Of a stretch of 64,000 bases of DNA, positions 1 through 64,000 are shown one piece after another; positions within the stretch are counted from its first letter, which is position 1; each line of letters opens with the position of its first letter. The translations under genes were made by a program, and so were the position numbers. This stretch comes from Candidatus Omnitrophota bacterium (GTDB lineage Bacteria > Omnitrophota > Gorgyraeia > JAHJTE01). The notes beneath the pieces were generated by a model that was not told the DNA's origin, made no database searches, and saw only the letters and a list, made by a program, of their open reading frames with translations. The stretch covers positions 4,288-68,287 of the forward strand of contig JBFMEB010000004.1 in assembly GCA_040753675.1 (NCBI GenBank), read 5' to 3'.

Positions 1-2125
1 CCATAACCTCGGGTATTTTCTTGGCTATGCCTCGTCGTAACATATCTGCTTGAGATAGGCTAAATCCAGCCAAGTCGCTTGCTATGCGCATAACCTGTTC
101 TTGGTATACGATTATGCCATAAGTCTCCTCTAAGATAGCTTTTAATGCCGGATGTTCATAATGTATAGAGACCTTACCATGTTTTCTATTAATAAAATCA
201 TCCAGCATCCCGCTTCCGATAGGGCCCGGGCGATATAAAGCCAGAAGAGCAATTAAATCTTCAAAGCGGCTTGGGATTGTCCGCTTTAATAGATCGCGCA
301 TACCTGAACTTTCTAACTGGAAAATGCCGATTGATTTTGCACTGGCTAGCAACTTAAATGTCTTTGTATCATCTAAAGGAATTTGTTCAAAATTAATATC
401 GATATTGCGTCTCTGCTTTATAATTTTTATAGCATCTTCTTTCACTGTAAGTGTTCTTAAGCCCAGAAAATCCATTTTTAAAAGACCGATTTTCTCTAAG
501 GCAGTCATAGAATATCCAGTGGTAATCTGTTCATCAGTCTTAAATAAAGGGGCGTATTCGGTAAGAGGACGGTCAGAAATTACTACCCCGGCAGCATGAG
601 TCGATGCATGCCTGGTTAAGCCCTCTAAAACTTTAGCAGTATCAATAAGTTTGGTTATCTGCTTATCTTCGTCATAAAGCTTTTTGAGTTCAGGTTCTTG
701 CTTTACTGCTTCAGATAAACTTATATTCGGATCAGGCGGAACCAATTTTGCAATTCTGTCAACATCTGCATAAGCAATACCCATAACCCTGCCTACATCT
801 CGAATCGCCGCCCGCGCCTGCATTGTCCCAAAGGTAATGATTTGCGCTACGTTATTAACAGAATATTTTTTCGTCACGTAATCAATTACTTCCTGCCTTC
901 GTTCGTAACAAAAATCAATATCTATATCCGGCAGGCCCAAACGCGCAGGATTTAAGAAACGTTCGAAAATCAGACTGTATTTTAAAGGGTCAATATCAGT
1001 AATCCCTAATAAGTAGCTTACAAGACTTCCCGCTGCAGAACCGCGTCCCGGACCAACTGGGATATGTTGTTCCTTTGCATAACGAATAAAATCCCAGACG
1101 ATTAAAAAGTAACTGGTAAATCCAGTTTTTTCTATAATTTCTAACTCGTGCTTAAGACGTTCTTCTACAGCAGCGGTTGGATTCGGATATCTTTTTTTTA
1201 AGCCCTCTTTACATAAATTTAGTAAAAAGTCCTGCTTGCTTTTGCCATTCGGCACTTCAAAATGAGGCAAGTGAATCTGAGAAAAATCAAATTCAAGGTT
1301 GCATTTCTCCGCAATGACAATGGTATTAGTTAACGCCTCTGGGCAATAGGAAAAACGCTGTTTCATCTCCTGCGCACTTTTAAAATAGAATTCATCTGTC
1401 TGAAATTTCATCCGATTCGGATCTTGTAAGGTAGTCTGTGTTTGTATGCATAAAAGTGCCTCATGAGCAGGTGCGTGCTCTTTTAAAGGATAATGCACGT
1501 CATTTGTTGCAACCACTGGAATATTCAGTTCTTTTGAAATCTTGAGCAGTCCTTCGTTTACTTTTGACTGCTCTGGGATCTTATTTTCTTGGATTTCTAA
1601 ATAAAAATTCTCTTTGCCAAAAATCTGATAATATTCATCAGCTACCTTGAAGGCATCATTCATACGTTTGAAATTTATTAGATACGCAATTTCGCCTTTC
1701 AGGCAGGCACTTAAACCAAGTAGGCCTTCGCAATATTCGCTTAAAGTCTGTTTATCAATTCTTGGCCGGTAATAAAAACCCTCCAGATAACCGATGGAAA
1801 TCAGCTTCATTAAATTCTTATAGCCAATTTCATCCTTGGCTAATAATATTAAGTGGTATGCTGCTTCTTCATTTAAAGATATTGTTCTATCCCGCCTGTC
1901 TTTGGGAGCAACATAAACTTCGCTACCAATAATTGGTTTGACCCCGGCATTCATAGCTGCAAGGTAGAAATCTATTGCACCAAACATATTGCCGTGGTCG
2001 GTTATGGCTAAGGCAGGCATTTTATACTGTTGGGCAAGCTTTACTATTTCGCTGATTCGGCAGGCGCCGTCTAAGAGGCTATATTGGGTGTGCAAATGAA
2101 GGTGGACAAAATCAGAGTGCTGCAT
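1..2125 (-). CDS. dnaE: DNA polymerase III alpha subunit, N-terminal ~708 aa (PHP domain and polymerase core); C-terminus lies beyond the window start
   Basis: Minus-strand ATG at 2125-2123 reads MQHSDFVHLHLHTQYSLLDGACRISEIVKLAQQYKMPALAITDHGNMFGAIDFY..., a typical DnaE PHP N-terminus. My own translation stays open to position 1. Not in the ORF track because it is truncated by the window edge. Confidence 0.85.
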   Translation of the reverse strand, partial: MQHSDFVHLHLHTQYSLLDGACRISEIVKLAQQYKMPALAITDHGNMFGAIDFYLAAMNAGVKPIIGSEVYVAPKDRRDRTISLNEEAAYHLILLAKDEIGYKNLMKLISIGYLEGFYYRPRIDKQTLSEYCEGLLGLSACLKGEIAYLINFKRMNDAFKVADEYYQIFGKENFYLEIQENKIPEQSKVNEGLLKISKELNIPVVATNDVHYPLKEHAPAHEALLCIQTQTTLQDPNRMKFQTDEFYFKSAQEMKQRFSYCPEALTNTIVIAEKCNLEFDFSQIHLPHFEVPNGKSKQDFLLNLCKEGLKKRYPNPTAAVEERLKHELEIIEKTGFTSYFLIVWDFIRYAKEQHIPVGPGRGSAAGSLVSYLLGITDIDPLKYSLIFERFLNPARLGLPDIDIDFCYERRQEVIDYVTKKYSVNNVAQIITFGTMQARAAIRDVGRVMGIAYADVDRIAKLVPPDPNISLSEAVKQEPELKKLYDEDKQITKLIDTAKVLEGLTRHASTHAAGVVISDRPLTEYAPLFKTDEQITTGYSMTALEKIGLLKMDFLGLRTLTVKEDAIKIIKQRRNIDINFEQIPLDDTKTFKLLASAKSIGIFQLESSGMRDLLKRTIPSRFEDLIALLALYRPGPIGSGMLDDFINRKHGKVSIHYEHPALKAILEETYGIIVYQEQVMRIASDLAGFSLSQADMLRRGIAKKIPEVM

Positions 2126-2131
2126 GGTGAG

Positions 2132-3673
2132 TTATTCCCACTCAATTGTAGCAGGAGGCTTTGAGCTGATATCGTAGACTACGCGATTTACGCCCCTTAC
2201 CTCATTTATTATTCTGTTTGAAATCTTTTCTAAGAGTCTAAAAGAGAGTTTTGCCCAGTCCGCAGTCATACCATCTAGGCTAGTCACGCAGCGAATAGCC
2301 ACAACATTTTCATAAGAACGCTTATCGCCCATTACCCCGACTGTCTTTATAGGTAAGAGTACTGCAAATGCCTGCCAGATCTGGTGATATTTTTTTGCCT
2401 TCTTAATCTCCTCAATAACAATATCATCTACTTCTCTTAAGAGATCTAACCGCTCTTTAGTAACCTCGCCAATAATCCGTACTGCCAAGCCCGGCCCTGG
2501 AAAAGGATGCCGTTGCGCAATATGCTCTGGTAAGTCTAAAACCTTAGCAATCTCTCTTACTTCATCTTTAAATAATTCTCTCAATGGCTCAATAAGTTTT
2601 AATTTGAAATTTTTAGGTAAGCCTCCGACGTTATGATGGCTTTTTATCCTTGCGCTGGGTGAGCCGATAGGAGAAACAGATTCTATAACATCTGGATAAA
2701 GAGTTCCTTGGGCTAAGAATTTTGCATCTTTAAATTTTACTGCCTCTTTCGTAAAAACCTCGATAAATTCTTTGCCAATAATCCTGCGCTTCTGTTCAGG
2801 GTCAATCACTCCTTTTAATTTATCCAAAAATCTGCTTTGTTCATTTACAAAGTCAATATTAAGGTTGAGATTATCCTGGAATACTTCCTTAACCCTTTTT
2901 GCCTCATCCTTTCTTAATAGGCCGTTATCTACAAATATGCATTTTGACTTATTCCCAATCGCCTTATGCAATAGTAGAGCCAAAACCGAAGAGTCCACGC
3001 CGCCAGAGAGGCCACAGATAACCTCCCCCTCTTTAACTTTTTCTCTAATCTGGTTAATTGCCTCACTTACAAAAGACTCTATCTGCCAATTGCCACGGCA
3101 GCGGCAAATTTCAAATAGAAAATTTGCCAAAATATTTTTTCCCAAAGGGGTGTGCACTACTTCCGGATGGAACTGCACGCCAAAAATTTTATTTTTAGTG
3201 TTGCTGACAGCAGCAAATTTAGAATTTTTAGTGTGGGCGATTGACTTAAAATCAGGTGGTAATTTCTTTAAAGAATCTCCGTGGCTCATCCAGCATGTAA
3301 TTTTTTTTGGTATGCCCCTAAATAGACCCTTTGCATCATTTATAAAAAGTGTTGCCTTGCCATATTCGCGCTTAATTCCCTGATTAACCTCACCGCCTAA
3401 ATTCTGGCCGATTAATTGCATCCCGTAACAAATGCCTAAAATCGGTAATCTTAATTTAAAAATTCCTTTGTTTGGATGTGGCGAGCCTTTATCGTAGACG
3501 CTGGAAGGACCTCCGGAAAGAATAATGCCTTTAGGATTAATTTTGCGAATGGTAGAGACTGAGATATTGAAAGGGACAATCTGACTATAGACTTTAAGTT
3601 CTCGAATTCTACGAGCAATTAACTGAGTATATTGAGAGCCAAAGTCTAAGATAATGACGGTTTCACGCAACAC
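2132..3673 (-). CDS. guaA: GMP synthase (glutamine-hydrolysing)
   Basis: 513 aa with a GATase-1 N-terminus ([18 protein letters not shown]...CYGMQ) and an ATP-PPase motif (SGGVDSSV) followed by the GMP synthase C-terminal domain (PATIEWE end). Confidence 0.95.
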
Positions 3674-4846
3674 TTACTTTCCCATCCCTACGCGCTGCAC
3701 TGCCTGGAAAATTTTTCCTTCTGTCTGAATCGAGGGAGCAATGATTATTTCTACATCGTGCATCTGTTTTATATTAGCAGCACCTAGCGACCCCATAGAA
3801 GTAGCAAGAGCTCCCATTAAATTCTGAGAGCCGTCATCTACCTTTGCCGGCCCAAAAAGTATCTCTTCCAATGAACCAGCAGTGCCTACTTTGATCCGTG
3901 TGCCGCGAGGTAGGTTTATATTGCTTGTGGCCATGCCCCAATGAAATCCTTTTCCCGGTGCTTCCTTAGCCCTGGCAAAAGAAGAACCAATCATTACTGC
4001 ATCTGCGCCGCTGGCAAATGCCTTACAAATATCTCCTCCGGTACGCATACCGCCGTCACAAATAATAGCTATATATTTTCCAGTTCGCTTATAATAATAA
4101 TCTCGCGCTGCAGCTGCATCTATGGTTGAGGTTACCTGAGGCACACCAATTCCTAAAACACCTCGTGTGGTGCAGGCTGCGCCAGGTCCTATTCCGACTA
4201 GTACTCCAGCAATGCCAGTACTAAGTAGCTCTAAGGTAACTTCATAAGTAACACAATTCCCGAGTAATACTGGAACTCTCATACTTCTTACAAAGGCGGC
4301 AATGTCTAATGACTTATATGCCTTAGAAATATGGCGCACAGTGGTAACTGTGGACTGAACTACAAAAAAGTCAACCCCTGCTTCCTGAGATATCCTGCCA
4401 AAACGCTCTGCGTTAGCAGGCGTGCAACTCACTATTGCACAAACACCTTCTTTTTTTATCTGGCTTATTCTTCTGGAGATAAGTTTTTCTTTAATCGGCT
4501 CTTTATAAATTGCCTGAACTAATTTTGTTGCCTGTTCAGTGCTGGCTTTGGCGATTTTGCCTAAAACCGTAGCAGGATTTTCATACCTGGTCTGCACGCC
4601 TTCAAGATTTAAGACTGCTAAGCCACCTAACTTACCCATAGTAACGGCAAAATGCACATCAACCACGCCATCCATTGCTGCGGCGATAATTGGAACTTTA
4701 AATTTCTTGCCGTCTAATGTAAAACTGGTATCTACATCCTCTGGATTTATGGTTATTGTTCCCGGCGCTAAAGCAATTTCATCAAAGCCATAACAGCGCC
4801 GTGCTCGCCTTCCTATTCCAACCCATTCTGCCATATAATACCTCAC
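3674..4846 (-). CDS. guaB: IMP dehydrogenase family protein, short form lacking the CBS pair (catalytic Cys loop present)
   Basis: 390 aa TIM-barrel IMPDH fold with the catalytic loop GIGPGAACTTRGVLGIGVPQ and the motif GGMRTGGDICKAFASGADAVMIGS. Lies immediately upstream of guaA. Confidence 0.75.
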   Translation of the reverse strand: MRYYMAEWVGIGRRARRCYGFDEIALAPGTITINPEDVDTSFTLDGKKFKVPIIAAAMDGVVDVHFAVTMGKLGGLAVLNLEGVQTRYENPATVLGKIAKASTEQATKLVQAIYKEPIKEKLISRRISQIKKEGVCAIVSCTPANAERFGRISQEAGVDFFVVQSTVTTVRHISKAYKSLDIAAFVRSMRVPVLLGNCVTYEVTLELLSTGIAGVLVGIGPGAACTTRGVLGIGVPQVTSTIDAAAARDYYYKRTGKYIAIICDGGMRTGGDICKAFASGADAVMIGSSFARAKEAPGKGFHWGMATSNINLPRGTRIKVGTAGSLEEILFGPAKVDDGSQNLMGALATSMGSLGAANIKQMHDVEIIIAPSIQTEGKIFQAVQRVGMGK

Positions 4847-4907
4847 CTCGCTAATGACTATTTTTATTTAAAAAAACATTTTATCTGAAATCGTTAGTAG
4901 TGTCAAT

Positions 4908-4943
4908 TTAAAAAAAATAAGGGCGGGATTTCTCCTGCCCTTA
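4908..4943 (-). terminator. Rho-independent terminator downstream of groEL
   Basis: GC-rich hairpin AAGGGCGGGA-tttc-TCCTGCCCTT at about 4917-4942. It is followed, in the minus-strand transcript, by a run of U (plus-strand A-run 4908-4916). Confidence 0.6.
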
Positions 4944-4975
4944 TTTTTAGCTTTACGCTTTGCGTTTTTCGCTTT

Positions 4976-6607
4976 TTAATACATTCCTCCGCCCATTCCA
5001 CCAGGAGGCATTGCTGGCATAGCTGGCTTCTCCGGATCTGGTTTATCTGCCACCAAGCTTTCAGTAGTAAGTAAAAGCGCTGCAATACTGGAAGCATTCT
5101 GTAATGCAGAACGAGTAACCTTAGTTGGATCAATTACCCCTGCATCTATCATATCAACATATTTGTCCTGGTTAACATCATAACCCTCGTTAGTGGATAG
5201 TTCTTTGATTTTCTGCACAACCACCGAGCCTTCCAGCCCAGCATTAAAGGTAAGTTGGCGAACCGGCTCTTCCAAAGCGCGCTTAATTATATCCACGCCA
5301 ATCTTCTCATCGCCTTTAAGTTTCAATTCATCTAATGACTTAATTGTCCTCAGTAATGCAACGCCGCCGCCAGGGACAATTCCTTCTTCTTTAGCAGCTC
5401 TAGTAGCATGCAAGGCATCTTCTACACGGGCTTTCTTTTCTTTCATCTCGGTTTCCGTAGCTGCGCCAACGTTAATAACTGCTACTCCGCCGGCAAGTTT
5501 TGCTAAACGTTCCTGCAATTTCTCTTTATCATAATCAGAATCGCTAGTCTCAATCTGCTTTTTAATTTGAGCGATTCTGCCGTTTAAAGTGGAAGTTTTT
5601 CCAGCTCCTTCAACGATTGTGGTATTATCCTTGTCTATCTTCACTCTCTTTGCCTTGCCTAAATCATCTAAATTAACGTTTTCTAATTTTATGCCTAAAT
5701 CTTCGGTAATTGCCTTACCGCCGGTCAATATGGCAATATCTTCTAACATTGCTTTGCGTCTGTCGCCGTAACCAGGGGCTTTTACTGCCACGCAGTTTAA
5801 TGTTCCGCGAATCTTATTAACTACTAAGGTAGCTAATGCCTCACCTTCAACATCCTCGGCAATAATAAGCAAAGGTGAACCTATTTTGGCAATCTGCTCT
5901 AAAAGGGGCAATAAATCTTTTAAGGAGCTAATTTTTTTCTCATAGATAAGAATAAGCGGATTATCCAGAACGCATTCCATGCGCTCGGCATCAGTAACAA
6001 AATAGGGTGACAAATAACCTTGGTCAAATTGCATGCCTTCTACCAAGTCTAATGTAGTAGCCATTGATTTTGCTTCTTCTACGGTTATAACGCCATCTTT
6101 ACCGACTTTTTCCATGGCATCGGCAATTAAATCTCCGATAACCTTATCGCAGTTTGAGGCAATATAACCAACTTGTGCGACTTCCTTTTTATCCTTGATA
6201 TCTTTGGATAATTTTTTCAATTCCTCAATTACCCTTTCAACTGCCTTTTCAATGCCGCGCTTTAAAGCCATTGGGTTTGCGCCGGCAGTGACGTTTCTTA
6301 AGCCCTCTTTATATATTGCCTCAGCTAAAATAGTCGCGGTAGTAGTTCCGTCACCGGCAATATCCGAGGTTTTTTCTGCAACCTCTTTAACCATCTGAGC
6401 GCCCATATTTTCATAAGGGTCCTCAAGCTCGATTTCCTTTGCTACAGTGACACCGTCCTTAGTAATAGTTGGCGAACCGAATTTCTTATCCAGAATTACA
6501 TTTCTTCCTTTTGGTCCCAGGGTTACTTTCACTGCTGCGGATAATTGTTCTATACCGCGCAAAATAGCCTGCCGGGCTTCTTCTCTAAATGCTAACTGCT
6601 TTGCCAT
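4976..6607 (-). CDS. groEL: Chaperonin GroEL (Hsp60)
   Basis: 543 aa; [14 protein letters not shown]... with a C-terminal GGM repeat tail ([11 protein letters not shown]). Confidence 0.97.
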
Positions 6608-6620
6608 AATAATCCTCCTT

Positions 6621-6865
6621 TAATGAACAGATAATTTATGGAACGATAGTGACATAAATTATAGTCCCGAAGTTTCGGGACGTCTGTGAATTAAACCCCC
6701 ACACCATATTTTACAGAAAAAATTGGCTTTCAAATAAAACGTTTTTTTCGGATTCAACTTTTTATATTTAATATAAGACATCTTGGTAAAATTGGTGTGG
6801 GGGTAAATTTAACCATACAACTTAGCTTCACCTAATGCTTGTTCGCTAAGTTGTGGCTTCATTTA
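6621..6865. mobile_element. MITE-like repeated intergenic element, copy 1 of 3, inserted between groES stop and groEL start
   Basis: Shares its termini with the copies at 38408-38639 and 47909-48187: AATGA(A/G)CAGAYAAYTTATGGAA at one end and TTCCATAAGTTGTGGCYTCAYTTA at the other. These form imperfect ~16-bp terminal inverted repeats. The internal long stem uses a different, compensatory sequence here (AAACCCCCACACCATATTTTAC / GTAAAATTGGTGTGGGGGT). Confidence 0.6.
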
Positions 6866-7153
6866 CTTTATAATCGCCAGTATATCCTCTTCGCGCATAA
6901 TAATATATTCTTCGCCGTCTTTTGTGGTAATCTCGTTTCCAGCGTATTTTCCATATAATACCTTATCGCCAACCTTGACTTCTAATTTCGCAACTGTGCC
7001 GTTGTCTAAAATCTTGCCTTTACCAACTGCAATTACTTTACCTTCCTGCGGTTTCTCTTTTGCAGTATCAGGCAATACTATGCCGCCTTTTGTCTTGTTC
7101 TCTGCTTCTAATGATTTTATTACTACCCTGTCTCCTAATGGCTGTATATCCAT
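6863..7153 (-). CDS. groES: Co-chaperonin GroES (Hsp10)
   Basis: 96 aa; [44 protein letters not shown]. Confidence 0.95.
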
Positions 7154-7186
7154 TTCCTACACCCCCTTATTTTGCTTCGCAAAATT

Positions 7187-7277
7187 CACAGATTAGCACA
7201 GATTAAGGAGCGACAGATTAACACAGATAAAATTATCTGTGATCATCTGTATCTTTTAATCTGTGATTATCTGTGTG
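7187..7277. repeat. Palindromic repeat array: CACAGATTA x4 direct, then TAATCTGTG-type x4 in inverse orientation
   Basis: Read directly in the groES upstream spacer. Includes the near-perfect palindrome CACAGATAAAATTATCTGTG. Confidence 0.55.
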
Positions 7278-7288
7278 TCCTCACTTAA

Positions 7289-7315
7289 TTAGCACTCTTT
7301 TTTGTTGATTGCTAA
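7289..7315. promoter_or_regulatory. CIRCE-like HrcA operator upstream of groES
   Basis: TTAGCACTC-N9-GATTGCTAA, against the consensus TTAGCACTC-N9-GAGTGCTAA (one mismatch). It lies about 135 bp upstream of the groES start. Confidence 0.6.
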
Positions 7316-7345
7316 TATTACTGGAAAAAATATTTTACATAATTT

Positions 7346-8140
7346 TTAAATTTTGTCAAGCAAAATCTGAGCAAGTAAAGCAATGCCTCGCAAGGTCAAG
7401 GTCTGGTCTATAAAGTCGACACTTTTCTTTAAAAACGGTATCATTAATTTTGCATCCCCGCCAGTCAAAATTACCTTTGTATCTTTGCCTAAAATATGTT
7501 TTAATTCTCTAATCAGGCCTTTAATCATTAAAGAAGAACCAATCATTACTCCGCTATATATACTTTCACAAGTCTCTGTTCCAATAAGCTTAAATTTCTT
7601 ATTTGCTTTAGGTAATTGTAATTTGGGAAGTAAGGCTGTGCCTTTATCCAAAGCATCAAGGCTCAAATTTAAGCCAGGAGCAATTATACCTCCAAGATAT
7701 TCACCTTTCTTAGAAACAATATCAAAAGTAATTGCAGTACCCATATCAATAATAATTAGCGGCTTGCCATAGATTGTTTTGCCTGCAAAGGCATTGATGA
7801 GCCTATCCTCTCCAACTGATTTTGGTTTTTTGTATAGATTTTTTATAGGAACAATAAGATCCTTACCCAAAATCAATACCTTAATGTCAAAAGTTTTCTT
7901 TAACAATTTAGCTAAAGGATAATTCATATGCGGCACAACGCTACAAATTATTGCACTACTAGTTCTAAAGTGCCTTCTTTTTATTGATAAACCAAAGTGA
8001 GCAATATTCTCCTTAAGTCTTGAGCGACTAATCTTGGTAGGAATTCTAATTTGTGAAATCAATTTGTTGGCTTTAAACAGCCCTAAGTGAATACTGGTAT
8101 TACCTATATCTATGGCGATTATTATTAATTTATGTTTCAT
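7346..8140 (-). CDS. coaX: Type III pantothenate kinase
   Basis: 264 aa; IIAIDIGNTSIHLGLF at the N-terminus, GEDRLINAFAG, and the Fumble/CoaX fold motifs IIDMGTAITFD and LTGGDAKL. Confidence 0.8.
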   Translation of the reverse strand: MKHKLIIIAIDIGNTSIHLGLFKANKLISQIRIPTKISRSRLKENIAHFGLSIKRRHFRTSSAIICSVVPHMNYPLAKLLKKTFDIKVLILGKDLIVPIKNLYKKPKSVGEDRLINAFAGKTIYGKPLIIIDMGTAITFDIVSKKGEYLGGIIAPGLNLSLDALDKGTALLPKLQLPKANKKFKLIGTETCESIYSGVMIGSSLMIKGLIRELKHILGKDTKVILTGGDAKLMIPFLKKSVDFIDQTLTLRGIALLAQILLDKI

Positions 8141-8228
8141 ATTTTTAACGCTAATTCTCGCAAATGTAACGCGAATCTACGCTAATAAAATTAGCGATTA
8201 TTGGCGTGTAATTAGCGACTATTCGCGT
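8141..8228. repeat. Long imperfect palindrome built from ACGCTAAT / CGCGAAT motifs and their reverse complements
   Basis: Left half: AACGCTAAT...CGCAAAT...AACGCGAAT...ACGCTAAT. Right half: ATTAGCGAT...ATTAGCGAC...ATTCGCGTT. Same architecture and related motifs as 51181-51295. Confidence 0.45.
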
Positions 8229-11200
8229 TTAATTAGTTAACGCATTTCTCATTTCCTTAATCCTATCCCGCAGCTGGGCGGCGCGCTCAAACTGCAGGTT
8301 ACGCGCTGCTATAGTCATTTCTTTTTCCAAATCTGCGATTAAGAGCTCTTTTTCAAAATCCCGGCTATTTAAATCAACTGATTTTCTTAAGAGCTCTTCT
8401 GCCTCGTATTCTTTCTCAATGCCCTCAACAATGGCCTTTTTTATTGAGCGGGGAGTTATTTTATTGCGCTGATTAAATTGGATCTGTTTTTTTCTGCGGC
8501 GGCTACTTTCATTCATTGCCGAAGCAATCGAATCTGTTATTGTATCCGCATACATAATAACCGTTCCGTTGATATTCCGGGCTGCTCTACCCGCGGTCTG
8601 GATTAAAGTTGTCTTGGAGCGCAAAAAGCCTTCTTTATCCGCATCTAAAATTGCCACCAAGGAAACCTCGGGCAAATCCAGACCTTCCCTCAATAGGTTG
8701 ATACCCACCAAGCAATCAAATTTTTTCTTTCTTAAATCCCGCAATATCTGGCTGCGCGCAATTGTATCAATCTCTGAATGAAGATAGTTAACCTCCAATC
8801 CTTCTTCCTTAAGATAAGTGGAGAGATCTTCAGCCATTCGCTTTGTTAAGGTAGTTACTAAGGTTCGTTCAGACTTATCTGCCCTTGCCTTTATTTCTTT
8901 TATAAGGTCATCAACCTGACCAGTAGTTGGCCGGAGGATAATTTGTGGGTCAACTAGTCCGGTTGGCCTAATAATCTGCTCAATAATTTTACCATTAGAG
9001 TGCTTTATTTCAAAGTCAGCTGGCGTGGCTGAGACATAAATTGTTTGATTCATTAAGGGTAAAAATTCTTCGAATTTTAAAGGCCGATTATCCAGACAAG
9101 AGGGCAGGCGAAATCCGTATTCCACCAAAGTTTGTTTGCGAGATTTATCGCCTTCGTACATCCCTCTTATCTGAGGTACGGTTACGTGCGACTCATCAAT
9201 TATAGTTAAAAAATCAGAGGGAAAATAGTCAATAAGGCAATATGGCCGGCTGCCGGCTGGCCTACCTGATAAATGTCTGGAATAATTTTCAATTCCTTGG
9301 CAGTAACCTGTTTCTTTGAGCATTTCCATATCGTATTTTGTGCGCGTGGCTAATCTATGTGCCTCTAAGATTTTACCTTGTTCCTTCAATTCTAAGCACC
9401 TTTGTTTTAATCCCGCCTTAATCGAGACTAAGGCAGAATTTATTTGCTCATCAGCTACCATAAAATGTTTTGCCGGTAAGATAGAAATCCTCTCTAATCT
9501 TGAGATTACTTTAGAATTTAAAGGATCTAGGGTGAATAAAGCCCGGACATTTTCTAAATCCAGCTGGATTCGGTAAGCGAACTGCATATAGCCGGGAAAA
9601 ACATCAATAAAATCCGCCCGGATTCTAAAACTGCCGGGCTTAAAATCAAAATCATTACGCTCATATTGTAAGCCCACTAAATCTTGGGCTATTTTAATTT
9701 TATCGCATTTTTCGCCGATCTGGAAATTCAATATTGAACTCTTATATTCTTGGGGTGAACCCAAATTATATATACAGGAGACAGATGCCACTATTAAACA
9801 ATCGCGCCGGGACATTAAAGAGCTGGTGGCGCTAAGCCGTAGCCGGTCTAAGCGCTCATTAATAGAAGCGTCTTTCTCTATATAGGTATCGGTAGCCGGT
9901 ATATAGGCCTCCGGCTGATAATAATCATAATAACTGACAAAATATTCAACAGCATTCTGAGGAAAAAATTCTTTAAATTCAGTGTAGAGCTGAGCTGCCA
10001 AAGTTTTATTATGCGAAATAACCAAGGTTGGCAGATTTAGCTTTTCAATCACATTTGCAAGGGTAAAAGTATTATGTATAAATAAACCTCCCTGACCAGC
10101 TAAAAAAGTTTCGTTATCTTTTACGCTTATGTCGTATATGTAAGGTCGTTTATAGTCTAAGGGTTTTATTTCCACCACAGGCGTCCAGCGACAATTCGAC
10201 AACTTGCTAATCTCTTCGATTAACTGTTTAGCCAAAAGATTATTTTTGGAATACTTATCAAGTACCGCAATTATCTTTTTAAATGTCCTGACTTGCGGGT
10301 TACGAATACCTGATTCTATCATAGAAATAGCCGAACGATCTATCCCCGCCGCTTGCGCAATAATATCTTGACTGATTTTTAAAATATTACGTATTTGCCG
10401 CAGCTTTGGACCTACGCCAAAAATAAGGTCTAGATTATGGTGTGGATTACGCAAAATTTCGGTTTTTAGCTTATCCTGCTTGTCTTTTGAAATAAAACCT
10501 ATATTTTTGGCAAAAATTCTTAGATTTTCTTGATTGTAAAATGAAACTCTCCAATACCAGTCTCCTTTATGAGAAGAATTCAACGCTCTCTTAAAAACCT
10601 TCTTAACCCGTGCCCAGATACCAAAACGCAATAATGCATAGGCAATATCAGAGGCTAACTCTCTACTAGCCGTAGTCATGCTAACGCCCTTACCTCTTTC
10701 AATGGTGCCGTCACCATCAAAATATGCGCGTAAAAGCACTGCCAACTGCTTCTGGGATAAAGCAGGCCAAAACCCCGGCAATCTTTTATTTCTTGCATTT
10801 TTTCCCACTAAATTACAGATAAAAGAAGCTAATAATGAAGACGAAATCTGAAAGTCAGAATTTTTTCTTATTGAGTAACGAAAATTTAATCTCTTAAAAA
10901 TTGATTTTAATCTCTTTCTGGTTTTATTATCAAAAGACGTAATCAAAATATATTTATCTTCGCTATGCCCTTCGGCAATAAAGTATCCCAAGAAAGACAA
11001 TATATATTTATTTACCGATAGCATAGCAGATAAATATTGTCTAGAATTTGTTTTAGGAGTTATCTTGATTTTCCGCAATTGGGCATGATTCAATTTATAA
11101 TTGAATCTATCCAATAACACAGAAAAGACTTTAGCTGGAATCCTCTTTCCTTTTATCCCGCGAGATATACAATAAAGTTTATTATACCCACATTTAAAAT

Positions 11201-11876
11201 AACGAGAAAAGATGGTAACAATCTTATCTTTGCCAAATCTAAATATCAACTTTCTTAATAACTTTTCTGCCTCTAGATAAAATCTCTCGTTGTTGTGTAA
11301 ATATTCTAAAACAGGCACAAAAAGCAGATCTTCCTTCACCCGAGGCAACTCTTTAGGTAAAGGTATATAATCTGTATTTTTTATTTGCTCTGTGCGAATA
11401 AGCATCAACTTGCCATCTCGCAATACCCAAAAGTTATGGTGGGAGCTGACAATAATCTCTCTACCACACGATGTCGTCATCAAAAACATTTTTTTTGAGG
11501 ACTGATGACGGATAAAAGAGTTTATCGACTTTAGCTCTGATTTATAATTTTTGGGATTAAAACTTAAGGTATAATACCTAAGTTTTGACGAGGCAATAAT
11601 CTCTGCATGGCGAAATCGGGTTTTCTCTTTCTGATTTTGCTTTATAATTTCATCGATAAAGTCTCCTATTTTAACTAACGCCGCCGAGAAAGTGTTTTTG
11701 TCTGTCTTCTTAAATATTAAAATTTTTTCATCTCTATCTAGGCTTTTACCTGAACCCGTCACCCCCAAAAGCACTTGACTCTTAACGCCATTTTTTAAGT
11801 TATCCACTAACTTCTCAATCGCCTGGGGCTGATCACCGCAAGGCTTAAAATTGGATACTAATTTGAATTTATCCAT
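8229..11876 (-). CDS. uvrB: Excinuclease ABC subunit B interrupted by a 558-aa intein in the P-loop
   Basis: N-extein ends ...LLGVTGSGK. C-extein starts TFTLANVIEKLN...AAQLYTEFKEFFPQNAVEYFVSYYDYYQPEAY and is 613 aa by my count. The exteins are collinear with UvrB, including the C-terminal UvrB/UvrC interaction region. Confidence 0.9.
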   Translation of the reverse strand: MDKFKLVSNFKPCGDQPQAIEKLVDNLKNGVKSQVLLGVTGSGKSLDRDEKILIFKKTDKNTFSAALVKIGDFIDEIIKQNQKEKTRFRHAEIIASSKLRYYTLSFNPKNYKSELKSINSFIRHQSSKKMFLMTTSCGREIIVSSHHNFWVLRDGKLMLIRTEQIKNTDYIPLPKELPRVKEDLLFVPVLEYLHNNERFYLEAEKLLRKLIFRFGKDKIVTIFSRYFKCGYNKLYCISRGIKGKRIPAKVFSVLLDRFNYKLNHAQLRKIKITPKTNSRQYLSAMLSVNKYILSFLGYFIAEGHSEDKYILITSFDNKTRKRLKSIFKRLNFRYSIRKNSDFQISSSLLASFICNLVGKNARNKRLPGFWPALSQKQLAVLLRAYFDGDGTIERGKGVSMTTASRELASDIAYALLRFGIWARVKKVFKRALNSSHKGDWYWRVSFYNQENLRIFAKNIGFISKDKQDKLKTEILRNPHHNLDLIFGVGPKLRQIRNILKISQDIIAQAAGIDRSAISMIESGIRNPQVRTFKKIIAVLDKYSKNNLLAKQLIEEISKLSNCRWTPVVEIKPLDYKRPYIYDISVKDNETFLAGQGGLFIHNTFTLANVIEKLNLPTLVISHNKTLAAQLYTEFKEFFPQNAVEYFVSYYDYYQPEAYIPATDTYIEKDASINERLDRLRLSATSSLMSRRDCLIVASVSCIYNLGSPQEYKSSILNFQIGEKCDKIKIAQDLVGLQYERNDFDFKPGSFRIRADFIDVFPGYMQFAYRIQLDLENVRALFTLDPLNSKVISRLERISILPAKHFMVADEQINSALVSIKAGLKQRCLELKEQGKILEAHRLATRTKYDMEMLKETGYCQGIENYSRHLSGRPAGSRPYCLIDYFPSDFLTIIDESHVTVPQIRGMYEGDKSRKQTLVEYGFRLPSCLDNRPLKFEEFLPLMNQTIYVSATPADFEIKHSNGKIIEQIIRPTGLVDPQIILRPTTGQVDDLIKEIKARADKSERTLVTTLTKRMAEDLSTYLKEEGLEVNYLHSEIDTIARSQILRDLRKKKFDCLVGINLLREGLDLPEVSLVAILDADKEGFLRSKTTLIQTAGRAARNINGTVIMYADTITDSIASAMNESSRRRKKQIQFNQRNKITPRSIKKAIVEGIEKEYEAEELLRKSVDLNSRDFEKELLIADLEKEMTIAARNLQFERAAQLRDRIKEMRNALTN
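10071..11744 (-). mobile_element. Intein (Ser1 ... His-Asn, +1 Thr) with a LAGLIDADG homing-endonuclease core and an internal HTH
   Basis: Inserted between GSGK and TFT of the Walker A motif. Two LAGLIDADG-like motifs (LGYFIAEGHS and LLRAYFDGDGTI), an XRE-type HTH (ISQDIIAQAAGIDRSAISMIESGIRNP), and a C-terminal ...LFIHN followed by T. Boundaries computed from my residue counts. Confidence 0.8.
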
Positions 11877-11934
11877 ATTTATTTACCCAGTTAGAAAACC
11901 TCGTCCCGTTAGAAACGAAATTTTCTAACGAGAT
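11877..11934. repeat. GTTAGAAA direct repeats followed by inverted copy (CGTTAGAAA-cgaaat-TTTCTAACG)
   Basis: Read directly in the spacer upstream of uvrB. Confidence 0.45.
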
Positions 11935-13119
11935 TTACTTTGCTTGGAAATCTTTCCAGTGGTAGGGTTTTGTCTGATAAGGTCGTTTGAGACTCTGGAT
12001 AGGCCGACCAGGACCAACTACGTCATCTTCTAAATCAATCCGTGCAAGATATGATCCATCTAACTTACTTTCCAAAAACCAGTTACCCGGAAAGGAAATA
12101 CCAACTTCATGCACACCAATAGTCTTCGGAATTTGTGCTGATACAATAGGCATCATCGCTTGCGCTCTTGGGTCAAGATTAGACGATAATCCTATAAACT
12201 GTCCAGAAGCATTGTTTAAAAAGCCACTTAAGGAATAACTCCCCTGTGTATCAAAAACCTCTACTTCAACCAGAATATTCAATGCTTCAAACTTTCCATT
12301 ATTATCAACGTCAGCCGCTACTTCCCTCACCTTGCCTGTTAAACAAGCTGTTTGTTTAGACGCATAAACTTGTGTCCAACCAATACGCTGGAAGGTCTTT
12401 GTATCTGTGGCGTTGATGTAAATTGTATACTGGTCTGGTCTATCAAACTTCAGGGTAGCAGTATAAATACCGTCGTCTAAAACAAGGTCGCCATCTAACG
12501 CGTTATCCTTAAATATAAGCTCTTGTTCTTTATTAGTATTAAAAGAGCTTGATTTACCTGTTACTGATGCTTTTAAACATGGTTGGCCATGTTTCCTTAA
12601 TCTTACTTCAATGCGCACAGGTTCACCTAATCTAATTAATTGAATCGGCGGAACTTGCAGCATATAATCTGGTTTTTCTGATGAAATATTAATACTGTAA
12701 TTAGTTATTTTCTCTCCCTTGGCCAGATTTAATTCAATCCGCCAAAGACCCGAAATAGGCCTGTCGAAAACGAGTGTATGAGACTTCATACCCTTGCCCT
12801 TGGCAGTGATTTTTTCTATCCTAATAGAATAATCTGATGATAGATCTGTTGGATCAATGCGTCTGCCATCAGGTAGAATAAAAACTACCTTTACTTTGCC
12901 AAGGTCAAATCCAAAAGAGGGTCCAAAAGAAAGCAAGCCGCTGGTGACACTAACTCTTATACGTAACTGCGAAGCCGGATCAACAAGAAATTGATGTACA
13001 ATTGTCTGGTCAGGTAAAATCTTACCACTTATCTCTGCAATTTGTTCAGCAAATACTAATTTAGGCGTCAAAAAAAATAGAATGTTTAACAAAAATAAAA
13101 TACTTAATTTTTTGTTCAT
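11935..13119 (-). CDS. Secreted hypothetical protein (signal peptide, beta-rich)
   Basis: 394 aa; N-terminal MNKKLSILFLLNILFFLTPKLVFA signal peptide. No recognisable catalytic motif. Confidence 0.5.
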   Translation of the reverse strand: MNKKLSILFLLNILFFLTPKLVFAEQIAEISGKILPDQTIVHQFLVDPASQLRIRVSVTSGLLSFGPSFGFDLGKVKVVFILPDGRRIDPTDLSSDYSIRIEKITAKGKGMKSHTLVFDRPISGLWRIELNLAKGEKITNYSINISSEKPDYMLQVPPIQLIRLGEPVRIEVRLRKHGQPCLKASVTGKSSSFNTNKEQELIFKDNALDGDLVLDDGIYTATLKFDRPDQYTIYINATDTKTFQRIGWTQVYASKQTACLTGKVREVAADVDNNGKFEALNILVEVEVFDTQGSYSLSGFLNNASGQFIGLSSNLDPRAQAMMPIVSAQIPKTIGVHEVGISFPGNWFLESKLDGSYLARIDLEDDVVGPGRPIQSLKRPYQTKPYHWKDFQAK

Positions 13120-14000
13120 TTTATCCCCCTGGTAACAATCTCTAAAGCAAGATTAACGGCTTTGGCAGAATGGGTTAAACTACCTACAGAAATTAAATCT
13201 ATTCCAGTTTTAGCTATTCTTTCAACATTTTCTAAATTTACGCCGCCAGAAACCTCAAGAAGTGTTTTACGAAGCGATAAATCATTTCTAATTCTGACCG
13301 CCATTCGTATTAAATCGACATTGAAATTATCTAACATTATAATATCAGGTCTTGCTTTTAATGCTGCATTAAATTCACTTAAATTAGCTACCTCAATCTC
13401 TACTATTTTGCCTTTTGCATTTTTCCTCGTAGAATAAATTGCCTCTTTAATAACCTTCTCTTTAAAGTTATCGCTCTTTAGTAATAACCTAAGATGATTT
13501 GTCTTTATTAAAACTGCTTCAGAGAGACTCTTACGGTGATTAAAACCTCCCCCTACGCGCACAGCATATTTCTGTAAAGTTCTTAGTCCAGGTATCGTTT
13601 TACGGGTATCCAGTATTTTTACGTTATTAGGATAAACTCTTCTAACAAACTCATGGGTCTGGGTAGCAATTCCGGAAAGATGCGACAGGTAATTAAGCGC
13701 GACTCTTTCTGCAGAAAGTATTGCCCTGGCCTTGCCAAAGATACTTAAAACCTTTGTATTCTTCTTTATCTGGTCCGCGTCGCAATAATAAGCTTTAAAA
13801 TTTATTTTTGGGTCAATTGTTTTAAAAGTGCTCTTGACTAAAGAAAGTCCAGCTAAAATGCAGTCTTGCTTAACGATTATATCTGCGCGCACCTTTAAAT
13901 TAGCCTCAATTAAGTTTTGTGTAGTTATATCAGAGAACGCAGCATCTTCTTTTAAGGCAGCTTTAAGAATATTTTTAAAATCAGCTTGCTTTAAGTGCAT
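13116..14000 (-). CDS. nadC: Nicotinate-nucleotide pyrophosphorylase (quinolinate phosphoribosyltransferase)
   Basis: 294 aa; EDAAFSDITTQNLIE..., ILDTRKTIPGLR, and the C-terminal TIM-barrel part (IMLDNF, VEVSGGVNLENV). Confidence 0.85.
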   Translation of the reverse strand: MHLKQADFKNILKAALKEDAAFSDITTQNLIEANLKVRADIIVKQDCILAGLSLVKSTFKTIDPKINFKAYYCDADQIKKNTKVLSIFGKARAILSAERVALNYLSHLSGIATQTHEFVRRVYPNNVKILDTRKTIPGLRTLQKYAVRVGGGFNHRKSLSEAVLIKTNHLRLLLKSDNFKEKVIKEAIYSTRKNAKGKIVEIEVANLSEFNAALKARPDIIMLDNFNVDLIRMAVRIRNDLSLRKTLLEVSGGVNLENVERIAKTGIDLISVGSLTHSAKAVNLALEIVTRGIK

Positions 14001-16731
14001 CGAGAATCCTTTTTAATTTCTCCAAACTATTTTTATTAAATTCTAACTTTTCTTTTTGGGCATCCACAACCTCCTGAGGCGCTTTTTTTAAAAATTCATT
14101 ATTCCTTAGCTGCTTATCTATACCTAAAATTAAGCTATTTAGTTCAATCTTTTTCTTTTCAATTCGCTTAATTTGCTCTACAACATCTCCTAAGTCTGAT
14201 AAGGGCACATAAATACTAAAACCTGCTTCTACGTCGGCAATTGCTTTTTGGGGTTTTTCAGCACTTTGCTTAAAAGTTACTGAACTAGATTTTGCCAAGA
14301 TTTTAAATTTATTAGCTAGACTTTGCAAAAATTCACAATCCTCTTTAGCCCCTCCTACAATTTGGCACTCAATTAATTGCGAAGGCGCTAAGGATAGCTT
14401 AGCTCTCAAATTCCTGACTCGGCTGACTAAAGAAATAAATTTGTCAAACTGAGCTTCCAATTCTAAATCAACAAATTCTTTTTTGTAAACTGGATATTGA
14501 GCTATCATTATTGAACCTGCTCTGCTGGAGAGTCGAGAGAATATTTCTTCGCTGATAAACGGCATAAAGGGATGTAATAATTTTAAAAACTCAACTAAAC
14601 AATATATTAGAACCGATTTTGTAATCTGGCGGTGAGGCAGACAATCATCTTTTGCCATTTCAATAAACCAATCGCAAAATTCATGCCAGAAAAATTCATA
14701 TAATAGCTTAGAACTTTCATTAAAATCAAAATTATCTAATGCAGCAGTTACATTTTTAATCGTCCTATTTAGCCGACTTAAAATCCAACGCTCCTGAATA
14801 TTTAATTCTTCGCTTTTTAGGGCAGGCAAGGCATCTACTTTAAAATTCATTAATATAAATCTAGAGGCATTCCAAATCTTGTTGGCAAAATTTCTGCCCA
14901 TCTGAAATTTTTCGGCCGATAAGAAAACATCCTGGCCGGTTGCAGTTATCGACACTAAACTAAACCGCAATGCGTCAGCCCCGAATTGCGAGATAATTTC
15001 CAATGGGTCAATAACATTGCCTAAAGACTTTGACATCTTCTTGCCTTCAATATCCCTGACCGTACCGTGGATGTAGACATTGCGAAAAGGCACATCTGCA
15101 ATGAATTCCAATCCAGCCATAATCATACGTGCTACCCAGAAGAAAATTATTTCTGGCGCCGTAACTAATACAGAAGTTGGATAGAAATACTTTAGGTCTT
15201 CTTCGTCTCTCGTCTCTCGTCTCTCGTCTCTCGTCTCAAACGGCCAGCCAAACGTAGCAAAAGGCCATAACCAACTCGAAAACCAAGTATCCAACACATC
15301 TTCATCCTGGACAATGTTACTGCCGCTGCAATTCGGGCATTTTTCCGGCTTTATTTTCGAGACAATGATTCCCTTTTTGTTTACAGTTGGCTGTTTACTG
15401 TTTACAGTAAAAGATTTTTCTGTTAACTGTTCACTGTTAACTGTACACTCGTTTGCCTGTTTTAAACAGTCTTTACAATAATAGACAGGCAAACGATGTC
15501 CCCACCAAATCTGGCGTGATATACACCAGTCTCCAATATTTTGCATCCAATTTAAATAAACCTTTCGCCAGCGAGATGGATGGAATTTAATTTTGCCTTT
15601 CTTTACCGCCTCTATTGCCGGTTTTGCCAAGGGTTTCATTTTCACAAACCATTGCTTTGATAAATATGGTTCAATTATAGTGTGGCATCTATAGCAATGG
15701 CCAGCGGATAAAGGATAATCTACTATTTTTTCTAAGTTTCCCCTTGTCTTTAAATCCTCTAAGACAATCTCTCTCGCTTTAAATCTGTCTAAGCCGCAAT
15801 ATTTACCAGCATTGCCATTCAAAATTCCATCTGGCTGCATAATATTTATGAATTGGAGATCATGCTTTTTCCCTAATAGATAGTCGTTATGATCATGGGC
15901 CGGCGTTACCTTAACCGCTCCTGTTCCAAACTTCATATCTACCATATTATCAGCAATTATTTTTATTTCTCTATTTACTAAAGGCAGAATCAGGGCTTGA
16001 CCGATAAACTTTTTATAACGTTTGTCTTTTGGGTTAACTGCAACCGCGCTATCACCCAACATTGTCTCAGGCCGAGTAGTAGCAACTACTATAAACTCTC
16101 TTTTATTTTCTTTGAAAGGATACTTTAAATAATAAAGATGTCCGCGTAACTCGCTATGCGGCGCCTCTTCATCTGAAAGAGCAGTTTGACATCGAGGGCA
16201 CCAATTGATGATATAATCACCCTGATAAATTAAACCCTTGTCGTAAAGGCGTGCGAATACCTCGCTGACCGCTAGAGAATAGCCTTCGTCCAGGGTAAAA
16301 CGAGTCCTCTCCCAATCACAAGAAGCGCCTAATTTTTTAAGTTGATTTATAATAGTTGTGCCATATTGTTTCTGCCAAACCCAAACCATCTCTAAGAATT
16401 TTTCCCTACCCAACTGCTGGCGCTTAAGGGACTCTTTTGCAAGTTGTCGCTCAACCACATTTTGAGTAGCAATGCCAGCATGGTCGGTTCCCGGCATCCA
16501 GAGAGCCTCTTTATTTTTCATACGCTGATAACGAATAAGAATATCCTGAATTGTATTATTTAGGGCATGTCCCATATGCAGTATTCCCGTGATATTAGGC
16601 GGAGGGATAACTATAGAGAATGGTTTTTTTGAAGGGTCAGGCTTTGCGCTAAATAGATTATTGGCCTGCCAGAAGCTATACCACTTATCCTCTACTTCTT
16701 TAGGATTGTATTGCTTAGATAGTTCATCCAT
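13981..16731 (-). CDS. valS: Valine--tRNA ligase
   Basis: 916 aa; HMGHALNNTIQDILIRYQRM (HIGH region), KMSKSLGNVIDP (KMSKS), and a C-terminal coiled coil. Contains two low-complexity insertions encoded by tandem heptamer repeats. Confidence 0.95.
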   Translation of the reverse strand: MDELSKQYNPKEVEDKWYSFWQANNLFSAKPDPSKKPFSIVIPPPNITGILHMGHALNNTIQDILIRYQRMKNKEALWMPGTDHAGIATQNVVERQLAKESLKRQQLGREKFLEMVWVWQKQYGTTIINQLKKLGASCDWERTRFTLDEGYSLAVSEVFARLYDKGLIYQGDYIINWCPRCQTALSDEEAPHSELRGHLYYLKYPFKENKREFIVVATTRPETMLGDSAVAVNPKDKRYKKFIGQALILPLVNREIKIIADNMVDMKFGTGAVKVTPAHDHNDYLLGKKHDLQFINIMQPDGILNGNAGKYCGLDRFKAREIVLEDLKTRGNLEKIVDYPLSAGHCYRCHTIIEPYLSKQWFVKMKPLAKPAIEAVKKGKIKFHPSRWRKVYLNWMQNIGDWCISRQIWWGHRLPVYYCKDCLKQANECTVNSEQLTEKSFTVNSKQPTVNKKGIIVSKIKPEKCPNCSGSNIVQDEDVLDTWFSSWLWPFATFGWPFETRDERRETRDEEDLKYFYPTSVLVTAPEIIFFWVARMIMAGLEFIADVPFRNVYIHGTVRDIEGKKMSKSLGNVIDPLEIISQFGADALRFSLVSITATGQDVFLSAEKFQMGRNFANKIWNASRFILMNFKVDALPALKSEELNIQERWILSRLNRTIKNVTAALDNFDFNESSKLLYEFFWHEFCDWFIEMAKDDCLPHRQITKSVLIYCLVEFLKLLHPFMPFISEEIFSRLSSRAGSIMIAQYPVYKKEFVDLELEAQFDKFISLVSRVRNLRAKLSLAPSQLIECQIVGGAKEDCEFLQSLANKFKILAKSSSVTFKQSAEKPQKAIADVEAGFSIYVPLSDLGDVVEQIKRIEKKKIELNSLILGIDKQLRNNEFLKKAPQEVVDAQKEKLEFNKNSLEKLKRILDALKAS
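15203..15237. repeat. Perfect heptanucleotide tandem repeat (TCGTCTC)x5 inside valS coding sequence
   Basis: Read directly. Encodes ETRDERRETRDEE inserted before the conserved YFYPTSVLVT segment. A second imperfect array (CTGTTAA/CTGTTCA/CTGTACA) at about 15380-15470 encodes TVNSEQLTEKSFTVNSKQPTVN. Confidence 0.8.
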
Positions 16732-16790
16732 GTTTAATCTTATTAGTGAATATTATGATTTTTGGTAGGCCTTTAAAAGAAAAAAGATAA

Positions 16791-18404
16791 TCAGGTATTA
16801 TTAATCTTATCCTTAATGAGTTTATACTCCACGCTATCGACTAACGCCTGCCAGCTCGCTTCAATAATGTTCTCAGATACTCCCACTGTGCCCCAAGACT
16901 CTTTTTCATCCTGCGATTGAATTAATACCCGCACCTTTGCTGCGGTACCAGATTTTGCGTCAAGCACTCGCACTTTAAAATCTGTCAAGCGCATCTTGGA
17001 TAGTGACGGATAAAAGCCTTTAAGCGATTTCCTTAAAGCATTATCTAAGGCATTGACCGGGCCATCGCCTTCAGCCGTGGTATGTTCCTGAACTTCATTC
17101 ACTTTTAATTTAATTGTCGCTTCGCTAACTAATTTGCCGTGCTCTTTTTTCTCGATAATAACCCGAAAGCCCTCTAAATGGAAAAATTGTTTATATTTCT
17201 TAAATGCCTTCTCTAAAAGTAAGGCAAAGGAGCCGTCTGCGGCCTCAAATTGATATCCTTTATGCTCTAGGTCCTGGATAAGTTTTAGTAACTGTTTTGC
17301 TTGGGGCGACTTTTTATTAAGATCAAACTCTAATTCCTTAGCTTTGATTACCAAAGGAGTTTTACCTGCCAACTCCGAGACGAGAATTTTTCGAGAATTC
17401 CCAACTCTCTCTGGCTCGATATGCTCATATGTCTTGGGATTTTTCATCATTGCATCTATGTGCACGCCACCTTTATGAGCAAAAGCGCTATGGCCCACAA
17501 AAGGAAGATTATCTGGATGTTTGATATTAGCTACTTCGCTAATAAACCTAGCCACTTCAGTAAGTTTTTTAAGCTGGCTGTCACTAATGCAATCAATATT
17601 TAACTTCAATTGAGCTATTGCAATTATCGCACAAAGGTCAGCATTGCCGCAACGCTCACCTAAGCCATTAAAAGTTCCCTGGACTTGAAGACATCCTGCC
17701 TGGATTGCCGCGATTGAGTTAGCCACCGCTAAACCCATATCATTATGAGTATGAATTCCTAACGGTAGACTAATGATATTTTTAACGTCGTGAATAATCT
17801 TAATCAAATCCGAAGTGAGGGTTCCCCCGTTCGTATCGCAAAGAACGATTACGCTTGCACCAGAAGAGGCTGCGATACGCAAAGTTTCTAACGCATAAGT
17901 ACGATTTGATCTATAGGCATCGAAGAAGTGTTCGGCATCATAGAAAACTGTAAGTTTCTTGGAAACCAGAAATTTAATACTGTTTGAAATTATTTTAAGA
18001 TTATCCTCTAAGCTCACTTTCAGCACATCTTTAACATGCAGATCCCAAGATTTACCGAATATGGTAACTGTTTTTGTGCCCGCATCTACTAATCTGACTA
18101 AATTCTCATCAGTGCTTGCCTTTTTATCTACCCTATGTGTAGAGCCAAAGGCAACTAACTGGCTAAAGGCCAAAGGGTGTTTCTGGAAATATTTAAAAAC
18201 TTCTCTATCTTTAGTATTAGAAGGCCAACCTGCTTCAATGTAATGGATGCCTAACTCGTCCAACACAGAGGTAATTCTAATCTTATCTTCCAAAGAAAAG
18301 GAAACTCCCTGTGTTTGAGCGCCATCGCGCAATGTCGTATCATAAAGCATTAATTGTTTTAAGCTCATCGAATTCCTCTTTTTTATAATAATAGGGCGTC
18401 GCAA
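16791..18404 (-). CDS. 2-isopropylmalate synthase / (R)-citramalate synthase family protein
   Basis: 537 aa; N-terminal DTTLRDGAQ HMGL-like TIM barrel with HTHND, plus a C-terminal LeuA dimerisation/regulatory domain. Confidence 0.8.
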   Translation of the reverse strand: MRRPIIIKKRNSMSLKQLMLYDTTLRDGAQTQGVSFSLEDKIRITSVLDELGIHYIEAGWPSNTKDREVFKYFQKHPLAFSQLVAFGSTHRVDKKASTDENLVRLVDAGTKTVTIFGKSWDLHVKDVLKVSLEDNLKIISNSIKFLVSKKLTVFYDAEHFFDAYRSNRTYALETLRIAASSGASVIVLCDTNGGTLTSDLIKIIHDVKNIISLPLGIHTHNDMGLAVANSIAAIQAGCLQVQGTFNGLGERCGNADLCAIIAIAQLKLNIDCISDSQLKKLTEVARFISEVANIKHPDNLPFVGHSAFAHKGGVHIDAMMKNPKTYEHIEPERVGNSRKILVSELAGKTPLVIKAKELEFDLNKKSPQAKQLLKLIQDLEHKGYQFEAADGSFALLLEKAFKKYKQFFHLEGFRVIIEKKEHGKLVSEATIKLKVNEVQEHTTAEGDGPVNALDNALRKSLKGFYPSLSKMRLTDFKVRVLDAKSGTAAKVRVLIQSQDEKESWGTVGVSENIIEASWQALVDSVEYKLIKDKINNT

Positions 18405-18548
18405 AAGCTCCGCCCTTGATTACATTGATTAAATTGTAGATTACGCAGATTAAAAACATCTTCTGCTTTTTTATCTGTGTAATCTTTTTTTAAAATCTGT
18501 GTAATCATAGGCTGGAACGTTTTTTAGTGACAGCCTTTTTAAAATAAG
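18405..18548. repeat. Palindromic repeat spacer (GGGCG..CGCCC hairpin; CGCAGATTA direct then ATCTGTGTAATC x2 inverted; GGCTG..CAGCC hairpin)
   Basis: Read directly between the lysC stop and the leuA-family start. Same architecture as the groES upstream array. Confidence 0.4.
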
Positions 18549-19805
18549 TTAGCGCAGCTTATTCAACCCAAATTTAGAATGTAATACCCGCATTGCCCGA
18601 TTGGCATGCTTTTTCTTAATAATACAGGATATGCTTATCTCGCTGGTAGAAATCATTTCGATATTAATTTTTTCTTTTGCCAATATTTCAAACATCTTCG
18701 CTGCTACGCCCGGATAAGACTTCATCCCTACGCCAACAAGAGAGACACGCGCAATATCCTCATCACTAATACAATCGCCTGCGCCAATCGACGCTGCCAC
18801 GTTTCTGGCAATCCTCATTGCCTTGGGTAATTCATTTTTAAAAACCGTAAAGGAAATATCTGTAGCTCGAGTGCGGCTAACATTTTGAACTATCATGTCC
18901 ACATTAACATCTGCACTGGATATGCGTTTAAAAAGTTTTGCCGCTATGCCCGGCCTATCTGGAACATCGCAAACAGTAATTTTTGCCTCTCCCTTATTTA
19001 AAGTAATTCCTCTGATTAGGGCATCTTCCATCTCGCCTACCTCCTTAATCTTCAAACTCTTTAAATCAGAAATAGATTTTGCAATATACGAGCCGTCATT
19101 TTTATGAAACGAGGAACGCACATGAATCGGAACATTGAATTTCTTAGCTACCTCAATCGAGCGTACTTGCATAACTTGTGCGCCCAAAGAAGCTAACTCC
19201 AGCATCTCATCATAATTAATAAATGATAATTTTTTTGAGTCTTTTACAATTCTCGGATCAGCAGTAAATATACCTTCTACGTCAGTATATATCTCGCACA
19301 TATCTGCATTAAGCGCTTTTGCCAAAGCCACCGCAGTCAGGTCTGAACCGCCACGGCCTAAGGTAGTGATATCGTTCTCTGAAGTCACTCCCTGAAAACC
19401 AGCAACTATGACAATGTAACCTTGCGCCAAGTGTTTATTGATTCTGCGGGAATCAATTTTTAAAATGCGTGCTCTAGTATGATGCCGATCAGTAACAATG
19501 CCTACTTGCGAACCAGTTAAAGACAATGCTTTAAAACCCAGTTTGTGTATCGCCATTGCCAGAAGTGCGACAGAAATCTGCTCACCGGTAGAAAGCAACA
19601 TATCCATTTCTCGTTCCGAAGGATTGGTATTAATCTGGCTGGCTAAATCCACCAATTCATCGGTAGTATCCCCTAAAGCAGACACAACTGCCACAACATT
19701 GAAATTTTTCTTTTTATATTCCACCACGCGCCGGGCAACGCGCTTAATCCTCTGGGGATTAGCAACAGAAGAGCCGCCAAATTTTAAAACCACTAATTTA
19801 TGCAT
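18549..19805 (-). CDS. lysC: Aspartate kinase
   Basis: 418 aa; VLKFGGSSVANPQRIKRVA, an amino-acid kinase fold, and two C-terminal ACT domains. Confidence 0.9.
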   Translation of the reverse strand: MHKLVVLKFGGSSVANPQRIKRVARRVVEYKKKNFNVVAVVSALGDTTDELVDLASQINTNPSEREMDMLLSTGEQISVALLAMAIHKLGFKALSLTGSQVGIVTDRHHTRARILKIDSRRINKHLAQGYIVIVAGFQGVTSENDITTLGRGGSDLTAVALAKALNADMCEIYTDVEGIFTADPRIVKDSKKLSFINYDEMLELASLGAQVMQVRSIEVAKKFNVPIHVRSSFHKNDGSYIAKSISDLKSLKIKEVGEMEDALIRGITLNKGEAKITVCDVPDRPGIAAKLFKRISSADVNVDMIVQNVSRTRATDISFTVFKNELPKAMRIARNVAASIGAGDCISDEDIARVSLVGVGMKSYPGVAAKMFEILAKEKINIEMISTSEISISCIIKKKHANRAMRVLHSKFGLNKLR

Positions 19806-21405
19806 TTTTAACTCTCCTTAAAGAGTCCATCAGTCTAAACGCATCCCAGGATAAAATTAACGCCAAACCGACCAAAATAACAGAAATAATCAATAATAAA
19901 AAATCATGGCTATTAAAATAATTAATACTGCCTACTACAAGCGCTGCGATTGTAGTTAAAAGCATAATAGCCGCGGGAATAAGGGTGTAGATAACTTTTT
20001 TTCCTTTGCTAAGCAACCAAGATGATATAACTAAAAGTGTCAATGCTGCAACCAACTGATTTGAAGCTCCAAAGGCCGGCCAGATTCTATTCCATTTTCC
20101 ACTTAAGGCTAGAAAAGAAGCAGCCAAAAGCATAATTGATGTAGAAATAAACTTATTTTTTACCAAGGTAATCTCTTCAAAAATATAACGCGAAATTCTT
20201 ACGGCAGTATCTAAGGTAGTTAATATAAAAGCATTGAGAGTAATAATGGCTATAAATGACCCGAATCTGCCAATAATCCCTTGCGAGATTATTCCAAAAC
20301 CTTTTCCAAAAACCCCTACCGGGCTGGATGACTTCAGTACCGCTAATAAATCTATATTCTTATCAAAAGCGCTGATTGCTAAGACACAAATAACAGCCAA
20401 TAAGGCAACCAGACCTTCTGCTACCATTGCACCATAGCCAATTTTTTTTGCGTCTAATTCAGATGATATCTGTTTGCTACTCGTGCCGCTGGCAATTAAG
20501 GCATGGAAGCCTGAAATTGCGCCGCAAGCCACGGTAACAAAAAGCATTGGCCAGACAAAACCTTCATTAGAAGATAAAGCAACAACCGGCGGCTGATTAA
20601 TTATTGGCCGAGAAAAAATAATCCCCAAATAGCCTAAACCAAGAGTAAAAAATAAAAGATAACTTGAAAAATAATCTCTGGGCTGTAATAAAATATTTAC
20701 GGGTAAAATCGAAGCAAAAAAACAATAGACAATTAAAACTAACGACCAAACCAGCATAGGGTTAGCACCAGCGTTAATAGGCATTACCTGGCCTAATAAT
20801 ATCAAACACAATAAAGAAATTAAGCCAAACAAAGTCACCAGGGCTATATTTATCTTCCGGGCATAAATTAGAAAACCCGCCACCATTGCCACAGGTATAA
20901 GCCCTAAAGACGGTAGAACTATTTTTGGTTCTTCAACAAATGTTTTAGCGCAAAGGTGAATAAAAACCGCCACAACTAAAATTAAAGCCAAGAGAACAAA
21001 ACTACTAAATATTATCCTTGCCCTCTTAGAAATTATTTCTTGAGATATGTCAGCTATGGATTTACCTTTATGGCGCACAGAAATCATGAGAGCGCAAAAA
21101 TCATGTACACCGCCAATGAATATAGTACCAAATACTATCCAGATTAAGGCAGGTAGCCACCCCCAAAGAATAACTGCTATTACAGGACCTATAATAGGAC
21201 CTGCACCGGCAATCGAAGCAAAGTGATGACCAAAAAGAATTAACCAGTTTTTTGCAGGGACATAATCTATGCCGTCTCTTAAAGTATGCGCCGGAGTAGG
21301 CCGGTTAGCATCTACCTCAAAGAGACGTTCAAATTTAGAAGCATAAAATATATATCCAACTGCAAAAGCCAATAATGATATTAATACAATAGGTAATGCG
21401 CTCAT
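19798..21405 (-). CDS. cstA: Carbon starvation protein A family transporter
   Basis: 535 aa polytopic membrane protein with the CstA N-terminal signature ...NWLILFGHHFASIAGAGPIIGPVIAV.... Confidence 0.8.
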   Translation of the reverse strand: MSALPIVLISLLAFAVGYIFYASKFERLFEVDANRPTPAHTLRDGIDYVPAKNWLILFGHHFASIAGAGPIIGPVIAVILWGWLPALIWIVFGTIFIGGVHDFCALMISVRHKGKSIADISQEIISKRARIIFSSFVLLALILVVAVFIHLCAKTFVEEPKIVLPSLGLIPVAMVAGFLIYARKINIALVTLFGLISLLCLILLGQVMPINAGANPMLVWSLVLIVYCFFASILPVNILLQPRDYFSSYLLFFTLGLGYLGIIFSRPIINQPPVVALSSNEGFVWPMLFVTVACGAISGFHALIASGTSSKQISSELDAKKIGYGAMVAEGLVALLAVICVLAISAFDKNIDLLAVLKSSSPVGVFGKGFGIISQGIIGRFGSFIAIITLNAFILTTLDTAVRISRYIFEEITLVKNKFISTSIMLLAASFLALSGKWNRIWPAFGASNQLVAALTLLVISSWLLSKGKKVIYTLIPAAIMLLTTIAALVVGSINYFNSHDFLLLIISVILVGLALILSWDAFRLMDSLRRVKNA

Positions 21406-22598
21406 TGTCGAATGAAATGTTCTATTAATTCATGGCCTTTTTCAAAAAATAACCCAGATTGACCTGCAACTTTCTCGCTAAAATAAGTCGTGCTATCAGG
21501 CTCAATGCCCTCTCCGCACATGGCAAAGGGTACTGGGCCATCCGTATGCGTGCGTAAGCTTATAGGCGTAGGGTGATCTGGAACCAGTAAAACACGAAGC
21601 GAAGATAAGCTTTTTGTTTCCTTTAAAACCTGGCCTACAACTTGACTATCAAAGCGTTCAATCATGGCAATCTTTTGGCGCAGATCTCCGTTATGGCCTG
21701 CCTCGTCAGTAGCCTCAACATGTATAAATACGAAATCAACCTTCTTGAGTGCCTCGACAGCATATGAAGCCTTGCCTAAAAAATTAGTGTCATAATAACC
21801 TGTTGCGCCTGGCACCTCTATAACTTTAAGGCCAATTATTTTACCAATTCCCTTAATGAGATCAACCGCAGAAATTACGGCGCCAGTTAAGCCAAAAAGC
21901 GTTTTAAAGTCCGGCATTGTAGGAGGCCGGCCTTCGCCCCAGAGCCAAATCATATTTGCCGGATTCTCGCCTAAATCAATGCGCACTTGATTAATCGCCT
22001 GGTCTTTTAAGAAATTTCGCGAGTCTTGCATTAGCTTAATTAATAATTGCGAGCCAATGCCTTTTGGCAAATTATCTTTTAATGGCATTCCCATTATATC
22101 ATGGGGAGCTTTAGCTGAAATTTCGCCTTTCTTGCCAAAAGCAGAAAGCTTAATTACAACGATATGCCTATAGCTTGTACCGGGAAAAAAGCGAATATCC
22201 TTATTCCCAAGTTTGTCATTTAAGACTTTAATCAGTACTTGCGCCTCCTTGGTAGTTATGTGGCCAGCGCTATAATCAATTAATTTTTGCTCATCGGCAG
22301 TAACTAAATTACAACGAAATGCTACTTCATCCTCATTTAAATTTATGCCCATATGTGCAGCTTCCAGGGCTGCCCTTCCAGTATAATATTCTATCGGATC
22401 GTAACCAAATAGGGAAAGATTAGCAACATCAGAAGCAGGAGATAGTCCCTTAGGAATAGTCCTCACCATGCCTATCTTGCCGGAACTTGCTATAAAATCC
22501 ATATTTGGCGTCTTGGCTGCTTCCAATGGGGTACGGCCATCTAATTCTACTATCGGTATATCTGCCATACCATCTGGAACAAAGATGATATATTTCAT
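21402..22598 (-). CDS. apgM: Cofactor-independent phosphoglycerate mutase, archaeal type
   Basis: 398 aa; MKYIIFVPDGMADIPIVELDGRTPLEAAKTPNMDFIASSGKIGMVRTIP and a metalloenzyme C-terminus (PDHPTPISLRTHTDGPVPF). Confidence 0.85.
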   Translation of the reverse strand: MKYIIFVPDGMADIPIVELDGRTPLEAAKTPNMDFIASSGKIGMVRTIPKGLSPASDVANLSLFGYDPIEYYTGRAALEAAHMGINLNEDEVAFRCNLVTADEQKLIDYSAGHITTKEAQVLIKVLNDKLGNKDIRFFPGTSYRHIVVIKLSAFGKKGEISAKAPHDIMGMPLKDNLPKGIGSQLLIKLMQDSRNFLKDQAINQVRIDLGENPANMIWLWGEGRPPTMPDFKTLFGLTGAVISAVDLIKGIGKIIGLKVIEVPGATGYYDTNFLGKASYAVEALKKVDFVFIHVEATDEAGHNGDLRQKIAMIERFDSQVVGQVLKETKSLSSLRVLLVPDHPTPISLRTHTDGPVPFAMCGEGIEPDSTTYFSEKVAGQSGLFFEKGHELIEHFIRQ

Positions 22599-23227
22599 AT
22601 TTTTTCCTCTAAGATAGAAATTAATTTTCTTGCCAGCCCTAATCTGGAATTTGATTTTGCCAACATTCCTTGATGATTAAGGATAAAAGATTTTAGGCGG
22701 TTATTTTTAAATTTGTTTGCAACAATAATATCTGCCGCGGCTTTCTCCTGTGCGGTTCTCGCCCTTTTTATTAATTGGGTATCTGAAACATTAGGCTCCA
22801 ATTTAAACATTACCAAAAAAGAATTGGAAGCACATTTTTTTATTTCATTAATAATTTTAGGTGCACGGATAAGTTTTAAAGAAAATTTAGTTTTGTTTGA
22901 ATCTAATTTCTTTTTCGATTCTTTCTCTAGCAAAAAATCAGAAACAGCAGCATTGTGAATTATGCAATCAAATTTATTTTTTTTTATTTCATCCTTAACT
23001 AAAGAACGAAGTTGCTTAAAATACCTAAATGATTTTAATCGGATTCCTTTTATTCTTTCTTTAGGCGCAGCCAACAATAGAGTGACTTTAGCCCCTCTCT
23101 CTTTTGCTAACTTTGCCAACAATCTACCAGTTTCGCCAGTAGCTATGTTGCTGATTGCCCTCACAGGGTCGATTTTTACCTGGGTAGGACCTGCTGTAAT
23201 AAGGATTTTTTTATTTTTTAAGGTCAT
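22595..23227 (-). CDS. coaB: Phosphopantothenate--cysteine ligase (stand-alone CoaB domain)
   Basis: 210 aa; ILITAGPTQVKIDPVRAISNIATGETG matches the CoaB half of Dfp. No CoaC flavoprotein domain. Confidence 0.7.
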   Translation of the reverse strand: MTLKNKKILITAGPTQVKIDPVRAISNIATGETGRLLAKLAKERGAKVTLLLAAPKERIKGIRLKSFRYFKQLRSLVKDEIKKNKFDCIIHNAAVSDFLLEKESKKKLDSNKTKFSLKLIRAPKIINEIKKCASNSFLVMFKLEPNVSDTQLIKRARTAQEKAAADIIVANKFKNNRLKSFILNHQGMLAKSNSRLGLARKLISILEEKI

Positions 23228-23387
23228 TTACATTTAGGTTACTATTAGTTACTAACAGTTTCTAATAAAAATTCAAAAACAACGAATCGGTTACTAACAG
23301 TTACATTTTTGCAACCAATAGTAACTATTAGTAACAAACTCAGCATCTTGCTTCCCCATTTGCTTTAGTAACCATTAGTAACTATTA
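23228..23387. repeat. Operator-like repeat array: GTTACTA(A/T)(C/T)AGTTAC x2 direct, then TAGTAAC(T/C)ATTAGTAAC x2 inverted
   Basis: Read directly upstream of coaB and downstream of thrC. Overall dyad symmetry centred near 23305. Confidence 0.5.
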
Positions 23388-24467
23388 TTAATAACCTATT
23401 TCTTTCAATACTGTTTTTAAATCTGCTTTGACGCTCTTTGGCTTTTCTATTGTTTTGATAGCCCGGTCGGGGTCTTTAAGGCCATGTCCGGTTAAGATGC
23501 AGACTATCTTTGTAGTTTGTAGTTTGTAGTTTGTAGTTTGTTTAAAATAATTTTTCTTAGCCAATTTAAGTAACCCAGCGACTGAAGCGGCTGAGGCAGG
23601 CTCAACAAATACACCATCTTTTTCTGCTAATAGCTTGTAAGCACTCAAGATATCTTTATCAGTCACAGAGTCAATCAAGCCACCTGATTCATCGCGGGCT
23701 TGTTCTGCTTTTTTCCAGCTCGCGGGATTGCCTATCTTAATTGCAGTAGCAATTGTTTTTGGCTCTTTGATTATCTTCCCTTTAACAATCGGTGCAGCAC
23801 CTTCTGCTTGAAATCCCAACATCTTTGGTAGTTTGCTTATCTTTTTTAAGTTGAAATACTCCTGGTATCCTTTCCAATAGGCGGTGATATTGCCGGCATT
23901 GCCAACTGGCATTACCTGAAAATCGCAAGCTCCTTCCAAAGCATCGCAAATTTCAAATGCAGCTGTTTTTTGGCCTTCGATACGATAAGGATTTAAAGAA
24001 TTAACTAACTGGATTGGAAATTTTGCGCTGATTTCGCACACCAGCTCTAATGCAACATCAAAATTTCCTTTAACTGCCAGAACTTTCGCATTATGTATCA
24101 TTGCCTGCGATAATTTACCTAAGGCAATTGCACCATCAGGTATAAGCACGAAGCATTTTAAATTAGCCTTAGCAGCATAGGCAGCGGCTGACGCTGAAGT
24201 ATTGCCAGTAGAAGCACAGATAACCGCAGCCTTTCCTTCTTCTTTTGCTTTGGAAATAGCAACAGTCATACCCCTATCTTTAAAAGAACCAGTGGGGTTT
24301 GCACCTTCAAATTTTAAATAAACCTTAAATCTTTCTCCTAGACAACTAGTTAGATAGGGAGAAAAAATCAGAGGTGTATTGCCTTCGCAAAGACTAATTA
24401 TCGGCGTCTTTGTGGTAACCGGCAATAGATGTCTGTACTTATCAATCACTCCGTTATATTTGCTCAT
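23388..24467 (-). CDS. thrC: Threonine synthase
   Basis: 359 aa; the PLP Lys motif FEGANPTGSFKDRGMTVAISKA, and the glycine-rich ICASTGNTSASAAAYAA. Confidence 0.9.
   Translation of the reverse strand: MSKYNGVIDKYRHLLPVTTKTPIISLCEGNTPLIFSPYLTSCLGERFKVYLKFEGANPTGSFKDRGMTVAISKAKEEGKAAVICASTGNTSASAAAYAAKANLKCFVLIPDGAIALGKLSQAMIHNAKVLAVKGNFDVALELVCEISAKFPIQLVNSLNPYRIEGQKTAAFEICDALEGACDFQVMPVGNAGNITAYWKGYQEYFNLKKISKLPKMLGFQAEGAAPIVKGKIIKEPKTIATAIKIGNPASWKKAEQARDESGGLIDSVTDKDILSAYKLLAEKDGVFVEPASAASVAGLLKLAKKNYFKQTTNYKLQTTKIVCILTGHGLKDPDRAIKTIEKPKSVKADLKTVLKEIGY
23511..23538. repeat. Perfect heptanucleotide tandem repeat (TGTAGTT)x4 inside thrC
   Basis: Read directly. Encodes QTTNYKLQTTK in frame. 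Confidence 0.8.
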
Positions 24468-25855
24468 ATTATTTTAATAAATTTATTCACTACTTCTTGG
24501 TCAAAATGACTGCCAGCAAATTTTTTAAGCTCTTCCTTTGCCTGCTCATTGCTCATTGCTTTACGATAAGGCCTATCCGAGGTCATGGCATCAAAAGCAT
24601 CTACCACCGATAAAATCTTTGCTAATAAAGATATCTCGTCCCCTTTAAGTCCATCTGGGTAACCGCTACCGTCTAACCACTCATGGTGATGTCTGACCAA
24701 ATCACAAAGCGGCCTCAACGATGCTATGGGCTTTAAAATATTTTCGCCGATTTTTGCATGTTCCCTGACAATCAATAATTCTGCCGGAGTTAAACGCTCG
24801 CCTTTTCTTAAGATTTCATCGCTAATGCCGATCTTTCCAACATCATGCAATACGCTAGCATCACTTAAAAGTTTTTTCGATTTTTCATCCAGACCAAAAG
24901 CATCTGCGAGTCGAAGAGAATATTCTGCCATACGCTTACAATGGCCTCGGGTATATGGATCGCGTGCCTCAACCGCCATAGCCAAAGCAGAAATCGTCTG
25001 AATATAAGTAGTTTGCGCATCTTTATGAAGGCGATAATTTTCTATTGCCGAGGCGGTTTGAGTAGCCAACTCAGAAAGTAACACTAAATCATCGTTGTTA
25101 AAAGACTGATTGATCTCTTTATCTTCAACAACTAATACTCCTACGATCTTATTGGCGTATTTTAAAGGTACAGCAACCAAAGAAGACCCTTTGTCTATTG
25201 CCGGAACAATAATCGGCTTTCCTGTCTCTGCTACCGAGCCAATTAGGCCTTCGCCAATCGCAATTTTCTCTTCATAAACCCCTGGGCCGAAAGATGCCTT
25301 GATAAAGAGTCTATTTAAACTGTCATCAATCAAAAAAAGTTTAGCCTTTTTTGCCCGTAAAGACTTACTCACAGTCTCAATAATCAGATTTATGAATCTA
25401 TCGATATCTTCAAAAGAAGTAATTGCCTCGCTAACTTTTAAGGCAATTGTCTGAAGCATTTCTTTTGATGCTTCCAGCTCTTTAATATTATCTTGGAGTT
25501 GCTTGGTTATGCGATTAAACGATAGTGCTAATTCTTTAATCTCATCCTCTTCGCTTAATTCTATTTTTTCTATATCAGTATTGCCTTCGGTAACTGCCTT
25601 AACGCGCTGGTTTATCATCAAAACTGATTTTATAATTCTCCTAATAATTTCAAAACCAACTAAACTAGAAACAACTAACAAAGCAATTGTAAGTTTTATG
25701 TATTTGAATGAATAAGTGATTAAGTTATCAGAGAAAAATAATATGTATATTACAACTAAAATCGGCACCAAAGAAGTCAATAGGAAAGACAAGCCGATTT
25801 TGCGCATTAAGCTATCATTCTTAATTGATTTGATTTTAAACAAATCTTTTTTCAT
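24464..25855 (-). CDS. Membrane sensor with GAF domain and HD-GYP c-di-GMP phosphodiesterase domain
   Basis: 463 aa; N-terminal TM segments, a GAF region, then HD...HDVGK...HHEWLDGSGYP (HD-GYP signature). Confidence 0.8.
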   Translation of the reverse strand: MKKDLFKIKSIKNDSLMRKIGLSFLLTSLVPILVVIYILFFSDNLITYSFKYIKLTIALLVVSSLVGFEIIRRIIKSVLMINQRVKAVTEGNTDIEKIELSEEDEIKELALSFNRITKQLQDNIKELEASKEMLQTIALKVSEAITSFEDIDRFINLIIETVSKSLRAKKAKLFLIDDSLNRLFIKASFGPGVYEEKIAIGEGLIGSVAETGKPIIVPAIDKGSSLVAVPLKYANKIVGVLVVEDKEINQSFNNDDLVLLSELATQTASAIENYRLHKDAQTTYIQTISALAMAVEARDPYTRGHCKRMAEYSLRLADAFGLDEKSKKLLSDASVLHDVGKIGISDEILRKGERLTPAELLIVREHAKIGENILKPIASLRPLCDLVRHHHEWLDGSGYPDGLKGDEISLLAKILSVVDAFDAMTSDRPYRKAMSNEQAKEELKKFAGSHFDQEVVNKFIKII

Positions 25856-27144
25856 CTACCCTCAATCCTTAAGGCAACCGGAAACCTTTTAATGACCGCA
25901 AACTGAAAAATCTGTTTTAACGCCAGTTGCAAATCTTTCTCTCTTGCCTCATGGGTAAGTATAACTACTGGAACAACCTTGGCTCGCCTTCTTTCCTTCT
26001 GAGTGACTGAGGCAATGCTAATCTTATGTTTGCCTAAAATACTAGAAATCTTGGACAATACTCCTGGCTTATCAATTGCCATAAATCTAAGATAATATCT
26101 GCAGACTATATCCTGCATTTTAATTAATCTGGGGCTTGAAACAAGAGGCAAAACCGGCAATCTCTGGCCAGTATCGCATTTAATATTTAAAGCAACATCT
26201 ACAATGTCGCTTATCACTGCTGAGGTAGCAGGAAGCTGGCCTGCGCCCCGGCCATAAAGAAGCATATCGCCCACTAAATCTGCAGATAAAAATAGGGCAT
26301 TAAATACTCCGGAAACTGAAGAAAGCGGATGCTTAGCTGGTAAAAGGGTAGGGTGAACCCTAACCTGAAGCTTACCATCTTCAATCTTTGCAATACCTAA
26401 TAATTTTAAGCAATAGCCTAATTCTTTAGCATATTGAATATCTACCGCAGAAATATCCTTAATCCCCTCCACAAAAATCTCCTCTAAATTAACTGATTTG
26501 CCAAACGCCAGATGAGTCAACAATGCTAATTTATGGGCGCAATCAACGCCGCCGATATCTAAACTCGGGTTTCTTTCGGTGTAGCCCCTTTTTTTAGCAA
26601 TGGCTAAAGCATGACTAAAATCCAGCCCTTCGTCGGCCATCTTTGAAAGAATGTAATTCGAGGTGCCATTAATAATTCCGTAAATAGCATTAATCTTATT
26701 TGCCACCAACCCTTCGCGCAGCACTTTAATAATCGGCACCCCACCCATAACCGAACCTTCAAAATAAATATCTCTGTTAAATTTCTTAGCTAATTTAAAA
26801 AGCTCTCCTCCAGCCAAAGCCAAAAGTGCTTTGTTGGCAGTAACGACAAATTTAGCGTTAATAATAGCCTTCTCAATATACTCTTTTGCAGGATGGATGC
26901 CTCCTATAAGCTCAACTATGATATCTATTTCAGGATCAATAATTAATTCATTTGCACTATCAGCAATTATTTTTTTCGATACCGAGACTTTGCTAAAAAT
27001 TCGTTTATTTAAATCAAAAACTTTTTTCAGCCTAATATCTATGCCAAATTTAGATTTAAAAAAGGCACTACGGCTAATCAATAGCTTATATACACCTCTG
27101 CCCACAGTCCCTAATCCGATTAGACCCACATTTATTTTTCTCAT
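25852..27144 (-). CDS. hom: Homoserine dehydrogenase
   Basis: 430 aa; VGLIGLGTVGRGVYKLL NAD-binding motif, a catalytic domain, and a C-terminal ACT domain. Confidence 0.9.
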   Translation of the reverse strand: MRKINVGLIGLGTVGRGVYKLLISRSAFFKSKFGIDIRLKKVFDLNKRIFSKVSVSKKIIADSANELIIDPEIDIIVELIGGIHPAKEYIEKAIINAKFVVTANKALLALAGGELFKLAKKFNRDIYFEGSVMGGVPIIKVLREGLVANKINAIYGIINGTSNYILSKMADEGLDFSHALAIAKKRGYTERNPSLDIGGVDCAHKLALLTHLAFGKSVNLEEIFVEGIKDISAVDIQYAKELGYCLKLLGIAKIEDGKLQVRVHPTLLPAKHPLSSVSGVFNALFLSADLVGDMLLYGRGAGQLPATSAVISDIVDVALNIKCDTGQRLPVLPLVSSPRLIKMQDIVCRYYLRFMAIDKPGVLSKISSILGKHKISIASVTQKERRRAKVVPVVILTHEAREKDLQLALKQIFQFAVIKRFPVALRIEGR

Positions 27145-27184
27145 AGCAACCTCTATTTAAACAATTAAGAAATCAATTTTCAAA

Positions 27185-27259
27185 TCGGGGCGGACAGACT
27201 TGAACTGTCGACCTCTTGAACCCCATTCAAGTGCTCTAGCCAAACTGAGCCACGCCCCG
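27185..27259 (-). tRNA. tRNA-Pro (anticodon GGG)
   Basis: Manual fold: acceptor CGGGGCG/CGCCCCG, D-arm GCTC..GAGC, anticodon stem CTTGA/TCAAG with loop ATGGGGT, T-arm GACAG-TTCAAGT-CTGTC, discriminator A. No encoded CCA. Confidence 0.85.
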
Positions 27260-27328
27260 TGATTTGCTAGCTATTTTCTATCGGCAAATCATCCCGAGTC
27301 CCAAAACTTCGGGACGAGGGATTAATTT

Positions 27329-28318
27329 TTATTCCGGCTTCAACTTCCTAGACATCAAATCATTAACTGCCTTAATAGCAGATTTACCTCTATAAATAAC
27401 CTGGTAAATTTCTTTAGTAATCGGCATTTCTATATTATATTTTAGGCTCAAAGAATGAGCTGACTTTACTGTAGTAACACCTTCAGCAACCATCTGCATT
27501 TTAGATACAATTTTTTTAATAGGTATCCCCTTTGCTAACTGCTCTCCTACAAAACGATTTCTGCTAAATTTGCTAACACAAGTCGTAACTAAATCACCCA
27601 ACCCGCTAATACCATTAAGGGTTTCTCCTCTGCCTCCCATTGCTACTGCTAATTTACGCATCTCATTTAAGCCTCGTGAAAGGATTGCTGCTTTAGAATT
27701 AGTGCCAAAACCCAAGCCATCCGAGATTCCGCAGGCAATAGCAATTATATTTTTTAAACTTCCACCTAATTCCACTCCCACAACATCTGTATTTGTATAA
27801 ACCCTAAAGCGCGGCCCCGTAAAAAGATGCTGTAGAAATCTTAAATCGCTTTCGCATCTACCAGCAATAACCGCGGTAGTTGGATGATCCTTTGCTACCT
27901 CTCTAGCTATGGTTGGGCCAGAAAGAACAGCTATTCTAAGTTTGCCTAATTCTTCTATTATAACCTCACTCATGCGCCTTAAGGTATTTATTTCTATACC
28001 CTTTGTTACGCTAACAAATAGATTCTTGTTTATCTTGGGGATATTCTTTAATCTTTTTACGACTTTACGTAAATAAATCGATGGTATAGCAACAATAACT
28101 AAATTAGCATCAGCGACTGCTTCATTTAAATTTGCAGTTATTTTTATCTGGGAAGGAATCTTTATACCAGGAAGAAATCTTGGATTCCTTCTATATTTAT
28201 CAAGATAACGAGCATATGTCTTTGAGACGCTCCACAATGCAACATCTTTATTCTTCTTATTAAGAAGAATTGCCAGAGTGGTACCCCAACCACCGTCACC
28301 TAAAACTGTAATTTTCAT
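27329..28318 (-). CDS. gpsA: NAD(P)H-dependent glycerol-3-phosphate dehydrogenase
   Basis: 329 aa; MKITVLGDGGWGTTLAILL Rossmann start with GpsA family conservation throughout. Confidence 0.9.
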   Translation of the reverse strand: MKITVLGDGGWGTTLAILLNKKNKDVALWSVSKTYARYLDKYRRNPRFLPGIKIPSQIKITANLNEAVADANLVIVAIPSIYLRKVVKRLKNIPKINKNLFVSVTKGIEINTLRRMSEVIIEELGKLRIAVLSGPTIAREVAKDHPTTAVIAGRCESDLRFLQHLFTGPRFRVYTNTDVVGVELGGSLKNIIAIACGISDGLGFGTNSKAAILSRGLNEMRKLAVAMGGRGETLNGISGLGDLVTTCVSKFSRNRFVGEQLAKGIPIKKIVSKMQMVAEGVTTVKSAHSLSLKYNIEMPITKEIYQVIYRGKSAIKAVNDLMSRKLKPE

Positions 28319-28320
28319 AA

Positions 28321-28716
28321 TCAGCGCATCTGTTTATTCAATCGATTACAAAGTTCAATAAAATCTTCTTTCTCGTCTCGGGTTAAAAAGCAAATCCCGA
28401 CATCAAAACATCCATCTTGCCGCTCGACTACTCGAACTACTTTCCCCAGTACGCCTTTTTGAATAATCAGGCTTCGGGACTCTATTTCTTTGCAGATGGT
28501 CAAAACGTTCATATCGAATGACAACCAAAGAATTGCCTCTATGGGAATCGGCTCTTTCAATTTACATAATAGCCCTGATTGGCTTATATTCTGCGTATAA
28601 CCATCAAAAAGTTTAGTTATTGTTTCGGCCTTACAAACCTTGTATTGCAGTGGCTCTGAAAAATCTATGCGTACAAACTGTCTACGCTCAATACCTGAAT
28701 AATTTTTCTGCTCCAT
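28321..28716 (-). CDS. PilZ domain protein (c-di-GMP receptor)
   Basis: 131 aa; RRQFVR (RxxxR) and NISQSG (D/NxSxxG) motifs. Confidence 0.7.
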   Translation of the reverse strand: MEQKNYSGIERRQFVRIDFSEPLQYKVCKAETITKLFDGYTQNISQSGLLCKLKEPIPIEAILWLSFDMNVLTICKEIESRSLIIQKGVLGKVVRVVERQDGCFDVGICFLTRDEKEDFIELCNRLNKQMR

Positions 28717-28790
28717 TTTAGAACCTATTGTTTAAAACTTTATGACAATTTAGCATAACTTTATTATTATAGATAAGTTATGAACTGTTT

Positions 28791-29537
28791 TCAATATTTG
28801 ATTTGCAGATTGGTTTTCATTGTGCGCATTTTGGCAAGTTCCCACGAATATTCATAAAGATGCAAACCCTTGCTTACTGCGATAATCTCCCCATCTTGCA
28901 CGCCTATTTCGCTGGCCATATATTGTTTTACCAGTTGTAATCCACCTAGATTTGAAGGAAAGCCGCCCCATAAATCCCAAGAACGAAAATAGAGAACAAA
29001 GTGCAACTTCCCATAGCGGACGCGTGTATCAATTAAACGCAGGCAAGGTGGGTCTTGCAATTTTATATCTGAAGGCATACCAATCTCCATAATTGCCTGA
29101 TTAGTGCCATGGCCTTGCGTCTTGTATATCTTAATAACCTCTTCAACTTGGTTGACATTTAGCGGTAATTCCTTGTATTTAGCAGTATCTGTCTCTATCT
29201 TAACTTTAATGCGCGGGTCAACCAACCGCTCGCCATAAGTATAGTCTTCTGTTTCAGTTTTTGTTCCGGTCAATAGATAAGAAAGATAACCTTGCACATA
29301 ATCCATATCAGTCGGAGCAGGAATATTCATACCCTCAGGAATTATCGGTATAATCTGATGGCTGGGGTTTCTAACCCTTACTACGCAAAAATCAAATTCC
29401 AAGCGGCGCTGCCCCTCGTAACTTCCGCGCGTAATAGTATACACAAAGCCTTTTTCCAAAATAGCATTTAAGGTTTGAAACCAGGCGTCATCTAAATCAA
29501 AGGCATCAATAAAAACCGGATTTAATTGTTGGTCCAT
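28791..29537 (-). CDS. Thymidylate synthase family protein (short ThyA-like)
   Basis: 248 aa; YTYGERL, PPCL...GKL..LYFRSWDLWGGFPSN..........HLYEY. The Cys-containing motif aligns with the ThyA PCH...LYQRSCDVFLGLPFN...HLY active-site region. Confidence 0.55.
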   Translation of the reverse strand: MDQQLNPVFIDAFDLDDAWFQTLNAILEKGFVYTITRGSYEGQRRLEFDFCVVRVRNPSHQIIPIIPEGMNIPAPTDMDYVQGYLSYLLTGTKTETEDYTYGERLVDPRIKVKIETDTAKYKELPLNVNQVEEVIKIYKTQGHGTNQAIMEIGMPSDIKLQDPPCLRLIDTRVRYGKLHFVLYFRSWDLWGGFPSNLGGLQLVKQYMASEIGVQDGEIIAVSKGLHLYEYSWELAKMRTMKTNLQIKY

Positions 29538-29652
29538 AATTTTTTAAGGTGTAAATTCCGCTTTCATTGTATTGCCATCCAACTGAAATGTCAATTTTAA
29601 TCCTATAGGATTGTTTTTACCACAGACAAAGCAAAAATAATCATCCTGAAGA

Positions 29653-30435
29653 TTAATCTTCCTTTTCAGTCTCATACTTAGTCATCATCATAACTGCAGG
29701 TGCCAAAGACACCACGCCCTCTACTTTCAAGGGCAATCTTTTCTCATCAGCGCTAAACCAGAATTTAAATTTGTTAGGGATGCTCTCAATGTAAAAGGCC
29801 TTAAATTTTCCAGCAGGCACTTCAACTTCCTCAATTCTTTTAACCTGCAGTTTAAGTTTATATAGGGGTAAATTTAAAACGAGTTCATTGCCTACTTCGA
29901 AATCTTCCAGCGTGCGATAATAATAAATACTGGAAATAATATGCTGAAAAGGAGCGTCCGAAGTTATGGTTCTGGCATTTTGAAATTTTTTATTCTTAGT
30001 AATGACGACACTGTTTCGTTTTGAAAAATAATCCTCTTCGATTGTTTCTTTTCTGATAATCAGGGAAATTTTCCGTACTACGAACAAAGGATTAAACGTC
30101 TCTAAATCTATATATATATTTTCAAGGTCCTTAAAATTAGCCACGTCAGCCAAAAAGCTGACTAAAACACCTGTGAGGCCATTTTTCGCGACAATTCCTT
30201 TATAAGACATTTTAGCAGTGCCAATCTTAAAACCACGCAATTTTACATCATAATTAATTGTCTCGCCTTTTTTGAAAATAAAATTAGCCCCAAAATTCGG
30301 CTCTTCAGGAGAAGAAAATAAAAAGAAGCCATTTTTGTAGATTCCATTTGAAAATTTATTTGAAAGAAAACAATAAGTTATAAGGATACCAACGGCAATT
30401 ATAAGTATTAGCAAAAATAAACTATTTTTTTTCAT
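29653..30435 (-). CDS. Hypothetical exported/membrane-anchored protein
   Basis: 260 aa; N-terminal hydrophobic signal/anchor MKKNSLFLLILIIAVGILITYCF. Confidence 0.4.
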   Translation of the reverse strand: MKKNSLFLLILIIAVGILITYCFLSNKFSNGIYKNGFFLFSSPEEPNFGANFIFKKGETINYDVKLRGFKIGTAKMSYKGIVAKNGLTGVLVSFLADVANFKDLENIYIDLETFNPLFVVRKISLIIRKETIEEDYFSKRNSVVITKNKKFQNARTITSDAPFQHIISSIYYYRTLEDFEVGNELVLNLPLYKLKLQVKRIEEVEVPAGKFKAFYIESIPNKFKFWFSADEKRLPLKVEGVVSLAPAVMMMTKYETEKED

Positions 30436-30451
30436 AGAAGTCTCTTAAAAC

Positions 30452-31024
30452 TTAATCGGATAATGCTGCCAGTGCTATTCTTGCTACCTGTTTTTCCAGA
30501 CCAGGAAAATCTAAGATTTCACCCTTTCTATCAATCTTAGCAAATAATAATTCTCCGCAATACTGTGTATTAATGACTTGAAAGAAAAGCCTGACGATTT
30601 GCTTTGCATTTTCGAAAAATTCATTTTTAGCCGCAGCTGCTATTAAAATCAAAAATCCTTTTTTTCTTTTTATATCAGTTTTTCCTTTTCTGATCTTTGC
30701 CAGCCAGAATGGCTGCATACGGTCTATAAGCATCTTGGCCTGGGCAGTAAGGCTGCCAAAATAAATGGGCGAACCAAAAACTATTGCGTCAGATTCAATT
30801 ATCTCTTTATAAATTGGTCTTAGGTCATCTTGTAAAATACAACATTCATCTCTATCGCAACCTCCACAGACCTGGCAAGGTTTAAAGTTCAGGTTATTTA
30901 TATCTATCTTGGTAACCCTAGCGCGACCTCCGATAGTCTGCCTGATTTTCTCTAAAACAATATCAGTATTGCCCCCAACTCTGGGGCTGGCATTTAGAAG
31001 TAAAATTAATTTTCCTTTATGCAT
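30452..31024 (-). CDS. Flavodoxin-like NAD(P)H-dependent FMN reductase / iron-sulfur flavoprotein family
   Basis: 190 aa; KLILLLNASPRVGGNT, a Cys cluster CQVCGGCDRDECC, and FGSPIYFGS. Confidence 0.7.
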   Translation of the reverse strand: MHKGKLILLLNASPRVGGNTDIVLEKIRQTIGGRARVTKIDINNLNFKPCQVCGGCDRDECCILQDDLRPIYKEIIESDAIVFGSPIYFGSLTAQAKMLIDRMQPFWLAKIRKGKTDIKRKKGFLILIAAAAKNEFFENAKQIVRLFFQVINTQYCGELLFAKIDRKGEILDFPGLEKQVARIALAALSD

Positions 31025-31038
31025 ATAATCGCGCCTTT

Positions 31039-32556
31039 TTAAATTTTATTCATCCTTAATTGTTCTTTATCAATTTTACCTGATCTATTTTTAGGTAAGG
31101 CATCTCTAAATTCAAAATAATGCGGAATTTTAAAATGCGCTAAATGCTCGCGACAAAAATAACGTACCTCATCTTCGCTAAGAGAGCTGCCTTCCTTTAA
31201 TGCTATAAATGCCTTAGGAACCTCTCCGCGTAAGCTATCTTTCACGCCGACAACAGCAACTTCGCAAACACCAGGATGTTTTTGTATTACTGCTTCGACT
31301 TCCGGCTCAAAAACAATTTCACCGGCAACCTTAATCATCTCTTTTTTTCTTCCTACAATATAGAGAAATTTTTCTGCATCAAACTTACCTAAATCACCTG
31401 TGAAAAACCAGCCATTGCGCATTACCTGTTTAGTAGCTTCTGGGTCCTGGTAATAACCGTCTGTTACCACCCAACCACGAACAGCTATTTCTCCAACTGT
31501 GCCTATGGCAACCTCTTTATCTTCCTTGTCGAATATTTTCACCTCTATCCAAGGCGCAGGTATTCCTACGCTTTCGATCTTTTTTGAATTAATTGGCAAA
31601 ACTGTAGTAGGAGCGTTTGTTTCAGTCAGACCCCAGCCGTTGACTAATACTACGTTCGGGCAAAATTGATTAAATTTACGAAGCGCATCAGGAGAACTTG
31701 ATGCGCCAAAAGTGACGATCCAGCGCAGGTGAGACAAATCAAAACTTTCAAATTCTTTTAATTGTAGGACTGCATAATACATTGAAGGTACAATCCAGAA
31801 ACAAGTTATCTTATATTTTTGGATATTTTTTAAGAATTCCAAAGGTATAAATCTCTCCATTAAAACTATTGTTATCCCATAGAATACACAATTTTGCAGA
31901 TAGATTAAACCTCCAGTATGAGAAAATGGCAAAGCGCAAAGGGCAATGTCTTCCTCTTTTAATTCGACAAAAAACTCCATAGATTTTGGCGCGGCTGTCA
32001 ATTGTAAGTAATTTATTAAGACGCCCTTGGGTTTACCTGTTGTGCCTGATGTGTAAAAAATTATTGCATAATCTTTATCGCTTGCCGCAACCGCGGGTGG
32101 ACTATCCTCACCTTTTCGTAATAACTCTTGAAAAGCTAAGAATCCTTCTGAATTTTCAGCGCAGACTACAATCTGTTTCAAGCTTGGGCACTTTTCCTTG
32201 ATAGCGGCTAGTGAAATATTCTGCTTAGGCTTAATAATCAGCAATTTTGCCTGAGAATGCGTTATGCAGGAAACAACCTCTTCTTCGGTAAGCATAAAAT
32301 CCAACGGAACGCAAGTTGCGCCAGCGCACCATAACGCTAAATAACTATAGGCATATTCTAAACAATTAGGCAGATAAATAGCTATTATTTCAGATTTATT
32401 TATTCCTATTTTTTTTAGAGCGCTGGCCAGCTTAAAAGCCGAAGAGCGAAGCTGGCTAAAAGTTACTGACTCTTCTTTAAAAATTATTGCCTTTTTGTCA
32501 GCAAATTTCTTTGCTTTTTCATCTAAGATATTAGCAATATTCATAATCCATACCAA
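31039..32556 (-). CDS. AMP-dependent synthetase/ligase (acyl-CoA synthetase)
   Basis: 505 aa; YTSGTTGKPKGV AMP-binding motif and a C-terminal GKIDKEQL. Confidence 0.8.
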   Translation of the reverse strand: MVWIMNIANILDEKAKKFADKKAIIFKEESVTFSQLRSSAFKLASALKKIGINKSEIIAIYLPNCLEYAYSYLALWCAGATCVPLDFMLTEEEVVSCITHSQAKLLIIKPKQNISLAAIKEKCPSLKQIVVCAENSEGFLAFQELLRKGEDSPPAVAASDKDYAIIFYTSGTTGKPKGVLINYLQLTAAPKSMEFFVELKEEDIALCALPFSHTGGLIYLQNCVFYGITIVLMERFIPLEFLKNIQKYKITCFWIVPSMYYAVLQLKEFESFDLSHLRWIVTFGASSSPDALRKFNQFCPNVVLVNGWGLTETNAPTTVLPINSKKIESVGIPAPWIEVKIFDKEDKEVAIGTVGEIAVRGWVVTDGYYQDPEATKQVMRNGWFFTGDLGKFDAEKFLYIVGRKKEMIKVAGEIVFEPEVEAVIQKHPGVCEVAVVGVKDSLRGEVPKAFIALKEGSSLSEDEVRYFCREHLAHFKIPHYFEFRDALPKNRSGKIDKEQLRMNKI

Positions 32557-34025
32557 TAATTAACCAGCGGCTTGGAATCTTTGGATTTATCAGTCACCAG
32601 GGTTTTTAATCGGGTGTATTCCAAAAAACCTTCCCGGCCTAATTCCTTGCCAAAACCGCTCTGCTTAAATCCGCCGTAAGGTAACTCATTATAAAACATT
32701 CCATAGGTATTAATCCAAACTATACCCGCATCTATTTTACCAGCCAATTCTTTGGCTTTCGAGATATCTTTTGTCCAGATACAGAGCGCTAACCCAAAAT
32801 CAGTTGAATCTGCCAACCGGACAGCCTCTTCTTGATCAGAGAATTTGCCTAAAGTTACCACTGGACCAAAAACCTCTTGCTTAAAAATTGCCATTTCCGG
32901 TGTTACTTCCTCAAATATAGTTGGCTCAAAGAAAAATCCCTTTTTTAACTTCGCATCTTTAGGGATCTCGCCCCCCCAAAGTAATTTAGCGCCATCTGCC
33001 TTGGCCTTATTAACATAGTCTAAAACTTTTTTACGCTGCTCATTAGAGATTAAAGGCCCCATCTGGGTCTCATGGTCTAGGCCCTCTCCCAATTTAATAC
33101 GCTTAGCCTTCTCGCTAAATTCAAATCTAAATTTATCGTATAAAGCATCCTCAACAAAAATCCTAGACATCGCCGTACACATTTGGCCCTGATTTAAAAA
33201 TATAGAACATAAAGAGCCGTTAACCGCAGCTTCTAAGTCTGCATCTTTAAAGATTATGCTCGCCGACTTACCGCCTAATTCCATAATCAGTTTCTTTACC
33301 TGATTCGCAGACGAGCTAATAATTTCTTTGCCGACTTCGTTACTGCCAGTAAAAGAAACCAAATCCACTCTTTTGTCCGAGCATAGAGCCTTGCCGATTC
33401 TCTCTCCGCTTGCGTTAATAATATTCACTGCCCCTTTAGGCATTCCAATCTTATCAATAATTTTGGCTAATTCAAAAACACTTAAAGGCGTCAAGCTCGA
33501 TGGTTTTAAGATAACCGTGTTACCAGCAGCAAGTGCCGCAGCTAATTTCCAAGAAGCTATTAATAATGGATAATTCCAAGGCACGATTAAGACTGCGACT
33601 CCCAAGGGCTCTCGGATAAGCCCGCCTTCTGCTTGAGAATCTAGCTTTAATGTATTCTCTACTAAAAAATTTTCCAAATTATTGGCAAAGTATTCAAACG
33701 TTTTTGCCGCAGAAGGGATATCCATAAAAGTCGATTCCTTAATCGGCTTACCTGTATTTAAAGTCTCCAGATTTGCCAGTTCAGCTGCATTCTCCAGAAT
33801 TGCTTGGGAAATTTTTAAAAGAAAATTTTTGCGCTCTTCTAAAGATATTGTTCGCCAAGGCCCTTCGTCAAAAGCTTTACGGGCCGCATCAATGCTCGAA
33901 TAAATTTCGCGTTCGCCAGCTACTGCCACTTCGGCTATTAAATCGCCTGTGCTGGGATTGATAATCTTGCTCCAATTTCCAGAATCCTTGAACTGGCCAT
34001 TAATAAATAAACTGAAACGTCTCAT
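32541..34025 (-). CDS. NAD(P)-dependent aldehyde dehydrogenase
   Basis: 494 aa; ELGGKSA, catalytic Cys in QGQMCTA, and the typical ALDH length. Confidence 0.9.
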   Translation of the reverse strand: MRRFSLFINGQFKDSGNWSKIINPSTGDLIAEVAVAGEREIYSSIDAARKAFDEGPWRTISLEERKNFLLKISQAILENAAELANLETLNTGKPIKESTFMDIPSAAKTFEYFANNLENFLVENTLKLDSQAEGGLIREPLGVAVLIVPWNYPLLIASWKLAAALAAGNTVILKPSSLTPLSVFELAKIIDKIGMPKGAVNIINASGERIGKALCSDKRVDLVSFTGSNEVGKEIISSSANQVKKLIMELGGKSASIIFKDADLEAAVNGSLCSIFLNQGQMCTAMSRIFVEDALYDKFRFEFSEKAKRIKLGEGLDHETQMGPLISNEQRKKVLDYVNKAKADGAKLLWGGEIPKDAKLKKGFFFEPTIFEEVTPEMAIFKQEVFGPVVTLGKFSDQEEAVRLADSTDFGLALCIWTKDISKAKELAGKIDAGIVWINTYGMFYNELPYGGFKQSGFGKELGREGFLEYTRLKTLVTDKSKDSKPLVNYWYGL

Positions 34026-35035
34026 TATTTTATACTCACCTCTTTAAATAACGCGAATAATTTGCTGAACGGCACATACCAACGGGAGAGCTTGCCGAGT
34101 TCGCCTTTTAATTTCATCTTGCCTTGCATAACCGCAACAAAAGGATCGAGTTTGCCTAAAAATACCAATTTCCAAATATCAGCCGGAGCAGAAATTATAA
34201 ACGGCGCATTGTCATTGAAATCTAACTTTTTAATCTCGCCTTTTTCAAAAGAGAATTTAAAGGCATTATCTGCGCCGTCTATCTTAATCGCCAACTCTAA
34301 GGTCAAGTCTAACTCCTTGCCTTTATTGCGGATATATTCGTCTTTATTAACCAAATCTACTATTGCCTGAATATGCTCCTTAGAGAACATGGTATAAATA
34401 TTATCGCTGCCTAACGTCTCTTTCAATTCCTTATCAAGCTCATCCAGAATTCCTTTCTTAAAAATCCTAGCCACTGCTACTACTTTTACTGCCTCTTCCA
34501 AAGTTTCGATTAAACTCAGCGCATCTTTAAAATTCTGGGCAATTGAAACCACGCCGTGATTCTTAAGCACTACCTGGTTATTACATTTTAACGCCTCGAT
34601 TACAAGTTCAGGCCTGCTAACAGCCGGTGTGTCCTGTTCGATAACCGGAATGTTACCTAAAGAAAGCTTGGTTTCAAAAGTTAAGGCTTTAATATCAGAG
34701 TAAAGGGCAAAATAGGCATTTATTAAAGCCGGGTGGCAATGCACAATAACCTTATTATCAGGAAAGCTTTTATATACAAGATGGTGCAGCGGAAATTCGC
34801 TGGTAAGTCGGCTGTTTGCTAAATCTTGCGGCCTATTTAGATTTACCTTGATGATATCATAATTTTTTAAGTCTGATAGTGAGGCGCCGGTTGAGGTAAC
34901 CAGTATATTATCCTGGTCTAACTTAGCGCTTAAGTTTCCCGCGCGGCCGACCACTAAGCGCATCTGGTATAGTCTTTTTCCTATATAAATTATTTCCTCT
35001 TTCAGCTCTTTTTCCCTGCCAAAAAACATATTCAA
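34025..35035 (-). CDS. Class II aldolase/adducin family protein fused to a C-terminal SCP2 sterol-carrier domain (candidate methylthioribulose-1-phosphate aldolase)
   Basis: 336 aa; N-terminal LVVGRAGNLSAKLD...HCHPALINAYF (class II aldolase metal ligands) and a C-terminal KLDPFVAVMQGKMKLKGELGKL (SCP2). Confidence 0.7.
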   Translation of the reverse strand: MNMFFGREKELKEEIIYIGKRLYQMRLVVGRAGNLSAKLDQDNILVTSTGASLSDLKNYDIIKVNLNRPQDLANSRLTSEFPLHHLVYKSFPDNKVIVHCHPALINAYFALYSDIKALTFETKLSLGNIPVIEQDTPAVSRPELVIEALKCNNQVVLKNHGVVSIAQNFKDALSLIETLEEAVKVVAVARIFKKGILDELDKELKETLGSDNIYTMFSKEHIQAIVDLVNKDEYIRNKGKELDLTLELAIKIDGADNAFKFSFEKGEIKKLDFNDNAPFIISAPADIWKLVFLGKLDPFVAVMQGKMKLKGELGKLSRWYVPFSKLFALFKEVSIK

Positions 35036-35955
35036 ATCTCCAAATAAATATGCTTAGTAATCAAATCCCTGGGGGTAATATCAAAAGCAGGATAATATGC
35101 CTTTATCCCTTTCGGGGCAAGCCGAACCCCGTCAAAATTTAATAATTCCTTTTGCGGCCTAATCTCGATTTTAATATCTTTACCGGTTTTTGTTTTTGAG
35201 AAAGGAGGACATAAAACATAAAAGGGTATCTTAAAATGGTTGGCTAAAACCGCTATCTGATAAGTCCCGATTTTATTGGCAATGTCGCCATTCTGCGCTA
35301 AATGGTCTGCGCCAACAATAACCTTATCAATCTTACCCTCTGACATAACCTGGCCTATCATATTATCCGTAATTAAGGTAACCGGGAAATCCTCTCTTTT
35401 TAATTCCCAGGCGGTTAAGCGCGAACCCTGTAAATAAGGTCGAGTCTCCGGAACAAAGAAACTAACCTTTTTATTGTCTTTTCGGCAAAATTCTCCTATA
35501 AGAGGCATAAGCCCGCTGACATTGCAATAGGTCAATATCACATCATTATTTTTAATCAAAATACTTGCTTTCCTTGCCTGCTCTATGCGCTTACTTTTAA
35601 GCATTTCTAAAAATCCGAATATATTTTTTTCCAGATCAGCTCCTGATTTAACCCAGCCTAAAACTAAATCAGTTAGATATTTAAAAGACAATGTTGGCCG
35701 GCTCGTATTTATTGCCTTGGCAATATGCTCTAAATGCGAAAAACTCCTATCCTTAGCTAATTCTAAAATAAAAACATACATTACCAAAAGCACCTGGCCT
35801 ACTGCGCGCGTCTTCATCTCTTTTATAGCCTTAACTGCCTGTTTATAATCCTTTATTTTTATATAGGATAATTTAAATGGGAGGCTAGTTTCATCTAAGA
35901 CATATATAATATTACCCTTTAACTGAACTGGCCAAAAAAGCGGCGATAGTCTCAT
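35032..35955 (-). CDS. mtnA: S-methyl-5-thioribose-1-phosphate isomerase (eIF-2B alpha/beta/delta family)
   Basis: 307 aa; IF-2B family fold with VIVGADHLAQNGDIANKIGTYQIAVLANHFKIPFYV. Confidence 0.8.
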   Translation of the reverse strand: MRLSPLFWPVQLKGNIIYVLDETSLPFKLSYIKIKDYKQAVKAIKEMKTRAVGQVLLVMYVFILELAKDRSFSHLEHIAKAINTSRPTLSFKYLTDLVLGWVKSGADLEKNIFGFLEMLKSKRIEQARKASILIKNNDVILTYCNVSGLMPLIGEFCRKDNKKVSFFVPETRPYLQGSRLTAWELKREDFPVTLITDNMIGQVMSEGKIDKVIVGADHLAQNGDIANKIGTYQIAVLANHFKIPFYVLCPPFSKTKTGKDIKIEIRPQKELLNFDGVRLAPKGIKAYYPAFDITPRDLITKHIYLEI

Positions 35956-36701
35956 TTGCCCTCAAGTCTTTTTACAGTTTCTAAAGCAATTTCTATTAAT
36001 TTACTTTCCGCCATATAATAAAGCGGATTCATAAAGCCCATCTCTCCGGTAATCACATTATCGCTTACTGCCAAAATAGAGCCAGCTTTAATCTTGTAAA
36101 CTGCGGCAATAGTTAATAGACTTGATGATACCATATCTACGGATATTGCACCCATTTTTCGTTTTGCCTCAACTACCTCTCTGGTTTCTCGCAATAACGC
36201 ATCCGTTGTCCAAACAATGCCCCGATGGATATTCGTGCCTAAATCCTTTGCCACGTTAAAAAGTGTATCTGAAATTTTCTTATCTGCGGCTGTTTTGAAA
36301 CTATTATCAACATAATAAGGCGTAACCCCGTCTCCTCTTATAACCTCGTCAGCAATTACCAAATCGCCAATCTTTATATCTTCGCTCAATGACCCGCAAG
36401 TTCCTATGCGTATAATATTACTGATTTGCGCATTACACATGACTTCTGCTGTAATAGCTGTATCAGTAGAAAACCTTCCGCCATTCATTGCTGTGATTTT
36501 AATCCCCTGATATGAGCCGGTATGCATGGTATATTCCATAAAGGAAAAGTTTCTGACCGGATTTTCTAATTTTTTAATCAATACCTCTAATCTGTCTTTT
36601 GGCCCAGGAACAATTGCGTATTTACCAACATCCTGCGGCCGCAACTGCACCATATCAGTTAAATCTTTTCCAGTCAGATGAATATCCTTTTTCATCTCCA
36701 T
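35952..36701 (-). CDS. Nucleoside phosphorylase family 1 protein (candidate 5'-methylthioadenosine phosphorylase)
   Basis: 249 aa; PNP/UDP-1 fold (YAIVPGPKDR, IRIGTCGSL, DMVSSS). Assignment as MTA phosphorylase is by context, next to mtnA and the aldolase. Confidence 0.6.
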   Translation of the reverse strand: MEMKKDIHLTGKDLTDMVQLRPQDVGKYAIVPGPKDRLEVLIKKLENPVRNFSFMEYTMHTGSYQGIKITAMNGGRFSTDTAITAEVMCNAQISNIIRIGTCGSLSEDIKIGDLVIADEVIRGDGVTPYYVDNSFKTAADKKISDTLFNVAKDLGTNIHRGIVWTTDALLRETREVVEAKRKMGAISVDMVSSSLLTIAAVYKIKAGSILAVSDNVITGEMGFMNPLYYMAESKLIEIALETVKRLEGK

Positions 36702-37103
36702 TACTTTCTCCTTATAATTGTCTACTAATATTAAGCGGATTTAGCGGGTCCTGCCGAGCCTTGTTTTCGTAGCAACGCTACTCAAATCAAGTCTCGTCAC
36801 CCGCTAAATTAACCTTAATGAAACTGGCAATTTTCGAGCATTTTACAATTGACTTGGCAAGTTTTGAGCAAGACGTCAAAAATTCTTCTCTATTTTTACT
36901 TCCCCAAAGATGAAACTGGCAATTTTCGAGCGAATAGAGATTTTAGCCAAGGAAGCTTGAGCATTTCGGGAATCCCGTACTTTTGGATGGCGAGGATGTT
37001 TGAGTCCGTCCTGGCGAAAGCCGACGGACGAGTTCCGCAGCCACCGAAATGCGAAAGACCCTTGGCGTTAAAAAATCGAACTGAAGCGAGAAAATTGCCA
37101 GTT
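36702..37103. promoter_or_regulatory. 400-bp non-coding leader/spacer with candidate structured RNA and a 19-mer repeat (AAACTGGCAATTTTCGAGC x2 direct and x1 inverted)
   Basis: 11-bp stem ATTTAGCGGGT...ACCCGCTAAAT encloses GTAGCGTTGCTAC immediately upstream of the phosphorylase start. A GC-rich hairpin GTCCGTC..GACGGAC lies near 37000-37060. The track ORFs 36849-37124 (+) and 36896-37111 (-) overlap each other and are probably not coding. Confidence 0.4.
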
Positions 37104-38012
37104 TCATCCAAGCACCCTCTCTAAATTCCCTCCTAAAATATCTTCTTTATCTTCTTGTTTTATAGCCAAATCTTTGACTGCCTTAATTGAACCAATTATA
37201 TCCTTTTTTGCTGGCCAGTCGCTACCCCAAAGAAGATGTTTGGGTCCTAATAATTCTAAGGCGGAAAGGAAATTTGTCTTAGATATATCTCCGCTTGTAT
37301 CTACATAAATATTTTTTAAATAAGCAGTAGGGTTATCTTTCAAATCTTTTACGAAATTTATGCCTCTTAACATTTTATAGGTTGCGTCAAAACGCCCAGC
37401 AATATGGCAAGTAATTCCTCCAAAATAGGCAAATATAAATTTGACATCGCAATATTTACGCAAGATATCAGACATCAAAAGCTTTCCTATACAAATGGTG
37501 GTATCAAAGATATATTCAACTACCGGAGTAAGCAAGGGATCATTAACTCTTTCATAACCGATAGGATTAATTATCTGAGAGTGCACAAAAATTGGTATTT
37601 CTTGTTTCAGGGCAATGTCATATATAGGAATAAATGAATTATCATCCAAATATACGCCGTTATAGCTGCTAGCCAGACAGATTGCCTTAAATCCTAAGCC
37701 TTCTCTTGCGCGTTTTAATTCAACTATCATCTGCTCTCGGTTACCATCTGGTAAAACAGCAGCAGCAATGAATCTTTTAGGATAACGCTTAATAATCTTT
37801 GCTATATTATCATTATAAATATGGGCTAACTTCTCCTGCCCACCCAGTTTTAGATGCGCATCAGAAGTTGGATATGTTAACAGCGCCTTATCGATGCCTG
37901 CCTCATCCATCATCTTAAGATGGGCTTCTATATCTGACCAGGCCTTAGAAAAAAAGTGGGCATTTGCTACAATTTCTTCTGGCAACCAATGGCTATGGCT
38001 ATCAATAATCAT
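37104..38012 (-). CDS. Amidohydrolase-2 family metal-dependent hydrolase/decarboxylase
   Basis: 302 aa; N-terminal IIDSHSHW metal-binding HxH, a TIM barrel, and a C-terminal WGSDWP. Confidence 0.75.
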   Translation of the reverse strand: MIIDSHSHWLPEEIVANAHFFSKAWSDIEAHLKMMDEAGIDKALLTYPTSDAHLKLGGQEKLAHIYNDNIAKIIKRYPKRFIAAAVLPDGNREQMIVELKRAREGLGFKAICLASSYNGVYLDDNSFIPIYDIALKQEIPIFVHSQIINPIGYERVNDPLLTPVVEYIFDTTICIGKLLMSDILRKYCDVKFIFAYFGGITCHIAGRFDATYKMLRGINFVKDLKDNPTAYLKNIYVDTSGDISKTNFLSALELLGPKHLLWGSDWPAKKDIIGSIKAVKDLAIKQEDKEDILGGNLERVLG

Positions 38013-38404
38013 TTGTGGTCCGTGCTTTTTAGAATTCGCTCAATCATCTCTTTCTCATAAAGAGATTTTATTTCTTTTAAGCCTGCTCTTCCTAATACCT
38101 TAACTATGGCCTTTTCAATCGCCTTTAATTTAAATACTAGGAAACTATATTGCGGATGGAAAGCCTTATCCTCAAATTTTAAATTAAGCCCCTCTTTTTC
38201 CTTATTTTCGATATAAAGAGAAAACTCATCAATAAATTTACCTATTTCTTTTTTACTTCTGTGCCTTTTTAATTCTTTTAGCAAAAATTTATCAATCGAA
38301 AGTTGAGTAAATTTCCTCTCAATTCTGTCTAAGGATTCTTTAGTAGTCTTATACAACCAGATTAAATACCTTTTCTTTAAATCTTTTATATCTGCTTTTT
38401 CCAT
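38009..38404 (-). CDS. Hypothetical protein
   Basis: 131 aa, charged and helical. No motif recognised. Confidence 0.4.
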   Translation of the reverse strand: MEKADIKDLKKRYLIWLYKTTKESLDRIERKFTQLSIDKFLLKELKRHRSKKEIGKFIDEFSLYIENKEKEGLNLKFEDKAFHPQYSFLVFKLKAIEKAIVKVLGRAGLKEIKSLYEKEMIERILKSTDHK

Positions 38405-38407
38405 TTC

Positions 38408-38639
38408 AAATGAGCAGACAACTTATGGAAGCTTTAGCGACGTAAGTTGTAGACCTTCGGTCGTCTGCGAATTTGACCCAGCACTTATTTTACTGCCAGT
38501 CTTAGCATTAAAATTTTAAGTTTTATTAAAATAAAAACTTCCTTTTTATTACCCAGCTTTTTAGTAAAATAAGTGCTGGGTAAGTTCGGCCAGACAACTT
38601 ATGTCGTCCTTTATGATCCATAAGTTGTGGCCTCACTTA
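38408..38639. mobile_element. MITE-like repeated intergenic element, copy 3
   Basis: Termini AAATGAGCAGACAACTTATGGAAG ... CATAAGTTGTGGCCTCACTTA, with an internal long stem ACCCAGCACTTATTTTAC / GTAAAATAAGTGCTGGGT. It abuts the start codon of the 38009-38404 gene. Its TAA (within CACTTATT) is the stop codon of the SDR gene. Confidence 0.6.
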
Positions 38640-39413
38640 TTCCTTAGGATGGTCTTGTTTATAGGGTATTACTGGTTTTGTCCAAGGCGTCTGCTGGTTA
38701 ATTACGGCAATTTCCAAAGGGCAGACATTGGCCGGAACAGTTAAGGCAAATCTTACCGCATTCTCAATCGCTTCCGTAGTCATAAGGCGCGAGCTATCGG
38801 TAGTTATTTCTTGCAATTTCCCGGTAAGGTCTGTGTCGGTTACACCCGGCAATATCGAAGTTACTTTTATGCCGTGGTCGCGTAATTCCCAAAATAGCCC
38901 TTTAGAAAAAGCCCGTAAACCGACTTTCAAGGAACTATAGACAATGAAATTCCTTGGTAAGGGATCGCAAAGAGTAGAACCGGAAACCATATTAATAATT
39001 GCACCCTCTTTGTTTTTTATCATATCATTTATGACTAAACGGATAAGCCGAACATAACCCAAATAGTTTGTATGGCTGAGTTTTTCAAAATCTTCAAGGG
39101 GCTGTTTTTCAAATGGGTACTGGCTAGAGACTCCGGCGTTGTTTATCAAGATATCTATTGAATGAAATTTCTCTTTAGTTTTATTAACCAAATTCTGGAG
39201 GTCTTCTAATTTAGTTACATCGCAAGGAATAGTTAAAATCTCTACTTTGTATTTTTTCTTAATTTCATCTGCTGTTTCAATTAGAGGGCCTTCCTGACGC
39301 GCGGCAAGACTCAAATTAATGCCTAAACTTGCCACGGTATTAGCTATGGCCTTTCCTATTCCCCGACTTGCACCGGTAATGATTGCGGTTTTTCCTTTTA
39401 GATTAACACTCAT
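38637..39413 (-). CDS. SDR family oxidoreductase (ketoreductase-like)
   Basis: 258 aa; TGASRGIGKAIA, NNAG, and the S...YxxxK catalytic spacing. Confidence 0.85.
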   Translation of the reverse strand: MSVNLKGKTAIITGASRGIGKAIANTVASLGINLSLAARQEGPLIETADEIKKKYKVEILTIPCDVTKLEDLQNLVNKTKEKFHSIDILINNAGVSSQYPFEKQPLEDFEKLSHTNYLGYVRLIRLVINDMIKNKEGAIINMVSGSTLCDPLPRNFIVYSSLKVGLRAFSKGLFWELRDHGIKVTSILPGVTDTDLTGKLQEITTDSSRLMTTEAIENAVRFALTVPANVCPLEIAVINQQTPWTKPVIPYKQDHPKE

Positions 39414-39428
39414 AATTCCTCCGATTTT

Positions 39429-40550
39429 TCAATTATTGCCTAATAATGGTTTTGTTAAGGATAGCAAACATACCAGGCATATACCAAAAATAACGAAACC
39501 AAAATTAAAATTCCTCTGCATCAATAAGCCGCCTAAGCCTACTCCGATGCTGCCGGAGAGGAAACGTATACTGCTGTTTAGACTTGCCGCTTCATTTAAG
39601 AATTCTTTTGGCAAATCAGTAAGCAAAGTCGAGATACCAGCGTGATTAAAAGTCCAACCCAGACCCCAGACAATCATAATCAGCGCTAAAACAATAATAG
39701 GCCATTTAGCGGTTAGTAAAAATATGCTGATAGTCATTAAGATAAGGCCTAAATTTACAATTTTTAGCCGTCCAACAAAATCAGAAAACCAACCACCCAA
39801 TACTTCTCCAAATATTCCACTTAAGCTTACCGAGGTAATAAGCATGCTAATTGACAATTGGCTAAAGCTGTATCTAACTGAAAAATAAACTCCTAACCAT
39901 TGCTGCAAGCCATGATAAAACAAACTAATTAAAAATATGTAGGCGAAGATAAAGATTATTTTCTTGGCTTTAAAGAGTGTTAAATAATTAAACTTAAAAC
40001 CAATGGCAATTTCTTTAAAACTTGGGAGATAAAAATAAATATGTATCCAGAGAATAAAACCCAATATCGCCGGGATTAAAAAAATTAGCCGCCAAGGTAT
40101 AAAACCAGTTAAAAATAGTCCTACGAGTGAAGCCACAAATGTACTTGAAAAAAAAGTGCCCACTAGCTTACCCCTATTAGTATCTGAAGCATAATGGGAA
40201 ATCAATATAAGAACAAGAGGTATAACCGAGGCGCCAAATAAGCCCATAAAGAATCTGGCAATAAAGAGCATATTTAGATCTTGAGAAAGAGCAGCTATGA
40301 GATTTGCTAAGGAAAACAGGAAAAAACAAACTAATTCTATTTTTTTTGCATCAATTACTCTAACCAATGGACCGTAAAAAAGCGCAGCCAGGCCATAAGG
40401 AAGCATGTAAAGCCAAATTATATTGCCGGCAATAAACTGTGAAGTTTTGAATTCCTGAGAAATCGATGGAATCAAAGCTGAACAGGCGGCAACATTAAAA
40501 GAAAGAAGCGCACCCTCTAAACAAAGTATTATAAATGTGGTTTTCTTCAC
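39429..40550 (-). CDS. MFS transporter
   Basis: 373 aa with about 12 predicted TM helices. Confidence 0.75.
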   Translation of the reverse strand: MKKTTFIILCLEGALLSFNVAACSALIPSISQEFKTSQFIAGNIIWLYMLPYGLAALFYGPLVRVIDAKKIELVCFFLFSLANLIAALSQDLNMLFIARFFMGLFGASVIPLVLILISHYASDTNRGKLVGTFFSSTFVASLVGLFLTGFIPWRLIFLIPAILGFILWIHIYFYLPSFKEIAIGFKFNYLTLFKAKKIIFIFAYIFLISLFYHGLQQWLGVYFSVRYSFSQLSISMLITSVSLSGIFGEVLGGWFSDFVGRLKIVNLGLILMTISIFLLTAKWPIIVLALIMIVWGLGWTFNHAGISTLLTDLPKEFLNEAASLNSSIRFLSGSIGVGLGGLLMQRNFNFGFVIFGICLVCLLSLTKPLLGNN

Positions 40551-40987
40551 TCGCCGGCTTCTTTTTCGATAACGGATTTAAAAATCTTTAAATTTTCCTG
40601 GGAATGCTTATTTATAAAACCCTCTATTTGGTTGTCATTGAATTTTGCTTTTTCATCCATCTGGAAATGCTGTATCCAAGTCATTTCTACGCCTTCCGGT
40701 TTAGGCGTATAAAGCCAGATAATCTTCATATATTTAAAAGGAAATTTTGGCTCTTCTCTTTCTGAATAAGTAAAATATTTTTCTTTAAAAAGCAGCCGCC
40801 AAGACTGCCAGGATTTATCCTCATCATCAGTCAGACGAAAGGTTATCTTGTTCCCTTCTTTTTTTAAAACCTCGGATTTTTTATATTCTCCACCAAATAA
40901 TTCTGTCCAGCGCGGTATATCATTAGATATATCAAAAACTTTATTGTAATCTGCATTGATGAGAATTGAATTACAGGTATGTCCCAT
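40547..40987 (-). CDS. SRPBCC (Bet v1-like polyketide cyclase/aromatase-type) domain protein
   Basis: 146 aa; size and beta-grip/helix pattern consistent with the SRPBCC superfamily. The domain call is by inference. Confidence 0.55.
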   Translation of the reverse strand: MGHTCNSILINADYNKVFDISNDIPRWTELFGGEYKKSEVLKKEGNKITFRLTDDEDKSWQSWRLLFKEKYFTYSEREEPKFPFKYMKIIWLYTPKPEGVEMTWIQHFQMDEKAKFNDNQIEGFINKHSQENLKIFKSVIEKEAGE

Positions 40988-41008
40988 GAATTTCTCCTTT
41001 CAGTAAAC

Positions 41009-41809
41009 TTATAAGATAGCGACCACCCTCGCCCAGCCAGCACCGGCATTTCTAATCTTTACCGGAAAGCAACTTACCTTAAATCCAAAGGCTACAGGTA
41101 TTTTATCCAGATTAGCCAATCTTTCAATATGCGCATATTCGCGCCTGCGTCCTAAAAAATGCGATGGCCAGAGAACAGATTTATTTTTGGTTTTTAGAAA
41201 TTCCGTAAACATATCCGGGCAAGGTCGATCAAGGCCCAAGGTATCAATACCTATCATTTTAATGCCAAAATCCAGAAGATATTCGATTGCTTCTGGTAAG
41301 ACGCCAACGTATTTATTCACATATTCAGGTTTTCCTATAAATTTATCAGCACCTGTATTAAATAAAATAATGTCTAGGGGCTTTAATTTATAATTAATTT
41401 TATTTAGCGCGTTAACCACATCTTTATGGTTAATAATCTCAGGATATTTTTTATACTTAAAATCCAAAACTACTCCATCGCAATAGCACCACTCTAACGG
41501 CAAATCATTTATATATTTAGAGGGTTTGCCTTCGGATTTGCTTCCATAGTGATATGGCGCATCAACATGGGTGCCCATATGTACTGAAGAATTTACAATC
41601 TCTAAAGAAAGGAGTTCCTCATCAGGAACATCACCCGGCGCTATTAATCTCTCGCCTCTTTTAAACTTTGCCTCAGATACCCTATCTTTACTCATCAGCA
41701 CCCAATTTAGATGTTCAACTCCCTGGCTGTGGCTTATCCGCTGGATATTCGCAGCATGAGTCTCATCTAAAGTATCGTCAATCGGCAGACTCAAGTCAAT
41801 TATTTGCAT
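41009..41809 (-). CDS. Cyclase family protein (kynurenine formamidase-like fold)
   Basis: 266 aa; hallmark HMGTHVDAPYH motif. Confidence 0.75.
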   Translation of the reverse strand: MQIIDLSLPIDDTLDETHAANIQRISHSQGVEHLNWVLMSKDRVSEAKFKRGERLIAPGDVPDEELLSLEIVNSSVHMGTHVDAPYHYGSKSEGKPSKYINDLPLEWCYCDGVVLDFKYKKYPEIINHKDVVNALNKINYKLKPLDIILFNTGADKFIGKPEYVNKYVGVLPEAIEYLLDFGIKMIGIDTLGLDRPCPDMFTEFLKTKNKSVLWPSHFLGRRREYAHIERLANLDKIPVAFGFKVSCFPVKIRNAGAGWARVVAIL

Positions 41810-42045
41810 TATGCACCTAATTTAAGATTAATAATCTTCTCGATATCATTAACACTCGAAAATTTTGTAACTTCTTTTGCGCTCAATTTAATATTAAATG
41901 CCTTCTCCAAAGCAATTACTGCCTCTACCATTTCCGTAGAATCAACGCCTAACCCAGACTCAAGGGCTATATCATCTTTTAATTCCTCAGGTCTAATCCT
42001 TAATAGTGTAATTAGGGTATCTTTTATTTTTGCTTTAGTATCCAT
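41809..42045 (-). CDS. Acyl carrier protein
   Basis: 78 aa; LGVDSTEMVE with a Ser at the phosphopantetheine attachment position. Confidence 0.85.
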   Translation of the reverse strand: MDTKAKIKDTLITLLRIRPEELKDDIALESGLGVDSTEMVEAVIALEKAFNIKLSAKEVTKFSSVNDIEKIINLKLGA

Positions 42046-42064
42046 ATATTTGTCTCCTTCAATA

Positions 42065-43540
42065 TCAGACGTGCACTTCGCCTTTTGTCGCGCCTGCCTC
42101 CCATTTGCCTACACCAGCCATAACATCCTGAAAACAAAGTTTGGCCAATATATCAAAATTACTTTCCATAATTCTGTTTATCCGGCCTGGCTTAGAATAA
42201 AATTCCCGCATGCACCAAGAACCTAACCTTCCTAATTCTTCGATAGATAAATGGTCAGTAGGAATAACCGGATGCAAAAAATCCCATTGGCTAAAATCTA
42301 TTTTCTTGGGATTAATCCAGTTTTTCTTCAGGCCTATTCTCCACATGGGAGAATTCGGTGCCGGTGTAACATAGCCAATCCAAAGGATGTCCGGGTCAAC
42401 CTCATCAGTAAACTCATATCTCTGTTTTATAATCTGTTCATTATCATAGTCGAAACCCATCATAATATCAGCAACAACTGCAATATCGTTTTTGCACAAA
42501 ATCTCAATTGTCTTTTTAATCTGGTCAATTGTGATACCCTTGGCGATTTTCTTTAATTCTTCCGGAGTGGTAACTTCTATTCCAAACACGCCGATAAAAA
42601 GCCCCGTCTCTTTCATAAGAGGCAATATGGACTCGCAATTAACCCAATCTATTGCCCTGCCCAAAGACACCCATTTAACCGGTATGCCCTTCTCTTTTTT
42701 TAATTCACAGAATTTCTTTACTCTCGCCGGGTCAACATTGAAATTATCATCCTGGATAACTACGACTTTAACTCCGTATTTTTTATGCAAAAGCTCTAGC
42801 TCTTCTATCACCCTTTCTGGCGACTTTGCCCGCCATTTAAGAAAGTCGGAAGGTGAACGCGGGTCATATTGGTCCCATTCATAGCAAAAAGTGCAGGCAG
42901 AAGGGCATCCCCGCGATGTTACCATATCTACAAATGGTTTCCAATGAGTATGGCCAACGTATTTATCCATAGGAAACAGATCATAGGCTGGCAAGGGCAG
43001 CTTATCCAGCTCTTCTAATAATGGCTTGTGCGGGCCCATAACAATCTTGCCGTTGATTCGGGAAGTAACTCCCGCTACATCTTTTAAATTTTCACTTTTA
43101 TCAATTGCATTAATCAAATCATAAAACGATTCTTCTTCACCCATAACCACAAAATCAACAGCTGGATTTTCTTCTAATGTAGGAACTGGCATTGCAGAAT
43201 ACCAGAGCCCGCCGAATATAATTTTAACCTTAGGCAGTACTTGTTTTATTCTGGGAGCTATTTCGTTAAAATGCCGCAAGACGCCGTAACCGCCGTAAGA
43301 ATGAAGCTGCTCGCCTAAAACAACTATATCCGGATTTTTCGCCTTTACTTTAGCAACCATTTCGTCCATAGGTATTTCCAACGCCTTGCCGTCTATAACC
43401 TCCACATCTTCATAGCCCTTCTCCCGTACAAAGCTCGCCCAGTGGGCGTACAATTGATTTGGAGCAACATGTTTTCCATGCGTTGCCCAAGAACCAACCT
43501 TAGGCATAACGAACAATATCTTCATTTTAACCTCCCTCAA
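42065..43540 (-). CDS. B12-binding-domain radical SAM enzyme (class B radical SAM)
   Basis: 491 aa; N-terminal cobalamin-binding Rossmann region, then CPSACTFC (CxxxCxxC). Confidence 0.85.
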   Translation of the reverse strand: MREVKMKILFVMPKVGSWATHGKHVAPNQLYAHWASFVREKGYEDVEVIDGKALEIPMDEMVAKVKAKNPDIVVLGEQLHSYGGYGVLRHFNEIAPRIKQVLPKVKIIFGGLWYSAMPVPTLEENPAVDFVVMGEEESFYDLINAIDKSENLKDVAGVTSRINGKIVMGPHKPLLEELDKLPLPAYDLFPMDKYVGHTHWKPFVDMVTSRGCPSACTFCYEWDQYDPRSPSDFLKWRAKSPERVIEELELLHKKYGVKVVVIQDDNFNVDPARVKKFCELKKEKGIPVKWVSLGRAIDWVNCESILPLMKETGLFIGVFGIEVTTPEELKKIAKGITIDQIKKTIEILCKNDIAVVADIMMGFDYDNEQIIKQRYEFTDEVDPDILWIGYVTPAPNSPMWRIGLKKNWINPKKIDFSQWDFLHPVIPTDHLSIEELGRLGSWCMREFYSKPGRINRIMESNFDILAKLCFQDVMAGVGKWEAGATKGEVHV

Positions 43541-43658
43541 TCGCTAAAACGCAAAATAAGTTATTACAATATCTAAAATAACACCGCTAAATCGCAAAAA
43601 TTTATTTTGCGTTCTCTGCTGACTAAATTATATTTCTTGTAGTTTTGCGTTTTTGCGG
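43541..43658. repeat. Palindromic repeat spacer (CGCTAAAACGCAAAAT x2 direct, then ATTTTGCGTT / GTTTTGCGTTTTTGCGG inverted)
   Basis: Read directly between the rSAM start and the KS-beta stop. Confidence 0.45.
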
Positions 43659-44888
43659 TCATGCTTTCTCCACTACCAATACTGAATTAATCCCGCCTCT
43701 GCCACGAGAAATTATCAACGCCTTATTTATCTTATAATCAATTGCTTCTCTCTTGATATAATTTAGACCTGCTTGAACCGGTTCTGCCAAATTTATAGTA
43801 GGCGCCACTACACTATGTTCCATAGAAAGAATGGTAATTATCAAATCAACAGCACCTGATGCGCCAAGCAGATTGCCAAACATTGATTTAGGGCAACTTA
43901 TAGGTATATCTTTAACTCTTTTGCCAAAAACATTTTTTATTGCTTCTAATTCTGAGTTATCCCAAATGTCTAATGCCAAACCATCCAAGCTTATATAATC
44001 TATTTTATCAGGTTCAACTTTCGCATCTATTAGTGCCATTTTAATAGACCTTGCCAATTCTTTACCGTCTGGGGATGGGTTAATCCTATCAGCTCCATCA
44101 CAGGTAGTGCCATAACCGCTGATAAAACCCCAAATATTGGCGCCTCTCGCTTTTGCACGGTTAATAGACTCCATAACAACAATGCCTGCGCCCTCTCCTA
44201 TAACACATCCGTCGCGCTTATTATCAAAAGGCCTGTATGCGCTTTGCGGGTTAAGATTATTTTTAGAAAGCGCGCCGTAACTATTGCAACATAAAAGCGC
44301 GTAAGGAGTAACCGGGGCCTCCATGCCGCCGGCTAAAATCATATTAAGTTTATTCTTGCTCAAAACCTTACGGGCATAGCCAATTGCCATTAAAGAACTT
44401 GCCCGGTCAGCAACAACTGTCTTACTAAATCCTTTTATACCATAATAAATAGAAACCTGGCCTTGCGGCGCAGCCGGAAACCAGGCCGAGGCCATATAAG
44501 GAGAAACGCCATTGCGGCCCTCAAGATATAAATCGCGCAACTCTGTTTCTGCATACATCCACCCGCCTAAGGCATTACCTAAGAAAATTCCTATGAGATT
44601 AGGATCTTCATTTTTAATGTCAATACCTGCATCTTCTAAGGCAAGCTCTGAGGCAATAAGAGCCATATGAGAAAATGCGTCTATTTTTTTTAGAAGGCGT
44701 TCTGAGATATTAGAATATTTTTCCAAATCGTCAATCTGGCCGGCTATATGCGAAGGGTATTTACTTGACTCGAAACGGGTAATTTCTTTTATAAAAGACC
44801 TTCCCGCTTTTATATTTGCCCAAAACTGGCGCTTACCAATACCAGAAGGCGCAACCACGCCAATGCCTGTAACAGCGATTTTCTTCAT
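43659..44888 (-). CDS. Ketosynthase-like protein lacking the catalytic triad (KS-beta / chain-length-factor-like)
   Basis: 409 aa thiolase fold. Active-site positions read ADRASS (Arg in place of the Cys of TACxxG), GYGTTCDGAD (Tyr in place of the His of NAHGTST), and KSMFGNLLGASGA (Asn in place of the His of KSxxGH). Confidence 0.75.
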   Translation of the reverse strand: MKKIAVTGIGVVAPSGIGKRQFWANIKAGRSFIKEITRFESSKYPSHIAGQIDDLEKYSNISERLLKKIDAFSHMALIASELALEDAGIDIKNEDPNLIGIFLGNALGGWMYAETELRDLYLEGRNGVSPYMASAWFPAAPQGQVSIYYGIKGFSKTVVADRASSLMAIGYARKVLSKNKLNMILAGGMEAPVTPYALLCCNSYGALSKNNLNPQSAYRPFDNKRDGCVIGEGAGIVVMESINRAKARGANIWGFISGYGTTCDGADRINPSPDGKELARSIKMALIDAKVEPDKIDYISLDGLALDIWDNSELEAIKNVFGKRVKDIPISCPKSMFGNLLGASGAVDLIITILSMEHSVVAPTINLAEPVQAGLNYIKREAIDYKINKALIISRGRGGINSVLVVEKA

Positions 44889-45040
44889 ATTAAATGGTTA
44901 AACTCTAAACTCAAAACTCTAAATCCTAAATAAACCCAAAAGCAAAAATAAAAATGTCCAAAATAGCATTTTTGAGTTTTATGTTTTAGGTTTTGGATTT
45001 GTTTAGAGTTTAGGATTTGTGATTTAGGATTTAATTTCAT
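44889..45040. repeat. Heptamer-periodic palindromic array (AAACTCT/AAACTCA/AAATCCT direct, then AGGATTT/TAGGTTT inverted)
   Basis: Read directly between the KS-alpha and KS-beta genes. Confidence 0.5.
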
Positions 45041-46312
45041 TCATCCACCGTATCTCCTCATCACCAATGATGAATGTATTCCCGAAAATCCACTTGAGGT
45101 TTTGAGAATTGTATTTACTTTCTTCTCTCTCGCCACATTTGGAATATAATCTAAATCGCAAAGAGGGTCTTTTTCTTCCTGATTTATTGTGGGAGGCAGA
45201 ATATTTTCCTTAAAAATCATAGAACATACTGTCAACTCTACTGCATTTGCCGCAGCCAAAGGATGGCCAATCATAGATTTAAGCGAGCTAATAGGCAATT
45301 TATAAGCATAATCGCCAAAAACCGTCTTGTAAGCATTTGTTTCAAATATATCATTCATGCGAGTAGAAGAACCATGGGCATTAATATAATCTATATCTTT
45401 AGGCCTGAACCTCGCATCTTCCAAAGCCAAGCGTATGCAATTTGTCATTGCTGTCCCGTCTTGCGGAAGATCGGTCATATGAAAGGCATTACAACTTGTG
45501 CCAAAACCAAGAACCTCGCAATAAATACGAGCTGAACGCTTTAATGCATGATTTAATTCCTCTAGCACTAATATGCCTGCGCCCTCAGATAAGACAAAAC
45601 CATCGCGCTTATTATCAAAAGGCCGGCTTGCTGCAGCTGGATTATCATTACGAACAGATAAAACATTAACCACATCAAACGCGCCAAAGGTAATTGGTGT
45701 AATTGGCGCTTCAGCTGCGCCGCTAATCATAACATCTTGTTCTCCATCCTGAATTGTCTCAAAAGCAAAACCAATAGAATCTGTACCAGCAGTGCAACCA
45801 GTAGACAATGTATTGCATATCCCTTTTAAACCATATTTGGCGCTAATCTCGATAGACGGAGTATTAAACATTGCTGCATCGTATAAATCAGGCCTTGCTT
45901 TCCCTGGATCGATGGCTTTCTTACCGTCTTCCGTCACTAATGCAAATTCCTCTTCCATATATTTTGTTCCGCAAATAGCATTAGCAAGGCAGACGCCGAT
46001 GCGCTGATGGTCTTCTTTAGAAAAGTCTAAGCCGCTATCCTTTATTGCCATCTCACCTGCCAGGACAGCAAACTGCACATATCTATCCATACGCATAACA
46101 TCATCGTGACTAAGGCCTAATTTAAACGGATCAAAATCCCTGACCTCTGCGGCAATTTTGGTATTAAATACAGAAACGTCAAAGCCATCAACTAATTCAA
46201 TCCCTGATTTACCTTTAATCATCGCGTTATAAACATTTTCCTTGCCTATGCCGTTTGGGGATATGACGCCGATACCAGTAATTACCACTCTTCGTTTTTT
46301 CATATTAATCAA
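45041..46312 (-). CDS. Beta-ketoacyl synthase (KS-alpha; FabF/type II PKS KS family) with intact Cys-His-His triad
   Basis: 423 aa; catalytic Cys in CNTLSTGCTAGTDSIGFA, NAHGSSTRMND, and KSMIGHPLAAA. Confidence 0.85.
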   Translation of the reverse strand: MINMKKRRVVITGIGVISPNGIGKENVYNAMIKGKSGIELVDGFDVSVFNTKIAAEVRDFDPFKLGLSHDDVMRMDRYVQFAVLAGEMAIKDSGLDFSKEDHQRIGVCLANAICGTKYMEEEFALVTEDGKKAIDPGKARPDLYDAAMFNTPSIEISAKYGLKGICNTLSTGCTAGTDSIGFAFETIQDGEQDVMISGAAEAPITPITFGAFDVVNVLSVRNDNPAAASRPFDNKRDGFVLSEGAGILVLEELNHALKRSARIYCEVLGFGTSCNAFHMTDLPQDGTAMTNCIRLALEDARFRPKDIDYINAHGSSTRMNDIFETNAYKTVFGDYAYKLPISSLKSMIGHPLAAANAVELTVCSMIFKENILPPTINQEEKDPLCDLDYIPNVAREKKVNTILKTSSGFSGIHSSLVMRRYGG

Positions 46313-46899
46313 TCTTCTACCCTTGTTACTTTAAAAACTATATTCCCTCCGTCTGGACAGGTAACTGTATCGATTGAGTCAGGGTCACTCATAAAGAAAA
46401 ATTTTGCGCCGAAATTAAGCGCAAAAAGCGCCGGGAACGCTGTATGGAATGCAGCTCCGCAAAAGTTAGGTATACACTTGAGGCCTTGAGTTTCCCATTT
46501 ATCTCCTACCTGGTAACCAAAGGTGCATTTGCCTTTTGCTTTAACCACCTCAATAAGCATCTTCTTAGGTTTGGGACCCTTGAAATTTTCATCTTTGGGA
46601 ATAAATTCGACTTTGCCATTTTTATCCAAAATTTCTGCCTTAAACTCTAATTTTCCACCGTCAGGGCAAGTAACCAATAAAGAACGCTGATTATCCCGAA
46701 AGGGGAATTTTGCGCCAAAACTTAAGGCATATATAACCGGAAAAAGAGCATGGGCGAGTCCTAAGCAAAAATGTTTTGGAGGATGAGTAAAATCTTCCAA
46801 AATTAACTCATCGCCTTTCTTATATCCGTGATAACAATGACCAGCAACTTCGTTTACAGTAAGTTTTAACTTTGGAAATGGTGAATTAATCTCGCTCAT
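46309..46899 (-). CDS. Hypothetical protein made of two tandem ~95-aa Cys/His-containing repeats
   Basis: 196 aa. Repeat 1 (..CYHGYKKGDEL...HFCLGLAHALFPVIYALSFGAKFPF....VTCPDGGKLEFK) aligns with repeat 2 (..CTFGYQVGDKW...NFCGAAFHTAFPALFALNFGAKFFF....VTCPDGGNIVFK). Confidence 0.5.
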   Translation of the reverse strand: MSEINSPFPKLKLTVNEVAGHCYHGYKKGDELILEDFTHPPKHFCLGLAHALFPVIYALSFGAKFPFRDNQRSLLVTCPDGGKLEFKAEILDKNGKVEFIPKDENFKGPKPKKMLIEVVKAKGKCTFGYQVGDKWETQGLKCIPNFCGAAFHTAFPALFALNFGAKFFFMSDPDSIDTVTCPDGGNIVFKVTRVED

Positions 46900-46900
46900 A

Positions 46901-47905
46901 TTAATTAAATAACTCCTTTGTGTTATTAATCAATTCTTCTTTAGTAAAAAATTTATTTTTTCGTTCAACTTCATGAACCATATCAACTAATTTCTTATTT
47001 AAGAATGCATTAATATTATTTTCCTCTGCAATTCTTACAAATTCACCATTTATATAATCTATTTCTGAAAGCCTGCCCCGTTTAATGCTCTGCAATATTG
47101 AGCCATACAATGGTTCCTTGCTTAAATTAGCCATAATAGAAGAAAATATCTTGGCTGCTTCTAGATTAGAGAGAGAAGTTAATTTAGTCAATCTTTCTAA
47201 CGGAAAATCAGGCAATGAAACTAAATTTATGCCGGCTTTATTGATAACTTTAAGCCCTTCTTTCCATATTGCAATACTTATGCGGCTAATCTCAATATCA
47301 GAAAAGGCCTCTTGCATACTCACGCCTAATATTGCGCTTATACAGTTATTTGCATTTACAAACATTTTCAAATACTTCATTCCTTTTATGTTATCAGAAA
47401 CAATTACCGGAAAAATTTTATTTAGGATTCTACTAATTTCTGTTACTATTTCGTCATTTTTATTAAAAGTCCTGCCGATTATCCAACTACCTTCAAAATT
47501 ATGCACTACCTTAGCCGGCTCTAAATACGTAGAGCCAAACATAACAATACTTGAGATAATATTATCTTTGGAGATATATTTTGCAACTATTGTTTCTGCC
47601 TGAATGCCGTTCTGGGTTGTCAATATAAGCGTATCTTTAATCAGATTTATATTTTCTTTTAATGCTGTCTCTATATCCTGTGTCTTAGTTGCCAAAATTA
47701 TTAAATCAGGCCTGTGGTTTAATTTTTCATAAGCCTCTATTCCTATTTTAAAATCTCCCTTTACTCCTGAGATCTCTAAGCCCTTTTCTTTTATTGCCTT
47801 AACTGAACTCTTATGGCCGACTAAAGATATCTCTTCGCCCTTAGATTTTAAATATCCAGCTACAAGACAACCAATTGCTCCAGCTCCAATTACTGCTATT
47901 TTCAT
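46901..47905 (-). CDS. Ketopantoate reductase (ApbA/PanE) family NAD(P)-dependent oxidoreductase
   Basis: 334 aa; MKIAVIGAGAIGCLVAGYL Rossmann start and ApbA-family length. Confidence 0.75.
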   Translation of the reverse strand: MKIAVIGAGAIGCLVAGYLKSKGEEISLVGHKSSVKAIKEKGLEISGVKGDFKIGIEAYEKLNHRPDLIILATKTQDIETALKENINLIKDTLILTTQNGIQAETIVAKYISKDNIISSIVMFGSTYLEPAKVVHNFEGSWIIGRTFNKNDEIVTEISRILNKIFPVIVSDNIKGMKYLKMFVNANNCISAILGVSMQEAFSDIEISRISIAIWKEGLKVINKAGINLVSLPDFPLERLTKLTSLSNLEAAKIFSSIMANLSKEPLYGSILQSIKRGRLSEIDYINGEFVRIAEENNINAFLNKKLVDMVHEVERKNKFFTKEELINNTKELFN

Positions 47906-47908
47906 ATT

Positions 47909-48187
47909 AAATGAGCAGATAATTTATGGAACGTAAGTGACATAAATTATAGCCCCGCCCTTTTATTAATCCATATTTAGACGAACCCAGCCCAAAAGGG
48001 CGGGGCGTCTGCGAATTTAACCCAGCACTTATTTTACTAAAAAGCTGGGTAATAAAAATTAAGATTTTATTCAAAGAAAATTTATTTTATTTCAAATTAA
48101 AGCCTGGCAATAAAATAAGTGCTGGGTAAGTTCAGCCATACAACTTATGTCGTTCTTACGAACTTCCATAAGTTGTGGCTTCACTTA
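47909..48187. mobile_element. MITE-like repeated intergenic element, copy 2
   Basis: Termini AAATGAGCAGATAATTTATGGAACG ... TTCCATAAGTTGTGGCTTCACTTA, with internal CCCCGCCC..GGGCGGGG hairpin and the ACCCAGCACTTATTTTAC / GTAAAATAAGTGCTGGGT long stem. Its TGA (within CTTCACTT) is the stop codon of the 48181-48438 gene. Confidence 0.6.
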
Positions 48188-48438
48188 GGAAAGCCATACT
48201 TTTTATAATCAAAACCTGTCTGCTCTAAGAGCCGAACCATCATGCTATAAAATGGGGACGGCACGTCTGAAAAAAATGCGCTTATAACATCCAATTCTTC
48301 AACTAAAGAAGAATTCCTAAGCCTCGCATTTTCTTCTGCCCTTTTAGTAACAACCTGCTCAGTAATGTGCCGATGGAAAACAGGAATCTTTGAAATCATC
48401 AGTTTGAGCTTTTCTTGAGTTTTGCTTTCCCAGTCCAT
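48181..48438 (-). CDS. Small hypothetical protein
   Basis: 85 aa. No motif recognised with confidence. Confidence 0.4.
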   Translation of the reverse strand: MDWESKTQEKLKLMISKIPVFHRHITEQVVTKRAEENARLRNSSLVEELDVISAFFSDVPSPFYSMMVRLLEQTGFDYKKYGFPK

Positions 48439-48453
48439 AGGCCTATCCTCTTT

Positions 48454-48481
48454 AAAATATAGTAAAATTTTACTATATTTT
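48454..48481. promoter_or_regulatory. 28-bp perfect palindrome AAAATATAGTAAAATTTTACTATATTTT (candidate PadR operator)
   Basis: Read directly. It lies between the padR stop and the first gene of the downstream cluster. Confidence 0.45.
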
Positions 48482-48490
48482 CCTATTTAG

Positions 48491-48994
48491 TCAAGACAAA
48501 AACTCAAGCAAAGACTCTATCTCTGATTCTAATAATTTGAGGTTGTGCCGAAGGATATTTATAAGGTTGGATGGTTTTGGTTTTGTAGTCTTGATTAAAT
48601 CTAATAGTTGGCCTTTAAGCCGCCTTAACAGGTTTAACCTTGTATTAAGCCGCCTCTTAGCCAGGCGTGGACTAAGGTAGGAAATAAAATAAAGACCGAG
48701 GTCAATGCTAAAAAATGGCCGTTCTATTCTAATAAGACTATCCTGAAGAAGCCTTTTAAACCTAACTTCTCCTCTAGGGGTGAGGCTATATACGTATTTT
48801 TCAGGCCGTTTACCTGCCTGAGTGGTGCTTTTCTTAATAAGGCCTTGTCTTTCTAATTGCCTAAGCGGATAGTAAATCGAGGTAGAATCAACTTTGAAAA
48901 ATGTGTTAATTTCTTCTTTAATTAAGCGCTTTATTTCATAGCCATGTTTAGGGCCGCCTTTAAGCAGGCCTAAGAAAAGAAGTTCATTTTCCAT
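48491..48994 (-). CDS. PadR family transcriptional regulator
   Basis: 167 aa; N-terminal winged helix LLFLGLLKGGPKHGYEIKRLIKEEINTFFKVDSTSIYYPLRQLERQGLI. Confidence 0.85.
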   Translation of the reverse strand: MENELLFLGLLKGGPKHGYEIKRLIKEEINTFFKVDSTSIYYPLRQLERQGLIKKSTTQAGKRPEKYVYSLTPRGEVRFKRLLQDSLIRIERPFFSIDLGLYFISYLSPRLAKRRLNTRLNLLRRLKGQLLDLIKTTKPKPSNLINILRHNLKLLESEIESLLEFLS

Positions 48995-49011
48995 AAACTA
49001 ATAGTCTCTAC

Positions 49012-49082
49012 AGCGGGCAACGGGGATCGAACCCGTGTAGGTGGCTTGGAAGGCCACTGCACTACCGCTGTGCTATGCCCGC
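49012..49082 (-). tRNA. tRNA-Gly (anticodon TCC)
   Basis: Manual fold: acceptor GCGGGCA/TGCCCGC, D-arm GCAC..GTGC, anticodon stem GTGGC/GCCAC with loop CTTCCAA, T-arm ACGGG-TTCGATC-CCCGT, discriminator T. Confidence 0.85.
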
Positions 49083-49088
49083 ATGGCC

Positions 49089-49334
49089 CTACAGAAGATG
49101 TCTCTTTAAAAATGCTCTTCCTGAACCAGTCTTAAAATATCTCTCTAGATTAACTGCCAATCGTAGGTTTTTAATACCGATATAAGAAATTAATTCGAAT
49201 GGTCTATAGTTAGCGGTAGATAATTTACTATTTTCTGAGTTGTGTTCTTCTAATCTTCTCTCTAAATTATTGGTATAACCAGTATAGGTATAACTCTGCT
49301 TCTTTATACTTTTAAGGAAATAAACATACCACAT
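49089..49334 (-). CDS. GIY-YIG nuclease family protein
   Basis: 81 aa; WYVYFLKS...YTGYTNNLERRLEEHN (GIY-YIG motif). Confidence 0.75.
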   Translation of the reverse strand: MWYVYFLKSIKKQSYTYTGYTNNLERRLEEHNSENSKLSTANYRPFELISYIGIKNLRLAVNLERYFKTGSGRAFLKRHLL

Positions 49335-49394
49335 TAGTTATCTCTTAGTGTCCGCCTTCGTCTTCCAAAGAGAATTTAATCACTTGACTACGGC

Positions 49395-49671
49395 GGACAT
49401 TCGCCGAAGCCAAACGCAAAGCATTTGGCGAAGGCGAATGGACAGGAGAGGATTTGAACTTACCATAGGGGCTCTCTGCCCCTCCATGGCGTCGTCACCC
49501 CAAGGCTGACTCCTGTCACCCCGTAGTGTAACTAAAGTTAGCTATTCTTGAGGGGAAAATCATCTTTTCCCCTCAAGCTCCTCTTTTGTTCAAATCCTTA
49601 CTGGCGTTAAATTCTTCGAAGCTTAAACATGAAGCGAACGCAGTGAAGCGAAATATTTAAGCGTAGTAGAG
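49395..49671. mobile_element. Small inserted element (212-bp core at 49460-49671) flanked by a duplicated tRNA-Tyr 3' end
   Basis: TGGACAGGAGAGGATTTGAAC occurs at 49439-49459 and again as the real tRNA-Tyr 3' end at 49672-49692. A diverged duplicate of the tRNA-downstream flank lies at 49395-49438. The core carries hairpins AGGGGCTCTGCCCCT and GGGGAAAATCATCTTTTCCCC, also found at 58206-58430. Confidence 0.5.
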
Positions 49672-49753
49672 TGGACAGGAGAGGATTTGAACCTCTGAAG
49701 CTATGCGCAACAGATTTACAGTCTGCCCCCTTTGGCCACTTGGGTACCTGTCC
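49672..49753 (-). tRNA. tRNA-Tyr (anticodon GTA), long variable arm
   Basis: Manual fold: acceptor GGACAGG/CCTGTCC, anticodon stem GCAGA/TCTGT with loop CTGTAAA, long variable arm, T-arm AGAGG-TTCAAAT-CCTCT, discriminator A. Confidence 0.8.
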
Positions 49754-49842
49754 GTTAAAAAAATTATTGCTAAATTGCTATCTGCTAAATTGCTTTTTAT
49801 ATGACAATTTAACAATGGAACAATATAGCAATTTATATTTTA

Positions 49843-49918
49843 TGGAGCCGACGAGAGGAATTGAACCCCCGACCCAGGGTTTACAAAACCCTTGCTCTAC
49901 CAACTGAGCTACGTCGGC
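49843..49918 (-). tRNA. tRNA-Thr (anticodon TGT), CCA encoded
   Basis: Manual fold: acceptor GCCGACG/CGTCGGC, D-arm GCTC..GAGC, anticodon stem AGGGT/ACCCT with loop TTTGTAA, T-arm CGGGG-GTTCAAT-TCCTC, 3' TCCA. Confidence 0.8.
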
Positions 49919-49991
49919 ATATTTAAATTGTCAAATTGTCGAATTGTTAATTGTTATTTTCGATGCTAAAACAGTCTAACAATTTAGCAGT

Positions 49992-50870
49992 TTAGCAATT
50001 TAACTTTTTTCTGCTACTTCTCTTTATGGCTTCTGGAATCTTTTCAATCAAATCCGAAGCAATTAAACCTAATTCGCCTTTTTCTTTTGCCGCCAAATCT
50101 CCTGCAAGGCCATGTATATATGCACCGAATTTTGCAGCGGAAAAGCTATCCAGGCCTTGGGCTAAGAATGCACCTACAATTCCAGTCAGGCAATCGCCCA
50201 TTCCTGCGCTAGCCATTCCCGGATTTCCGGTTCTGTTAACGTAACAATTTTTTGAATCTGCTACTAGTGTATTGTGCCCCTTTAAAATTAAAGTCACTCC
50301 AAACTCTTTGGCAAATTTAGTTGCAACAGATTTTCTATTTTCCTGGATATAGGAAACAGTTTTTCCTGTTAGCCTCGCCATTTCGCCAGGATGCGGAGTA
50401 AGTATTCGCGTATTGCGTATAGCGTGTTGCGTATTGCGTAAAATATTTAAGTGGCCGGCAAGTGCATTAATAGCGTCGGCATCAATTACCATAGGAAGCT
50501 TGCAGGTCTTGATAATTTTTCGCACTAACACTTGAGTCGACGAATTAGCAGACAAACCCGGACCTATGGCTAAACAATCGCACTTTTCTAAAAAATTATT
50601 TATTTTTTTATAGGCCTTATCGCTTAACGTCTGGTTTTTAGTTTCAGGCAGCGCTAAAGTCATTACTTCAATTAATTGCTTTTCAAAGACCTCAATTAAA
50701 GTTTCCGGTACACCTAGCGTAACTAACCCTGCGCCTGCCCGTAGACAAGAGCGCGCTACCATAACAGCTGCTCCGGTTAAGCCAGATGAACCAGCTAAGA
50801 GGAATAAATGGCCAAAATCGCCCTTATGCGAGTCTTTCTTTCTTTTCAACAACTGCGCTGGCAACCGCAT
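49992..50870 (-). CDS. nnr: ADP-dependent NAD(P)H-hydrate dehydratase (YjeF C-terminal domain family)
   Basis: 292 aa; SHKGDFGHLFLLAGSSGLTGAAVMVAR and GPGL motifs. Overlaps the acpS 3' end, as is common. Confidence 0.85.
   Translation of the reverse strand: MRLPAQLLKRKKDSHKGDFGHLFLLAGSSGLTGAAVMVARSCLRAGAGLVTLGVPETLIEVFEKQLIEVMTLALPETKNQTLSDKAYKKINNFLEKCDCLAIGPGLSANSSTQVLVRKIIKTCKLPMVIDADAINALAGHLNILRNTQHAIRNTRILTPHPGEMARLTGKTVSYIQENRKSVATKFAKEFGVTLILKGHNTLVADSKNCYVNRTGNPGMASAGMGDCLTGIVGAFLAQGLDSFSAAKFGAYIHGLAGDLAAKEKGELGLIASDLIEKIPEAIKRSSRKKLNC
50408..50440. repeat. Imperfect heptamer tandem repeat (CGTATTG/CGTATAG/CGTGTTG/CGTATTG) inside nnr
   Basis: Read directly. Encodes LRNTQHAIRNTRI in frame. 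Confidence 0.6.
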
Positions 50871-51180
50871 ATTTTTCTATATGAGCAATGGAGATTGAAA
50901 CATTAAAACCATTGCGGTTCAGGCGGCAAAACGGCCTGCCTACATCATCATTTAATATCTCGATATCTTTGAAATTAAATTGCCCACGGCTAAATGCCTT
51001 CAAAACTGCCTCTTTTGCAGCGAATCTTCCTGCCAAATGCATACTGGATAGTCTTTTTGTTTTTGCATATTCAACTTCGCGCTGGGTAAAAATTCGTTTT
51101 AGAAAATCATCGCCATTTCTTTTAATCGCAGTTTCTATGCGCTCAACTTCAACAATATCAATGCCGGTGCCGACTATCAT
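50824..51180 (-). CDS. acpS: Holo-[acyl-carrier-protein] synthase
   Basis: 118 aa; MIVGTGIDIVEVERI with the AcpS fold. Confidence 0.85.
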   Translation of the reverse strand: MIVGTGIDIVEVERIETAIKRNGDDFLKRIFTQREVEYAKTKRLSSMHLAGRFAAKEAVLKAFSRGQFNFKDIEILNDDVGRPFCRLNRNGFNVSISIAHIEKYAVASAVVEKKERLA

Positions 51181-51295
51181 AAAGAAGCCTCTTTAAAAAG
51201 TAAAACATTAAACGCAAATATACGCTAATCTAACGCAGATATTCGCAAATAATTTTTATCTGCGTTAATTGGCGTTAGATTTGCGAGAATTCGCG
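51181..51295. repeat. Long imperfect palindrome (ACGCTAAT, AACGCAGATA...TATCTGCGTT, CGCAAAT...ATTTGCG, ATTCGCG)
   Basis: Read directly. Motifs are related to the 8141-8228 spacer. Confidence 0.45.
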
Positions 51296-52027
51296 TTAAA
51301 TAGAACTATAAATATTTTCTCTGTCGATTAACTTACGCATTTCGCTCACTGCGTTTTCTAATCCTACAAAAACTGCGTGGCAAATAATTGAATAACCGAT
51401 ATTTAATTCTTCTATCTCCCGAATTTTTACCACATCTGCGGTATTAGAATAATCAAGGCCGTGGCCTGCAGCTACAACAAAACCTATATCTTTAGCAAAG
51501 ATTGCAGCATCTTGTAATTTGGCTAAGTATTTTTCGCTTCCCTTCTTACTTTTAGTATCGGCATATTTACCAGTATGTAACTCTATTATATCTGCACCTA
51601 TCTTTTTCGCTGTCTCTATCTGCTTTTTTACAGGGTCAATAAATAAACTCACCCTTATTCCAACGGATTTTAACTTCTCTATCGCCTTTGCAATTTTTTT
51701 TTCATAAGTAATTACGTCTAAGCCACCCTCTGTAGTTAATTCCTTGCGCCTTTCCGGCACTAATGTCGAAACATCTGGCTTAATGCGTCGAGCAATATTT
51801 ACTATATCCTTATTAATAGACATCTCTAAATTAAAATGCTTGGCAGTTTTCCTTAAAGTTACAACATCAGCATCTTGAATATGGCGCCGGTCTTCGCGTA
51901 AATGCGCTACAATAGAATCTGCGCCTGCTTCCAAACAGGTTTTCGCTGCTTCAATCGGGCTGATAAGGTTAATGCCTCTTGCCTGGCGCAGGGTAGCTAC
52001 GTGGTCAATATTTACGCCTAATCTCAT
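51296..52027 (-). CDS. pdxJ: Pyridoxine 5'-phosphate synthase
   Basis: 243 aa; MRLGVNIDHVATLRQARG. Confidence 0.9.
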   Translation of the reverse strand: MRLGVNIDHVATLRQARGINLISPIEAAKTCLEAGADSIVAHLREDRRHIQDADVVTLRKTAKHFNLEMSINKDIVNIARRIKPDVSTLVPERRKELTTEGGLDVITYEKKIAKAIEKLKSVGIRVSLFIDPVKKQIETAKKIGADIIELHTGKYADTKSKKGSEKYLAKLQDAAIFAKDIGFVVAAGHGLDYSNTADVVKIREIEELNIGYSIICHAVFVGLENAVSEMRKLIDRENIYSSI

Positions 52028-52141
52028 TTTTAGAAATAAAATCCTTTTTTTATTTCGCTGGTGATATAAATCCAGCTAATAATGGCTAAAATTAAAGAGA
52101 TCGCCTTAAGCCATAGGTTATGTATGAGCCAATTTTTCATA

Positions 52142-52900
52142 TTATTTTTGTTTATATAATAAATTTTTTATTGTGCTGTCTAATTTTTCTATCTCTAATT
52201 TGGAATTCAGTCGTCCATTAAGCGCTAAAGAAATTTCTCCCCTTTCTTCGGAAACTACAATTACTACAGCATCGGTTTCCTCGCTTAAGCCAATGGCAGC
52301 GCGATGTCGGGTGCCGAATACAGGAGATAACCCCTGTTGCTGAGTTAGAGGAAAAAGGCAGGCTGCTGCTACAATTCTATTACCTGTAATAACAACTCCT
52401 CCGTCATGAAGAGGAGTGCCGTGAGCAAAAATTGTATGCAATAATTCCGTGCTAACGATACTGTCTAATTGTACCCCGCTTTCTGTAAATGTCCTTAACT
52501 TCTGCTGCCTCTCTAAAGCAATAATTGCGCCGACATGCTCATAGGAAAACCTGCGTATTGCCTTAACCAGTTCTTTTATCATCTGATCTAATTCTTCTTC
52601 TTTGGGAGGCAGATAAAACAGATGCTGCTGGCCTAAACGCGCAAGGCCATGGCGCAGTTCGGGTTGAAATATTACAATTATAGCTATCAACCAAAAAGCG
52701 AATAATTTAGTCAATAGCCATTCGATTGCCAAAAGACCTAACTTCTGAGAGACAAAAAATGCAATAATCAAAATTATAATGCCGCGCAAAACATTTACCG
52801 CGCGGCTGCCTTCGAAGAAAACGAGCATCCGATAAAATATAAACCATAAGATGAGAATTTCTAGGGCCGGCCGCCAATTTAAAAAAATGTAATCTAACAT
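52142..52900 (-). CDS. cdaA: Diadenylate cyclase (c-di-AMP synthase, CdaA type)
   Basis: 252 aa; N-terminal TM helices and a DAC domain with HDGGVVI, GTRHRAAIG, and DAVVIVVSEE. Confidence 0.85.
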   Translation of the reverse strand: MLDYIFLNWRPALEILILWFIFYRMLVFFEGSRAVNVLRGIIILIIAFFVSQKLGLLAIEWLLTKLFAFWLIAIIVIFQPELRHGLARLGQQHLFYLPPKEEELDQMIKELVKAIRRFSYEHVGAIIALERQQKLRTFTESGVQLDSIVSTELLHTIFAHGTPLHDGGVVITGNRIVAAACLFPLTQQQGLSPVFGTRHRAAIGLSEETDAVVIVVSEERGEISLALNGRLNSKLEIEKLDSTIKNLLYKQK

Positions 52901-53787
52901 GCTGGATAATTAGAAGGGTTTAAAATTGCATCAGTTAGATGTGCTACTTGCTGCATTTCTCTTACATCATGAACACGCACTATGTGTGCGCCGTTCGCAA
53001 TGGCTAAAGCAACTGATGCTGCAGTGCCAAACAGTCGATTTTTTTCATCGAGATTTAGCACTTTACCGATAAAAGACTTACGGGATACCCCAATGAGAAT
53101 TGGCCTGCCTAAACTCGCAAATTCAGCTAAACGCTTTATTATCTCTAAGTTCTGACTCAAGGTCTTTGCAAAACCAATACCAGGGTCAATAATTATATTT
53201 TTAAAAGAAAGCCCTGCCTGTTTAGCTACGGCAATGGCTTTTTTTAATTCGTTTTTTATATCGGAAATCAAAGAACCGTACTTCGTATATTGTTGCATAT
53301 TTAGAGGAACACCGCGCATATGCATTATTATCAATGCCTTATTTTTTTTTGCGCAGAGTGTTGCAATTTTTCTGTTTATTTTGGCATCGCAAGCCTTAAT
53401 ATTATTAATTATACTTGCACCGGCTTCTATTACCTTAGTTGCCACTTCAGACTTATAGGTATCTACGGAAATAGGGATATGTAACTGGTTATCAATGCTC
53501 TCAATTACCGGGATGAGTCTTTTTAATTCTTCTCTCGCTGATATCGGTTTTGCGCCTGGCCGAGTTGATTCTGCTCCTATGTCGATAATATCTGCACCGC
53601 TGGCTTTCATCTTTTTAGCCAAATCCAAAGCACTTCTACTTACCAAAGAACAATTATTAATATTTTTCAATAATCCATCTTTGCTGAACGAGTCTGTTGT
53701 TATATTAATAATCCCCATTATCAAGGTGCGGCTGCCTAACTCTAACGCAAATTTACCAGCGGGGACAATAAAGGACTTTCTTTTCAC
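52894..53787 (-). CDS. folP: Dihydropteroate synthase
   Basis: 297 aa; [44 protein letters not shown], and RVHDV. Confidence 0.9.
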
Positions 53788-55688
53788 GAGATATTGAGAA
53801 GCTTCCTTATCTCATCAACTGCCAATACTTCTTTCTCTAATAAAGTGCTGGCTAAAAGTGATAATTTATCTTTATTCTCTTCTAAAGTTTTCTTGGCTAT
53901 TTTATATCGTTCTTCCACAAGACGCTTGACTTCTACGTCAATCTCCCTTGCTGTATCTTCGGAATAATTGCGCTCCTCAGTCAGGTCCTTGCCTAAAAAC
54001 AATAGGCCACGCCTGCGGCCAAATGTCAAATGGCCTAATTTTTCGCTCATTCCAAATTCACAAACCATTCGCCTGGCTAATTCAGTGGCTACTTCTAAAT
54101 CGTTCTCTGCGCCTGTTGTGACTTCGCCGAATATAAGCTCTTCGCTGGAACATCCCCCTAAAAGTACGGTCAAGCGAGCTAAAAGTTCTGATTTGGTCAT
54201 AATATATCTATCCTGCAGGGGCAATTGCATAGTATAACCTAAAGCAGCAGTGCCGCGCGGAATAATCGAAACTTTATGCAAAGGATCAACGTCTGAAACC
54301 AAAAGAGACAATAACGCATGGCCTGCTTCATGGAAAGCCACAATCTCTTTTTCCTTTTTGGAAATTACCCGGCTTTTTCGTTGTGGACCGGCAATAACCC
54401 TCTCTATTGACTCCTGCATTTCTTCCATGCCGACTTTTTCTTTATTGCGCCGAGCAGCAAGTAGAGCTGCCTCATTGGCTAAGTTGGCCAAATCTGCTCC
54501 AGAAAAACCCGGCGTTTGCCGGGCTATAGACTCTAAACTCACATCCTCTGCTAATTTAATATTACGCACATGCACTTTAAGAATTGCCTCTCTGCCCTTG
54601 ATATCAGGCCTGTCAATAACAATCTGACGGTCGAATCTTCCAGGCCTAAGCAGCGCAGGATCTAATGTATCAGGCCGGTTTGTTGCTGCTATTAATATTA
54701 AACCTTCTTGCGTTGTAAAGCCGTCCATCTCAACTAGAAGGGCATTCAAAGTCTGTTCGCGCTCATCGTGGCCTCCGCCGATGCCTGAAAAACGCAAACG
54801 TCCCACGGCATCAATCTCATCAATAAATATAATGCAACCCTTACCGCTTACTTTAGCAGCCTGCCTTCCTTGTTCGAACAAATCTCTTACCCGAGAAGCG
54901 CCAACGCCTACAAACATCTCCACAAAATCAGAACCACTTATGGAAAAGAATGGCACTCCTGCTTCTCCAGCCACTGCCTTTGCTAAAAGCGTTTTTCCTG
55001 TACCAGGAGGACCGACTAACAAGACTCCCTTTGGAATTTTACCGCCTAAACGCTGGAATTTCTTAGGGTCTTTTAAAAATTCTATAACCTCTGTTAGTTC
55101 TTCCTCTGCTTCGTCCACACCAGCTACATCGTCAAAGGTAAATCTCTTTTGTTCCTTAACATCTGATGCCAATTTTGGCCTGATCTTACTAAAAGACCAG
55201 ATTCGATTTCCCATTTGATTGCCACGAAAAGAAAGATACCAAAGAGCAAAAATTAAAAGAATTGGACCGCCTAAGTTAAATAAAAGATTTGCTAATAGTG
55301 TGCGGGGGAGCCTAATTTCGAAGTTACTTACCTTCTGGCGCATTAGAGGAATGATTTCTTCATCTTGGATAGGAATATATAAGTTAAATTGTGAGCCGTC
55401 GCTAAATTCTCCCTCTATCTTATTCTCGTCCACAGTAAGAACGAGGCTTTTAATTTTATTAGTCTTATCATTATCAAGTAATATCTTATAAAACTCGCTA
55501 TAATTTATTTGCTGTGGCGGTTTTTTTACAACAAAAGGAAACCTTACTATACTCGAAAAATAAAATACCAAAAAAATAATCACGAACCAAAATAAGTAAG
55601 GATTATTAAATATCGACTTTTTGGCCTTGTTGTTTTTCTTTCCAGTTTCTTTTTTTTGTTTTTTTGGCTCTAAAATATCCATAATCAC
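53784..55688 (-). CDS. ftsH: ATP-dependent zinc metalloprotease FtsH
   Basis: 634 aa; Walker [12 protein letters not shown] region, and HEAGH zinc motif. Confidence 0.95.
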
Positions 55689-55798
55689 CTCGAGTTAATT
55701 ATTATATATCAATATAAACACAAAAATCAACTATTTTCAAACCGCAAAGTCCGCAAAATCAGTAACGCAAAAACGCAAAAATTGCATCTTGACGGCAA

Positions 55799-56794
55799 CT
55801 ACTTTCTCAAGTAAAAAACGAGTTTTTCTTTTATCTTTTTTACTGATAGCCCCTTAGGCAAGTCTACTACAGAATCTATCGGCCTATTTCGAATTAAATC
55901 CTCTATTTCCTGCCAATGGCGATAATCAAATTTGCGGGTTGAGCCTAAAATGTGACTTATTGCCATACGTATAATCATTCTTTGTATAGCTATATGTAAT
56001 TTCAAAAACTTTTTCAAATCAAAACTTACTTTAGACTTTGTTTTAGTTGTCACAGTTGTATCTAATCTCGTTTTTGCAGCAGTTTCTAAGTATTGGTAGT
56101 CCAAAGATAAAATCTGCGCTAAATTTGCAAGATGTTTTTTAATATTTCTATCAAAACCTGATTCCAAAAAAGGAATAAGCCTATTCCTAATCTTATTTCT
56201 AAAAAAAGTATTCTCAAGGTTAGATGAATCTGTGCAGGGCTTAACTTTTATACGCTTTAAATATGAATTTATATCAGACCGAGAAACCTCAAGCAGCGGA
56301 CGGACAAAAGTTAAGCCTTCAAGAAGGCGATTTGGAACTATCCCCTGCAGGCCATAAAGGCCGCTTCCCCGTATCAGACGCATCAAGACAGTCTCTGCCT
56401 GATCATCCTGATTGTGACCCAGTGCAATTTTTTTAATAGAACATTTCCTTACTATTTCTCTAAAAAATTTATGACGCTCTTTTCTGCTAAATTCTTCAAC
56501 AGAACCTTTGTTTGCAAGCTTAGATATATTAACTATTTTTAAATCAATTGGGATATTTAATTTCTTGGCAGTTTTTTTAACGAATTCCATATCTCTGTAA
56601 GATTCGGTTCTACGCAATAAATGATTTAAGTGCGCAAGTCGCAAGGTTATTTTCAACTCTTTTTTTAGCGAATTAAGCACATATACAAGCGCTGTTGAAT
56701 CAGGCCCGCCAGACGCGCCGACCAAAACAGAATCGCCTTTCTTAAACATTCTGAATTTTTTTATTGTAGCCAGGACTTTCTGCTTAAAAGGCAT
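55799..56794 (-). CDS. tilS: tRNA(Ile)-lysidine synthetase
   Basis: 331 aa; PP-loop VGASGGPDSTAL. Confidence 0.85.
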   Translation of the reverse strand: MPFKQKVLATIKKFRMFKKGDSVLVGASGGPDSTALVYVLNSLKKELKITLRLAHLNHLLRRTESYRDMEFVKKTAKKLNIPIDLKIVNISKLANKGSVEEFSRKERHKFFREIVRKCSIKKIALGHNQDDQAETVLMRLIRGSGLYGLQGIVPNRLLEGLTFVRPLLEVSRSDINSYLKRIKVKPCTDSSNLENTFFRNKIRNRLIPFLESGFDRNIKKHLANLAQILSLDYQYLETAAKTRLDTTVTTKTKSKVSFDLKKFLKLHIAIQRMIIRMAISHILGSTRKFDYRHWQEIEDLIRNRPIDSVVDLPKGLSVKKIKEKLVFYLRK

Positions 56795-56848
56795 GTTTTT
56801 TAATGGTTAATAAAGGCAGGTAAAATATGGCAGGAAAACGTATATTAA

Positions 56849-57034
56849 CTACCAACCTCTCCTTTTTAATTCTTCCCAATTTCTTTTGCTCTGTAAAGGT
56901 GTAATCTTATTAAGAAATTTATTAATTTCTGCTAACCACTCTAATCTCTGGGCATAGGAAGTTTTTAAGTAATCAGCAAGATGCTCATCAGCTTCGAACT
57001 TTGTCTCTTTACATCTACGTTTTCTATTTTTCAT
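56849..57034 (-). CDS. Small hypothetical protein (possible partner of upstream nucleotidyltransferase)
   Basis: 61 aa, basic. Overlaps the 3' end of the 57024-57524 gene by 11 nt. Confidence 0.3.
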   Translation of the reverse strand: MKNRKRRCKETKFEADEHLADYLKTSYAQRLEWLAEINKFLNKITPLQSKRNWEELKRRGW

Positions 57035-57524
57035 TTTTGCTTAACTTAGTAATTGCCTTTAAATTAGCCAAATCGATTAAATCTTTTGCCCGACCTGCTT
57101 TCTCTTTAAGTTTTATCAAATGTTTTAGAGAAAGCAAAGGAATGGTTATACCCGCGACTTTAATCTTTTTCAAACTTTTTTTGATAATGTCAAACTTTAT
57201 TGGCTCATCAATAAATACATCGATTAATTTTAGGTGCTCTTTTGGATGAAAAAAGCTAAATACTATCATTCCTTTTTCTTTGCGCCACAGGCTTCTTTGC
57301 TTTTTATCTTTAAATTGTTCTTTGGTAACTGGCACTTTTGGTAGATATCCTAATTTAGTTAAAGTGCCAAAAAACTTATCCACGTTTTTTTCATCTAAAC
57401 ACACAATTAAATCTAAGTCTGCAGTGAAACGCACATAGCCATAGAGAACCACTGCCATTCCACCTACTACGGCATATTTAACGCCTTCCTTATTTAATGC
57501 CTTAAAAACTTCTGCGTATAACAT
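57024..57524 (-). CDS. Nucleotidyltransferase-fold protein (MNT/AbiEii-like)
   Basis: 166 aa; VVGGMAVVLYGYVRFTADLDLIV resembles the minimal nucleotidyltransferase G[GS]...D.D signature. Confidence 0.5.
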   Translation of the reverse strand: MLYAEVFKALNKEGVKYAVVGGMAVVLYGYVRFTADLDLIVCLDEKNVDKFFGTLTKLGYLPKVPVTKEQFKDKKQRSLWRKEKGMIVFSFFHPKEHLKLIDVFIDEPIKFDIIKKSLKKIKVAGITIPLLSLKHLIKLKEKAGRAKDLIDLANLKAITKLSKNEK

Positions 57525-57656
57525 ATTAGATAAAATGGTGCTCTACTACGCTAAATTACTTCGTCGCTTCGCTCCTTCGTGTTTAGCTTCGAAGAGCACT
57601 CTTCGAAGCTCAAACGTGAATGAGCGATAGCGAAGAAACATTTGAGCGAAGTAGAG

Positions 57657-57704
57657 TGACGGCGAGTGGAATTGAACCACTGACATAGCGGGTATGAGCC
57701 GCTG
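57657..57704 (-). pseudogene. tRNA fragment: 3' half of a CAT-anticodon tRNA (anticodon arm, T-arm, acceptor 3' strand) without a 5' half
   Basis: Minus strand reads AGCGGCTCATACCCGCT (anticodon stem-loop, CAT), then AGTGG-TTCAATT-CCACT, then CGCCGTCA. No GACGGCG acceptor 5' strand is present. The adjoining downstream flank (57590-57656) is homologous to the tRNA-Tyr downstream flank at 49605-49671. Confidence 0.5.
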
Positions 57705-57759
57705 AAAATTGTCTTAAACAACTAGTGTTTGCCCGCTATAGCAGTTTCTCCTTTTTTAA

Positions 57760-58101
57760 TTATCTCTTTTCCAATTTGGCACCACATTTTGGACAAAATT
57801 CAATCTTCCAATTTAAAAGATTCGGATATAATGTCCTACCACATGAATCGCAAAACTGCGTTAATTTAAGATTAAGAGCTGAAATTAAAACCACCGCTGG
57901 AATAACCAATAACAAAACTTCAACTCTTATACCAGCTATCCAAATAACAAATGCAATAAATAAGACTCCTGTTCCAACTATTAACCATGGTTGCAGTTTT
58001 CTCTTTAACTTTACATCTTTATTAAAAATATAAAAAAAACCACTTGAAATTCCTAAAGCTACCCAAATAACAAAAAAAATAAAAAATTTAGTCTGTTCCA
58101 T
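57760..58101 (-). CDS. Hypothetical membrane protein with C-terminal CxxC...CxxC zinc ribbon
   Basis: 113 aa; three hydrophobic helices, then CDSCGRT...CPKCGAKL. Confidence 0.4.
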   Translation of the reverse strand: MEQTKFFIFFVIWVALGISSGFFYIFNKDVKLKRKLQPWLIVGTGVLFIAFVIWIAGIRVEVLLLVIPAVVLISALNLKLTQFCDSCGRTLYPNLLNWKIEFCPKCGAKLEKR

Positions 58102-58117
58102 TTAACTATTTTTAAGA

Positions 58118-58194
58118 TGGTGGCGGGGGAGGGATTTAAACCCTCGACCAATCGGGTATGAGCCGAATGCTCTATCGGGCTGAGCTACCCCGCC
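58118..58194 (-). tRNA. tRNA with CAT anticodon (elongator Met or lysidine-Ile2), CCA encoded
   Basis: Manual fold: acceptor GGCGGGG/CCCCGCC (1-72 paired), D-arm GCTC..GAGC, anticodon loop CTCATAC, T-arm GAGGG-TTTAAAT-CCCTC, 3' ACCA. The anticodon stem lacks the three consecutive G:C pairs of initiator tRNA. Confidence 0.75.
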
Positions 58195-58205
58195 GTCGTT
58201 CGCTA

Positions 58206-58430
58206 ATTATCTAATCAATGTGCGCACGCAAAAAATATTTATTGATTTATCTATTAATTTTCTCATTATCGGATGACGCTCACTCCCCATAGGGGCTCTG
58301 CCCCTCTGGCGGTCGCTACGCTCCCTGTCACCCCGAAAACATGGGGAAAATTCTTTCCCCATACCCCTTTGGTTCTCGGCTGTATTAAAAGCTAAATCCT
58401 GCTTCGCAGGATAACAGCCTACGAACCTCT
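58206..58430. mobile_element. 225-bp inserted element related to 49460-49671, flanked by 11-bp direct repeats GTCGTTCGCTA
   Basis: Direct repeats at 58195-58205 and 58431-58441. The second copy overlaps the acsE stop codon. Shares CCATAGGGGCTCTGCCCCTC, GGCGGTCG, CTCCCTGTCACCCCG, and GGGGAAAATTCTTTCCCC with the tRNA-Tyr-adjacent element. Confidence 0.45.
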
Positions 58431-58438
58431 GTCGTTCG

Positions 58439-59227
58439 CTACTTTTTCCTATACGCGCTCAAGAAAGAATCACAATAGATATTTTTATTTAAAAGTAATT
58501 CTGCAGTAATTACCGCATCCATCAAGTCTTTATCTAACGGGTCAACTATTGCTGCATCAAGACCGTATGCAGTTGCCATGGTTAAAAATATTCTATTTAT
58601 AATATTTCTTTCACAAGTGCCCTGAGAAACATTGCTTAAACCTACGATTGTCTTTGGCGCAGGTTCGGAGATTACTTTAAACTCATGCAAAACTTCTAAT
58701 AATATTTTTAGCTGTGACTGGGCAACATTAACTGGCAAAACTATTGGGTCAAGATAAATTTTATTAATATCGAAATTTTTCTCTTGGCAAAATGCTAAAA
58801 TTTGCGCTGCTAATTCTAAGCGCCGGTCTTTATCCTGAGGCACGCCTTTTTTATCCATAGTTAACGCAATTAACGATGCATTATATTTAATAGCCATATC
58901 AACATAAATCTCAAGCCGCTCTAAATCAGCGCTTGTAGAATTAATTATAGCATTTCCTTTACTTAGCTCTAAGCCTGCTTGAATTACATTTGGCTTAGTG
59001 CTGTCAAGGACAAGGGGTAATTTCGATGCCTTTTTAATTGAATTTATTAACCACGTCATGTCGCCAAGTGGATCTTTGGATAACGGCCCACAGTTAACAT
59101 CAAGCGCATTTGCTCCAGCTTCCTCCTGGTCTTTTGCTAACTTAATAATGGCACTTTCGTCTTTTTTAGCAATTGCCTCTCGAACATTTTTATACATCCC
59201 GTTAATCAGTTCACCAATTATAAACAT
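58439..59227 (-). CDS. acsE: Methyltetrahydrofolate:corrinoid iron-sulfur protein methyltransferase (pterin-binding, MeTr)
   Basis: 262 aa; MFIIGELINGM...ALDVNCGP...INSTSADLE...DPIVLPVNVAQ...GLSNVSQG. Colinear with Moorella AcsE, which I recall as MLIIGERINGMF...NVGP.... Confidence 0.85.
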   Translation of the reverse strand: MFIIGELINGMYKNVREAIAKKDESAIIKLAKDQEEAGANALDVNCGPLSKDPLGDMTWLINSIKKASKLPLVLDSTKPNVIQAGLELSKGNAIINSTSADLERLEIYVDMAIKYNASLIALTMDKKGVPQDKDRRLELAAQILAFCQEKNFDINKIYLDPIVLPVNVAQSQLKILLEVLHEFKVISEPAPKTIVGLSNVSQGTCERNIINRIFLTMATAYGLDAAIVDPLDKDLMDAVITAELLLNKNIYCDSFLSAYRKK

Positions 59228-60189
59228 TATTTCTCCATCAGTTTATCAATAAACTTCTCAACCTGCTTGATTGCTTCAGGATGGCGCATAATTAATAAAT
59301 CAGCGCCTGCCTGCAAAAACGTTGAGGCAGTTAACGCTTCCCAGAGCGGCCCCCGTTGCGATTGCTGACCCCAAATAGAAACCTCTTCATCAGTTGCCTT
59401 TGCCTCTTTTGCTCTCCAGGCCTCATGGCCGACAAAACAAATAAACGGCATAGCTAACATTGTATCTCCGGCAAAAGCAGCTAACCGCGCCCGTTCCATT
59501 ATTGAATAAGCATACTCTAAACCGTAGCCAAGAGCTCCCACTGTAGGATTTATAACAAGCCGGCTTACCGCCAATCCCATATCTGAAATAAGTATATTAA
59601 GTTGTTTTGCGATGTTTATATCTATAGGAGATTCGGCAATAATACTATGGCCGTCAGCAAGCACAGCAGCGGTCAAGGTTTTATAATTATCCTGTGTGGC
59701 ATCGCCAAAAAGTAACTTCTCTCCCTTTGTGACCTCGGAAATTTTTGGCAATACTGAATTATCCTTTGCATCATCTCCGCAACCTAAGATAATTAACGGT
59801 AAATCAACTGTCTTTAACAAATCTTCAACCAATTTAGCCAAATCACTAACTTGCTTATTGCCATAATCAGGATGCCCGCCCATTAATCGTAAACACAAAG
59901 CTTTAGCATTAAATTTTTCCTTACAAACCTTGGCCCAATCAAGCGGATTTTTTAAACATGAGCCATAACTAGATTTTAAGATATCCGGCCAGTCCGGCTC
60001 AACATCCCAGACTTCAAATGCAATCTGCGGTTTATTCGGAATATTTGACTCGCTATGCAAAAAAGGTAAACCGGTTTCGCCGCCAATCTTAATATTATTT
60101 GTCCGGCTACCTCCTTCTTGGCTGGTTGCGCCAATATTAACTGCATTAATATGCCCTGACCAAGATTCTTTAATTAGCTCTAAAGCCAT
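59227..60189 (-). CDS. acsD: Corrinoid iron-sulfur protein small subunit (CO dehydrogenase/acetyl-CoA synthase delta, TIM barrel)
   Basis: 320 aa. Size and position match: between the cooC-like ATPase and acsE, as in acs operons. Confidence 0.7.
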   Translation of the reverse strand: MALELIKESWSGHINAVNIGATSQEGGSRTNNIKIGGETGLPFLHSESNIPNKPQIAFEVWDVEPDWPDILKSSYGSCLKNPLDWAKVCKEKFNAKALCLRLMGGHPDYGNKQVSDLAKLVEDLLKTVDLPLIILGCGDDAKDNSVLPKISEVTKGEKLLFGDATQDNYKTLTAAVLADGHSIIAESPIDINIAKQLNILISDMGLAVSRLVINPTVGALGYGLEYAYSIMERARLAAFAGDTMLAMPFICFVGHEAWRAKEAKATDEEVSIWGQQSQRGPLWEALTASTFLQAGADLLIMRHPEAIKQVEKFIDKLMEK

Positions 60190-60928
60190 ATTCTTGCCTA
60201 AACTCCTCTATCTTCTTAAAAACCATGTTCGTTTTTTTAATGTCAGGGGTTGGTTTACCTTTAATGCTAAAATCAAATAATTCTTCATCAAAAGGAAGCT
60301 GATAGATTTTGTCAAAATTTACTCTTTCTATTTCAGGAATTAATTTGACGTTACCTTCTGCCTTATTGATAAAAAGAAAAATTTTTTTGAATTTAAAATC
60401 CATCTCGTCAATCAGACTTCTGATTCTTGCTGCTGAACGCATCCCGACTACTGTTGGGTCACTTACAACAATAAAAAAATCTGCCTCTCTGGTCGTTCTG
60501 CGCGACAAATGCTCCATTCCTGCTTCATTATCAATTACACAAAATGCATATTGTTTAATAATCTTACCTACGATATCTCTTAACACATTGTTGGCATAGC
60601 AATAACAGCCTGGCCCTTCGGGCCTGCCCATTGACAACAAATCAAAACTATTTCCTTCAGACAGCGCCTCGTTAACCTTTAACTCAATAAATTCATTCTT
60701 GGACATGCCTACCGGAATAGACTTAGGGGTTTTGGCAATAGAGTCAATAATCTCTCCTATCGAAACAGTAGAATCTAACCCTAAATTTAACGCTAAATTA
60801 CTATTAGGGTCAGCATCGATTGCCAGACAAGTTCCCAGCTTATTGTCTCTAATAGTCTTTATAAGTAAAGCAGCTATGGTTGTCTTGCCGCTACCGCCCT
60901 TTCCTGCCACTGCAATGGTAAATGCCAT
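60170..60928 (-). CDS. cooC: CooC/AcsF-type nickel-insertion ATPase (MinD/ParA family)
   Basis: 252 aa; deviant Walker A IAVAGKGGSGKTT. Confidence 0.8.
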   Translation of the reverse strand: MAFTIAVAGKGGSGKTTIAALLIKTIRDNKLGTCLAIDADPNSNLALNLGLDSTVSIGEIIDSIAKTPKSIPVGMSKNEFIELKVNEALSEGNSFDLLSMGRPEGPGCYCYANNVLRDIVGKIIKQYAFCVIDNEAGMEHLSRRTTREADFFIVVSDPTVVGMRSAARIRSLIDEMDFKFKKIFLFINKAEGNVKLIPEIERVNFDKIYQLPFDEELFDFSIKGKPTPDIKKTNMVFKKIEEFRQEYGFRAN

Positions 60929-60934
60929 GTTAGT

Positions 60935-62869
60935 TTATAACTTCACGCTGGGAAACTTGCTCCTGTCGGTATGCGGAAAAAACAAGGCTGCAGTATATTC
61001 ATCCATATAAGAGCTTTCAGTAGAAAGTTCAAAATATGTAATTTTTTTCGCAATCTCTTCTGCCTGGTTCATTGCCTGAGAGGAAAGCAGGATTTCCCGC
61101 GCTCCAGCCAAAGAACTGTTTCCTACAAAAAGGAATCTCTGCTTATCTAAATCCGGCAATAATCCGATGGCTATGGCTTTTTGAATATCAAGATATGTGC
61201 CAAAGCCGCCGGCAATAAAAATCTTTTTTATATCATTCAATTTAATTCCCATATGCCTTACAAGCGTAGCGGCTGCGGCAAAAATTGCTGCCTTGGAGCG
61301 CTTTAAGTTATCTATATCCTCATCAGTTATCACAATATCATTTCCTGAACCTGAATTTTCTCCCTTTACAACAACAAATGCCTTAGCTGTATCTGTGTTT
61401 ATTATCTTTGAAGAATCTCTTTTAGGATTTATCTTACCTGAGCCGTCAATAATTCCTGCATAAAGCATTTCTGCAAGCAAATCAATATAACCTGAACCGC
61501 AAATACCGACAGGTGCTGCATCAAGGATAGTTTCGTATTTAGCCTCTAAAGTATTTTTATCTATACTTACTCTCTGAATCGCTCCCTTTGTGGCGCGCAT
61601 ACCGCAACTTACCCCGCTACCTTCAAAAGCAGGCCCTGCCGAAGCTGCACAGGCAACAAGCCAGTCCTTATTACCCAGCACAATCTCACCATTAGTGCCA
61701 ACATCAATAAGAAGAGTTAATACTCTACTCTTATCAATACCGCAGGAAACAATTCCCGCCACAGTGTCGCCTCCCACATAGCTTGCAACAGAAGGCACTG
61801 TTGCTAAGAGACCTCTGGGGTTTATTTTTATTCCTGCTTCAGAAGCTCTTATCACCGGAATAAAATTTGCCGTAGGCACATAAGGTTCTCGCCTGATGTA
61901 AGTGGGATCAATCTTTAAAAGCAAATGCATCATAGTTGGATTTCCAGCACATAGACAGCAAGTAACATCATTTAAATCAATTGAATTTGCATTAATTAAA
62001 TCGCGAATCATATCATTCATCACATCAATCACTGCATGGTGCAATCTTTCTAAGCCTTCAATATTTTTAGCAAAAACTATTCTGGAGATAATATCTGTGC
62101 CGAAACTGGCTTGTTTATTATGAGAAGCCTTTGTCCCTAAAATAGTCCTAGCATTTAAGTCTATTAATTGGCCAGAAACCGTGGTGGTTCCTATATCAAA
62201 AGCAAAACCATAGTTTTTATTTGAAGTATCACCCGGCTGAACTAAAACCACTTCGTTTGTGCCGCCGCGCCGTCCGAGCGTTACAGTAATATCCCAGTTA
62301 CTGGAGCGCAAAATTTCACCCAATCGTCTGATGTTAGCGAGGCCAGTCTGCATAATCTTTAAGTCTTCTTTTTTTCTTATCTCTCTATAGACACGCTCTA
62401 GGTCACTCGTCTTATCTTCAAGCGTAGCCGGCTCTAATTTAAGGAATAATTTAGTAGCCAAAGGAGAATGACTAAAGATATCGCTTTTGACAAAAGAAAC
62501 AGCCCTGTCAATGTCTTCTGCCTTACTAAACATGCCTTTAAGTCTCTGGGCAAAAGCTTCCTCCTCACTAATCTTATCAAATTCGAGCCGAGACTCAGGC
62601 GGTATCTCTACGACAATATTGCTCTCAATCACAGATAAACATGCTAGGCAATACCCTTTTTCTCTCTCTTCTTTGCTAACTCTTCCAGACGGGGCAGAGC
62701 TTGCTTTTCCTTCTTTAATAATTACCTTACATCTACCGCAGACACCTTCTCCGCCGCAGCTGGAATGGATATAGACACCAGCTGATATTGCTGCATCAAG
62801 AATGGTTTTGCCCACGGGAACGTTTATCTTGATATTATCCGGTAAAAAGGTAACATTAAATTCAGCCAT
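60935..62869 (-). CDS. Reductive activator of corrinoid protein (RACo; [2Fe-2S] ferredoxin domain plus ASKHA ATPase domain)
   Basis: 644 aa; N-terminal plant-type ferredoxin CGGEGVCGRCKV...C, then a large ASKHA-like domain (DIGTTTV, DVGTNGEIVLG). Confidence 0.75.
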   Translation of the reverse strand: MAEFNVTFLPDNIKINVPVGKTILDAAISAGVYIHSSCGGEGVCGRCKVIIKEGKASSAPSGRVSKEEREKGYCLACLSVIESNIVVEIPPESRLEFDKISEEEAFAQRLKGMFSKAEDIDRAVSFVKSDIFSHSPLATKLFLKLEPATLEDKTSDLERVYREIRKKEDLKIMQTGLANIRRLGEILRSSNWDITVTLGRRGGTNEVVLVQPGDTSNKNYGFAFDIGTTTVSGQLIDLNARTILGTKASHNKQASFGTDIISRIVFAKNIEGLERLHHAVIDVMNDMIRDLINANSIDLNDVTCCLCAGNPTMMHLLLKIDPTYIRREPYVPTANFIPVIRASEAGIKINPRGLLATVPSVASYVGGDTVAGIVSCGIDKSRVLTLLIDVGTNGEIVLGNKDWLVACAASAGPAFEGSGVSCGMRATKGAIQRVSIDKNTLEAKYETILDAAPVGICGSGYIDLLAEMLYAGIIDGSGKINPKRDSSKIINTDTAKAFVVVKGENSGSGNDIVITDEDIDNLKRSKAAIFAAAATLVRHMGIKLNDIKKIFIAGGFGTYLDIQKAIAIGLLPDLDKQRFLFVGNSSLAGAREILLSSQAMNQAEEIAKKITYFELSTESSYMDEYTAALFFPHTDRSKFPSVKL

Positions 62870-62874
62870 GGTCT

Positions 62875-64000
62875 TTAGTTAAAGTTCTTTAAAAATCCAG
62901 TTATGCCTGATGCTTCGCGAGGCCCAACTAATACTTGCCAGCCACTTTTCTCTTCTAAGTCTGCGCTCATAACTGCGACATAGCCCGGAATAATTATTAT
63001 TTTATGCTCCACTAAATTGCCAGCATCATATTGTTTTATGGATTGAGAAATTTTTTCCGCAGTAAATTTCTCAGCTGCCCAGGCAGTTAATACAGACATG
63101 CCTTCTGTATCCACGCTTAAAATATAAGAAGAAATTTTGCTCGCCTCCACTTCAGAAAGCACAGTATAGTAGGTAAGAGAAAAATTAGTGGTAACTAGAA
63201 GTGGGGAACGCTTAGTCGGCGAACCAATCTGGTAAATTTTAGGCTCAACCTGCAATGGTTTCTGCGGATCAGAATAGATATTCTGACGTAAGGTAAGTAG
63301 GGATAGAATCTGCGCAACAGTTGTTCCTTCCAAAAGGATTATCGAGGCATACTTAACCAAAAGCGCTCCGGCAGAAAGCGTATCATTAAATAAGTCGCCT
63401 TTTTTTATAACTGCAAGAACGGGAAATCCAAACAACCTAAAATTTCTCTTTAGAGCAAGCCGGCGTATCTGAGTAAGATTTTCTAAATTTTGAGAAATTT
63501 TATCTTCCTTTATATTTAAAATTAAATCTTCCACCTTTAGTTCGCTTATACTTTTTATAACTTCAGATAGCAAGTCCAAATTATTAGAAGAAACAGCCAA
63601 GGGCAGGCTTAACTCTTTAGCTAGTTTTGCCACGTCTAAGATATTCTTCTCATTTGTAGGAAAAATAAGGGGTCTTCTGTCTTTAGCTATTTTGATACCT
63701 TCATGCATTATTTTCAGTTCATCTGCCATTAAAACCAGATTAAGTTTAGAATTTTCTATGACAAATTTTATTGTCGCACTAAATTTATCCGAATCTCCTG
63801 ATACGTTTTTTACGGCGATTAAACTGGCACTTAACTTCTGGCCCACTCTTTCAAATTGCAATTTGTTGATAAAATCTACGGATTCCTTTAGTTTACTTTC
63901 AGAAAGATTGTCTTCCAATATCAGACCGAGGCCTGCGGGATTGCGGAATTTTTCTTCATGGCGAAATAATACAGTTTCATTTCCTACTGCTAAAGCATCG
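62875..64000 (-). CDS. acsC: Corrinoid iron-sulfur protein large subunit, C-terminal part; ORF remains open to the window edge
   Basis: The track ORF starts at an internal TTG (63918). The frame upstream (..DALAVGNETVLFRHEEKFRNPAGLGLI..) has no stop through position 64000. The C-terminus has a B12-binding-like Rossmann region (KIIIIPGYVAVMS...VLVGPREASGI). Confidence 0.65.
   Translation of the reverse strand, partial: DALAVGNETVLFRHEEKFRNPAGLGLILEDNLSESKLKESVDFINKLQFERVGQKLSASLIAVKNVSGDSDKFSATIKFVIENSKLNLVLMADELKIMHEGIKIAKDRRPLIFPTNEKNILDVAKLAKELSLPLAVSSNNLDLLSEVIKSISELKVEDLILNIKEDKISQNLENLTQIRRLALKRNFRLFGFPVLAVIKKGDLFNDTLSAGALLVKYASIILLEGTTVAQILSLLTLRQNIYSDPQKPLQVEPKIYQIGSPTKRSPLLVTTNFSLTYYTVLSEVEASKISSYILSVDTEGMSVLTAWAAEKFTAEKISQSIKQYDAGNLVEHKIIIIPGYVAVMSADLEEKSGWQVLVGPREASGITGFLKNFN

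Follow-up and report, generated by a model that had tools for sequence, protein, structure and literature searches.

A hairpin-repeat family at gene junctions across the uncultured phylum Omnitrophota

In a 64,000-nucleotide stretch of Candidatus Omnitrophota DNA (the window, by which we mean the whole stretch analysed), the spacer between groES and groEL is filled by a palindromic repeat, and relatives of it occupy two further gene junctions. Are bacterial interspersed palindromes of this kind parasites, or domesticated regulatory parts? The repeats offer a clean natural case for this question in a phylum that is uncultured and widespread, that consists mostly of ultra-small cells, and about whose gene-expression signals, to our knowledge, nothing is known. 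Here we describe their anatomy, distribution, junction geometry, polarity and structural constraint. The three window repeats are members of a previously undescribed hairpin-repeat family that is spread across Omnitrophota, and we found no paper describing its conserved hairpin. Throughout, "L module" denotes this hairpin part, and an L with a number (for example, L050) is the label of a fetched locus.

An earlier note on this DNA had recognised three copies, each lying exactly between two cistrons. This placement was borne out for all three, and the positions agreed to within 1 nt. All three copies have the orientation of their neighbouring genes, every one of which is encoded on the minus strand, and each copy is built of an L module (a conserved hairpin of ~62 nt), a variable central hairpin (H2) and an inverted, diverged R module. 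The genes, elements and parts are the following.

6863..7153: groES (Cpn10) ORF, flanking copy 1 upstream
6620..6865, minus strand: copy 1, full element (L, H2, R), filling the groES-groEL spacer; boundaries from module anchors
6804..6865, minus strand: copy 1 L module; covariance-model match of 69.4 bits, with alignment and consensus structure
6696..6803, minus strand: copy 1 H2, of type CCCCCACACCAATTTTAC...GTAAAATATGGTGTGGGGG, with an A+T-rich loop
6620..6695, minus strand: copy 1 R module, with a CAG/CTG core; covariance-model match on the plus strand, 24.2 bits
4976..6607: groEL (Cpn60) ORF, flanking copy 1 downstream
38637..39413: SDR-family gene, upstream of copy 2
38407..38639, minus strand: copy 2, full element, between the SDR-family gene and a 131-aa ORF
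38581..38639, minus strand: copy 2 L module, P1 TAAGT/ACTTA; covariance-model match of 74.0 bits
38467..38580, minus strand: copy 2 H2, of type a (CCCAGCACTTATTTTAC...GTAAAATAAGTGCTGGG)
38407..38466, minus strand: copy 2 R module, outer helix TCAAAT/ATTTGA; covariance-model match on the plus strand, 27.9 bits
38009..38404: 131-aa ORF, downstream of copy 2
48181..48438: 85-aa ORF, upstream of copy 3
47908..48187, minus strand: copy 3, full element, between the 85-aa ORF and a PanE/ApbA-family gene
48127..48187, minus strand: copy 3 L module, P1 TAAGT/ACTTA; covariance-model match of 71.7 bits
48021..48126, minus strand: copy 3 H2, of type a
47908..48020, minus strand: copy 3 R module, outer helix TTAAAT/ATTTAA; its bulge carries an inserted long GC hairpin
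46901..47905: PanE/ApbA-family gene, downstream of copy 3

The copies have a mean column identity of 73% to one another, and their terminal and internal motifs occur two to three times in the window, against 0.00-0.03 expected from shuffles. Relative to shuffled sequence, copies 1, 2 and 3 fold with z-scores of -6.5, -9.4 and -8.6, respectively. The L module of copy 1 consists of helices P1 (TAAAT/ATTTA), P2 (AGCC/GGTT) and, with a 2-nt bulge, P3 (ACAACTTAGC/GCTAAGTTGT); its internal loop sets GA opposite AA, where the family has tandem G.A. The R module of the same copy has the outer helix TTTAAT/ATTAAA, carries an inserted GC mini-hairpin, GTCCCGAAACTTCGGGAC (6664-6681), that was flagged as terminator-like, and is of a type that recurs in copy 3 of L050. 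The ends had been described as inverted repeats; they are indeed inverted, but each is itself a ~62-nt hairpin module. Similarly, the central stem had been read as occurring in two versions with complementary changes. Both versions are present, but they represent two hairpin types common to other genomes rather than a covariation private to the window, and the stem type of copy 1 was also observed in L005, L030, L036, L055, L065, L078, L088 and L103. A likeness of the central stem to the CIRCE operator (a common AGCACT) was set aside as a 6-mer coincidence; the real CIRCE operator lies upstream of groES, as does a promoter-like site. At gathering score, Rfam 15 recognised only four tRNAs in the window, and none of its families matches the L module. 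At E values up to 10, copy 3 gave weak chance matches far below gathering scores, and at E values up to 1, four related loci gave no match overlapping a module.

Beyond the window, the module has a recurrent layout, in which an outer helix P1 of 5 bp is followed by tandem G.A mismatches, P2 (4 bp), a bulge of 2 nt, P3 (at least 9 bp) and a small variable tip. It occurs either singly with a second hairpin, as in many family members, or in two inverted copies that enclose a central hairpin, the arrangement seen in the window; doublets in which both modules score high include L023, L013, L056, L020 and L050. A search with a hairpin pattern that left out the terminus detected the L module in ~80 species-representative genomes, in at least 118 stretches, nearly all of them Omnitrophota. 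A second pattern matched at least 120 metagenome contigs, and in the fetched contigs, a set chosen because they carry the repeat, module anchors reach ~3.6 per 10 kb. The window itself gave no megablast match to the metagenome contigs, and its GroES has no identical protein on record. Four pattern matches in IMG/VR contigs, which would have suggested carriage by phages, were treated as chance, since none matched the covariance model over the full length of the module. Copies inside genes or at random positions, which the earlier note had named as grounds for refuting its reading, are not what the family shows: 309 of 359 modules fall outside ORFs of at least 80 aa, though such ORFs hold 87% of the bases. 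Five successive gene junctions were examined in L050, within the rnf genes and just past them; an element is present at four, rnfE-rnfA being the exception. With three copies in a 64-kb window, and with copies in the groESL and rnf core operons, the family seems to be a prominent trait of Omnitrophota genomes, and the module may serve as a phylum-specific sequence signature for binning.

The earlier note had proposed that the structure is maintained by compensatory change, and we observed strong covariation in every helix tested. In an alignment of 117 L modules, 98.2% of cells are paired, compared with 86.7% after shuffling, a level that none of 500 shuffles attained; double-change cells number 258 versus 67 in shuffled data, and the covariation score is 0.337 versus 0.117, with slid controls at or below 0.065. 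Full pairing of P1 was observed in 281 of 359 modules, where 97 would be expected (at most 117), and the outer and inner strands of this helix covary across the 359, also between copies of one genome, within a small set of variants (TAAGT, TAAAT, TTAAT, TCAAT and CAAAT). For H2 of type a, the exact 3' arm was found in 103 of 126 matches, and its variable position forms an A/T pair 88 times and a T/A pair 15 times, with no mismatch. The homologous element at the groES-groEL junction of three species (the window, L132 and L236) shows compensation at 18 of 50 pairs. Conservation extends to unpaired positions (the G.A pairs, the bulge T and the GCC core) across the phylum, and in the 117-sequence alignment both the consensus and the invariant columns start with T-N-A-R-T-G-A-R-G-C-C. 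As a general observation on palindromes, their stems can also stay paired through templated repair, without selection.

The ends of the elements coincide with the ends of genes. The groES stop codon TAA (6863-6865) is nt 0-2 of P1 in the copy 1 L module, the stop TAA of the SDR-family gene (38637-38639) takes the same place in copy 2, and the stop TGA of the 85-aa ORF (48181-48183), within TAAGTGA, is nt 4-6 of the copy 3 module. Because this ORF ends ...CCT AAG TGA, its last two codons lie in P1. The order of stops is thus TAA, TAA, TGA, as the stop coordinates of the three upstream genes establish, and not TAA, TGA, TAA as had been reported. At the other end, the groEL Shine-Dalgarno sequence AGGAGG (6614-6619) directly adjoins copy 1, with the ATG at 6605-6607, and the downstream ATG lies 2 nt past copy 2 (38402-38404) and copy 3 (47903-47905). 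That the termini supply stops and abut starts holds family-wide, as counts of ORF ends and starts revealed. Among 69 full elements between co-directional ORFs, the upstream stop falls within element nt 0-20 in 45, being TAA at nt 0-2 in 28 and TGA at nt 4-6 in 12; the far end abuts the start codon or Shine-Dalgarno sequence of the next gene, with the downstream start at -2 to +4 nt in 19 of these elements and at 5-20 nt in 18. Likewise, of 77 upstream ORFs on the same strand as the module, 43 terminate within its first 20 nt. Since the module begins T-A-A-R-T-G-A, it can replace the upstream stop exactly and offers stops in two frames; the position of the host stop codon is unchanged between occupied and empty orthologous junctions. 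The type of P1 tracks the neighbouring host feature, TAA types going with incoming stops and TTA/TCA types with outgoing starts. In annotation, stop and start calls beside the repeats could be fixed by rule.

The explanation that we favour, and to which we give an even chance, is that this is an ancient palindromic family, REP/BIME- or MITE-like, which has been retained as a structured intercistronic element. Its units would have spread as non-autonomous mobile DNA into gene junctions. As the copies lie within operons in fixed polarity, they would be co-transcribed with the genes, and they may have been kept for long under selection for the folded structure. The elements would most likely act as structured RNA between cistrons, where they might form an exonuclease barrier, a processing site, or a hairpin that sets relative expression or translational coupling.

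The polarity is pronounced. About 85% of elements are oriented like their flanking genes; single modules are in sense in 46 cases and antisense in 13, and 154 of all typed modules run along the gene direction versus 27 opposed to it. However, the gene strand is also the strand of positive GC skew at almost every locus, so the polarity could reflect the replication strand instead of transcription; only three modules in two loci (one orthologous junction) separate the two, and these follow the genes. Another explanation places the function in the DNA, as a site bound or extruded by a conserved Omnitrophota protein such as a nucleoid-associated, topoisomerase, recombination or replication factor. 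The phylum-wide conservation of sequence at unpaired positions suggests a protein partner, the inversion of paired modules is as expected for double-stranded or cruciform recognition, and wobble-type mismatches show no strand asymmetry, with G.T/A.C counts of 20/16 in sense and 21/17 in antisense modules. (A 20:6 mismatch bias in GCC-type modules vanished once modules were sorted by transcription direction.) We nevertheless consider a DNA-level site very unlikely, as strong gene polarity and distinct L and R types would be unnecessary for a symmetric site, and the exact overlap with stops and starts and the placement in operons point to the transcript. The GNRA-like tips and tandem G.A motifs of the module also speak against it, being typical features of RNA, though both occur in DNA hairpins as well.

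Comparison of orthologous junctions bears on both the spread and the retention of the copies. The same junction is filled in some species and empty in others. For example, the gene pair around copy 3 is adjacent without an element in L022 and L067; the upstream protein ends ...YGFPK* in both the window (filled) and L067 (empty), and has four additional residues in L022 (empty). L026 and L031 have the same junction occupied in differing orientations, and a modular indel of 108 nt separates L151 from L096. A mobile origin is inferred from such presence/absence patterns, since no mobilising enzyme, target-site duplication or near-identical copies were seen. On the other hand, occupied junctions can be highly conserved. 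L014 and L034 share a perfect run of 150 nt against a background of 78.4% and a next longest run of 32 nt, and L054 and L079 share runs of 71 and 46 nt against a background of 83%; in these two clearest species pairs, same-junction copies are better conserved than the flanking genes. Among the informative orthologous pairs, which number only a handful, copies in L052/L086 and L033/L093 are slightly better conserved than their flanks, and module conservation in L132/L236 is no better than that of the flanks. Copies inside one genome differ from each other, and no full-element pair of at least 88% identity, and thus no young copy, was present in our sample, in which within-genome sampling is thin.

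The search for a partner enzyme covered the DNA a few kilobases around fetched copies (loci of ~1-15 kb). The ~450 modules, which come from 1.6 Mb of fetched loci, had no transposase inside or next to them, and tblastn with E. coli RAYT and IS200 TnpA queries returned nothing below E = 0.68 in 883 kb (the window and L001-L118). ORF clustering revealed no recurrent neighbouring gene family and no integrase among recurrent ORFs. Convergent modules lie 140-435 nt apart, and the few wider pairs bracket housekeeping host genes only, 11 bracketed ORFs having been judged as such from their N-terminal sequences. In 93 full elements, whose flanks were compared under 2- and 3-bp models (TA, TAA and TNA), there was no consistent direct repeat of 2-5 bp, a comparison whose power is limited by the A+T-rich flanks. 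TAA is frequent at both ends, but left TGA is never matched by right TGA and left TAA often stands with right TGA; as the informative non-TAA end pairs do not match, we regard target-site duplication as unsupported. The designation "MITE-like" in the earlier note therefore fits the inverted termini, but not ends that are ~62-nt hairpin modules, nor a family with no target-site duplication and no autonomous partner found.

These data also bear on the reading that the family is a purely selfish non-autonomous transposon of the MITE or REPIN kind, with hairpins kept for recognition by a cognate transposase and with no role for the host. Copies would then be seen only at junctions because other insertions are lethal, and the terminal stops would make insertions at gene ends harmless. 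The inverted terminal modules, the many copies per genome, their extragenic restriction and their presence or absence at orthologous junctions are all consistent with this reading, and long persistence is no obstacle to it, since REPIN-RAYT systems are vertically inherited and persist for very long (PMC3116915; PMC3337134; bioRxiv 10.1101/2022.05.22.493013). However, competence for transposition constrains active copies only, and here essentially all copies keep their helices although they are old and diverged. Moreover, orthologous copies in the two clearest species pairs outdo adjacent protein-coding genes in conservation while copies within a genome differ, and neither a transposase beside the ~450 modules nor a duplication in the 93 full elements was found. 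We therefore consider a purely selfish element rather unlikely.

It is also conceivable that the outer helix directed the spread. In such a guide-directed mobile element, P1 would join a flanking target (its outer strand) to a 5-nt guide (its inner strand) that selects it by base pairing, in a manner resembling target recognition by IS200/IS605 or reverse splicing of group I introns. This would explain exact junctions without target duplication, as well as the covariation of the P1 strands and the correlation of P1 type with the neighbouring host feature. Several empty sites already hold the P1 outer sequence (TAAAT in L048, TAAGT in L072, TAAAT in L067, and TTG before AGGAGG in L020), and in L075 the module P1 is built on anticodon-loop bases of a tRNA beside a group I intron. 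However, the two bases after the stop differ between five empty sites and occupied sites, the outer strand is missing from the empty site of the L151/L096 polymorphism, the T-rich P1 subfamily has a common upstream sequence across genomes, and the small set of P1 variants is compatible with inherited subfamilies. The ends are inverted, unlike those of IS200/IS605, and no TnpA, RAYT or TnpB was found in the loci searched. Guide-directed insertion thus seems quite unlikely to us; it concerns the spread of the family and is compatible with a retained structured intercistronic element. Should the outer helix turn out to pair a guide with its target, the family would amount to a simple and programmable system of insertion. 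A link to group I introns as such was rejected, as the L075 intron is the sole one in 1.6 Mb and the intron model finds no match in the window copies.

An unlikely elaboration, in our judgement, is operon punctuation in which P1 acts as an addressing helix, pairing boundary bases with an internal guide, and is combined with translational coupling. The boundary bases would be a stop codon, the edge of a Shine-Dalgarno sequence or a tRNA 3' end, and insertion, or later co-evolution, would be steered by base pairing and not by a protein-read target. In the transcript, folding might place the stop of the left foot next to the start of the right foot. Ribosomes that reach the end of the upstream cistron would then open this foot and free the start codon of the next gene, so that coupling would survive an insert of 150-280 nt.

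Taken together, the family joins a complex sequence conserved across a phylum, an exact overlap with stops and starts, and pairing kept after long independent evolution. Among known systems, integron attC sites were considered since L050 resembles a cassette array, and were rejected: the module core CAYAAC...GTTRT misfits RYYYAAC/GTTRRRY, no integrase was seen among the recurrent ORFs, the genes in L050 are rnfG/E/A/B, and the flanking genes, as at groESL, form core operons. Rickettsia palindromic elements (~100-150 bp) have likewise spread in a streamlined genome and been long retained, but they typically lie in frame inside protein-coding or RNA genes, whereas the present family is extragenic. 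IS200/IS605 elements and the ORF-less PATEs have hairpin ends, no target duplication, an orientation bias and a short base-paired contact between bases near the end and an internal guide; their subterminal hairpins lie on one strand, and with TnpA or TnpB as partner they insert 3' of a fixed short target. The hairpin ends and absent duplication fit, but the ends of IS200/IS605 are not inverted repeats whereas those of the family are, and no TnpA-like sequence was found in the 883 kb searched; in addition, base pairing with the IS200/IS605 guide is in part non-canonical and, for the left end, falls to one side of the hairpin. The MIRUs of mycobacteria are similarly intercistronic in operons and oriented with the genes, and their ends reportedly overlap the stop and start codons of flanking genes (Supply et al., 1997). 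However, they are tandem direct repeats of 46-101 bp with small ORFs thought to couple translation and without hairpin modules, whereas our elements are palindromic and not tandem, and the upstream frame stops within their first 7 nt.

Closer in kind are hairpin-forming MITEs and, together with them, the REP/BIME/REPIN elements. The bacterial MITEs Correia/NEMIS (Neisseria), ERIC/IRU (Enterobacteria) and RUP/BOX (pneumococcus) are, like the family, non-autonomous, 100-300 bp long with inverted ends, inserted near genes and co-transcribed. Their RNA folds, is cut by RNase III or RNase E, and alters mRNA stability; for the pneumococcal repeats, see PMC3049150. The left and right modules of our elements are inverted relatives, as in MITEs, but each is a self-pairing hairpin of ~60-110 nt, and the covarying termini, strong gene polarity and exact stop overlap set the family apart; Correia and RUP are flanked by a duplicated TA and descend from known IS families, whereas here neither a duplication nor a parent IS was found. 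REP/BIME elements (Enterobacteria, Pseudomonas) resemble the family as extragenic imperfect palindromes, often between co-transcribed genes, which form inverted doublets whose spacer can fold into one long hairpin and mosaics drawn from a small number of unit types. The mRNA upstream of REP hairpins gains stability, and in E. coli REP/BIME elements bind gyrase and IHF. REPs measure 20-40 nt, whereas the module is ~62 nt long and contains internal loops, a bulge and a tip that varies, and the GTAG/CTAC foot tetranucleotide of REPs is absent from the module consensus of the 117-sequence alignment. RAYT, a Y1 HUH transposase whose single-copy gene usually has the repeats on either side, marks REPIN systems and was not found beside the ~450 Omnitrophota modules; unlike REPINs, the family has no populations of identical copies, and its terminus overlaps stop codons. 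Finally, REP sequences are conserved at the level of a genus, whereas the core sequence of this family is phylum-wide.

Three copies of the element are present in the window, each at a junction between two genes:

6620-6865, minus strand: copy 1, groES (Pfam Cpn10) / groEL (Pfam Cpn60) junction
38407-38639, minus strand: copy 2, between an SDR-family gene and a 131-aa ORF
47908-48187, minus strand: copy 3, between an 85-aa ORF and a PanE/ApbA-family gene

Terminal and internal motifs of the element occur 2-3 times in the window, compared with 0.00-0.03 expected from shuffles, and the folds of copies 1, 2 and 3 scored z = -6.5, -9.4 and -8.6 against shuffled sequence. The upstream stop codon lies within the left terminus of each copy, namely the TAA of groES (6863-6865), the TAA of the SDR gene (38637-38639) and, for the 85-aa ORF, the TGA of TAAGTGA (48181-48183). 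At the right end, copy 1 is touched by the groEL Shine-Dalgarno AGGAGG (6614-6619), and the downstream start codon is found 2 nt past copies 2 and 3; the genes 3' of these two show no recognisable Shine-Dalgarno sequence. The copies and stop/start contacts described in an earlier note were thus recovered, whereas its order of stop codons and its boundaries (shifted by 1 nt) required correction. Genes in the window are often separated by spacers of 50-190 nt, so the exact abutment is not explained by lack of room. Nucleotide identity between parts of the window and several Omnitrophota loci is 64-71%, which suggests an origin in this phylum. We also observed that the minus strand carries 56 of its 57 called ORFs and that plus-strand GC skew is negative throughout (1-64000; -0.11 to -0.17), so that the window apparently belongs to one replichore in which gene and replication directions agree. 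Four minus-strand tRNA genes lie at 49012-49918 and 58121-58194, three of them clustered ~1 kb from copy 3.

The element comprises an L module, a central hairpin (H2) and an R module. The ~62-nt L module has the consensus T-N-A-R-T / G-A / R-G-C-C / A-Y-A-A-Y-T-T-A ... T-A-A-R-T-T-R-T / N-T / G-G-C-Y / G-A / A-Y-T-N-A, which forms an outer helix P1 (5 bp), tandem G.A mismatches, P2 (4 bp), a bulge of 2 nt, P3 (at least 9 bp) and a small variable tip, frequently a GNRA- or GAA-type loop. The R module is an inverted relative of L with a CAG/CTG core in place of GCC/GGC and an additional GC hairpin inserted at the bulge. The 16-bp inverted repeats of the earlier note correspond to the P3 arms of the two modules. 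H2 is always CCC...GGG; the window holds two sequence types (type a in copies 2 and 3, the other in copy 1), both with A+T-rich loops and both among the few types common to different genomes. A GC mini-hairpin, CCCGAARNTTCGGG, is found repeatedly, nested inside loops and bulges of different modules in different genomes (window 6664-6681; L050 5510-5530; L011; L060; L105; such L-numbers denote related loci, mostly Omnitrophota). Its presence distinguishes a module tip between L004 and L060, which are 94-97% identical, and it may represent a small insertion unit in its own right. The few shared H2 types and this recurrent nested hairpin make the family a mosaic. In one subfamily (L028, L045, L052, L086, L101, L118; for example L101 2890-3010) the outer helix is T-rich, reading TTATT or TTTTT; these modules have on their 5' side a GC hairpin with a T-tract resembling an intrinsic terminator, which may be part of the element, and on their 3' side a hairpin of similar stem (TCCCGC...GCGGGA).

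We scanned species-representative genomes with an L-hairpin pattern from which the terminus was deliberately left out. At least 118 stretches from ~80 assemblies matched, and the matches listed were Omnitrophota MAGs/SAGs or contigs with automated PVC labels, bar one chance match. When one arm of H2 type a served as the pattern, at least 120 further metagenome contigs matched; among viral contigs there were four pattern matches, none of them a full-length covariance-model match. The family occurs either as the full element (L, H2, R), with ends 140-435 nt apart, or as one module with a single hairpin after it that ends GGAT(C). Typical modules were also seen in L074 (MAYW01000026, labelled Candidatus Scalindua rubra), which has several, and in several 'uncultured Planctomycetales/Planctomycetia' assemblies; all of these may represent mislabelled Omnitrophota DNA or a family reaching other PVC lineages.

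The paired structure is kept by compensation. Among 117 L-module sequences, whose relatedness inflates the counts that follow, 98.2% of cells were paired compared with 86.7% in shuffles (none of 500 as high), double-change cells numbered 258 against 67, and the covariation score was 0.337 against 0.117 shuffled and at most 0.065 with slid partners. Two Y/R positions left free by the search pattern were C-G or U-A in 114/117 and 117/117. P1, which lies outside the pattern, was paired along its full length in 281 of 359 modules, where 97 were expected and the highest of 500 shuffles gave 117; its second position was A-T (183), T-A (87) or C-G (34). When H2 type a was ascertained by its 5' arm alone, 103 of 126 matches had the exact 3' arm, across loops of 2 to 235 nt, and the variable position was A/T in 88, T/A in 15 and mismatched in none. 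Two more direct comparisons also show compensation: copies at one junction in different species, described below, and copies within the window, where an R-Y pair is G-C or A-T depending on the copy and the R modules have three different outer helices, each compensated.

The contact with stop and start codons is likewise general. Counting from the first T of TAARTGA as nt 0, an ORF lying upstream of an L module on the same strand (77 cases) had its stop at nt 0-2 (TAA) in 24, nt 4-6 (TGA) in 14 and nt 17-19 (TAG) in 5. Among 69 full elements between co-directional ORFs, the upstream stop fell within nt 0-20 in 45, and the downstream start at -2 to +4 nt in 19 and at 5-20 nt in 18; in another 13 the start was called at -12, probably because the call had been extended into the element. 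At eight or more loci AGGAGG directly adjoins the module. ORFs of at least 80 aa hold 87% of bases, yet an overlap of more than 30 nt with such an ORF was found for only 50 of 359 modules. Terminator T-tracts run into the T-rich P1 variants, and at five loci the tRNA 3' end and the L module start meet or overlap by 0-2 nt:

L002 2295-2367: L module adjoining tRNA-Thr
L104 5841-5913: L module adjoining tRNA-Thr
L063 245-326: L module adjoining tRNA-Leu
L116 2056-2128: L module adjoining tRNA-Gly
L066 1252-1330: L module adjoining tRNA-Pro

L113 has a module just 3' of its 5S rRNA gene and on the strand opposite to it; stable-RNA operons are thus colonised as well. In L075 (6318-6705) a tRNA gene is split in the anticodon loop, its 5' half ending ...GATGGCTGTCAA and its 3' half beginning CCATCGTGTCCGAGGTTCGAGTCC, by a group I intron core (Rfam RF00028, 76.7 bits, 6449-6658), the only such intron in the 1.6 Mb examined. 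An L module and H2 hairpin stand between the 5' exon and this core, with P1 using the anticodon-loop bases TCAA; ARAGORN did not call the split tRNA. The densest run was seen in L050 (3073-6434), with a full element at four of five successive junctions in or just after rnf genes (rnfG-rnfE, rnfA-rnfB, rnfB-PurN-like gene and the 3' side of the PurN-like gene) and none at rnfE-rnfA.

The position of the host stop codon is unchanged between occupied and empty orthologous junctions; at the copy-3 junction the upstream protein ends ...YGFPK* in both the window (filled) and L067 (empty). At TGA-type junctions the last host codon is Lys (NNT AAG TGA), and one junction reads GCT AAG TGA GG in L039 versus GCT AAG TAA GTGAGG in L199, which suggests that TGA cases may stem from loss of one AAGT repeat. 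At two occupied junctions (L026 3241-3302 versus L031 5196-5210; L026 5689-5752 versus L020 4509-4536) the module directly adjoins the start codon, and the Shine-Dalgarno of the empty orthologue (GGAGGG in one, GAGGAGGAG in the other) is missing. The outer helix very often uses host boundary bases and yet pairs; inherited P1 subfamilies, co-evolution after insertion or guide-directed targeting may account for this, and the evidence on them is mixed.

Orientation mostly agrees with that of the genes. Single GCC-type modules between co-directional genes were sense in 46 cases and antisense in 13; a GCC, GAC or GGC core was found in 101 of 121 sense modules, and CAG, CAC or CGC in 68 of 103 antisense ones. 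Overall, 154 typed modules lie with the gene direction and 27 against. Because GC skew of the gene strand is nearly always positive, in the related loci and the window alike, replication and transcription polarity are inseparable; in one opposite-skew case, three modules at one orthologous junction, orientation follows the genes. A functional-strand test by mismatch type in the modules gave a null result.

Several junctions are occupied in one species and empty in another (L010 and L097 versus L048; L039 versus L059, L072 and L076; L067 versus the window; L031 versus L020; L076 versus L072; L108 versus L043). L026 and L031 carry versions of differing orientation at one junction, and L151 and L096, with flanks 88-91% identical, differ by a 108-nt H2+R block beside a common L module. 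These differences indicate that units are gained and lost independently. The copies are old, and no pair of full elements reaches 88% identity. Conservation was strong in the two clearest pairs of a small sample of informative orthologues: L014 and L034 are 78.4% identical over 7.5 kb but match perfectly across 150 nt, the element itself (next longest run, 32 nt), and L054 and L079 share runs of 71 and 46 nt against an 83% background. The L034 and L079 copies, both from the JBAZOE01 genome, are unlike each other. More distant orthologous copies (L033/L093 and L052/L086) show compensated changes in P1 and P2. At groES-groEL, homologous full elements occur in the window, L132 and L236 (GroES identity 76-82%), with 18 of 50 predicted pairs compensated; module conservation between L132 and L236 is no higher than in the flanks. 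A purely selfish element family does not explain why nearly all of these old, independently evolving copies are still paired, nor why some orthologous copies outlast adjoining coding sequence.

Upstream of groES we noted a CIRCE-like operator (TTAGCACTC-N9-GATTGCTAA, one mismatch) and a near-consensus sigma-70-type promoter (TTGACA-16-TAAAAT), at window 7289-7315 and 7332-7359. As read from these motifs, groESL would be under HrcA-type heat-shock control and copy 1 would lie within its transcript; no promoter-like site was flagged inside the groES-groEL element.

No transposase was found within or beside ~450 modules in 1.6 Mb, no consistent target-site duplication flanks the elements, and a GTAG motif is not conserved in the module. 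Integron cassettes were rejected, as the L050 array genes are rnfG/E/A/B, and so was a known RNA family, since no Rfam family fits the element even at permissive thresholds. We found no description of it in the literature on Omnitrophota/Omnitrophica repeats or RNA motifs; a 2023 Omnitrophota survey mentions Rfam annotation merely as routine.

Taken together, the finding of the earlier note holds, and it applies more widely than that note could see. The site within operons, the sense polarity and the placing of the stop codon within the first helix and of the start next to the last make action in the transcript most likely. We propose, at roughly even odds, an ancient non-autonomous palindromic family of the REP/BIME/REPIN or hairpin-MITE kind, selected for structure and acting in the transcript. 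Such a family would have colonised gene junctions across Omnitrophota, its copies since being retained under selection for structure, and would most likely serve as a hairpin for end protection or for processing, or as a translational control of the downstream gene. Elements of this kind are already known, and Omnitrophota is a phylum without a comparable described one; the mosaic make-up of the family resembles that of BIMEs.

Follow-up and report, generated by a model that had tools for sequence, protein, structure and literature searches.

The uvrB gene of this Omnitrophota bacterium very probably carries, within its Walker A motif, a cysteine-free (Ser1/Thr+1) intein of the class 1 type with a nested LAGLIDADG homing endonuclease. 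The gene and the parts of the insert lie as follows in the window (the whole stretch of 64,000 nucleotides that was analysed):

8229..11876, minus strand: uvrB precursor open reading frame, 1215 residues including the intein (ORF list and NCBIfam UvrB equivalog PRK05298)
11745..11876, minus strand: N-extein, UvrB residues 1-44, ending ...LLGVTGSGK, the first part of Walker A
10071..11744, minus strand: intein, 558 residues from Ser1 to His557-Asn558, precursor residues 45-602 (Pfam, NCBIfam, AlphaFold2, Foldseek)
11355..11744, minus strand: N-terminal Hint segment, intein residues 1-130, with Ser1 and block B S100-S-H-H103 (TIGR01445, phmmer)
11025..11354, minus strand: helical domain, intein residues about 131-240, between the N-terminal Hint segment and the endonuclease (model secondary structure)
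10491..11024, minus strand: LAGLIDADG homing-endonuclease domain, intein residues 241-418 (Pfam LAGLIDADG_3, Foldseek)
10962..10991, minus strand: LAGLIDADG motif 1, LGYFIAEGHS, intein residues 252-261, catalytic Glu258
10701..10736, minus strand: LAGLIDADG motif 2, LLRAYFDGDGTI, intein residues 337-348, catalytic Asp345
10194..10439, minus strand: XRE/Cro-C1-type accessory domain, intein residues 436-517 (Pfam HTH_3/HTH_19, phmmer, Foldseek)
10257..10403, minus strand: Pfam HTH_3 (PF01381) match, intein residues 448-496, 39.5 bits against a cut-off of 23
10071..10193, minus strand: C-terminal Hint segment, intein residues 518-558, with Y537, D538, H557 and N558 (TIGR01443 intein_Cterm)
8229..10070, minus strand: C-extein, residues 45-657 of spliced UvrB and the stop codon, starting TFTLANV

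The host protein is UvrB over its full length at the equivalog level: PRK05298 scores 999 bits (cut-off 743) in two stretches that flank the insert, TIGR00631 scores 991 bits (cut-off 750), and the exteins contain the Pfam domains UvrB_inter, Helicase_C, UvrB and UVR. The insert, which begins SLDRDEK and ends GGLFIHN, separates Lys44 from Thr45 (GSGK|T), and this threonine serves both Walker A and, as the first C-extein residue, the +1 position of the splicing reaction. The first-pass annotation had placed a 558-residue insert here, starting with Ser, ending in His-Asn and followed by Thr, and the translation of the reading frame bears out its coordinates and residues throughout. Its proposed junction, GVTGSGK|TFTLANV, also holds, since the joined 657-residue protein aligns with Bacillus caldotenax UvrB (2fdc_A) in a single stretch (residues 3-652 on 4-655, E 1.6e-255) that runs unbroken through ...GSGKTFT..., and the amino acid context of the junction is identical in the intein-free allele L081. 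The gene order leuA-valS-nadC-uvrB-coaX-groEL-guaB-guaA around the interrupted gene is that of its relatives. uvrB is closely preceded by a strong hairpin or inverted repeat.

The insertion point is shared by a large set of inteins. Tblastn searches with the intein gave at least 177 matching stretches in species-representative genomes from about nine phyla, including a cultured Nibrella strain, with E values from 3e-133 to 1e-57 over residues 1-558. Among the best 80 genome loci, 78 read ...HN|T and continue into UvrB sequence, and in 70 the two junctions fall at exactly the same place, G[ST]GK|S...HN|T. The same insertion point combined with significant full-length similarity defines an allelic family, found in Chloroflexota, Bacteroidota, Cyanobacteria, Proteobacteria, Patescibacteria and some archaea; examples are Nibrella viscosa JCM 17925, Thermoflexus, Anaerolineae, Steroidobacteraceae, Patescibacteria and Bathyarchaeota. 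Omnitrophota is absent from the phyla of these best 80 loci. The counts of residue conservation and of helix-turn-helix domains given below refer to 71 inteins from the UvrB site. The Omnitrophota copy has Ser1, Thr+1, the domain order, the helix-turn-helix and all the conserved residues in common with the other members and differs from them in its low identity and in the Ser-Ser-His of block B, which makes it an ordinary member, if a divergent one, of a large intein family that has been little described.

The splicing domain is recognised by Pfam Intein_splicing (E 1.6e-17) and by NCBIfam intein_Nterm (TIGR01445) and intein_Cterm (TIGR01443), both above their cut-offs, and phmmer relates its N-terminal segment to the PI-PkoII, TFIIB and KlbA inteins. 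An AlphaFold2 model of the whole intein (pLDDT 92.5, pTM 0.91) contains the Hint fold, matched by Foldseek to mini-inteins (TFIIB, RadA, CDC21 and KlbA) with probability 1.00. The nucleophiles are Ser1 and Thr+1. Blocks F and G are present (YIYDISV...FLAGQGGLFIHN, with the block F Asp and the terminal His-Asn), and Ser1, H103, Y537, D538, H557 and N558, invariant in 71/71 family members, are all found here. In block B, His103 is retained and the threonine expected at position 100 is a serine; the three residues before the histidine are Ser-Ser-His in this copy alone (1/71) and Thr-Gly-Asp elsewhere. Ser100 preserves the hydroxyl of threonine, and the unusual block could slow the first splicing step. 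We suggest that the 1215-residue precursor is translated with a split P-loop and hence would be unable to bind ATP until splicing, a sound inference from the position of the insert. The Hint domain (residues 1-130 and 518-558) would then carry out an N-O acyl shift at Ser1, transfer of the N-extein to the hydroxyl of Thr+1, cyclisation of Asn558 and an O-N shift, which would release the 558-residue intein and leave a normal 657-residue UvrB with an intact GSGKT.

PI-TkoII (also PI-PkoII), the second intein of the Thermococcus kodakarensis DNA polymerase (2cw7), is the best match both in sequence (phmmer E 1.3e-23) and in fold (Foldseek E 1.3e-29, TM 0.65/0.67), and its parts follow one another as they do here: N-terminal Hint, extra domain, LAGLIDADG, helix-turn-helix-like accessory domain, C-terminal Hint (PMC8966425). 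It differs in being archaeal and in residing in a family-B polymerase rather than a P-loop, in an identity of about 19%, and in an accessory domain whose sequence does not identify it as XRE. Its extra domain before the endonuclease and the counterpart in the UvrB intein do not match in Foldseek (E 1.7). That counterpart, the helical domain of residues about 131-240, matched no fold significantly in PDB or BFVD, is the most variable part of the UvrB-site inteins (24% pairwise identity), and occupies the slot where eRF1 inteins have an XRE helix-turn-helix. The Thermococcus litoralis V-ATPase A subunit intein TliVMA (VMA-b site, 7qss; Foldseek E 9.5e-23, TM 0.59/0.74) is likewise inserted in a P-loop and likewise combines Hint, LAGLIDADG and, before the C-terminal Hint segment, an accessory domain resembling the 434 repressor, an XRE-family protein (PMC8966425); it differs in host protein, in domain of life, in having no extra domain before the endonuclease, and in sequence (17% identity). 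PI-PfuI is also among the best fold matches. Inteins of DnaB site b, MCM site a and RFC-S site a likewise interrupt the Walker A loop and have Thr at +1 (Novikova et al. 2016, PMC4760082), although these helicase and clamp-loader hosts are different proteins from UvrB. Among the nearest inteins outside UvrB are those of archaeal RNA polymerase subunit A'' (PRK14898, E 1.1e-42; Asgard P0011, P0013 and P0016, with protein matches down to E 9e-24), which likewise have Ser1 and Thr+1. In these, HTH_3 is not detected behind the endonuclease, and the host is not a P-loop NTPase.

The two LAGLIDADG blocks named in the first-pass annotation are supported by the Pfam LAGLIDADG_3 match (E 9.5e-21) and by intact catalytic residues. 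Each LAGLIDADG helix ends in a catalytic acid (LGYFIAE258G and LLRAYFDGD345G), and the model has the paired alpha-beta-beta-alpha-beta-beta-alpha fold of I-DmoI, I-Tsp061I, I-SceI, PI-TkoII, TliVMA and PI-PfuI (Foldseek). Conservation is high at these positions, with E258 in 67/71 and G259 in 68/71 inteins, D345 and G346 in all 71, and Lys320 (in NKRLP, near motif 2) in 70. The Omnitrophota intein keeps E258, D345 and Lys320 together with every invariant splicing residue, and we infer an active endonuclease. Once free, the intein would act as a site-specific endonuclease on the P-loop coding sequence of intein-less uvrB alleles, the empty site of L081 being a candidate target, and repair from the intein-bearing copy would spread the element by homing.

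An intein that splices but whose endonuclease is inactive, a fixed remnant from late in the homing cycle with a functionless helix-turn-helix, is a distinctly less probable reading that nevertheless deserves weight. No relative above about 40% identity was found in two protein collections, species-representative genomes or metagenome contigs, and at 39% or less, where identities of 40-49% are typical within the family, the Omnitrophota copy is a long-branch outlier; its block B substitutions are unique. The intein has a GC content of 34.4% against 40.3% for the extein, but in GC3 it agrees with the genome (0.333 against a mean of 0.337). A recent foreign origin was considered on composition and is rejected on this ground; the low GC with host-like GC3 reflects an amino acid composition rich in K, N, I, F and Y rather than missing amelioration, and the GC3 itself implies long residence in a genome of such composition, as a remnant would show. 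Against decay stand the three endonuclease residues and E477, R481 and P483 of the helix-turn-helix, all intact, and 558 codons with neither stop nor frameshift. Furthermore, all 120 of the closest UvrB relatives of the host are without an intein, so that targets for homing still exist. This sporadic distribution, taken with a nearest neighbour in another phylum for 12/70 UvrB-site inteins, fits an element that spreads by homing. Of the 20-codon stretches, the one that differs most from the nearest empty allele is codons 21-40, immediately before the insertion, and it includes Gln34, which is Leu in the seven closest relatives; as a trace of co-conversion this is only suggestive, because these codons vary among UvrBs generally. 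Extein and intein identities are not correlated for this copy (r 0.10), and the donor lineage therefore cannot be named.

The accessory domain after the endonuclease belongs to the XRE/Cro-C1 group both by Pfam gathering threshold (HTH_19 also matches, 33.3 bits against 30.2) and by helical fold, with model helices at residues 445-455, 459-466, 470-478, 485-498 and 503-517. Phmmer finds C.AhdI, C.BclI and SinR, and Foldseek agrees (C.BclI 2b5a, TMt 0.69; SinR 3qq6, rmsd 1.0 over 54 columns), in accord with the earlier reading of an XRE-type helix-turn-helix within the intein. The accompanying view that such a domain is unusual in an intein does not stand: it is detectable in 61-62/71 inteins at the UvrB site, with E477, R481 and P483 conserved in 70-71/71, and Pfam HTH_3 also occurs in related archaeal inteins, after the endonuclease in MCM and HerA as in UvrB, and before it in eRF1. 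Crystal structures of TliVMA and PI-TkoII contain helix-turn-helix-like domains, likened to the 434 repressor, between the endonuclease and the splicing domain (PMC8966425), and the domain of the UvrB intein corresponds to these. We suggest that it binds the homing site, most likely adding contacts to DNA that flanks the cleavage site; the helical domain before the endonuclease may do likewise. In VMA inteins, accessory domains at the same position have been found by experiment to change DNA cleavage, although in this sole precedent specificity was reduced and not raised (PMC8966425).

A role for the helix-turn-helix at the level of the host, with the excised intein as a sequence-specific repressor or activator of a gene such as uvrB, or with DNA binding by the precursor controlling splicing and so making UvrB activation conditional, seems very improbable to us. 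The domain is a genuine XRE/Cro-C1 helix-turn-helix like those of the controllers C.AhdI and C.BclI and of SinR, it is conserved in most UvrB-site inteins, and an inverted repeat precedes uvrB; I-TevI, moreover, also acts as an autorepressor. The P-loop inteins of RadA and DnaB are documented cases of conditional splicing (PMC4513877 and PMC6195587). Nothing connects the repeat before uvrB with the intein, however, and regulators of the XRE type are normally dimers on palindromes, whereas no dimerisation element is evident here. The presence of the same domain in inteins of unrelated hosts (MCM, HerA and eRF1) better fits DNA targeting by the element itself.

Splicing of the precursor is supported indirectly by the selection acting on the extein. 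Compared with the nearest intein-free allele, the extein has a dN/dS of 0.085 at a dS of 0.78 and is under strong purifying selection; UvrB has thus been kept functional, which requires splicing, and the intein most likely splices. That the insert fails to splice, leaving uvrB inactivated and on its way to a pseudogene, is very unlikely. The Thr to Ser change in block B is peculiar to this copy, and a second uvrB could lie outside the 64 kb of genome in view, but the dN/dS, the match of the spliced protein to solved structures (E down to 1.6e-255) and the presence of every splicing residue, with the hydroxyl kept by Ser100, argue against it. An assembly chimera or sequencing artefact can be dismissed almost entirely, for although the exact protein has no record in a large public gene index, the insert keeps the reading frame precisely, occupies a canonical intein site that at least 70 other genomes share, matches the host in GC3, and lies in the same leuA to guaA neighbourhood as in relatives.

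UvrB hosts a large allelic intein family for which we found no description in the searchable literature, and UvrB is outside the 15 most frequent bacterial intein hosts in the survey of Novikova et al. 2016 (PMC4760082). In annotation, the 1215-residue product should read as an intein-containing UvrB, neither a fusion nor an error. The occurrence of HTH_3 at two positions within inteins lends support to a published proposal, in which homing inteins capture the DNA-binding domains of transcription factors, and suggests that such capture happened more than once. A cysteine-free Ser1/Thr+1 intein could interest protein engineers, and were splicing to depend on DNA binding by the helix-turn-helix, or the excised intein to act as a sequence-specific regulator, improbable as we consider this, a selfish element would have become a post-translational switch of UvrB and nucleotide excision repair across many bacterial phyla. 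The lone, deeply divergent Omnitrophota copy amid empty sites would be a good natural test case for the range of homing.

The uvrB precursor of the window, as taken from the ORF listing, and its parts are as follows.

8229..11876, minus strand: uvrB precursor ORF, 1215 aa
precursor aa 1-44, minus strand: N-extein, ending LLGVTGSGK
10071..11744, minus strand: intein insert, precursor aa 45-602, SLDRDEK to GGLFIHN
from precursor residue 603, minus strand: C-extein, reading TFTLANVIEK...

The first-pass annotation had placed an intein at 10071..11744, exactly the bounds of the insert in the ORF translation, and its proposal that the exteins rejoin as a contiguous UvrB holds, since the spliced 657-aa protein aligns to Bacillus caldotenax UvrB (2fdc_A) in one gap-free stretch (E 1.6e-255), with ...GSGKTFT... 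opposite ...GTGKTFT... at the junction. The UvrB equivalog PRK05298 (NCBIfam) matches the whole precursor with 999 bits (cut-off 743) in two stretches that flank the insert.

The intein belongs to a family at the identical Walker A insertion point of UvrB. A search of one genome per species for relatives gave 177 encoding stretches, the best 80 of which were kept. Among these 80 loci, ...HN/T followed by UvrB is readable in 78 (a slash marks a junction), and both junctions are readable in 70, reading G[ST]GK/S...HN/T every time. The bacterial hosts among the 80 are Chloroflexota, Bacteroidota (including the cultured Nibrella viscosa JCM 17925), Cyanobacteria, Gamma- and Betaproteobacteria, Patescibacteria, Bipolaricaulota and Acidobacteriota; a few archaeal genomes, one a closed Bathyarchaeota chromosome, are also hosts. 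Archaeal UvrB carries the intein at loci L070 (OY970280.1, a Bathyarchaeota chromosome), L058, L060 and L050, and between these and Patescibacteria the intein similarity about equals that of the exteins (0.45-0.48). Across 71 aligned UvrB inteins, eight residues are invariant (Ser1, His103, Asp345, Gly346, Tyr537, Asp538, His557 and Asn558, numbered within the window's intein) and two nearly so (Glu258 and Lys320), all of which the window's intein retains. The family is allelic and abundant in public genomes; we found no description of it in the searchable literature. For 12 of 70 family inteins the nearest neighbour belongs to another phylum, and in several cross-phylum pairs the intein is as similar as the extein, although the extein is far more constrained. 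Together these comparisons point to horizontal spread of the family.

Pfam matches Intein_splicing, LAGLIDADG_3 and HTH_3 in the precursor, each above its curated cut-off, which bears out the two LAGLIDADG blocks and XRE-type helix-turn-helix read earlier from the insert; NCBIfam matches the splicing region of inteins at both the N and the C terminus. The model of the intein (AlphaFold2, 21 sequences) is confident (pLDDT 92.5, pTM 0.91) and has five parts.

aa 1-130: N-terminal Hint segment
aa about 131-240: helical domain ahead of the endonuclease
aa 241-418: LAGLIDADG endonuclease domain, motifs LGYFIAEGHS and LLRAYFDGDGTI
aa 436-517: accessory domain of five helices, including the XRE-type helix-turn-helix, with recognition helix at aa 470-478
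aa 518-558: C-terminal Hint segment

The best structural match of the whole model (Foldseek) is the archaeal intein PI-TkoII (2cw7, E 1.3e-29, TM 0.65/0.67), and TliVMA (7qss) and PI-PfuI (1dq3) are also among the top matches; all three are archaeal and bear an endonuclease. The helix-turn-helix part matches C.BclI and SinR in structure (Foldseek) and C.AhdI, C.BclI and SinR in sequence (phmmer). The helical domain at aa about 131-240, modelled by itself (pLDDT 87.8), gave nothing significant in a structural search of PDB and BFVD.

Standard splicing and homing is the best-supported account of this intein. The precursor would be translated with its Walker A loop split, and the Hint domain would splice it by way of Ser1 and, as +1 nucleophile, the Walker A Thr, to release normal UvrB. 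The free intein would then cut intein-less uvrB at the highly conserved P-loop coding sequence, and repair would copy the intein in. We infer that the intein binds as well as cleaves DNA, with additional contacts from the accessory domain that holds the helix-turn-helix and possibly from the helical domain ahead of the endonuclease. The endonuclease might instead be inactive, a minority prospect that no lost catalytic residue suggests.

The helix-turn-helix had been called unusual for an intein, a view the family overturns: Pfam detects HTH_31 in 62 and HTH_3 in 61 of the 71 UvrB inteins. The domain is thus a trait of the family and no oddity. HTH_3 is also found in inteins of other host proteins, following the endonuclease in MCM and HerA inteins of archaea (among the closest) and preceding it in archaeal eRF1 inteins. 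In the eRF1 inteins P0020, P0023 and P0024 it lies at aa about 306-360, past the N-terminal Hint segment and ahead of the endonuclease. We consider it very improbable that the domain has a regulatory role or makes splicing conditional.

Each of the 120 best relatives found with the spliced UvrB (89-65% identity) has a length of 653-671 aa and hence no intein, and the named ones are Candidatus Omnitrophota. The closest, P0173 at locus L081, has 89% identity at the protein level and 85% at the DNA level; its uninterrupted site has an amino acid context identical to the window's junction and reads GTTTTGTTAGGCGTTACTGGTAGTGGTAAA before and ACCTTTACTCTGGCGAATGTAATC after the insertion point. Against L081, the window exteins have a dN/dS of 0.085 at dS 0.78 and so are under selection. 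This implies that UvrB has been kept functional and, as the gene is split inside the P-loop, that splicing is probably efficient. The dN/dS also contradicts a non-splicing insert in a uvrB pseudogene, which we regard as very improbable. An assembly artefact can be practically dismissed, as the insertion lies at the canonical intein site, codon composition matches the genome and the conserved gene order around uvrB agrees with relatives. Codons 21-40 of uvrB (11757..11816, minus strand), just upstream of the intein, are the 20-codon stretch most diverged from the nearest intein-free allele, and Gln34 replaces a Leu common to its seven nearest relatives. The stretch is a possible co-conversion tract left by homing, but the segment varies among UvrBs generally.

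Searches of two protein collections, species-representative genomes and metagenome contigs gave no relative of the window's intein more than about 40% identical, and the copy stands for a branch of the family that is not otherwise sampled. Alone among the 71 aligned members, it has Ser-Ser-His at aa 100-102 (11436..11444, minus strand), directly preceding the invariant block B His, where the others have Thr-Gly-Asp. Cys93 (11466..11468, minus strand) is conserved in 70 of 71 members despite a Ser1/Thr+1 chemistry without catalytic cysteine. The GC3 of the intein equals the genome mean, so the intein did not arrive very recently from a donor of different composition.

Two further features adjoin uvrB.

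11935..13119, minus strand: orphan ORF, 394 aa, signal-peptide-like N-terminus, between nadC and uvrB
about 11885..11934, minus strand: strong RNA hairpin in the 58-nt spacer immediately 5' of the uvrB start codon

The orphan ORF has no Pfam match, and the two closest relatives (L081 and L082) have a mere spacer of about 20-110 nt in its place. The hairpin (-24.5 kcal/mol, z -5.9; no shuffled sequence was equally stable) has as its core a perfect 9-bp inverted repeat, CGTTAGAAA/TTTCTAACG, and may act as a terminator for the orphan ORF, as an attenuator or as an operator. The valyl-tRNA synthetase encoded by valS (13981..16731, minus strand) has 916 aa vs 883 aa in L082 and holds short internal repeats (TVNSEQ.../TVNSKQ..., ETRDERRETRDEE). 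Across 1..64000 the minus strand carries every one of the 47 long ORFs in the composition comparison set as well as every tRNA gene (five: Pro, Gly, Tyr, Thr, Met); only two plus-strand ORFs of at least 150 aa occur, both overlapping minus-strand genes.

Walker A is already a well-known hot spot through the DnaB, MCM and RFC inteins of a 2016 survey (PMC4760082), and the UvrB intein is one more; UvrB is not one of the 15 bacterial proteins that most often host inteins in that survey. In presumed working and in grouping (Hint, LAGLIDADG and accessory domain) the window's intein is like PI-TkoII and TliVMA, the latter itself a P-loop intein. In every solved archaeal endonuclease-bearing intein, an accessory domain separates the endonuclease from the C-terminal Hint segment; those of TliVMA and PI-TkoII resemble helix-turn-helix DNA-binding proteins (the TliVMA domain being likened to the 434 repressor), and swapping such domains alters DNA cleavage (Beyer and Iwai, PMC8966425). 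These authors proposed that inteins captured such domains from transcription factors, and the UvrB family supports this at the sequence level. As HTH_3 sits at two different positions, before or after the endonuclease, we suggest that inteins may have captured it more than once, independently.

Follow-up and report, generated by a model that had tools for sequence, protein, structure and literature searches.

The DHAP shunt disposes of 5'-deoxy-nucleoside by-products of S-adenosylmethionine. A gene stretch from a Candidatus Omnitrophota bacterium encodes three enzymes of the kinds used by this shunt, followed by an aldehyde dehydrogenase (ALDH) and an acyl-CoA ligase, which raises the question of which nucleoside is consumed and what becomes of the aldehyde that would be released. 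The genes occupy positions 30452-36701, on the minus strand, of the window (the whole stretch of DNA analysed, 64,000 nucleotides). The six open reading frames originally predicted there are all present, with the families assigned to them:

35952-36701, minus: PNP/UDP-family phosphorylase, 249 aa (PF01048 PNP_UDP_1, 129 bits)
35032-35955, minus: MtnA-family isomerase with IF-2B fold, 307 aa (PF01008 IF-2B, 195 bits)
34025-35035, minus: class II aldolase fused to SCP2 (PF00596 Aldolase_II, 117 bits; PF02036 SCP2, 30.5 bits, above the cut-off of 21.3)
32541-34025, minus: ALDH, 494 aa (PF00171 Aldedh, 550 bits)
31039-32556, minus: AMP-forming acyl-CoA ligase, 505 aa (AMP-binding and AMP-binding_C)
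30452-31024, minus: Isf-like iron-sulfur flavoprotein (FMN_red PF03358, 71 bits; CX2CX2CX5C motif)

Adjacent genes overlap by 1-16 nt or are separated by 14 nt, which makes the arrangement operon-like.

Conservation of the module in Omnitrophota

Gene presence was scored by tblastn in 86 related Omnitrophota loci from different species. The order PNP - isomerase - aldolase/SCP2 - ALDH recurs in these loci, where the tblastn ends of adjacent genes lie a median of 6-9 nt apart, and given this recurring order the grouping is beyond chance. The isomerase, aldolase and ALDH form an almost invariant set (conditional presence 76/78 for the isomerase and 64/66 for ALDH), and the phosphorylase (57/70) and ligase (27/40, within 10 kb) are usual members. 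Conservation of the gene neighborhood in relatives had been proposed as a check on the original prediction of an oxidative, CoA-activating tail. By these counts the ALDH and ligase are conserved neighbors, and the tail is thus a conserved feature of the related loci. The Isf-like flavoprotein gene, which had been counted as part of the cluster, is found in 0/86 related loci and is therefore a local addition outside the conserved cluster. The CX2CX2CX5C motif in this FMN_red protein matches Isf proteins.

A second clade of fusions (loci L081-L086), whose aldolases are 37-43% identical, has the order PadR - ligase - PNP - isomerase - aldolase/SCP2 - ALDH - B12-binding radical SAM. Therefore, the five core genes are contiguous there and a radical-SAM gene abuts them. 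In 5/6 of these loci the ligase gene immediately precedes the PNP gene. Some arrangements are less complete: L085 retains ligase - aldolase/SCP2 - ApbA - MFS without PNP, isomerase or ALDH, and a clade of ~10 species has the cluster without PNP. Both were counted against the reading that we prefer below.

Enzymes encoded by the module

The phosphorylase scores below every NCBIfam cut-off (bits/cut-off: Udp 125/280, DeoD 98/232, MTAP 23/275), with Udp and DeoD the best matches. It is thus not of the MtnP type, contrary to its earlier designation as a candidate MTA phosphorylase. Phosphate ligands R37, R98 and T101 and the purine-N7 aspartate D214 (in "SDN") are intact, and there is no Udp-specific insertion with Gln/Arg. 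The neighbor-subunit residues His4 and Arg43 are replaced by M17 and M55, the E-M-E motif is D189-M190-V191, and R76 is new. All 121 orthologues, and deep lineages as well, share these residues without change, and the protein is ~80% identical across species. M17 aligns with the 5'-OH-binding His of DeoD and Udp, whose residue roles come from E. coli PNP/UP structures; an invariant Met here fits a 5'-deoxy or 5'-thio substrate. However, loss of the ribose-binding Glu (E-M-E to D-M-V) and of the neighbor-subunit Arg means that the substrate could be unexpected. The protein is predicted to be a divergent, hexameric-type DeoD/Udp-like nucleoside phosphorylase outside the characterized subfamilies. 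A canonical MTA phosphorylase KO is reported in 70-99% of the class Gorgyraeia outside the order Pluralincolimonadales (171 complete-tier genomes; bioRxiv 10.64898/2026.06.07.730766); if the window belongs to this class, then the phosphorylase here is probably not MtnP.

The isomerase passes the NCBIfam TIGR00524 subfamily model "S-methyl-5-thioribose-1-phosphate isomerase" (210 bits, cut-off 186) and falls below the MtnA equivalog (225, cut-off 279) and R15P isomerase (107, cut-off 314) models. It matches 1t9k, a probable MTR-1-P isomerase, at 4e-51. It retains the Cys in "YCN", the Asp in "GADH" and the 1-phosphate ligands, and its ATxxYGTALG loop carries a 5-aa deletion. From these features, we predict an MtnA-family enzyme converting an aldose-1-phosphate to a ketose-1-phosphate.

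The fusion protein comprises an aldolase domain (aa 1-200), a disordered linker (aa 201-209) and an SCP2 domain (aa ~215-336), and its AF2 model has a pLDDT of 92 and a pTM of 0.84. Foldseek matched FucA-type aldolases (TM 0.85 on target), with DrdA (6btd) at rank 32, and the C-terminal domain matches the SCP2-type chains 3cnu and 3bn8. All 42 fusions, including those as low as 27% identity, share residues E80, H99, H101 and H160. Catalytic residues are intact in all three enzymes (phosphorylase, isomerase, aldolase), which together make up the DHAP-shunt-type trio that had been proposed. The fusion is real and, as the original prediction noted, unusual, and it is invariant across Omnitrophota; among the minority of members with a named source, all are Omnitrophota/Omnitrophica except two labeled "bacterium" and one Deltaproteobacteria. 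SCP2 is a lipid- or acyl-CoA-binding fold, and the C-terminal tail of FucA closes over the aldehyde side of its substrate. We infer that SCP2, at the same end of this aldolase, may form or guard the aldehyde side of the active site.

The ALDH contains the catalytic Glu (MELGGKS) and Cys (GQMCTA). Its best NCBIfam match is BADH (533 bits, below the cut-off of 669), and its nearest PDB structures are betaine aldehyde dehydrogenases (5eyu and relatives) and ALDH1/2. We propose that it is an NAD(P)+-dependent, non-acylating enzyme that oxidizes the aldehyde product of the aldolase to an acid. The ligase, with motifs YTSGTTGKPKG and SGKIDK, scores 439 against PRK06187 (cut-off 476) and matches FadD5, 4CL and oxalate-CoA ligase in the PDB (~1e-64 to 1e-68). 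It is assigned to the FadD/4CL/MenE class, and its proposed role is activation of the acid to a CoA thioester. A FadD-type rather than Acs-type ligase, the SCP2 domain and the SRPBCC protein encoded upstream would be unexpected for a C2 product.

A larger cluster with a radical-SAM gene

The cluster had been taken to consist of six genes, but its start is not at 36701; it extends upstream to ~48994. The module forms one arm of a fatty-acid/polyketide-like cluster that spans 18.5 kb, is headed by PadR and is conserved across Omnitrophota. The upstream features are as follows (Amidohydro_2, SDR, MFS and SRPBCC by Pfam):

36702-37103, no strand: 402-nt spacer between the Amidohydro_2 and PNP genes, a structured, repeat-bounded element
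37104-38012, minus: Amidohydro_2
38009-38404, minus: conserved protein of 131 aa, function unassigned
38637-39413, minus: SDR
39429-40550, minus: MFS
40547-40987, minus: SRPBCC
41009-41809, minus: PF04199 cyclase
41809-42045, minus: ACP
42065-43540, minus: B12-binding radical SAM
43659-44888, minus: CLF-like KS without Cys-His-His (KS_a/KS_b alignment)
45041-46312, minus: FabF-type KS
46309-46899, minus: TIGR04076 protein
46901-47905, minus: ApbA/PanE-like reductase
48181-48438, minus: 85-aa ORF, homologous to a cluster protein with only a weak DUF2621 mark
48491-48994, minus: PadR regulator

By tblastn, Amidohydro_2 is found in 58/86 loci, SDR in 57/86 (84% identity) and SRPBCC in 54/86 (80% identity), counts that are limited by the locus ends. 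The B12-binding radical-SAM gene is within reach in 34/38 loci. Distant Omnitrophota (L081-L086) carry the same gene set in another order, and cluster membership thus survives rearrangement across deep lineages.

The radical-SAM protein belongs to the B12-binding class, with BchE and HpnJ as best matches, and its hit list includes no similarity to known adenosylating enzymes. The upstream half resembles the anammox "ladderane" Cluster I (amxACP, amxFabZ, amxFabF2/amxFabFmut, radical SAM; bioRxiv 10.64898/2026.05.19.726425) in having an ACP, an intact FabF-type KS plus a KS lacking Cys-His-His, and a B12-binding radical-SAM protein. Ladderane calls by antiSMASH have been recorded in Omnitrophota MAGs (PMC9902471). 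However, the radical-SAM protein reaches only 70 bits with the ladderane-type model, whose cut-off is 360, no FabZ was seen here, and the available published text on anammox clusters does not mention a nucleoside module.

Within the 402-nt spacer, the 20-mer CTCGAAAATTGCCAGTTTCA occurs three times, two direct and one inverted (0 expected by chance), and the predicted RNA fold has z = -5.1. An Rfam search of the spacer gave no match, and no SAM or methionine riboswitch was found ahead of the operon. The element is absent from the 86 related loci and, among those compared, is found in this genome only.

Substrate and products of the module

The best explanation, to which we give roughly an even chance, is a DHAP-shunt variant that would convert 5'-deoxyadenosine, and maybe also MTA, to DHAP and an acyl-CoA, and that is tied to a radical-SAM lipid-type pathway. 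We propose its steps from the families of the proteins, the catalytic residues that they retain and the gene order that the loci share. The phosphorylase would use phosphate to split a 5'-deoxy-5'-X-purine nucleoside into base and 5-X-5-deoxyribose-1-phosphate, which the isomerase would convert to 5-X-5-deoxyribulose-1-phosphate. The metal-dependent aldolase would then yield DHAP and X-CH2-CHO, which ALDH would oxidize to X-CH2-COOH and the ligase would activate to X-CH2-CO-SCoA. The most likely substrate would be 5'-deoxyadenosine (X = H) from the cluster's own B12-binding radical-SAM enzyme, in which case all five ribose carbons would be returned as DHAP and acetyl-CoA. A second substrate may be MTA (X = SCH3), which the bifunctional shunts of E. 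coli and R. rubrum also accept.

An accessory gene pair bears on the identity of X. In 31/86 relatives, genes for an LsrF-type thiolase and a Zn-dehydrogenase (ADH) lie directly beside the aldolase and ALDH genes; the LsrF orthologue (NF006081, 362 bits, cut-off 297) shares about half its residues by eye with E. coli LsrF (262 bits) and is absent from this window. In AI-2 degradation, LsrF converts 3-hydroxy-5-phosphonooxypentane-2,4-dione to DHAP and acetyl-CoA (PMC7828210, citing Marques 2014). LsrK, LsrG, LsrB and the transporter of that system are missing here, and the partner is instead the Zn-dehydrogenase. Chemically, the LsrF substrate should correspond to 4-dehydro-5-deoxyribulose-1-phosphate, although a link between LsrF and 5-deoxyribulose-1-phosphate was not found in the literature searched. 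ADH and LsrF together would therefore convert 5-deoxyribulose-1-phosphate to DHAP and acetyl-CoA, the same products as the aldolase/ALDH/ligase route if X = H. This agreement, together with the adjoining B12-radical-SAM gene, points to 5'-deoxyadenosine over MTA. However, ADH and LsrF need no ATP, so a parallel, ATP-costly route for the same substrate would be odd, and the two branches may handle different X groups.

The DHAP shunt of Rhodospirillum rubrum and extraintestinal E. coli (MtnP or MtnN+MtnK, MtnA, Ald2) likewise yields DHAP and a C2 aldehyde and is bifunctional for MTA and 5'-deoxyadenosine (PMC10986504), but here the phosphorylase is not MtnP-type, the aldolase carries a C-terminal SCP2 domain, ALDH and a CoA ligase are encoded where a host enzyme of the known shunt reduces the aldehyde to the alcohol, and the module is embedded in a radical-SAM/KS cluster. 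There is precedent for phosphorylase/isomerase/aldolase clusters acting on 5'-deoxyadenosine: the 5-deoxyribose disposal cluster DrdK/DrdI/DrdA of Bacillus thuringiensis and phosphorylase versions such as that of Clostridium phytofermentans use a phosphorylase or kinase, an isomerase and a FucA-like aldolase to convert the radical-SAM by-product to DHAP and acetaldehyde (PMC6079011). The aldolase here is distant from DrdA (phmmer 2e-11), and ALDH, ligase and SCP2 are not described there. The fluorometabolite pathway of Streptomyces cattleya (PNP FlB, isomerase, aldolase, fluoroacetaldehyde dehydrogenase), which leads to fluoroacetate, is a precedent in that it runs through these four reaction types in identical order, with X-acetaldehyde oxidized to X-acetate by an NAD+-dependent enzyme (PMC8945431). 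However, no fluorinase/chlorinase (SAM_HAT) gene is present among the window ORFs of at least 110 aa submitted to Pfam, the CoA ligase is additional, and the present organism is anaerobic and has Wood-Ljungdahl genes.

HpnH attaches a 5'-deoxyadenosyl group to diploptene. A possible but doubtful alternative is that the radical-SAM protein or another cluster enzyme similarly adenosylates a hydrophobic intermediate, whose ribose the module trims through R-CH2-CHO and R-CH2-COOH to R-CH2-CO-CoA; the adenosyl group would be a C2 donor, and the product would enter lipid assembly or be used by the KS/CLF-ACP machinery. A precedent is HpnG, which is homologous to PNP and acts on adenosylhopane (PMC13459092). 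Throughout the phylum the module stays linked to KS/CLF, ACP, B12-radical SAM, reductases, SRPBCC and MFS despite rearrangements, which is consistent with this route, as are fusion of SCP2 exactly at the expected aldehyde side, long-chain types as best ligase matches, the two Met residues and ribose Glu-to-Val change of the phosphorylase, and a PlsC-type acyltransferase between ALDH and ligase in 13 loci. However, the adenosylated intermediate is hypothetical, the radical-SAM protein is of the B12-binding class and shows no similarity to known adenosylating enzymes in its hit list, ALDH resembles short/medium-chain rather than fatty ALDH3 types, and the extent of LsrF identity suggests a methyl ketone, with R = H.

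A shunt specific for MTA, as in the methionine-salvage assignment of the original prediction, is unlikely. It would proceed via MTR-1-P and MTRu-1-P to DHAP and 2-(methylthio)acetaldehyde, then 2-(methylthio)acetate and 2-(methylthio)acetyl-CoA, a route that would be new, since it is not described in the literature searched. The enzyme logic is identical to that of the preferred shunt variant, known DHAP shunts accept both nucleosides, M17 suits a methylthio group too, and if ADH and LsrF take the 5-deoxy sugar, the aldolase branch could serve the methylthio sugar. However, nothing here is specific to methylthioadenosine: the MTAP score is far below its cut-off, most genomes of Gorgyraeia, the class to which the window may belong, are reported to carry a canonical MTA phosphorylase KO, a SAM or methionine riboswitch is lacking, and the cluster, linked instead to radical SAM, contains no MTA-producing enzyme or sulfur-recovery step.

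General nucleoside catabolism, in which a purine or pyrimidine nucleoside would pass through ribose-1-P and ribulose-1-P to DHAP and glycolaldehyde, then glycolate and glycolyl-CoA, would amount to a bacterial short form of the non-carboxylating pentose bisphosphate pathway of haloarchaea. The Udp and DeoD matches, a weak aldolase match (51 bits, cut-off 300) to NF053831, the model for haloarchaeal ribulose-1-P aldolase, and the view that Omnitrophota live on the biomass of other cells (PMC10066038) fit this idea. It is nevertheless improbable, given M17, the missing Udp insertion, an MtnA-type isomerase and no pentose/nucleoside transporter or kinase logic, and it leaves the linkage to LsrF and the radical-SAM/KS cluster unexplained.

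Finally, nearly all source-named loci are from one phylum and the first 80 are mostly 60-72% identical, but it is very improbable that ALDH, ligase and upstream genes merely sit beside the trio by inherited synteny in one lineage, because the downstream thymidylate-synthase-like, PilZ, GpsA and homoserine DH genes are syntenic in 0/86 loci, whereas the cluster genes remain linked in three or more distinct gene orders and in loci where aldolase identity drops to 37%.

Gene content and the described pathway

Six ORFs between positions 30452 and 36701 of the window lie on the minus strand, each overlapping or almost abutting the next. The ORFs and their family matches confirm the six-gene list of the original prediction.

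Genes at 30452-36701 (scores paired as score/cut-off)
35952-36701, minus: PNP_UDP_1 phosphorylase (PNP), 249 aa (PF01048, 129 bits)
35032-35955, minus: IF-2B/MtnA-family isomerase, 307 aa (PF01008, 195 bits; TIGR00524, 210/186)
34025-35035, minus: class II aldolase fused to SCP2, 336 aa (Aldolase_II, 117 bits; SCP2, 30.5/21.3)
32541-34025, minus: aldehyde dehydrogenase (ALDH), 494 aa (PF00171, 550 bits)
31039-32556, minus: AMP-forming ligase, 505 aa (AMP-binding and AMP-binding_C)
30452-31024, minus: FMN_red protein with an Isf-type Cys motif, 190 aa (PF03358, 71 bits)

The first five genes, hereafter the module, match the enzyme logic of the DHAP shunt (PMC10986504) and of the 5-deoxyribose disposal pathway (PMC6079011). 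Each part of the module is a member of a known family, and steps one to three are those of a known pathway. In the described systems, a 5-substituted ribose-1-phosphate is supplied by an MtnP-type phosphorylase, or by a nucleosidase together with an MtnK/DrdK kinase, whereas the protein found here is a PNP_UDP_1 member that is not MtnP. As in the shunt, where an MtnA/DrdI-type isomerase gene adjoins that of the aldolase, the two genes are adjacent in 76 of 78 loci.

The difference lies in the ending. In the shunt as described, the aldehyde is reduced to an alcohol or left to host enzymes, but here an ALDH and a CoA ligase are encoded instead, and this tail is, on gene content, the variant feature of the module. 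The module would combine DHAP-shunt logic with oxidation by the ALDH and activation by the ligase. The only described parallel of the oxidative ending is fluoroacetate synthesis in S. cattleya, which uses a PNP, an isomerase, an aldolase, and an NAD-ALDH (PMC8945431); the CoA ligase is added in the Omnitrophota module. No SAM_HAT halogenase (fluorinase/SalL) was detected with Pfam in window ORFs of at least 110 aa, or among the called genes of six deep-branching loci (L081-L086).

Assignment of the module enzymes

The phosphorylase scores below all curated cut-offs, including those for Udp (125/280), DeoD (98/232), and MTAP (TIGR01694, 23.1/274.85 bits). Assignments as MtnP, DeoD, Udp, HpnG, MTAN, futalosine hydrolase, or AMP nucleosidase were rejected because all fall far under their cut-offs. 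Among the families scored there is no characterised close relative, and orthologues carry the NCBI name "hypothetical protein."

Residues were compared by pairwise alignment to solved Udp and PNP chains, read against 121 orthologues and five deep-lineage orthologues. The phosphorylase retains three phosphate ligands and the Asp that contacts purine N7, and it is without the Udp-specific Gln/Arg insertion. The E-M-E motif of DeoD and Udp, which binds ribose in the structures of PNP and UP from E. coli, is invariantly D-M-V. Both residues contributed by the neighbouring subunit, in those structures a 5'-OH-binding His and a phosphate-binding Arg, are invariantly Met (M17 and M55), and a new invariant Arg lies in the GGRFS loop. 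The protein is ~80% identical between species. By these comparisons the phosphorylase is a separate, strongly constrained subfamily, with a purine-type base site and a predicted non-polar 5' side.

The isomerase scores under the MtnA equivalog cut-off (225/279). Its catalytic Cys (in YCN) and Asp (in GADH) align to Cys160 and Asp240 of MtnA from B. subtilis, and the ligands of the 1-phosphate are also kept. Five residues are deleted within a loop that three aligned MtnA-family chains conserve. R15P isomerase (TIGR00511), and with it the pentose bisphosphate pathway, was rejected by score (107/314). There is one IF-2B protein (307 aa) in the window's clade, whereas the deep-branching arrangement has two ORFs: an MtnA-like gene (325-338 aa) and then a short IF-2B ORF (147-181 aa) whose match to MtnA is confined to the C-terminal half (L081 8436-9941, L082 8474-9926, L084 8487-10023, and L086 8303-9785).

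The aldolase keeps the Glu and three His residues of FucA, which are invariant across 42 fusions down to 27% identity. Its class II fold is likewise conserved, and cleavage of the ketose-1-phosphate to DHAP and an aldehyde, as by Ald2/DrdA in the DHAP shunt, is predicted. Neither sequence nor structure searches grouped the protein specifically with DrdA. MtnB dehydratase and AraD epimerase gave weaker matches than the aldolases did, and the gene context favours cleavage. A confident AlphaFold model of the fusion (pLDDT 92, pTM 0.84) predicts a domain of the FucA type, joined by a disordered linker (aa 201-209) to a separate C-domain with an alpha/beta fold. By sequence, this C-domain matches two solved SCP2-type proteins (3cnu and 3bn8) and scores above the Pfam gathering threshold for SCP2 (PF02036). 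A database aldolase from a Candidatus Omnitrophota MAG is 100% identical to that of the window. The ALDH and ligase carry their catalytic motifs, and their nearest solved structures are generic relatives that indicate no substrate.

A larger cluster with conserved membership

A scan of species-representative genomes produced 187 relatives of the fusion protein, of which the best 80 loci were fetched. About two thirds of these 80 are labelled Omnitrophota/Omnitrophica, and most others come from MAGs submitted under the name "uncultured Planctomycetales" or "Planctomycetia." With L081-L086, which represent a second, deep-branching fusion clade, 86 related loci were available. Conditional frequencies were obtained by tblastn with the window proteins, each gene being scored only at loci that extend far enough to reveal it.

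Occurrence of window genes at related loci
Isomerase: 76 of 78 assessable loci
ALDH: 64 of 66 assessable loci
PNP: 57 of 70 assessable loci
Ligase within 10 kb: 27 of 40 assessable loci
Isf-like gene: 0 of 86 loci
All genes downstream of the Isf-like gene: 0 of 86 loci

The ALDH and ligase are therefore conserved neighbours, as originally predicted, whereas the Isf-like gene, which had been counted as part of the cluster, drops out of it.

Synteny extends upstream through genes for an Amidohydro_2 protein, a 131-aa unknown protein, an SDR (84% identity), MFS and SRPBCC proteins, a PF04199 "cyclase," and an ACP. Further upstream, the recurrent genes are those for a B12-binding radical-SAM enzyme (83% identity; 34 of 38 loci), two KS proteins, and a TIGR04076 protein. 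One KS is FabF-type with an intact Cys-His-His triad; in its paralogue Arg and Asp/Asn replace these residues, and the catalytic His is missing. By these residues, the two genes (43659-44888 and 45041-46312, minus strand) are a KS/CLF-like pair.

Among 1.84 billion cluster representatives, ~25 more full-length fusion clusters (at 50% identity) were found that are 29-42% identical. In a profile search, those with a named source were all from Omnitrophota/Omnitrophica MAGs, except one labelled Deltaproteobacteria. The deep lineages were examined at L081-L086 and in one further case for which there was no DNA. Their order is PadR, ligase, PNP, isomerase (with the small IF-2B paralogue), aldolase/SCP2, ALDH, B12 radical-SAM enzyme, an 84-95-aa protein (with only a weak DUF2621 mark), an unknown protein, an ApbA-like reductase, TIGR04076, KS, KS, ACP, cyclase, SRPBCC, MFS, and SDR. 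L081-L086 thus have the gene set of the window in a different order; the exception is L085, which has only PadR, ligase, aldolase/SCP2, an unknown protein, ApbA, and MFS. Three further members of this set have counterparts in the window, so the unit spans 30452-48994.

Window counterparts of deep-lineage genes
46901-47905: ApbA-like reductase
48181-48438: 85-aa ORF, homologous to the deep-lineage small protein, with no Pfam family of its own
48491-48994: PadR

A third gene order, with the radical-SAM gene between those for SDR and Amidohydro_2, occurs in a clade that has no PNP gene in the cluster. Because membership is kept through three gene orders while flanks are never shared, the comparison argues for functional coupling of the cluster genes rather than merely inherited order.

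The PNP-less clade comprises L013, L038, L039, L047, L053, L061, L065, L070, L071, and L077. Seven of these loci have no ligase within 10 kb, and the remaining three end too soon on the downstream side to show one. Gain and loss of PNP and ligase may go hand in hand. In L038 and L047, a class I methyltransferase takes the place of PNP.

Of the genes that make up a ladderane-type cluster, a KS/CLF-like pair and an ACP are present. The pair resembles the anammox amxFabF2/amxFabFmut heterodimer (bioRxiv 10.64898/2026.05.19.726425). The window's radical-SAM protein scores far below the ladderane-type B12 radical-SAM model (TIGR04072, 70/360), and no FabZ (compare ladderane amxFabZ) was found in the window cluster. 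antiSMASH "ladderane" calls are on record in Omnitrophota MAGs (PMC9902471) and may represent the cluster's upstream half.

Substrate and role of the module

The module could act on a nucleoside whose 5' substituent is H (5'-deoxyadenosine) or SCH3 (methylthioadenosine, MTA). We favour 5'-deoxyadenosine because of the radical-SAM enzyme in the cluster, the predicted non-polar 5' pocket of the phosphorylase, and a clue from LsrF. In 31 of 86 loci, a Tdh-like Zn-dehydrogenase and a DeoC/LacD-family protein directly adjoin the aldolase or ALDH (for example, L007 2860-4707, L038 12485-14389, and L081 986-2838). The DeoC/LacD-family protein passes the curated LsrF model NF006081 (362/297) in relatives such as L007. 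By eye, about half of its aligned residues are identical to those of E. coli LsrF (262 bits), and it keeps the catalytic Lys (in "VVKTYW"). These loci carry no other lsr gene, and the window has no homologue of the pair. In the PNP-less clade, an LsrF gene is present at all loci except L065, L070, L071, and L077.

PMC7828210 describes how LsrF, with CoA, splits 3-hydroxy-5-phosphonooxypentane-2,4-dione into DHAP and acetyl-CoA. From its structure, we infer that this substrate is the 4-keto form of 5-deoxyribulose-1-phosphate. Thus, the Zn-dehydrogenase would oxidize 5-deoxyribulose-1-phosphate, the isomerase product derived from 5'-deoxyadenosine, to the 4-keto form, and LsrF would convert this to DHAP and acetyl-CoA. 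With H as the substituent, the aldolase, ALDH, and ligase would yield the same two products. No link of LsrF with 5-deoxyribose was found in the literature searched.

MTA is a possible second or alternative substrate. The original prediction of a methionine-salvage variant stands as regards its conserved ALDH and ligase tail, but evidence specific to MTA is absent: the phosphorylase is not MtnP, and no riboswitch or leader was detected ahead of the PNP gene (Rfam at gathering cut-offs over the whole window; E <= 10 on 36650-37150). Moreover, a canonical MTA phosphorylase KO is reported in 70-99% of Gorgyraeia outside Pluralincolimonadales (bioRxiv 10.64898/2026.06.07.730766), which is relevant if the window is from Gorgyraeia. 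The literature searched held nothing relevant on enzymatic conversion of methylthioacetaldehyde to methylthioacetate and its CoA thioester.

The module might instead be biosynthetic rather than for waste disposal. The cluster's radical-SAM enzyme would adenosylate a hydrophobic intermediate, from which PNP, isomerase, aldolase-SCP2, ALDH, and ligase would trim the ribose. We regard this as unlikely, but it is kept alive by an ATP-costly route alongside the dehydrogenase and LsrF, an SCP2 fusion that a C2 product does not account for, the SRPBCC protein, the FadD-type ligase, and loss of the ribose-binding Glu from the phosphorylase. HpnG offers a precedent (PMC13459092), and only that; neither SHC nor HpnH was seen. 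In the furthest form of this reading, which is likewise unlikely, the 5'-deoxyadenosyl group of SAM would donate two carbons, and the resulting R-CH2-CO-CoA would go into a lipid or polyketide, specific to Omnitrophota, that the KS/CLF-ACP genes build. The lipid tail would then be bound by the SCP2 domain.

The literature searched contains no description of the conserved ALDH and CoA-ligase tail, the aldolase-SCP2 fusion, the phosphorylase subfamily, the proposed dehydrogenase and LsrF branch, or obligate embedding in a phylum-wide KS/CLF-ACP-B12 radical-SAM cluster. If the preferred reading, with 5'-deoxyadenosine as substrate, is correct, the DHAP shunt would gain a complete-carbon ending in DHAP and acyl-CoA, and two unrecognised subfamilies would emerge, the aldolase-SCP2 fusion and a DeoD/Udp-like phosphorylase whose 5' pocket is non-polar. 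The data also suggest an undescribed thiolytic branch for 5-deoxyribulose-1-phosphate, which would provide a testable function for the many "orphan" homologues of LsrF that lie outside lsr operons. The 18.5-kb cluster is characteristic of this uncultured phylum, and the constant pairing of a SAM-by-product module with radical-SAM, KS, and ACP genes provides a concrete handle on the cluster product.

In the spacer that separates Amidohydro_2 from PNP (36702-37106), the 20-mer CTCGAAAATTGCCAGTTTCA occurs three times, twice in direct orientation and once inverted; the inverted copy overlaps the stop of the Amidohydro_2 gene. The spacer folds far better than shuffled sequences (z = -5.1), Rfam gave no match for it, and none of the 86 related loci carries it. 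It resembles a small MITE-like insertion bounded by repeats and is genome-specific among the loci compared.

The remainder of the window holds housekeeping and Wood-Ljungdahl corrinoid genes. The latter (58439-63918, minus strand) include two CdhD/AcsD-like corrinoid iron-sulfur protein genes, a Pterin_bind methyltransferase, a RACo activase, and a CooC-like ATPase. Their presence indicates that the host is an anaerobe, and by this gene content it is of the acetogen type. A 248-aa protein (28791-29537, minus strand) is weakly thymidylate-synthase-like (methanogen-type model, 98/175), and its gene has no synteny in relatives. The UvrB gene (8229-11876, minus strand; 1215 aa) is split by an intein with LAGLIDADG homing-endonuclease and HTH domains.
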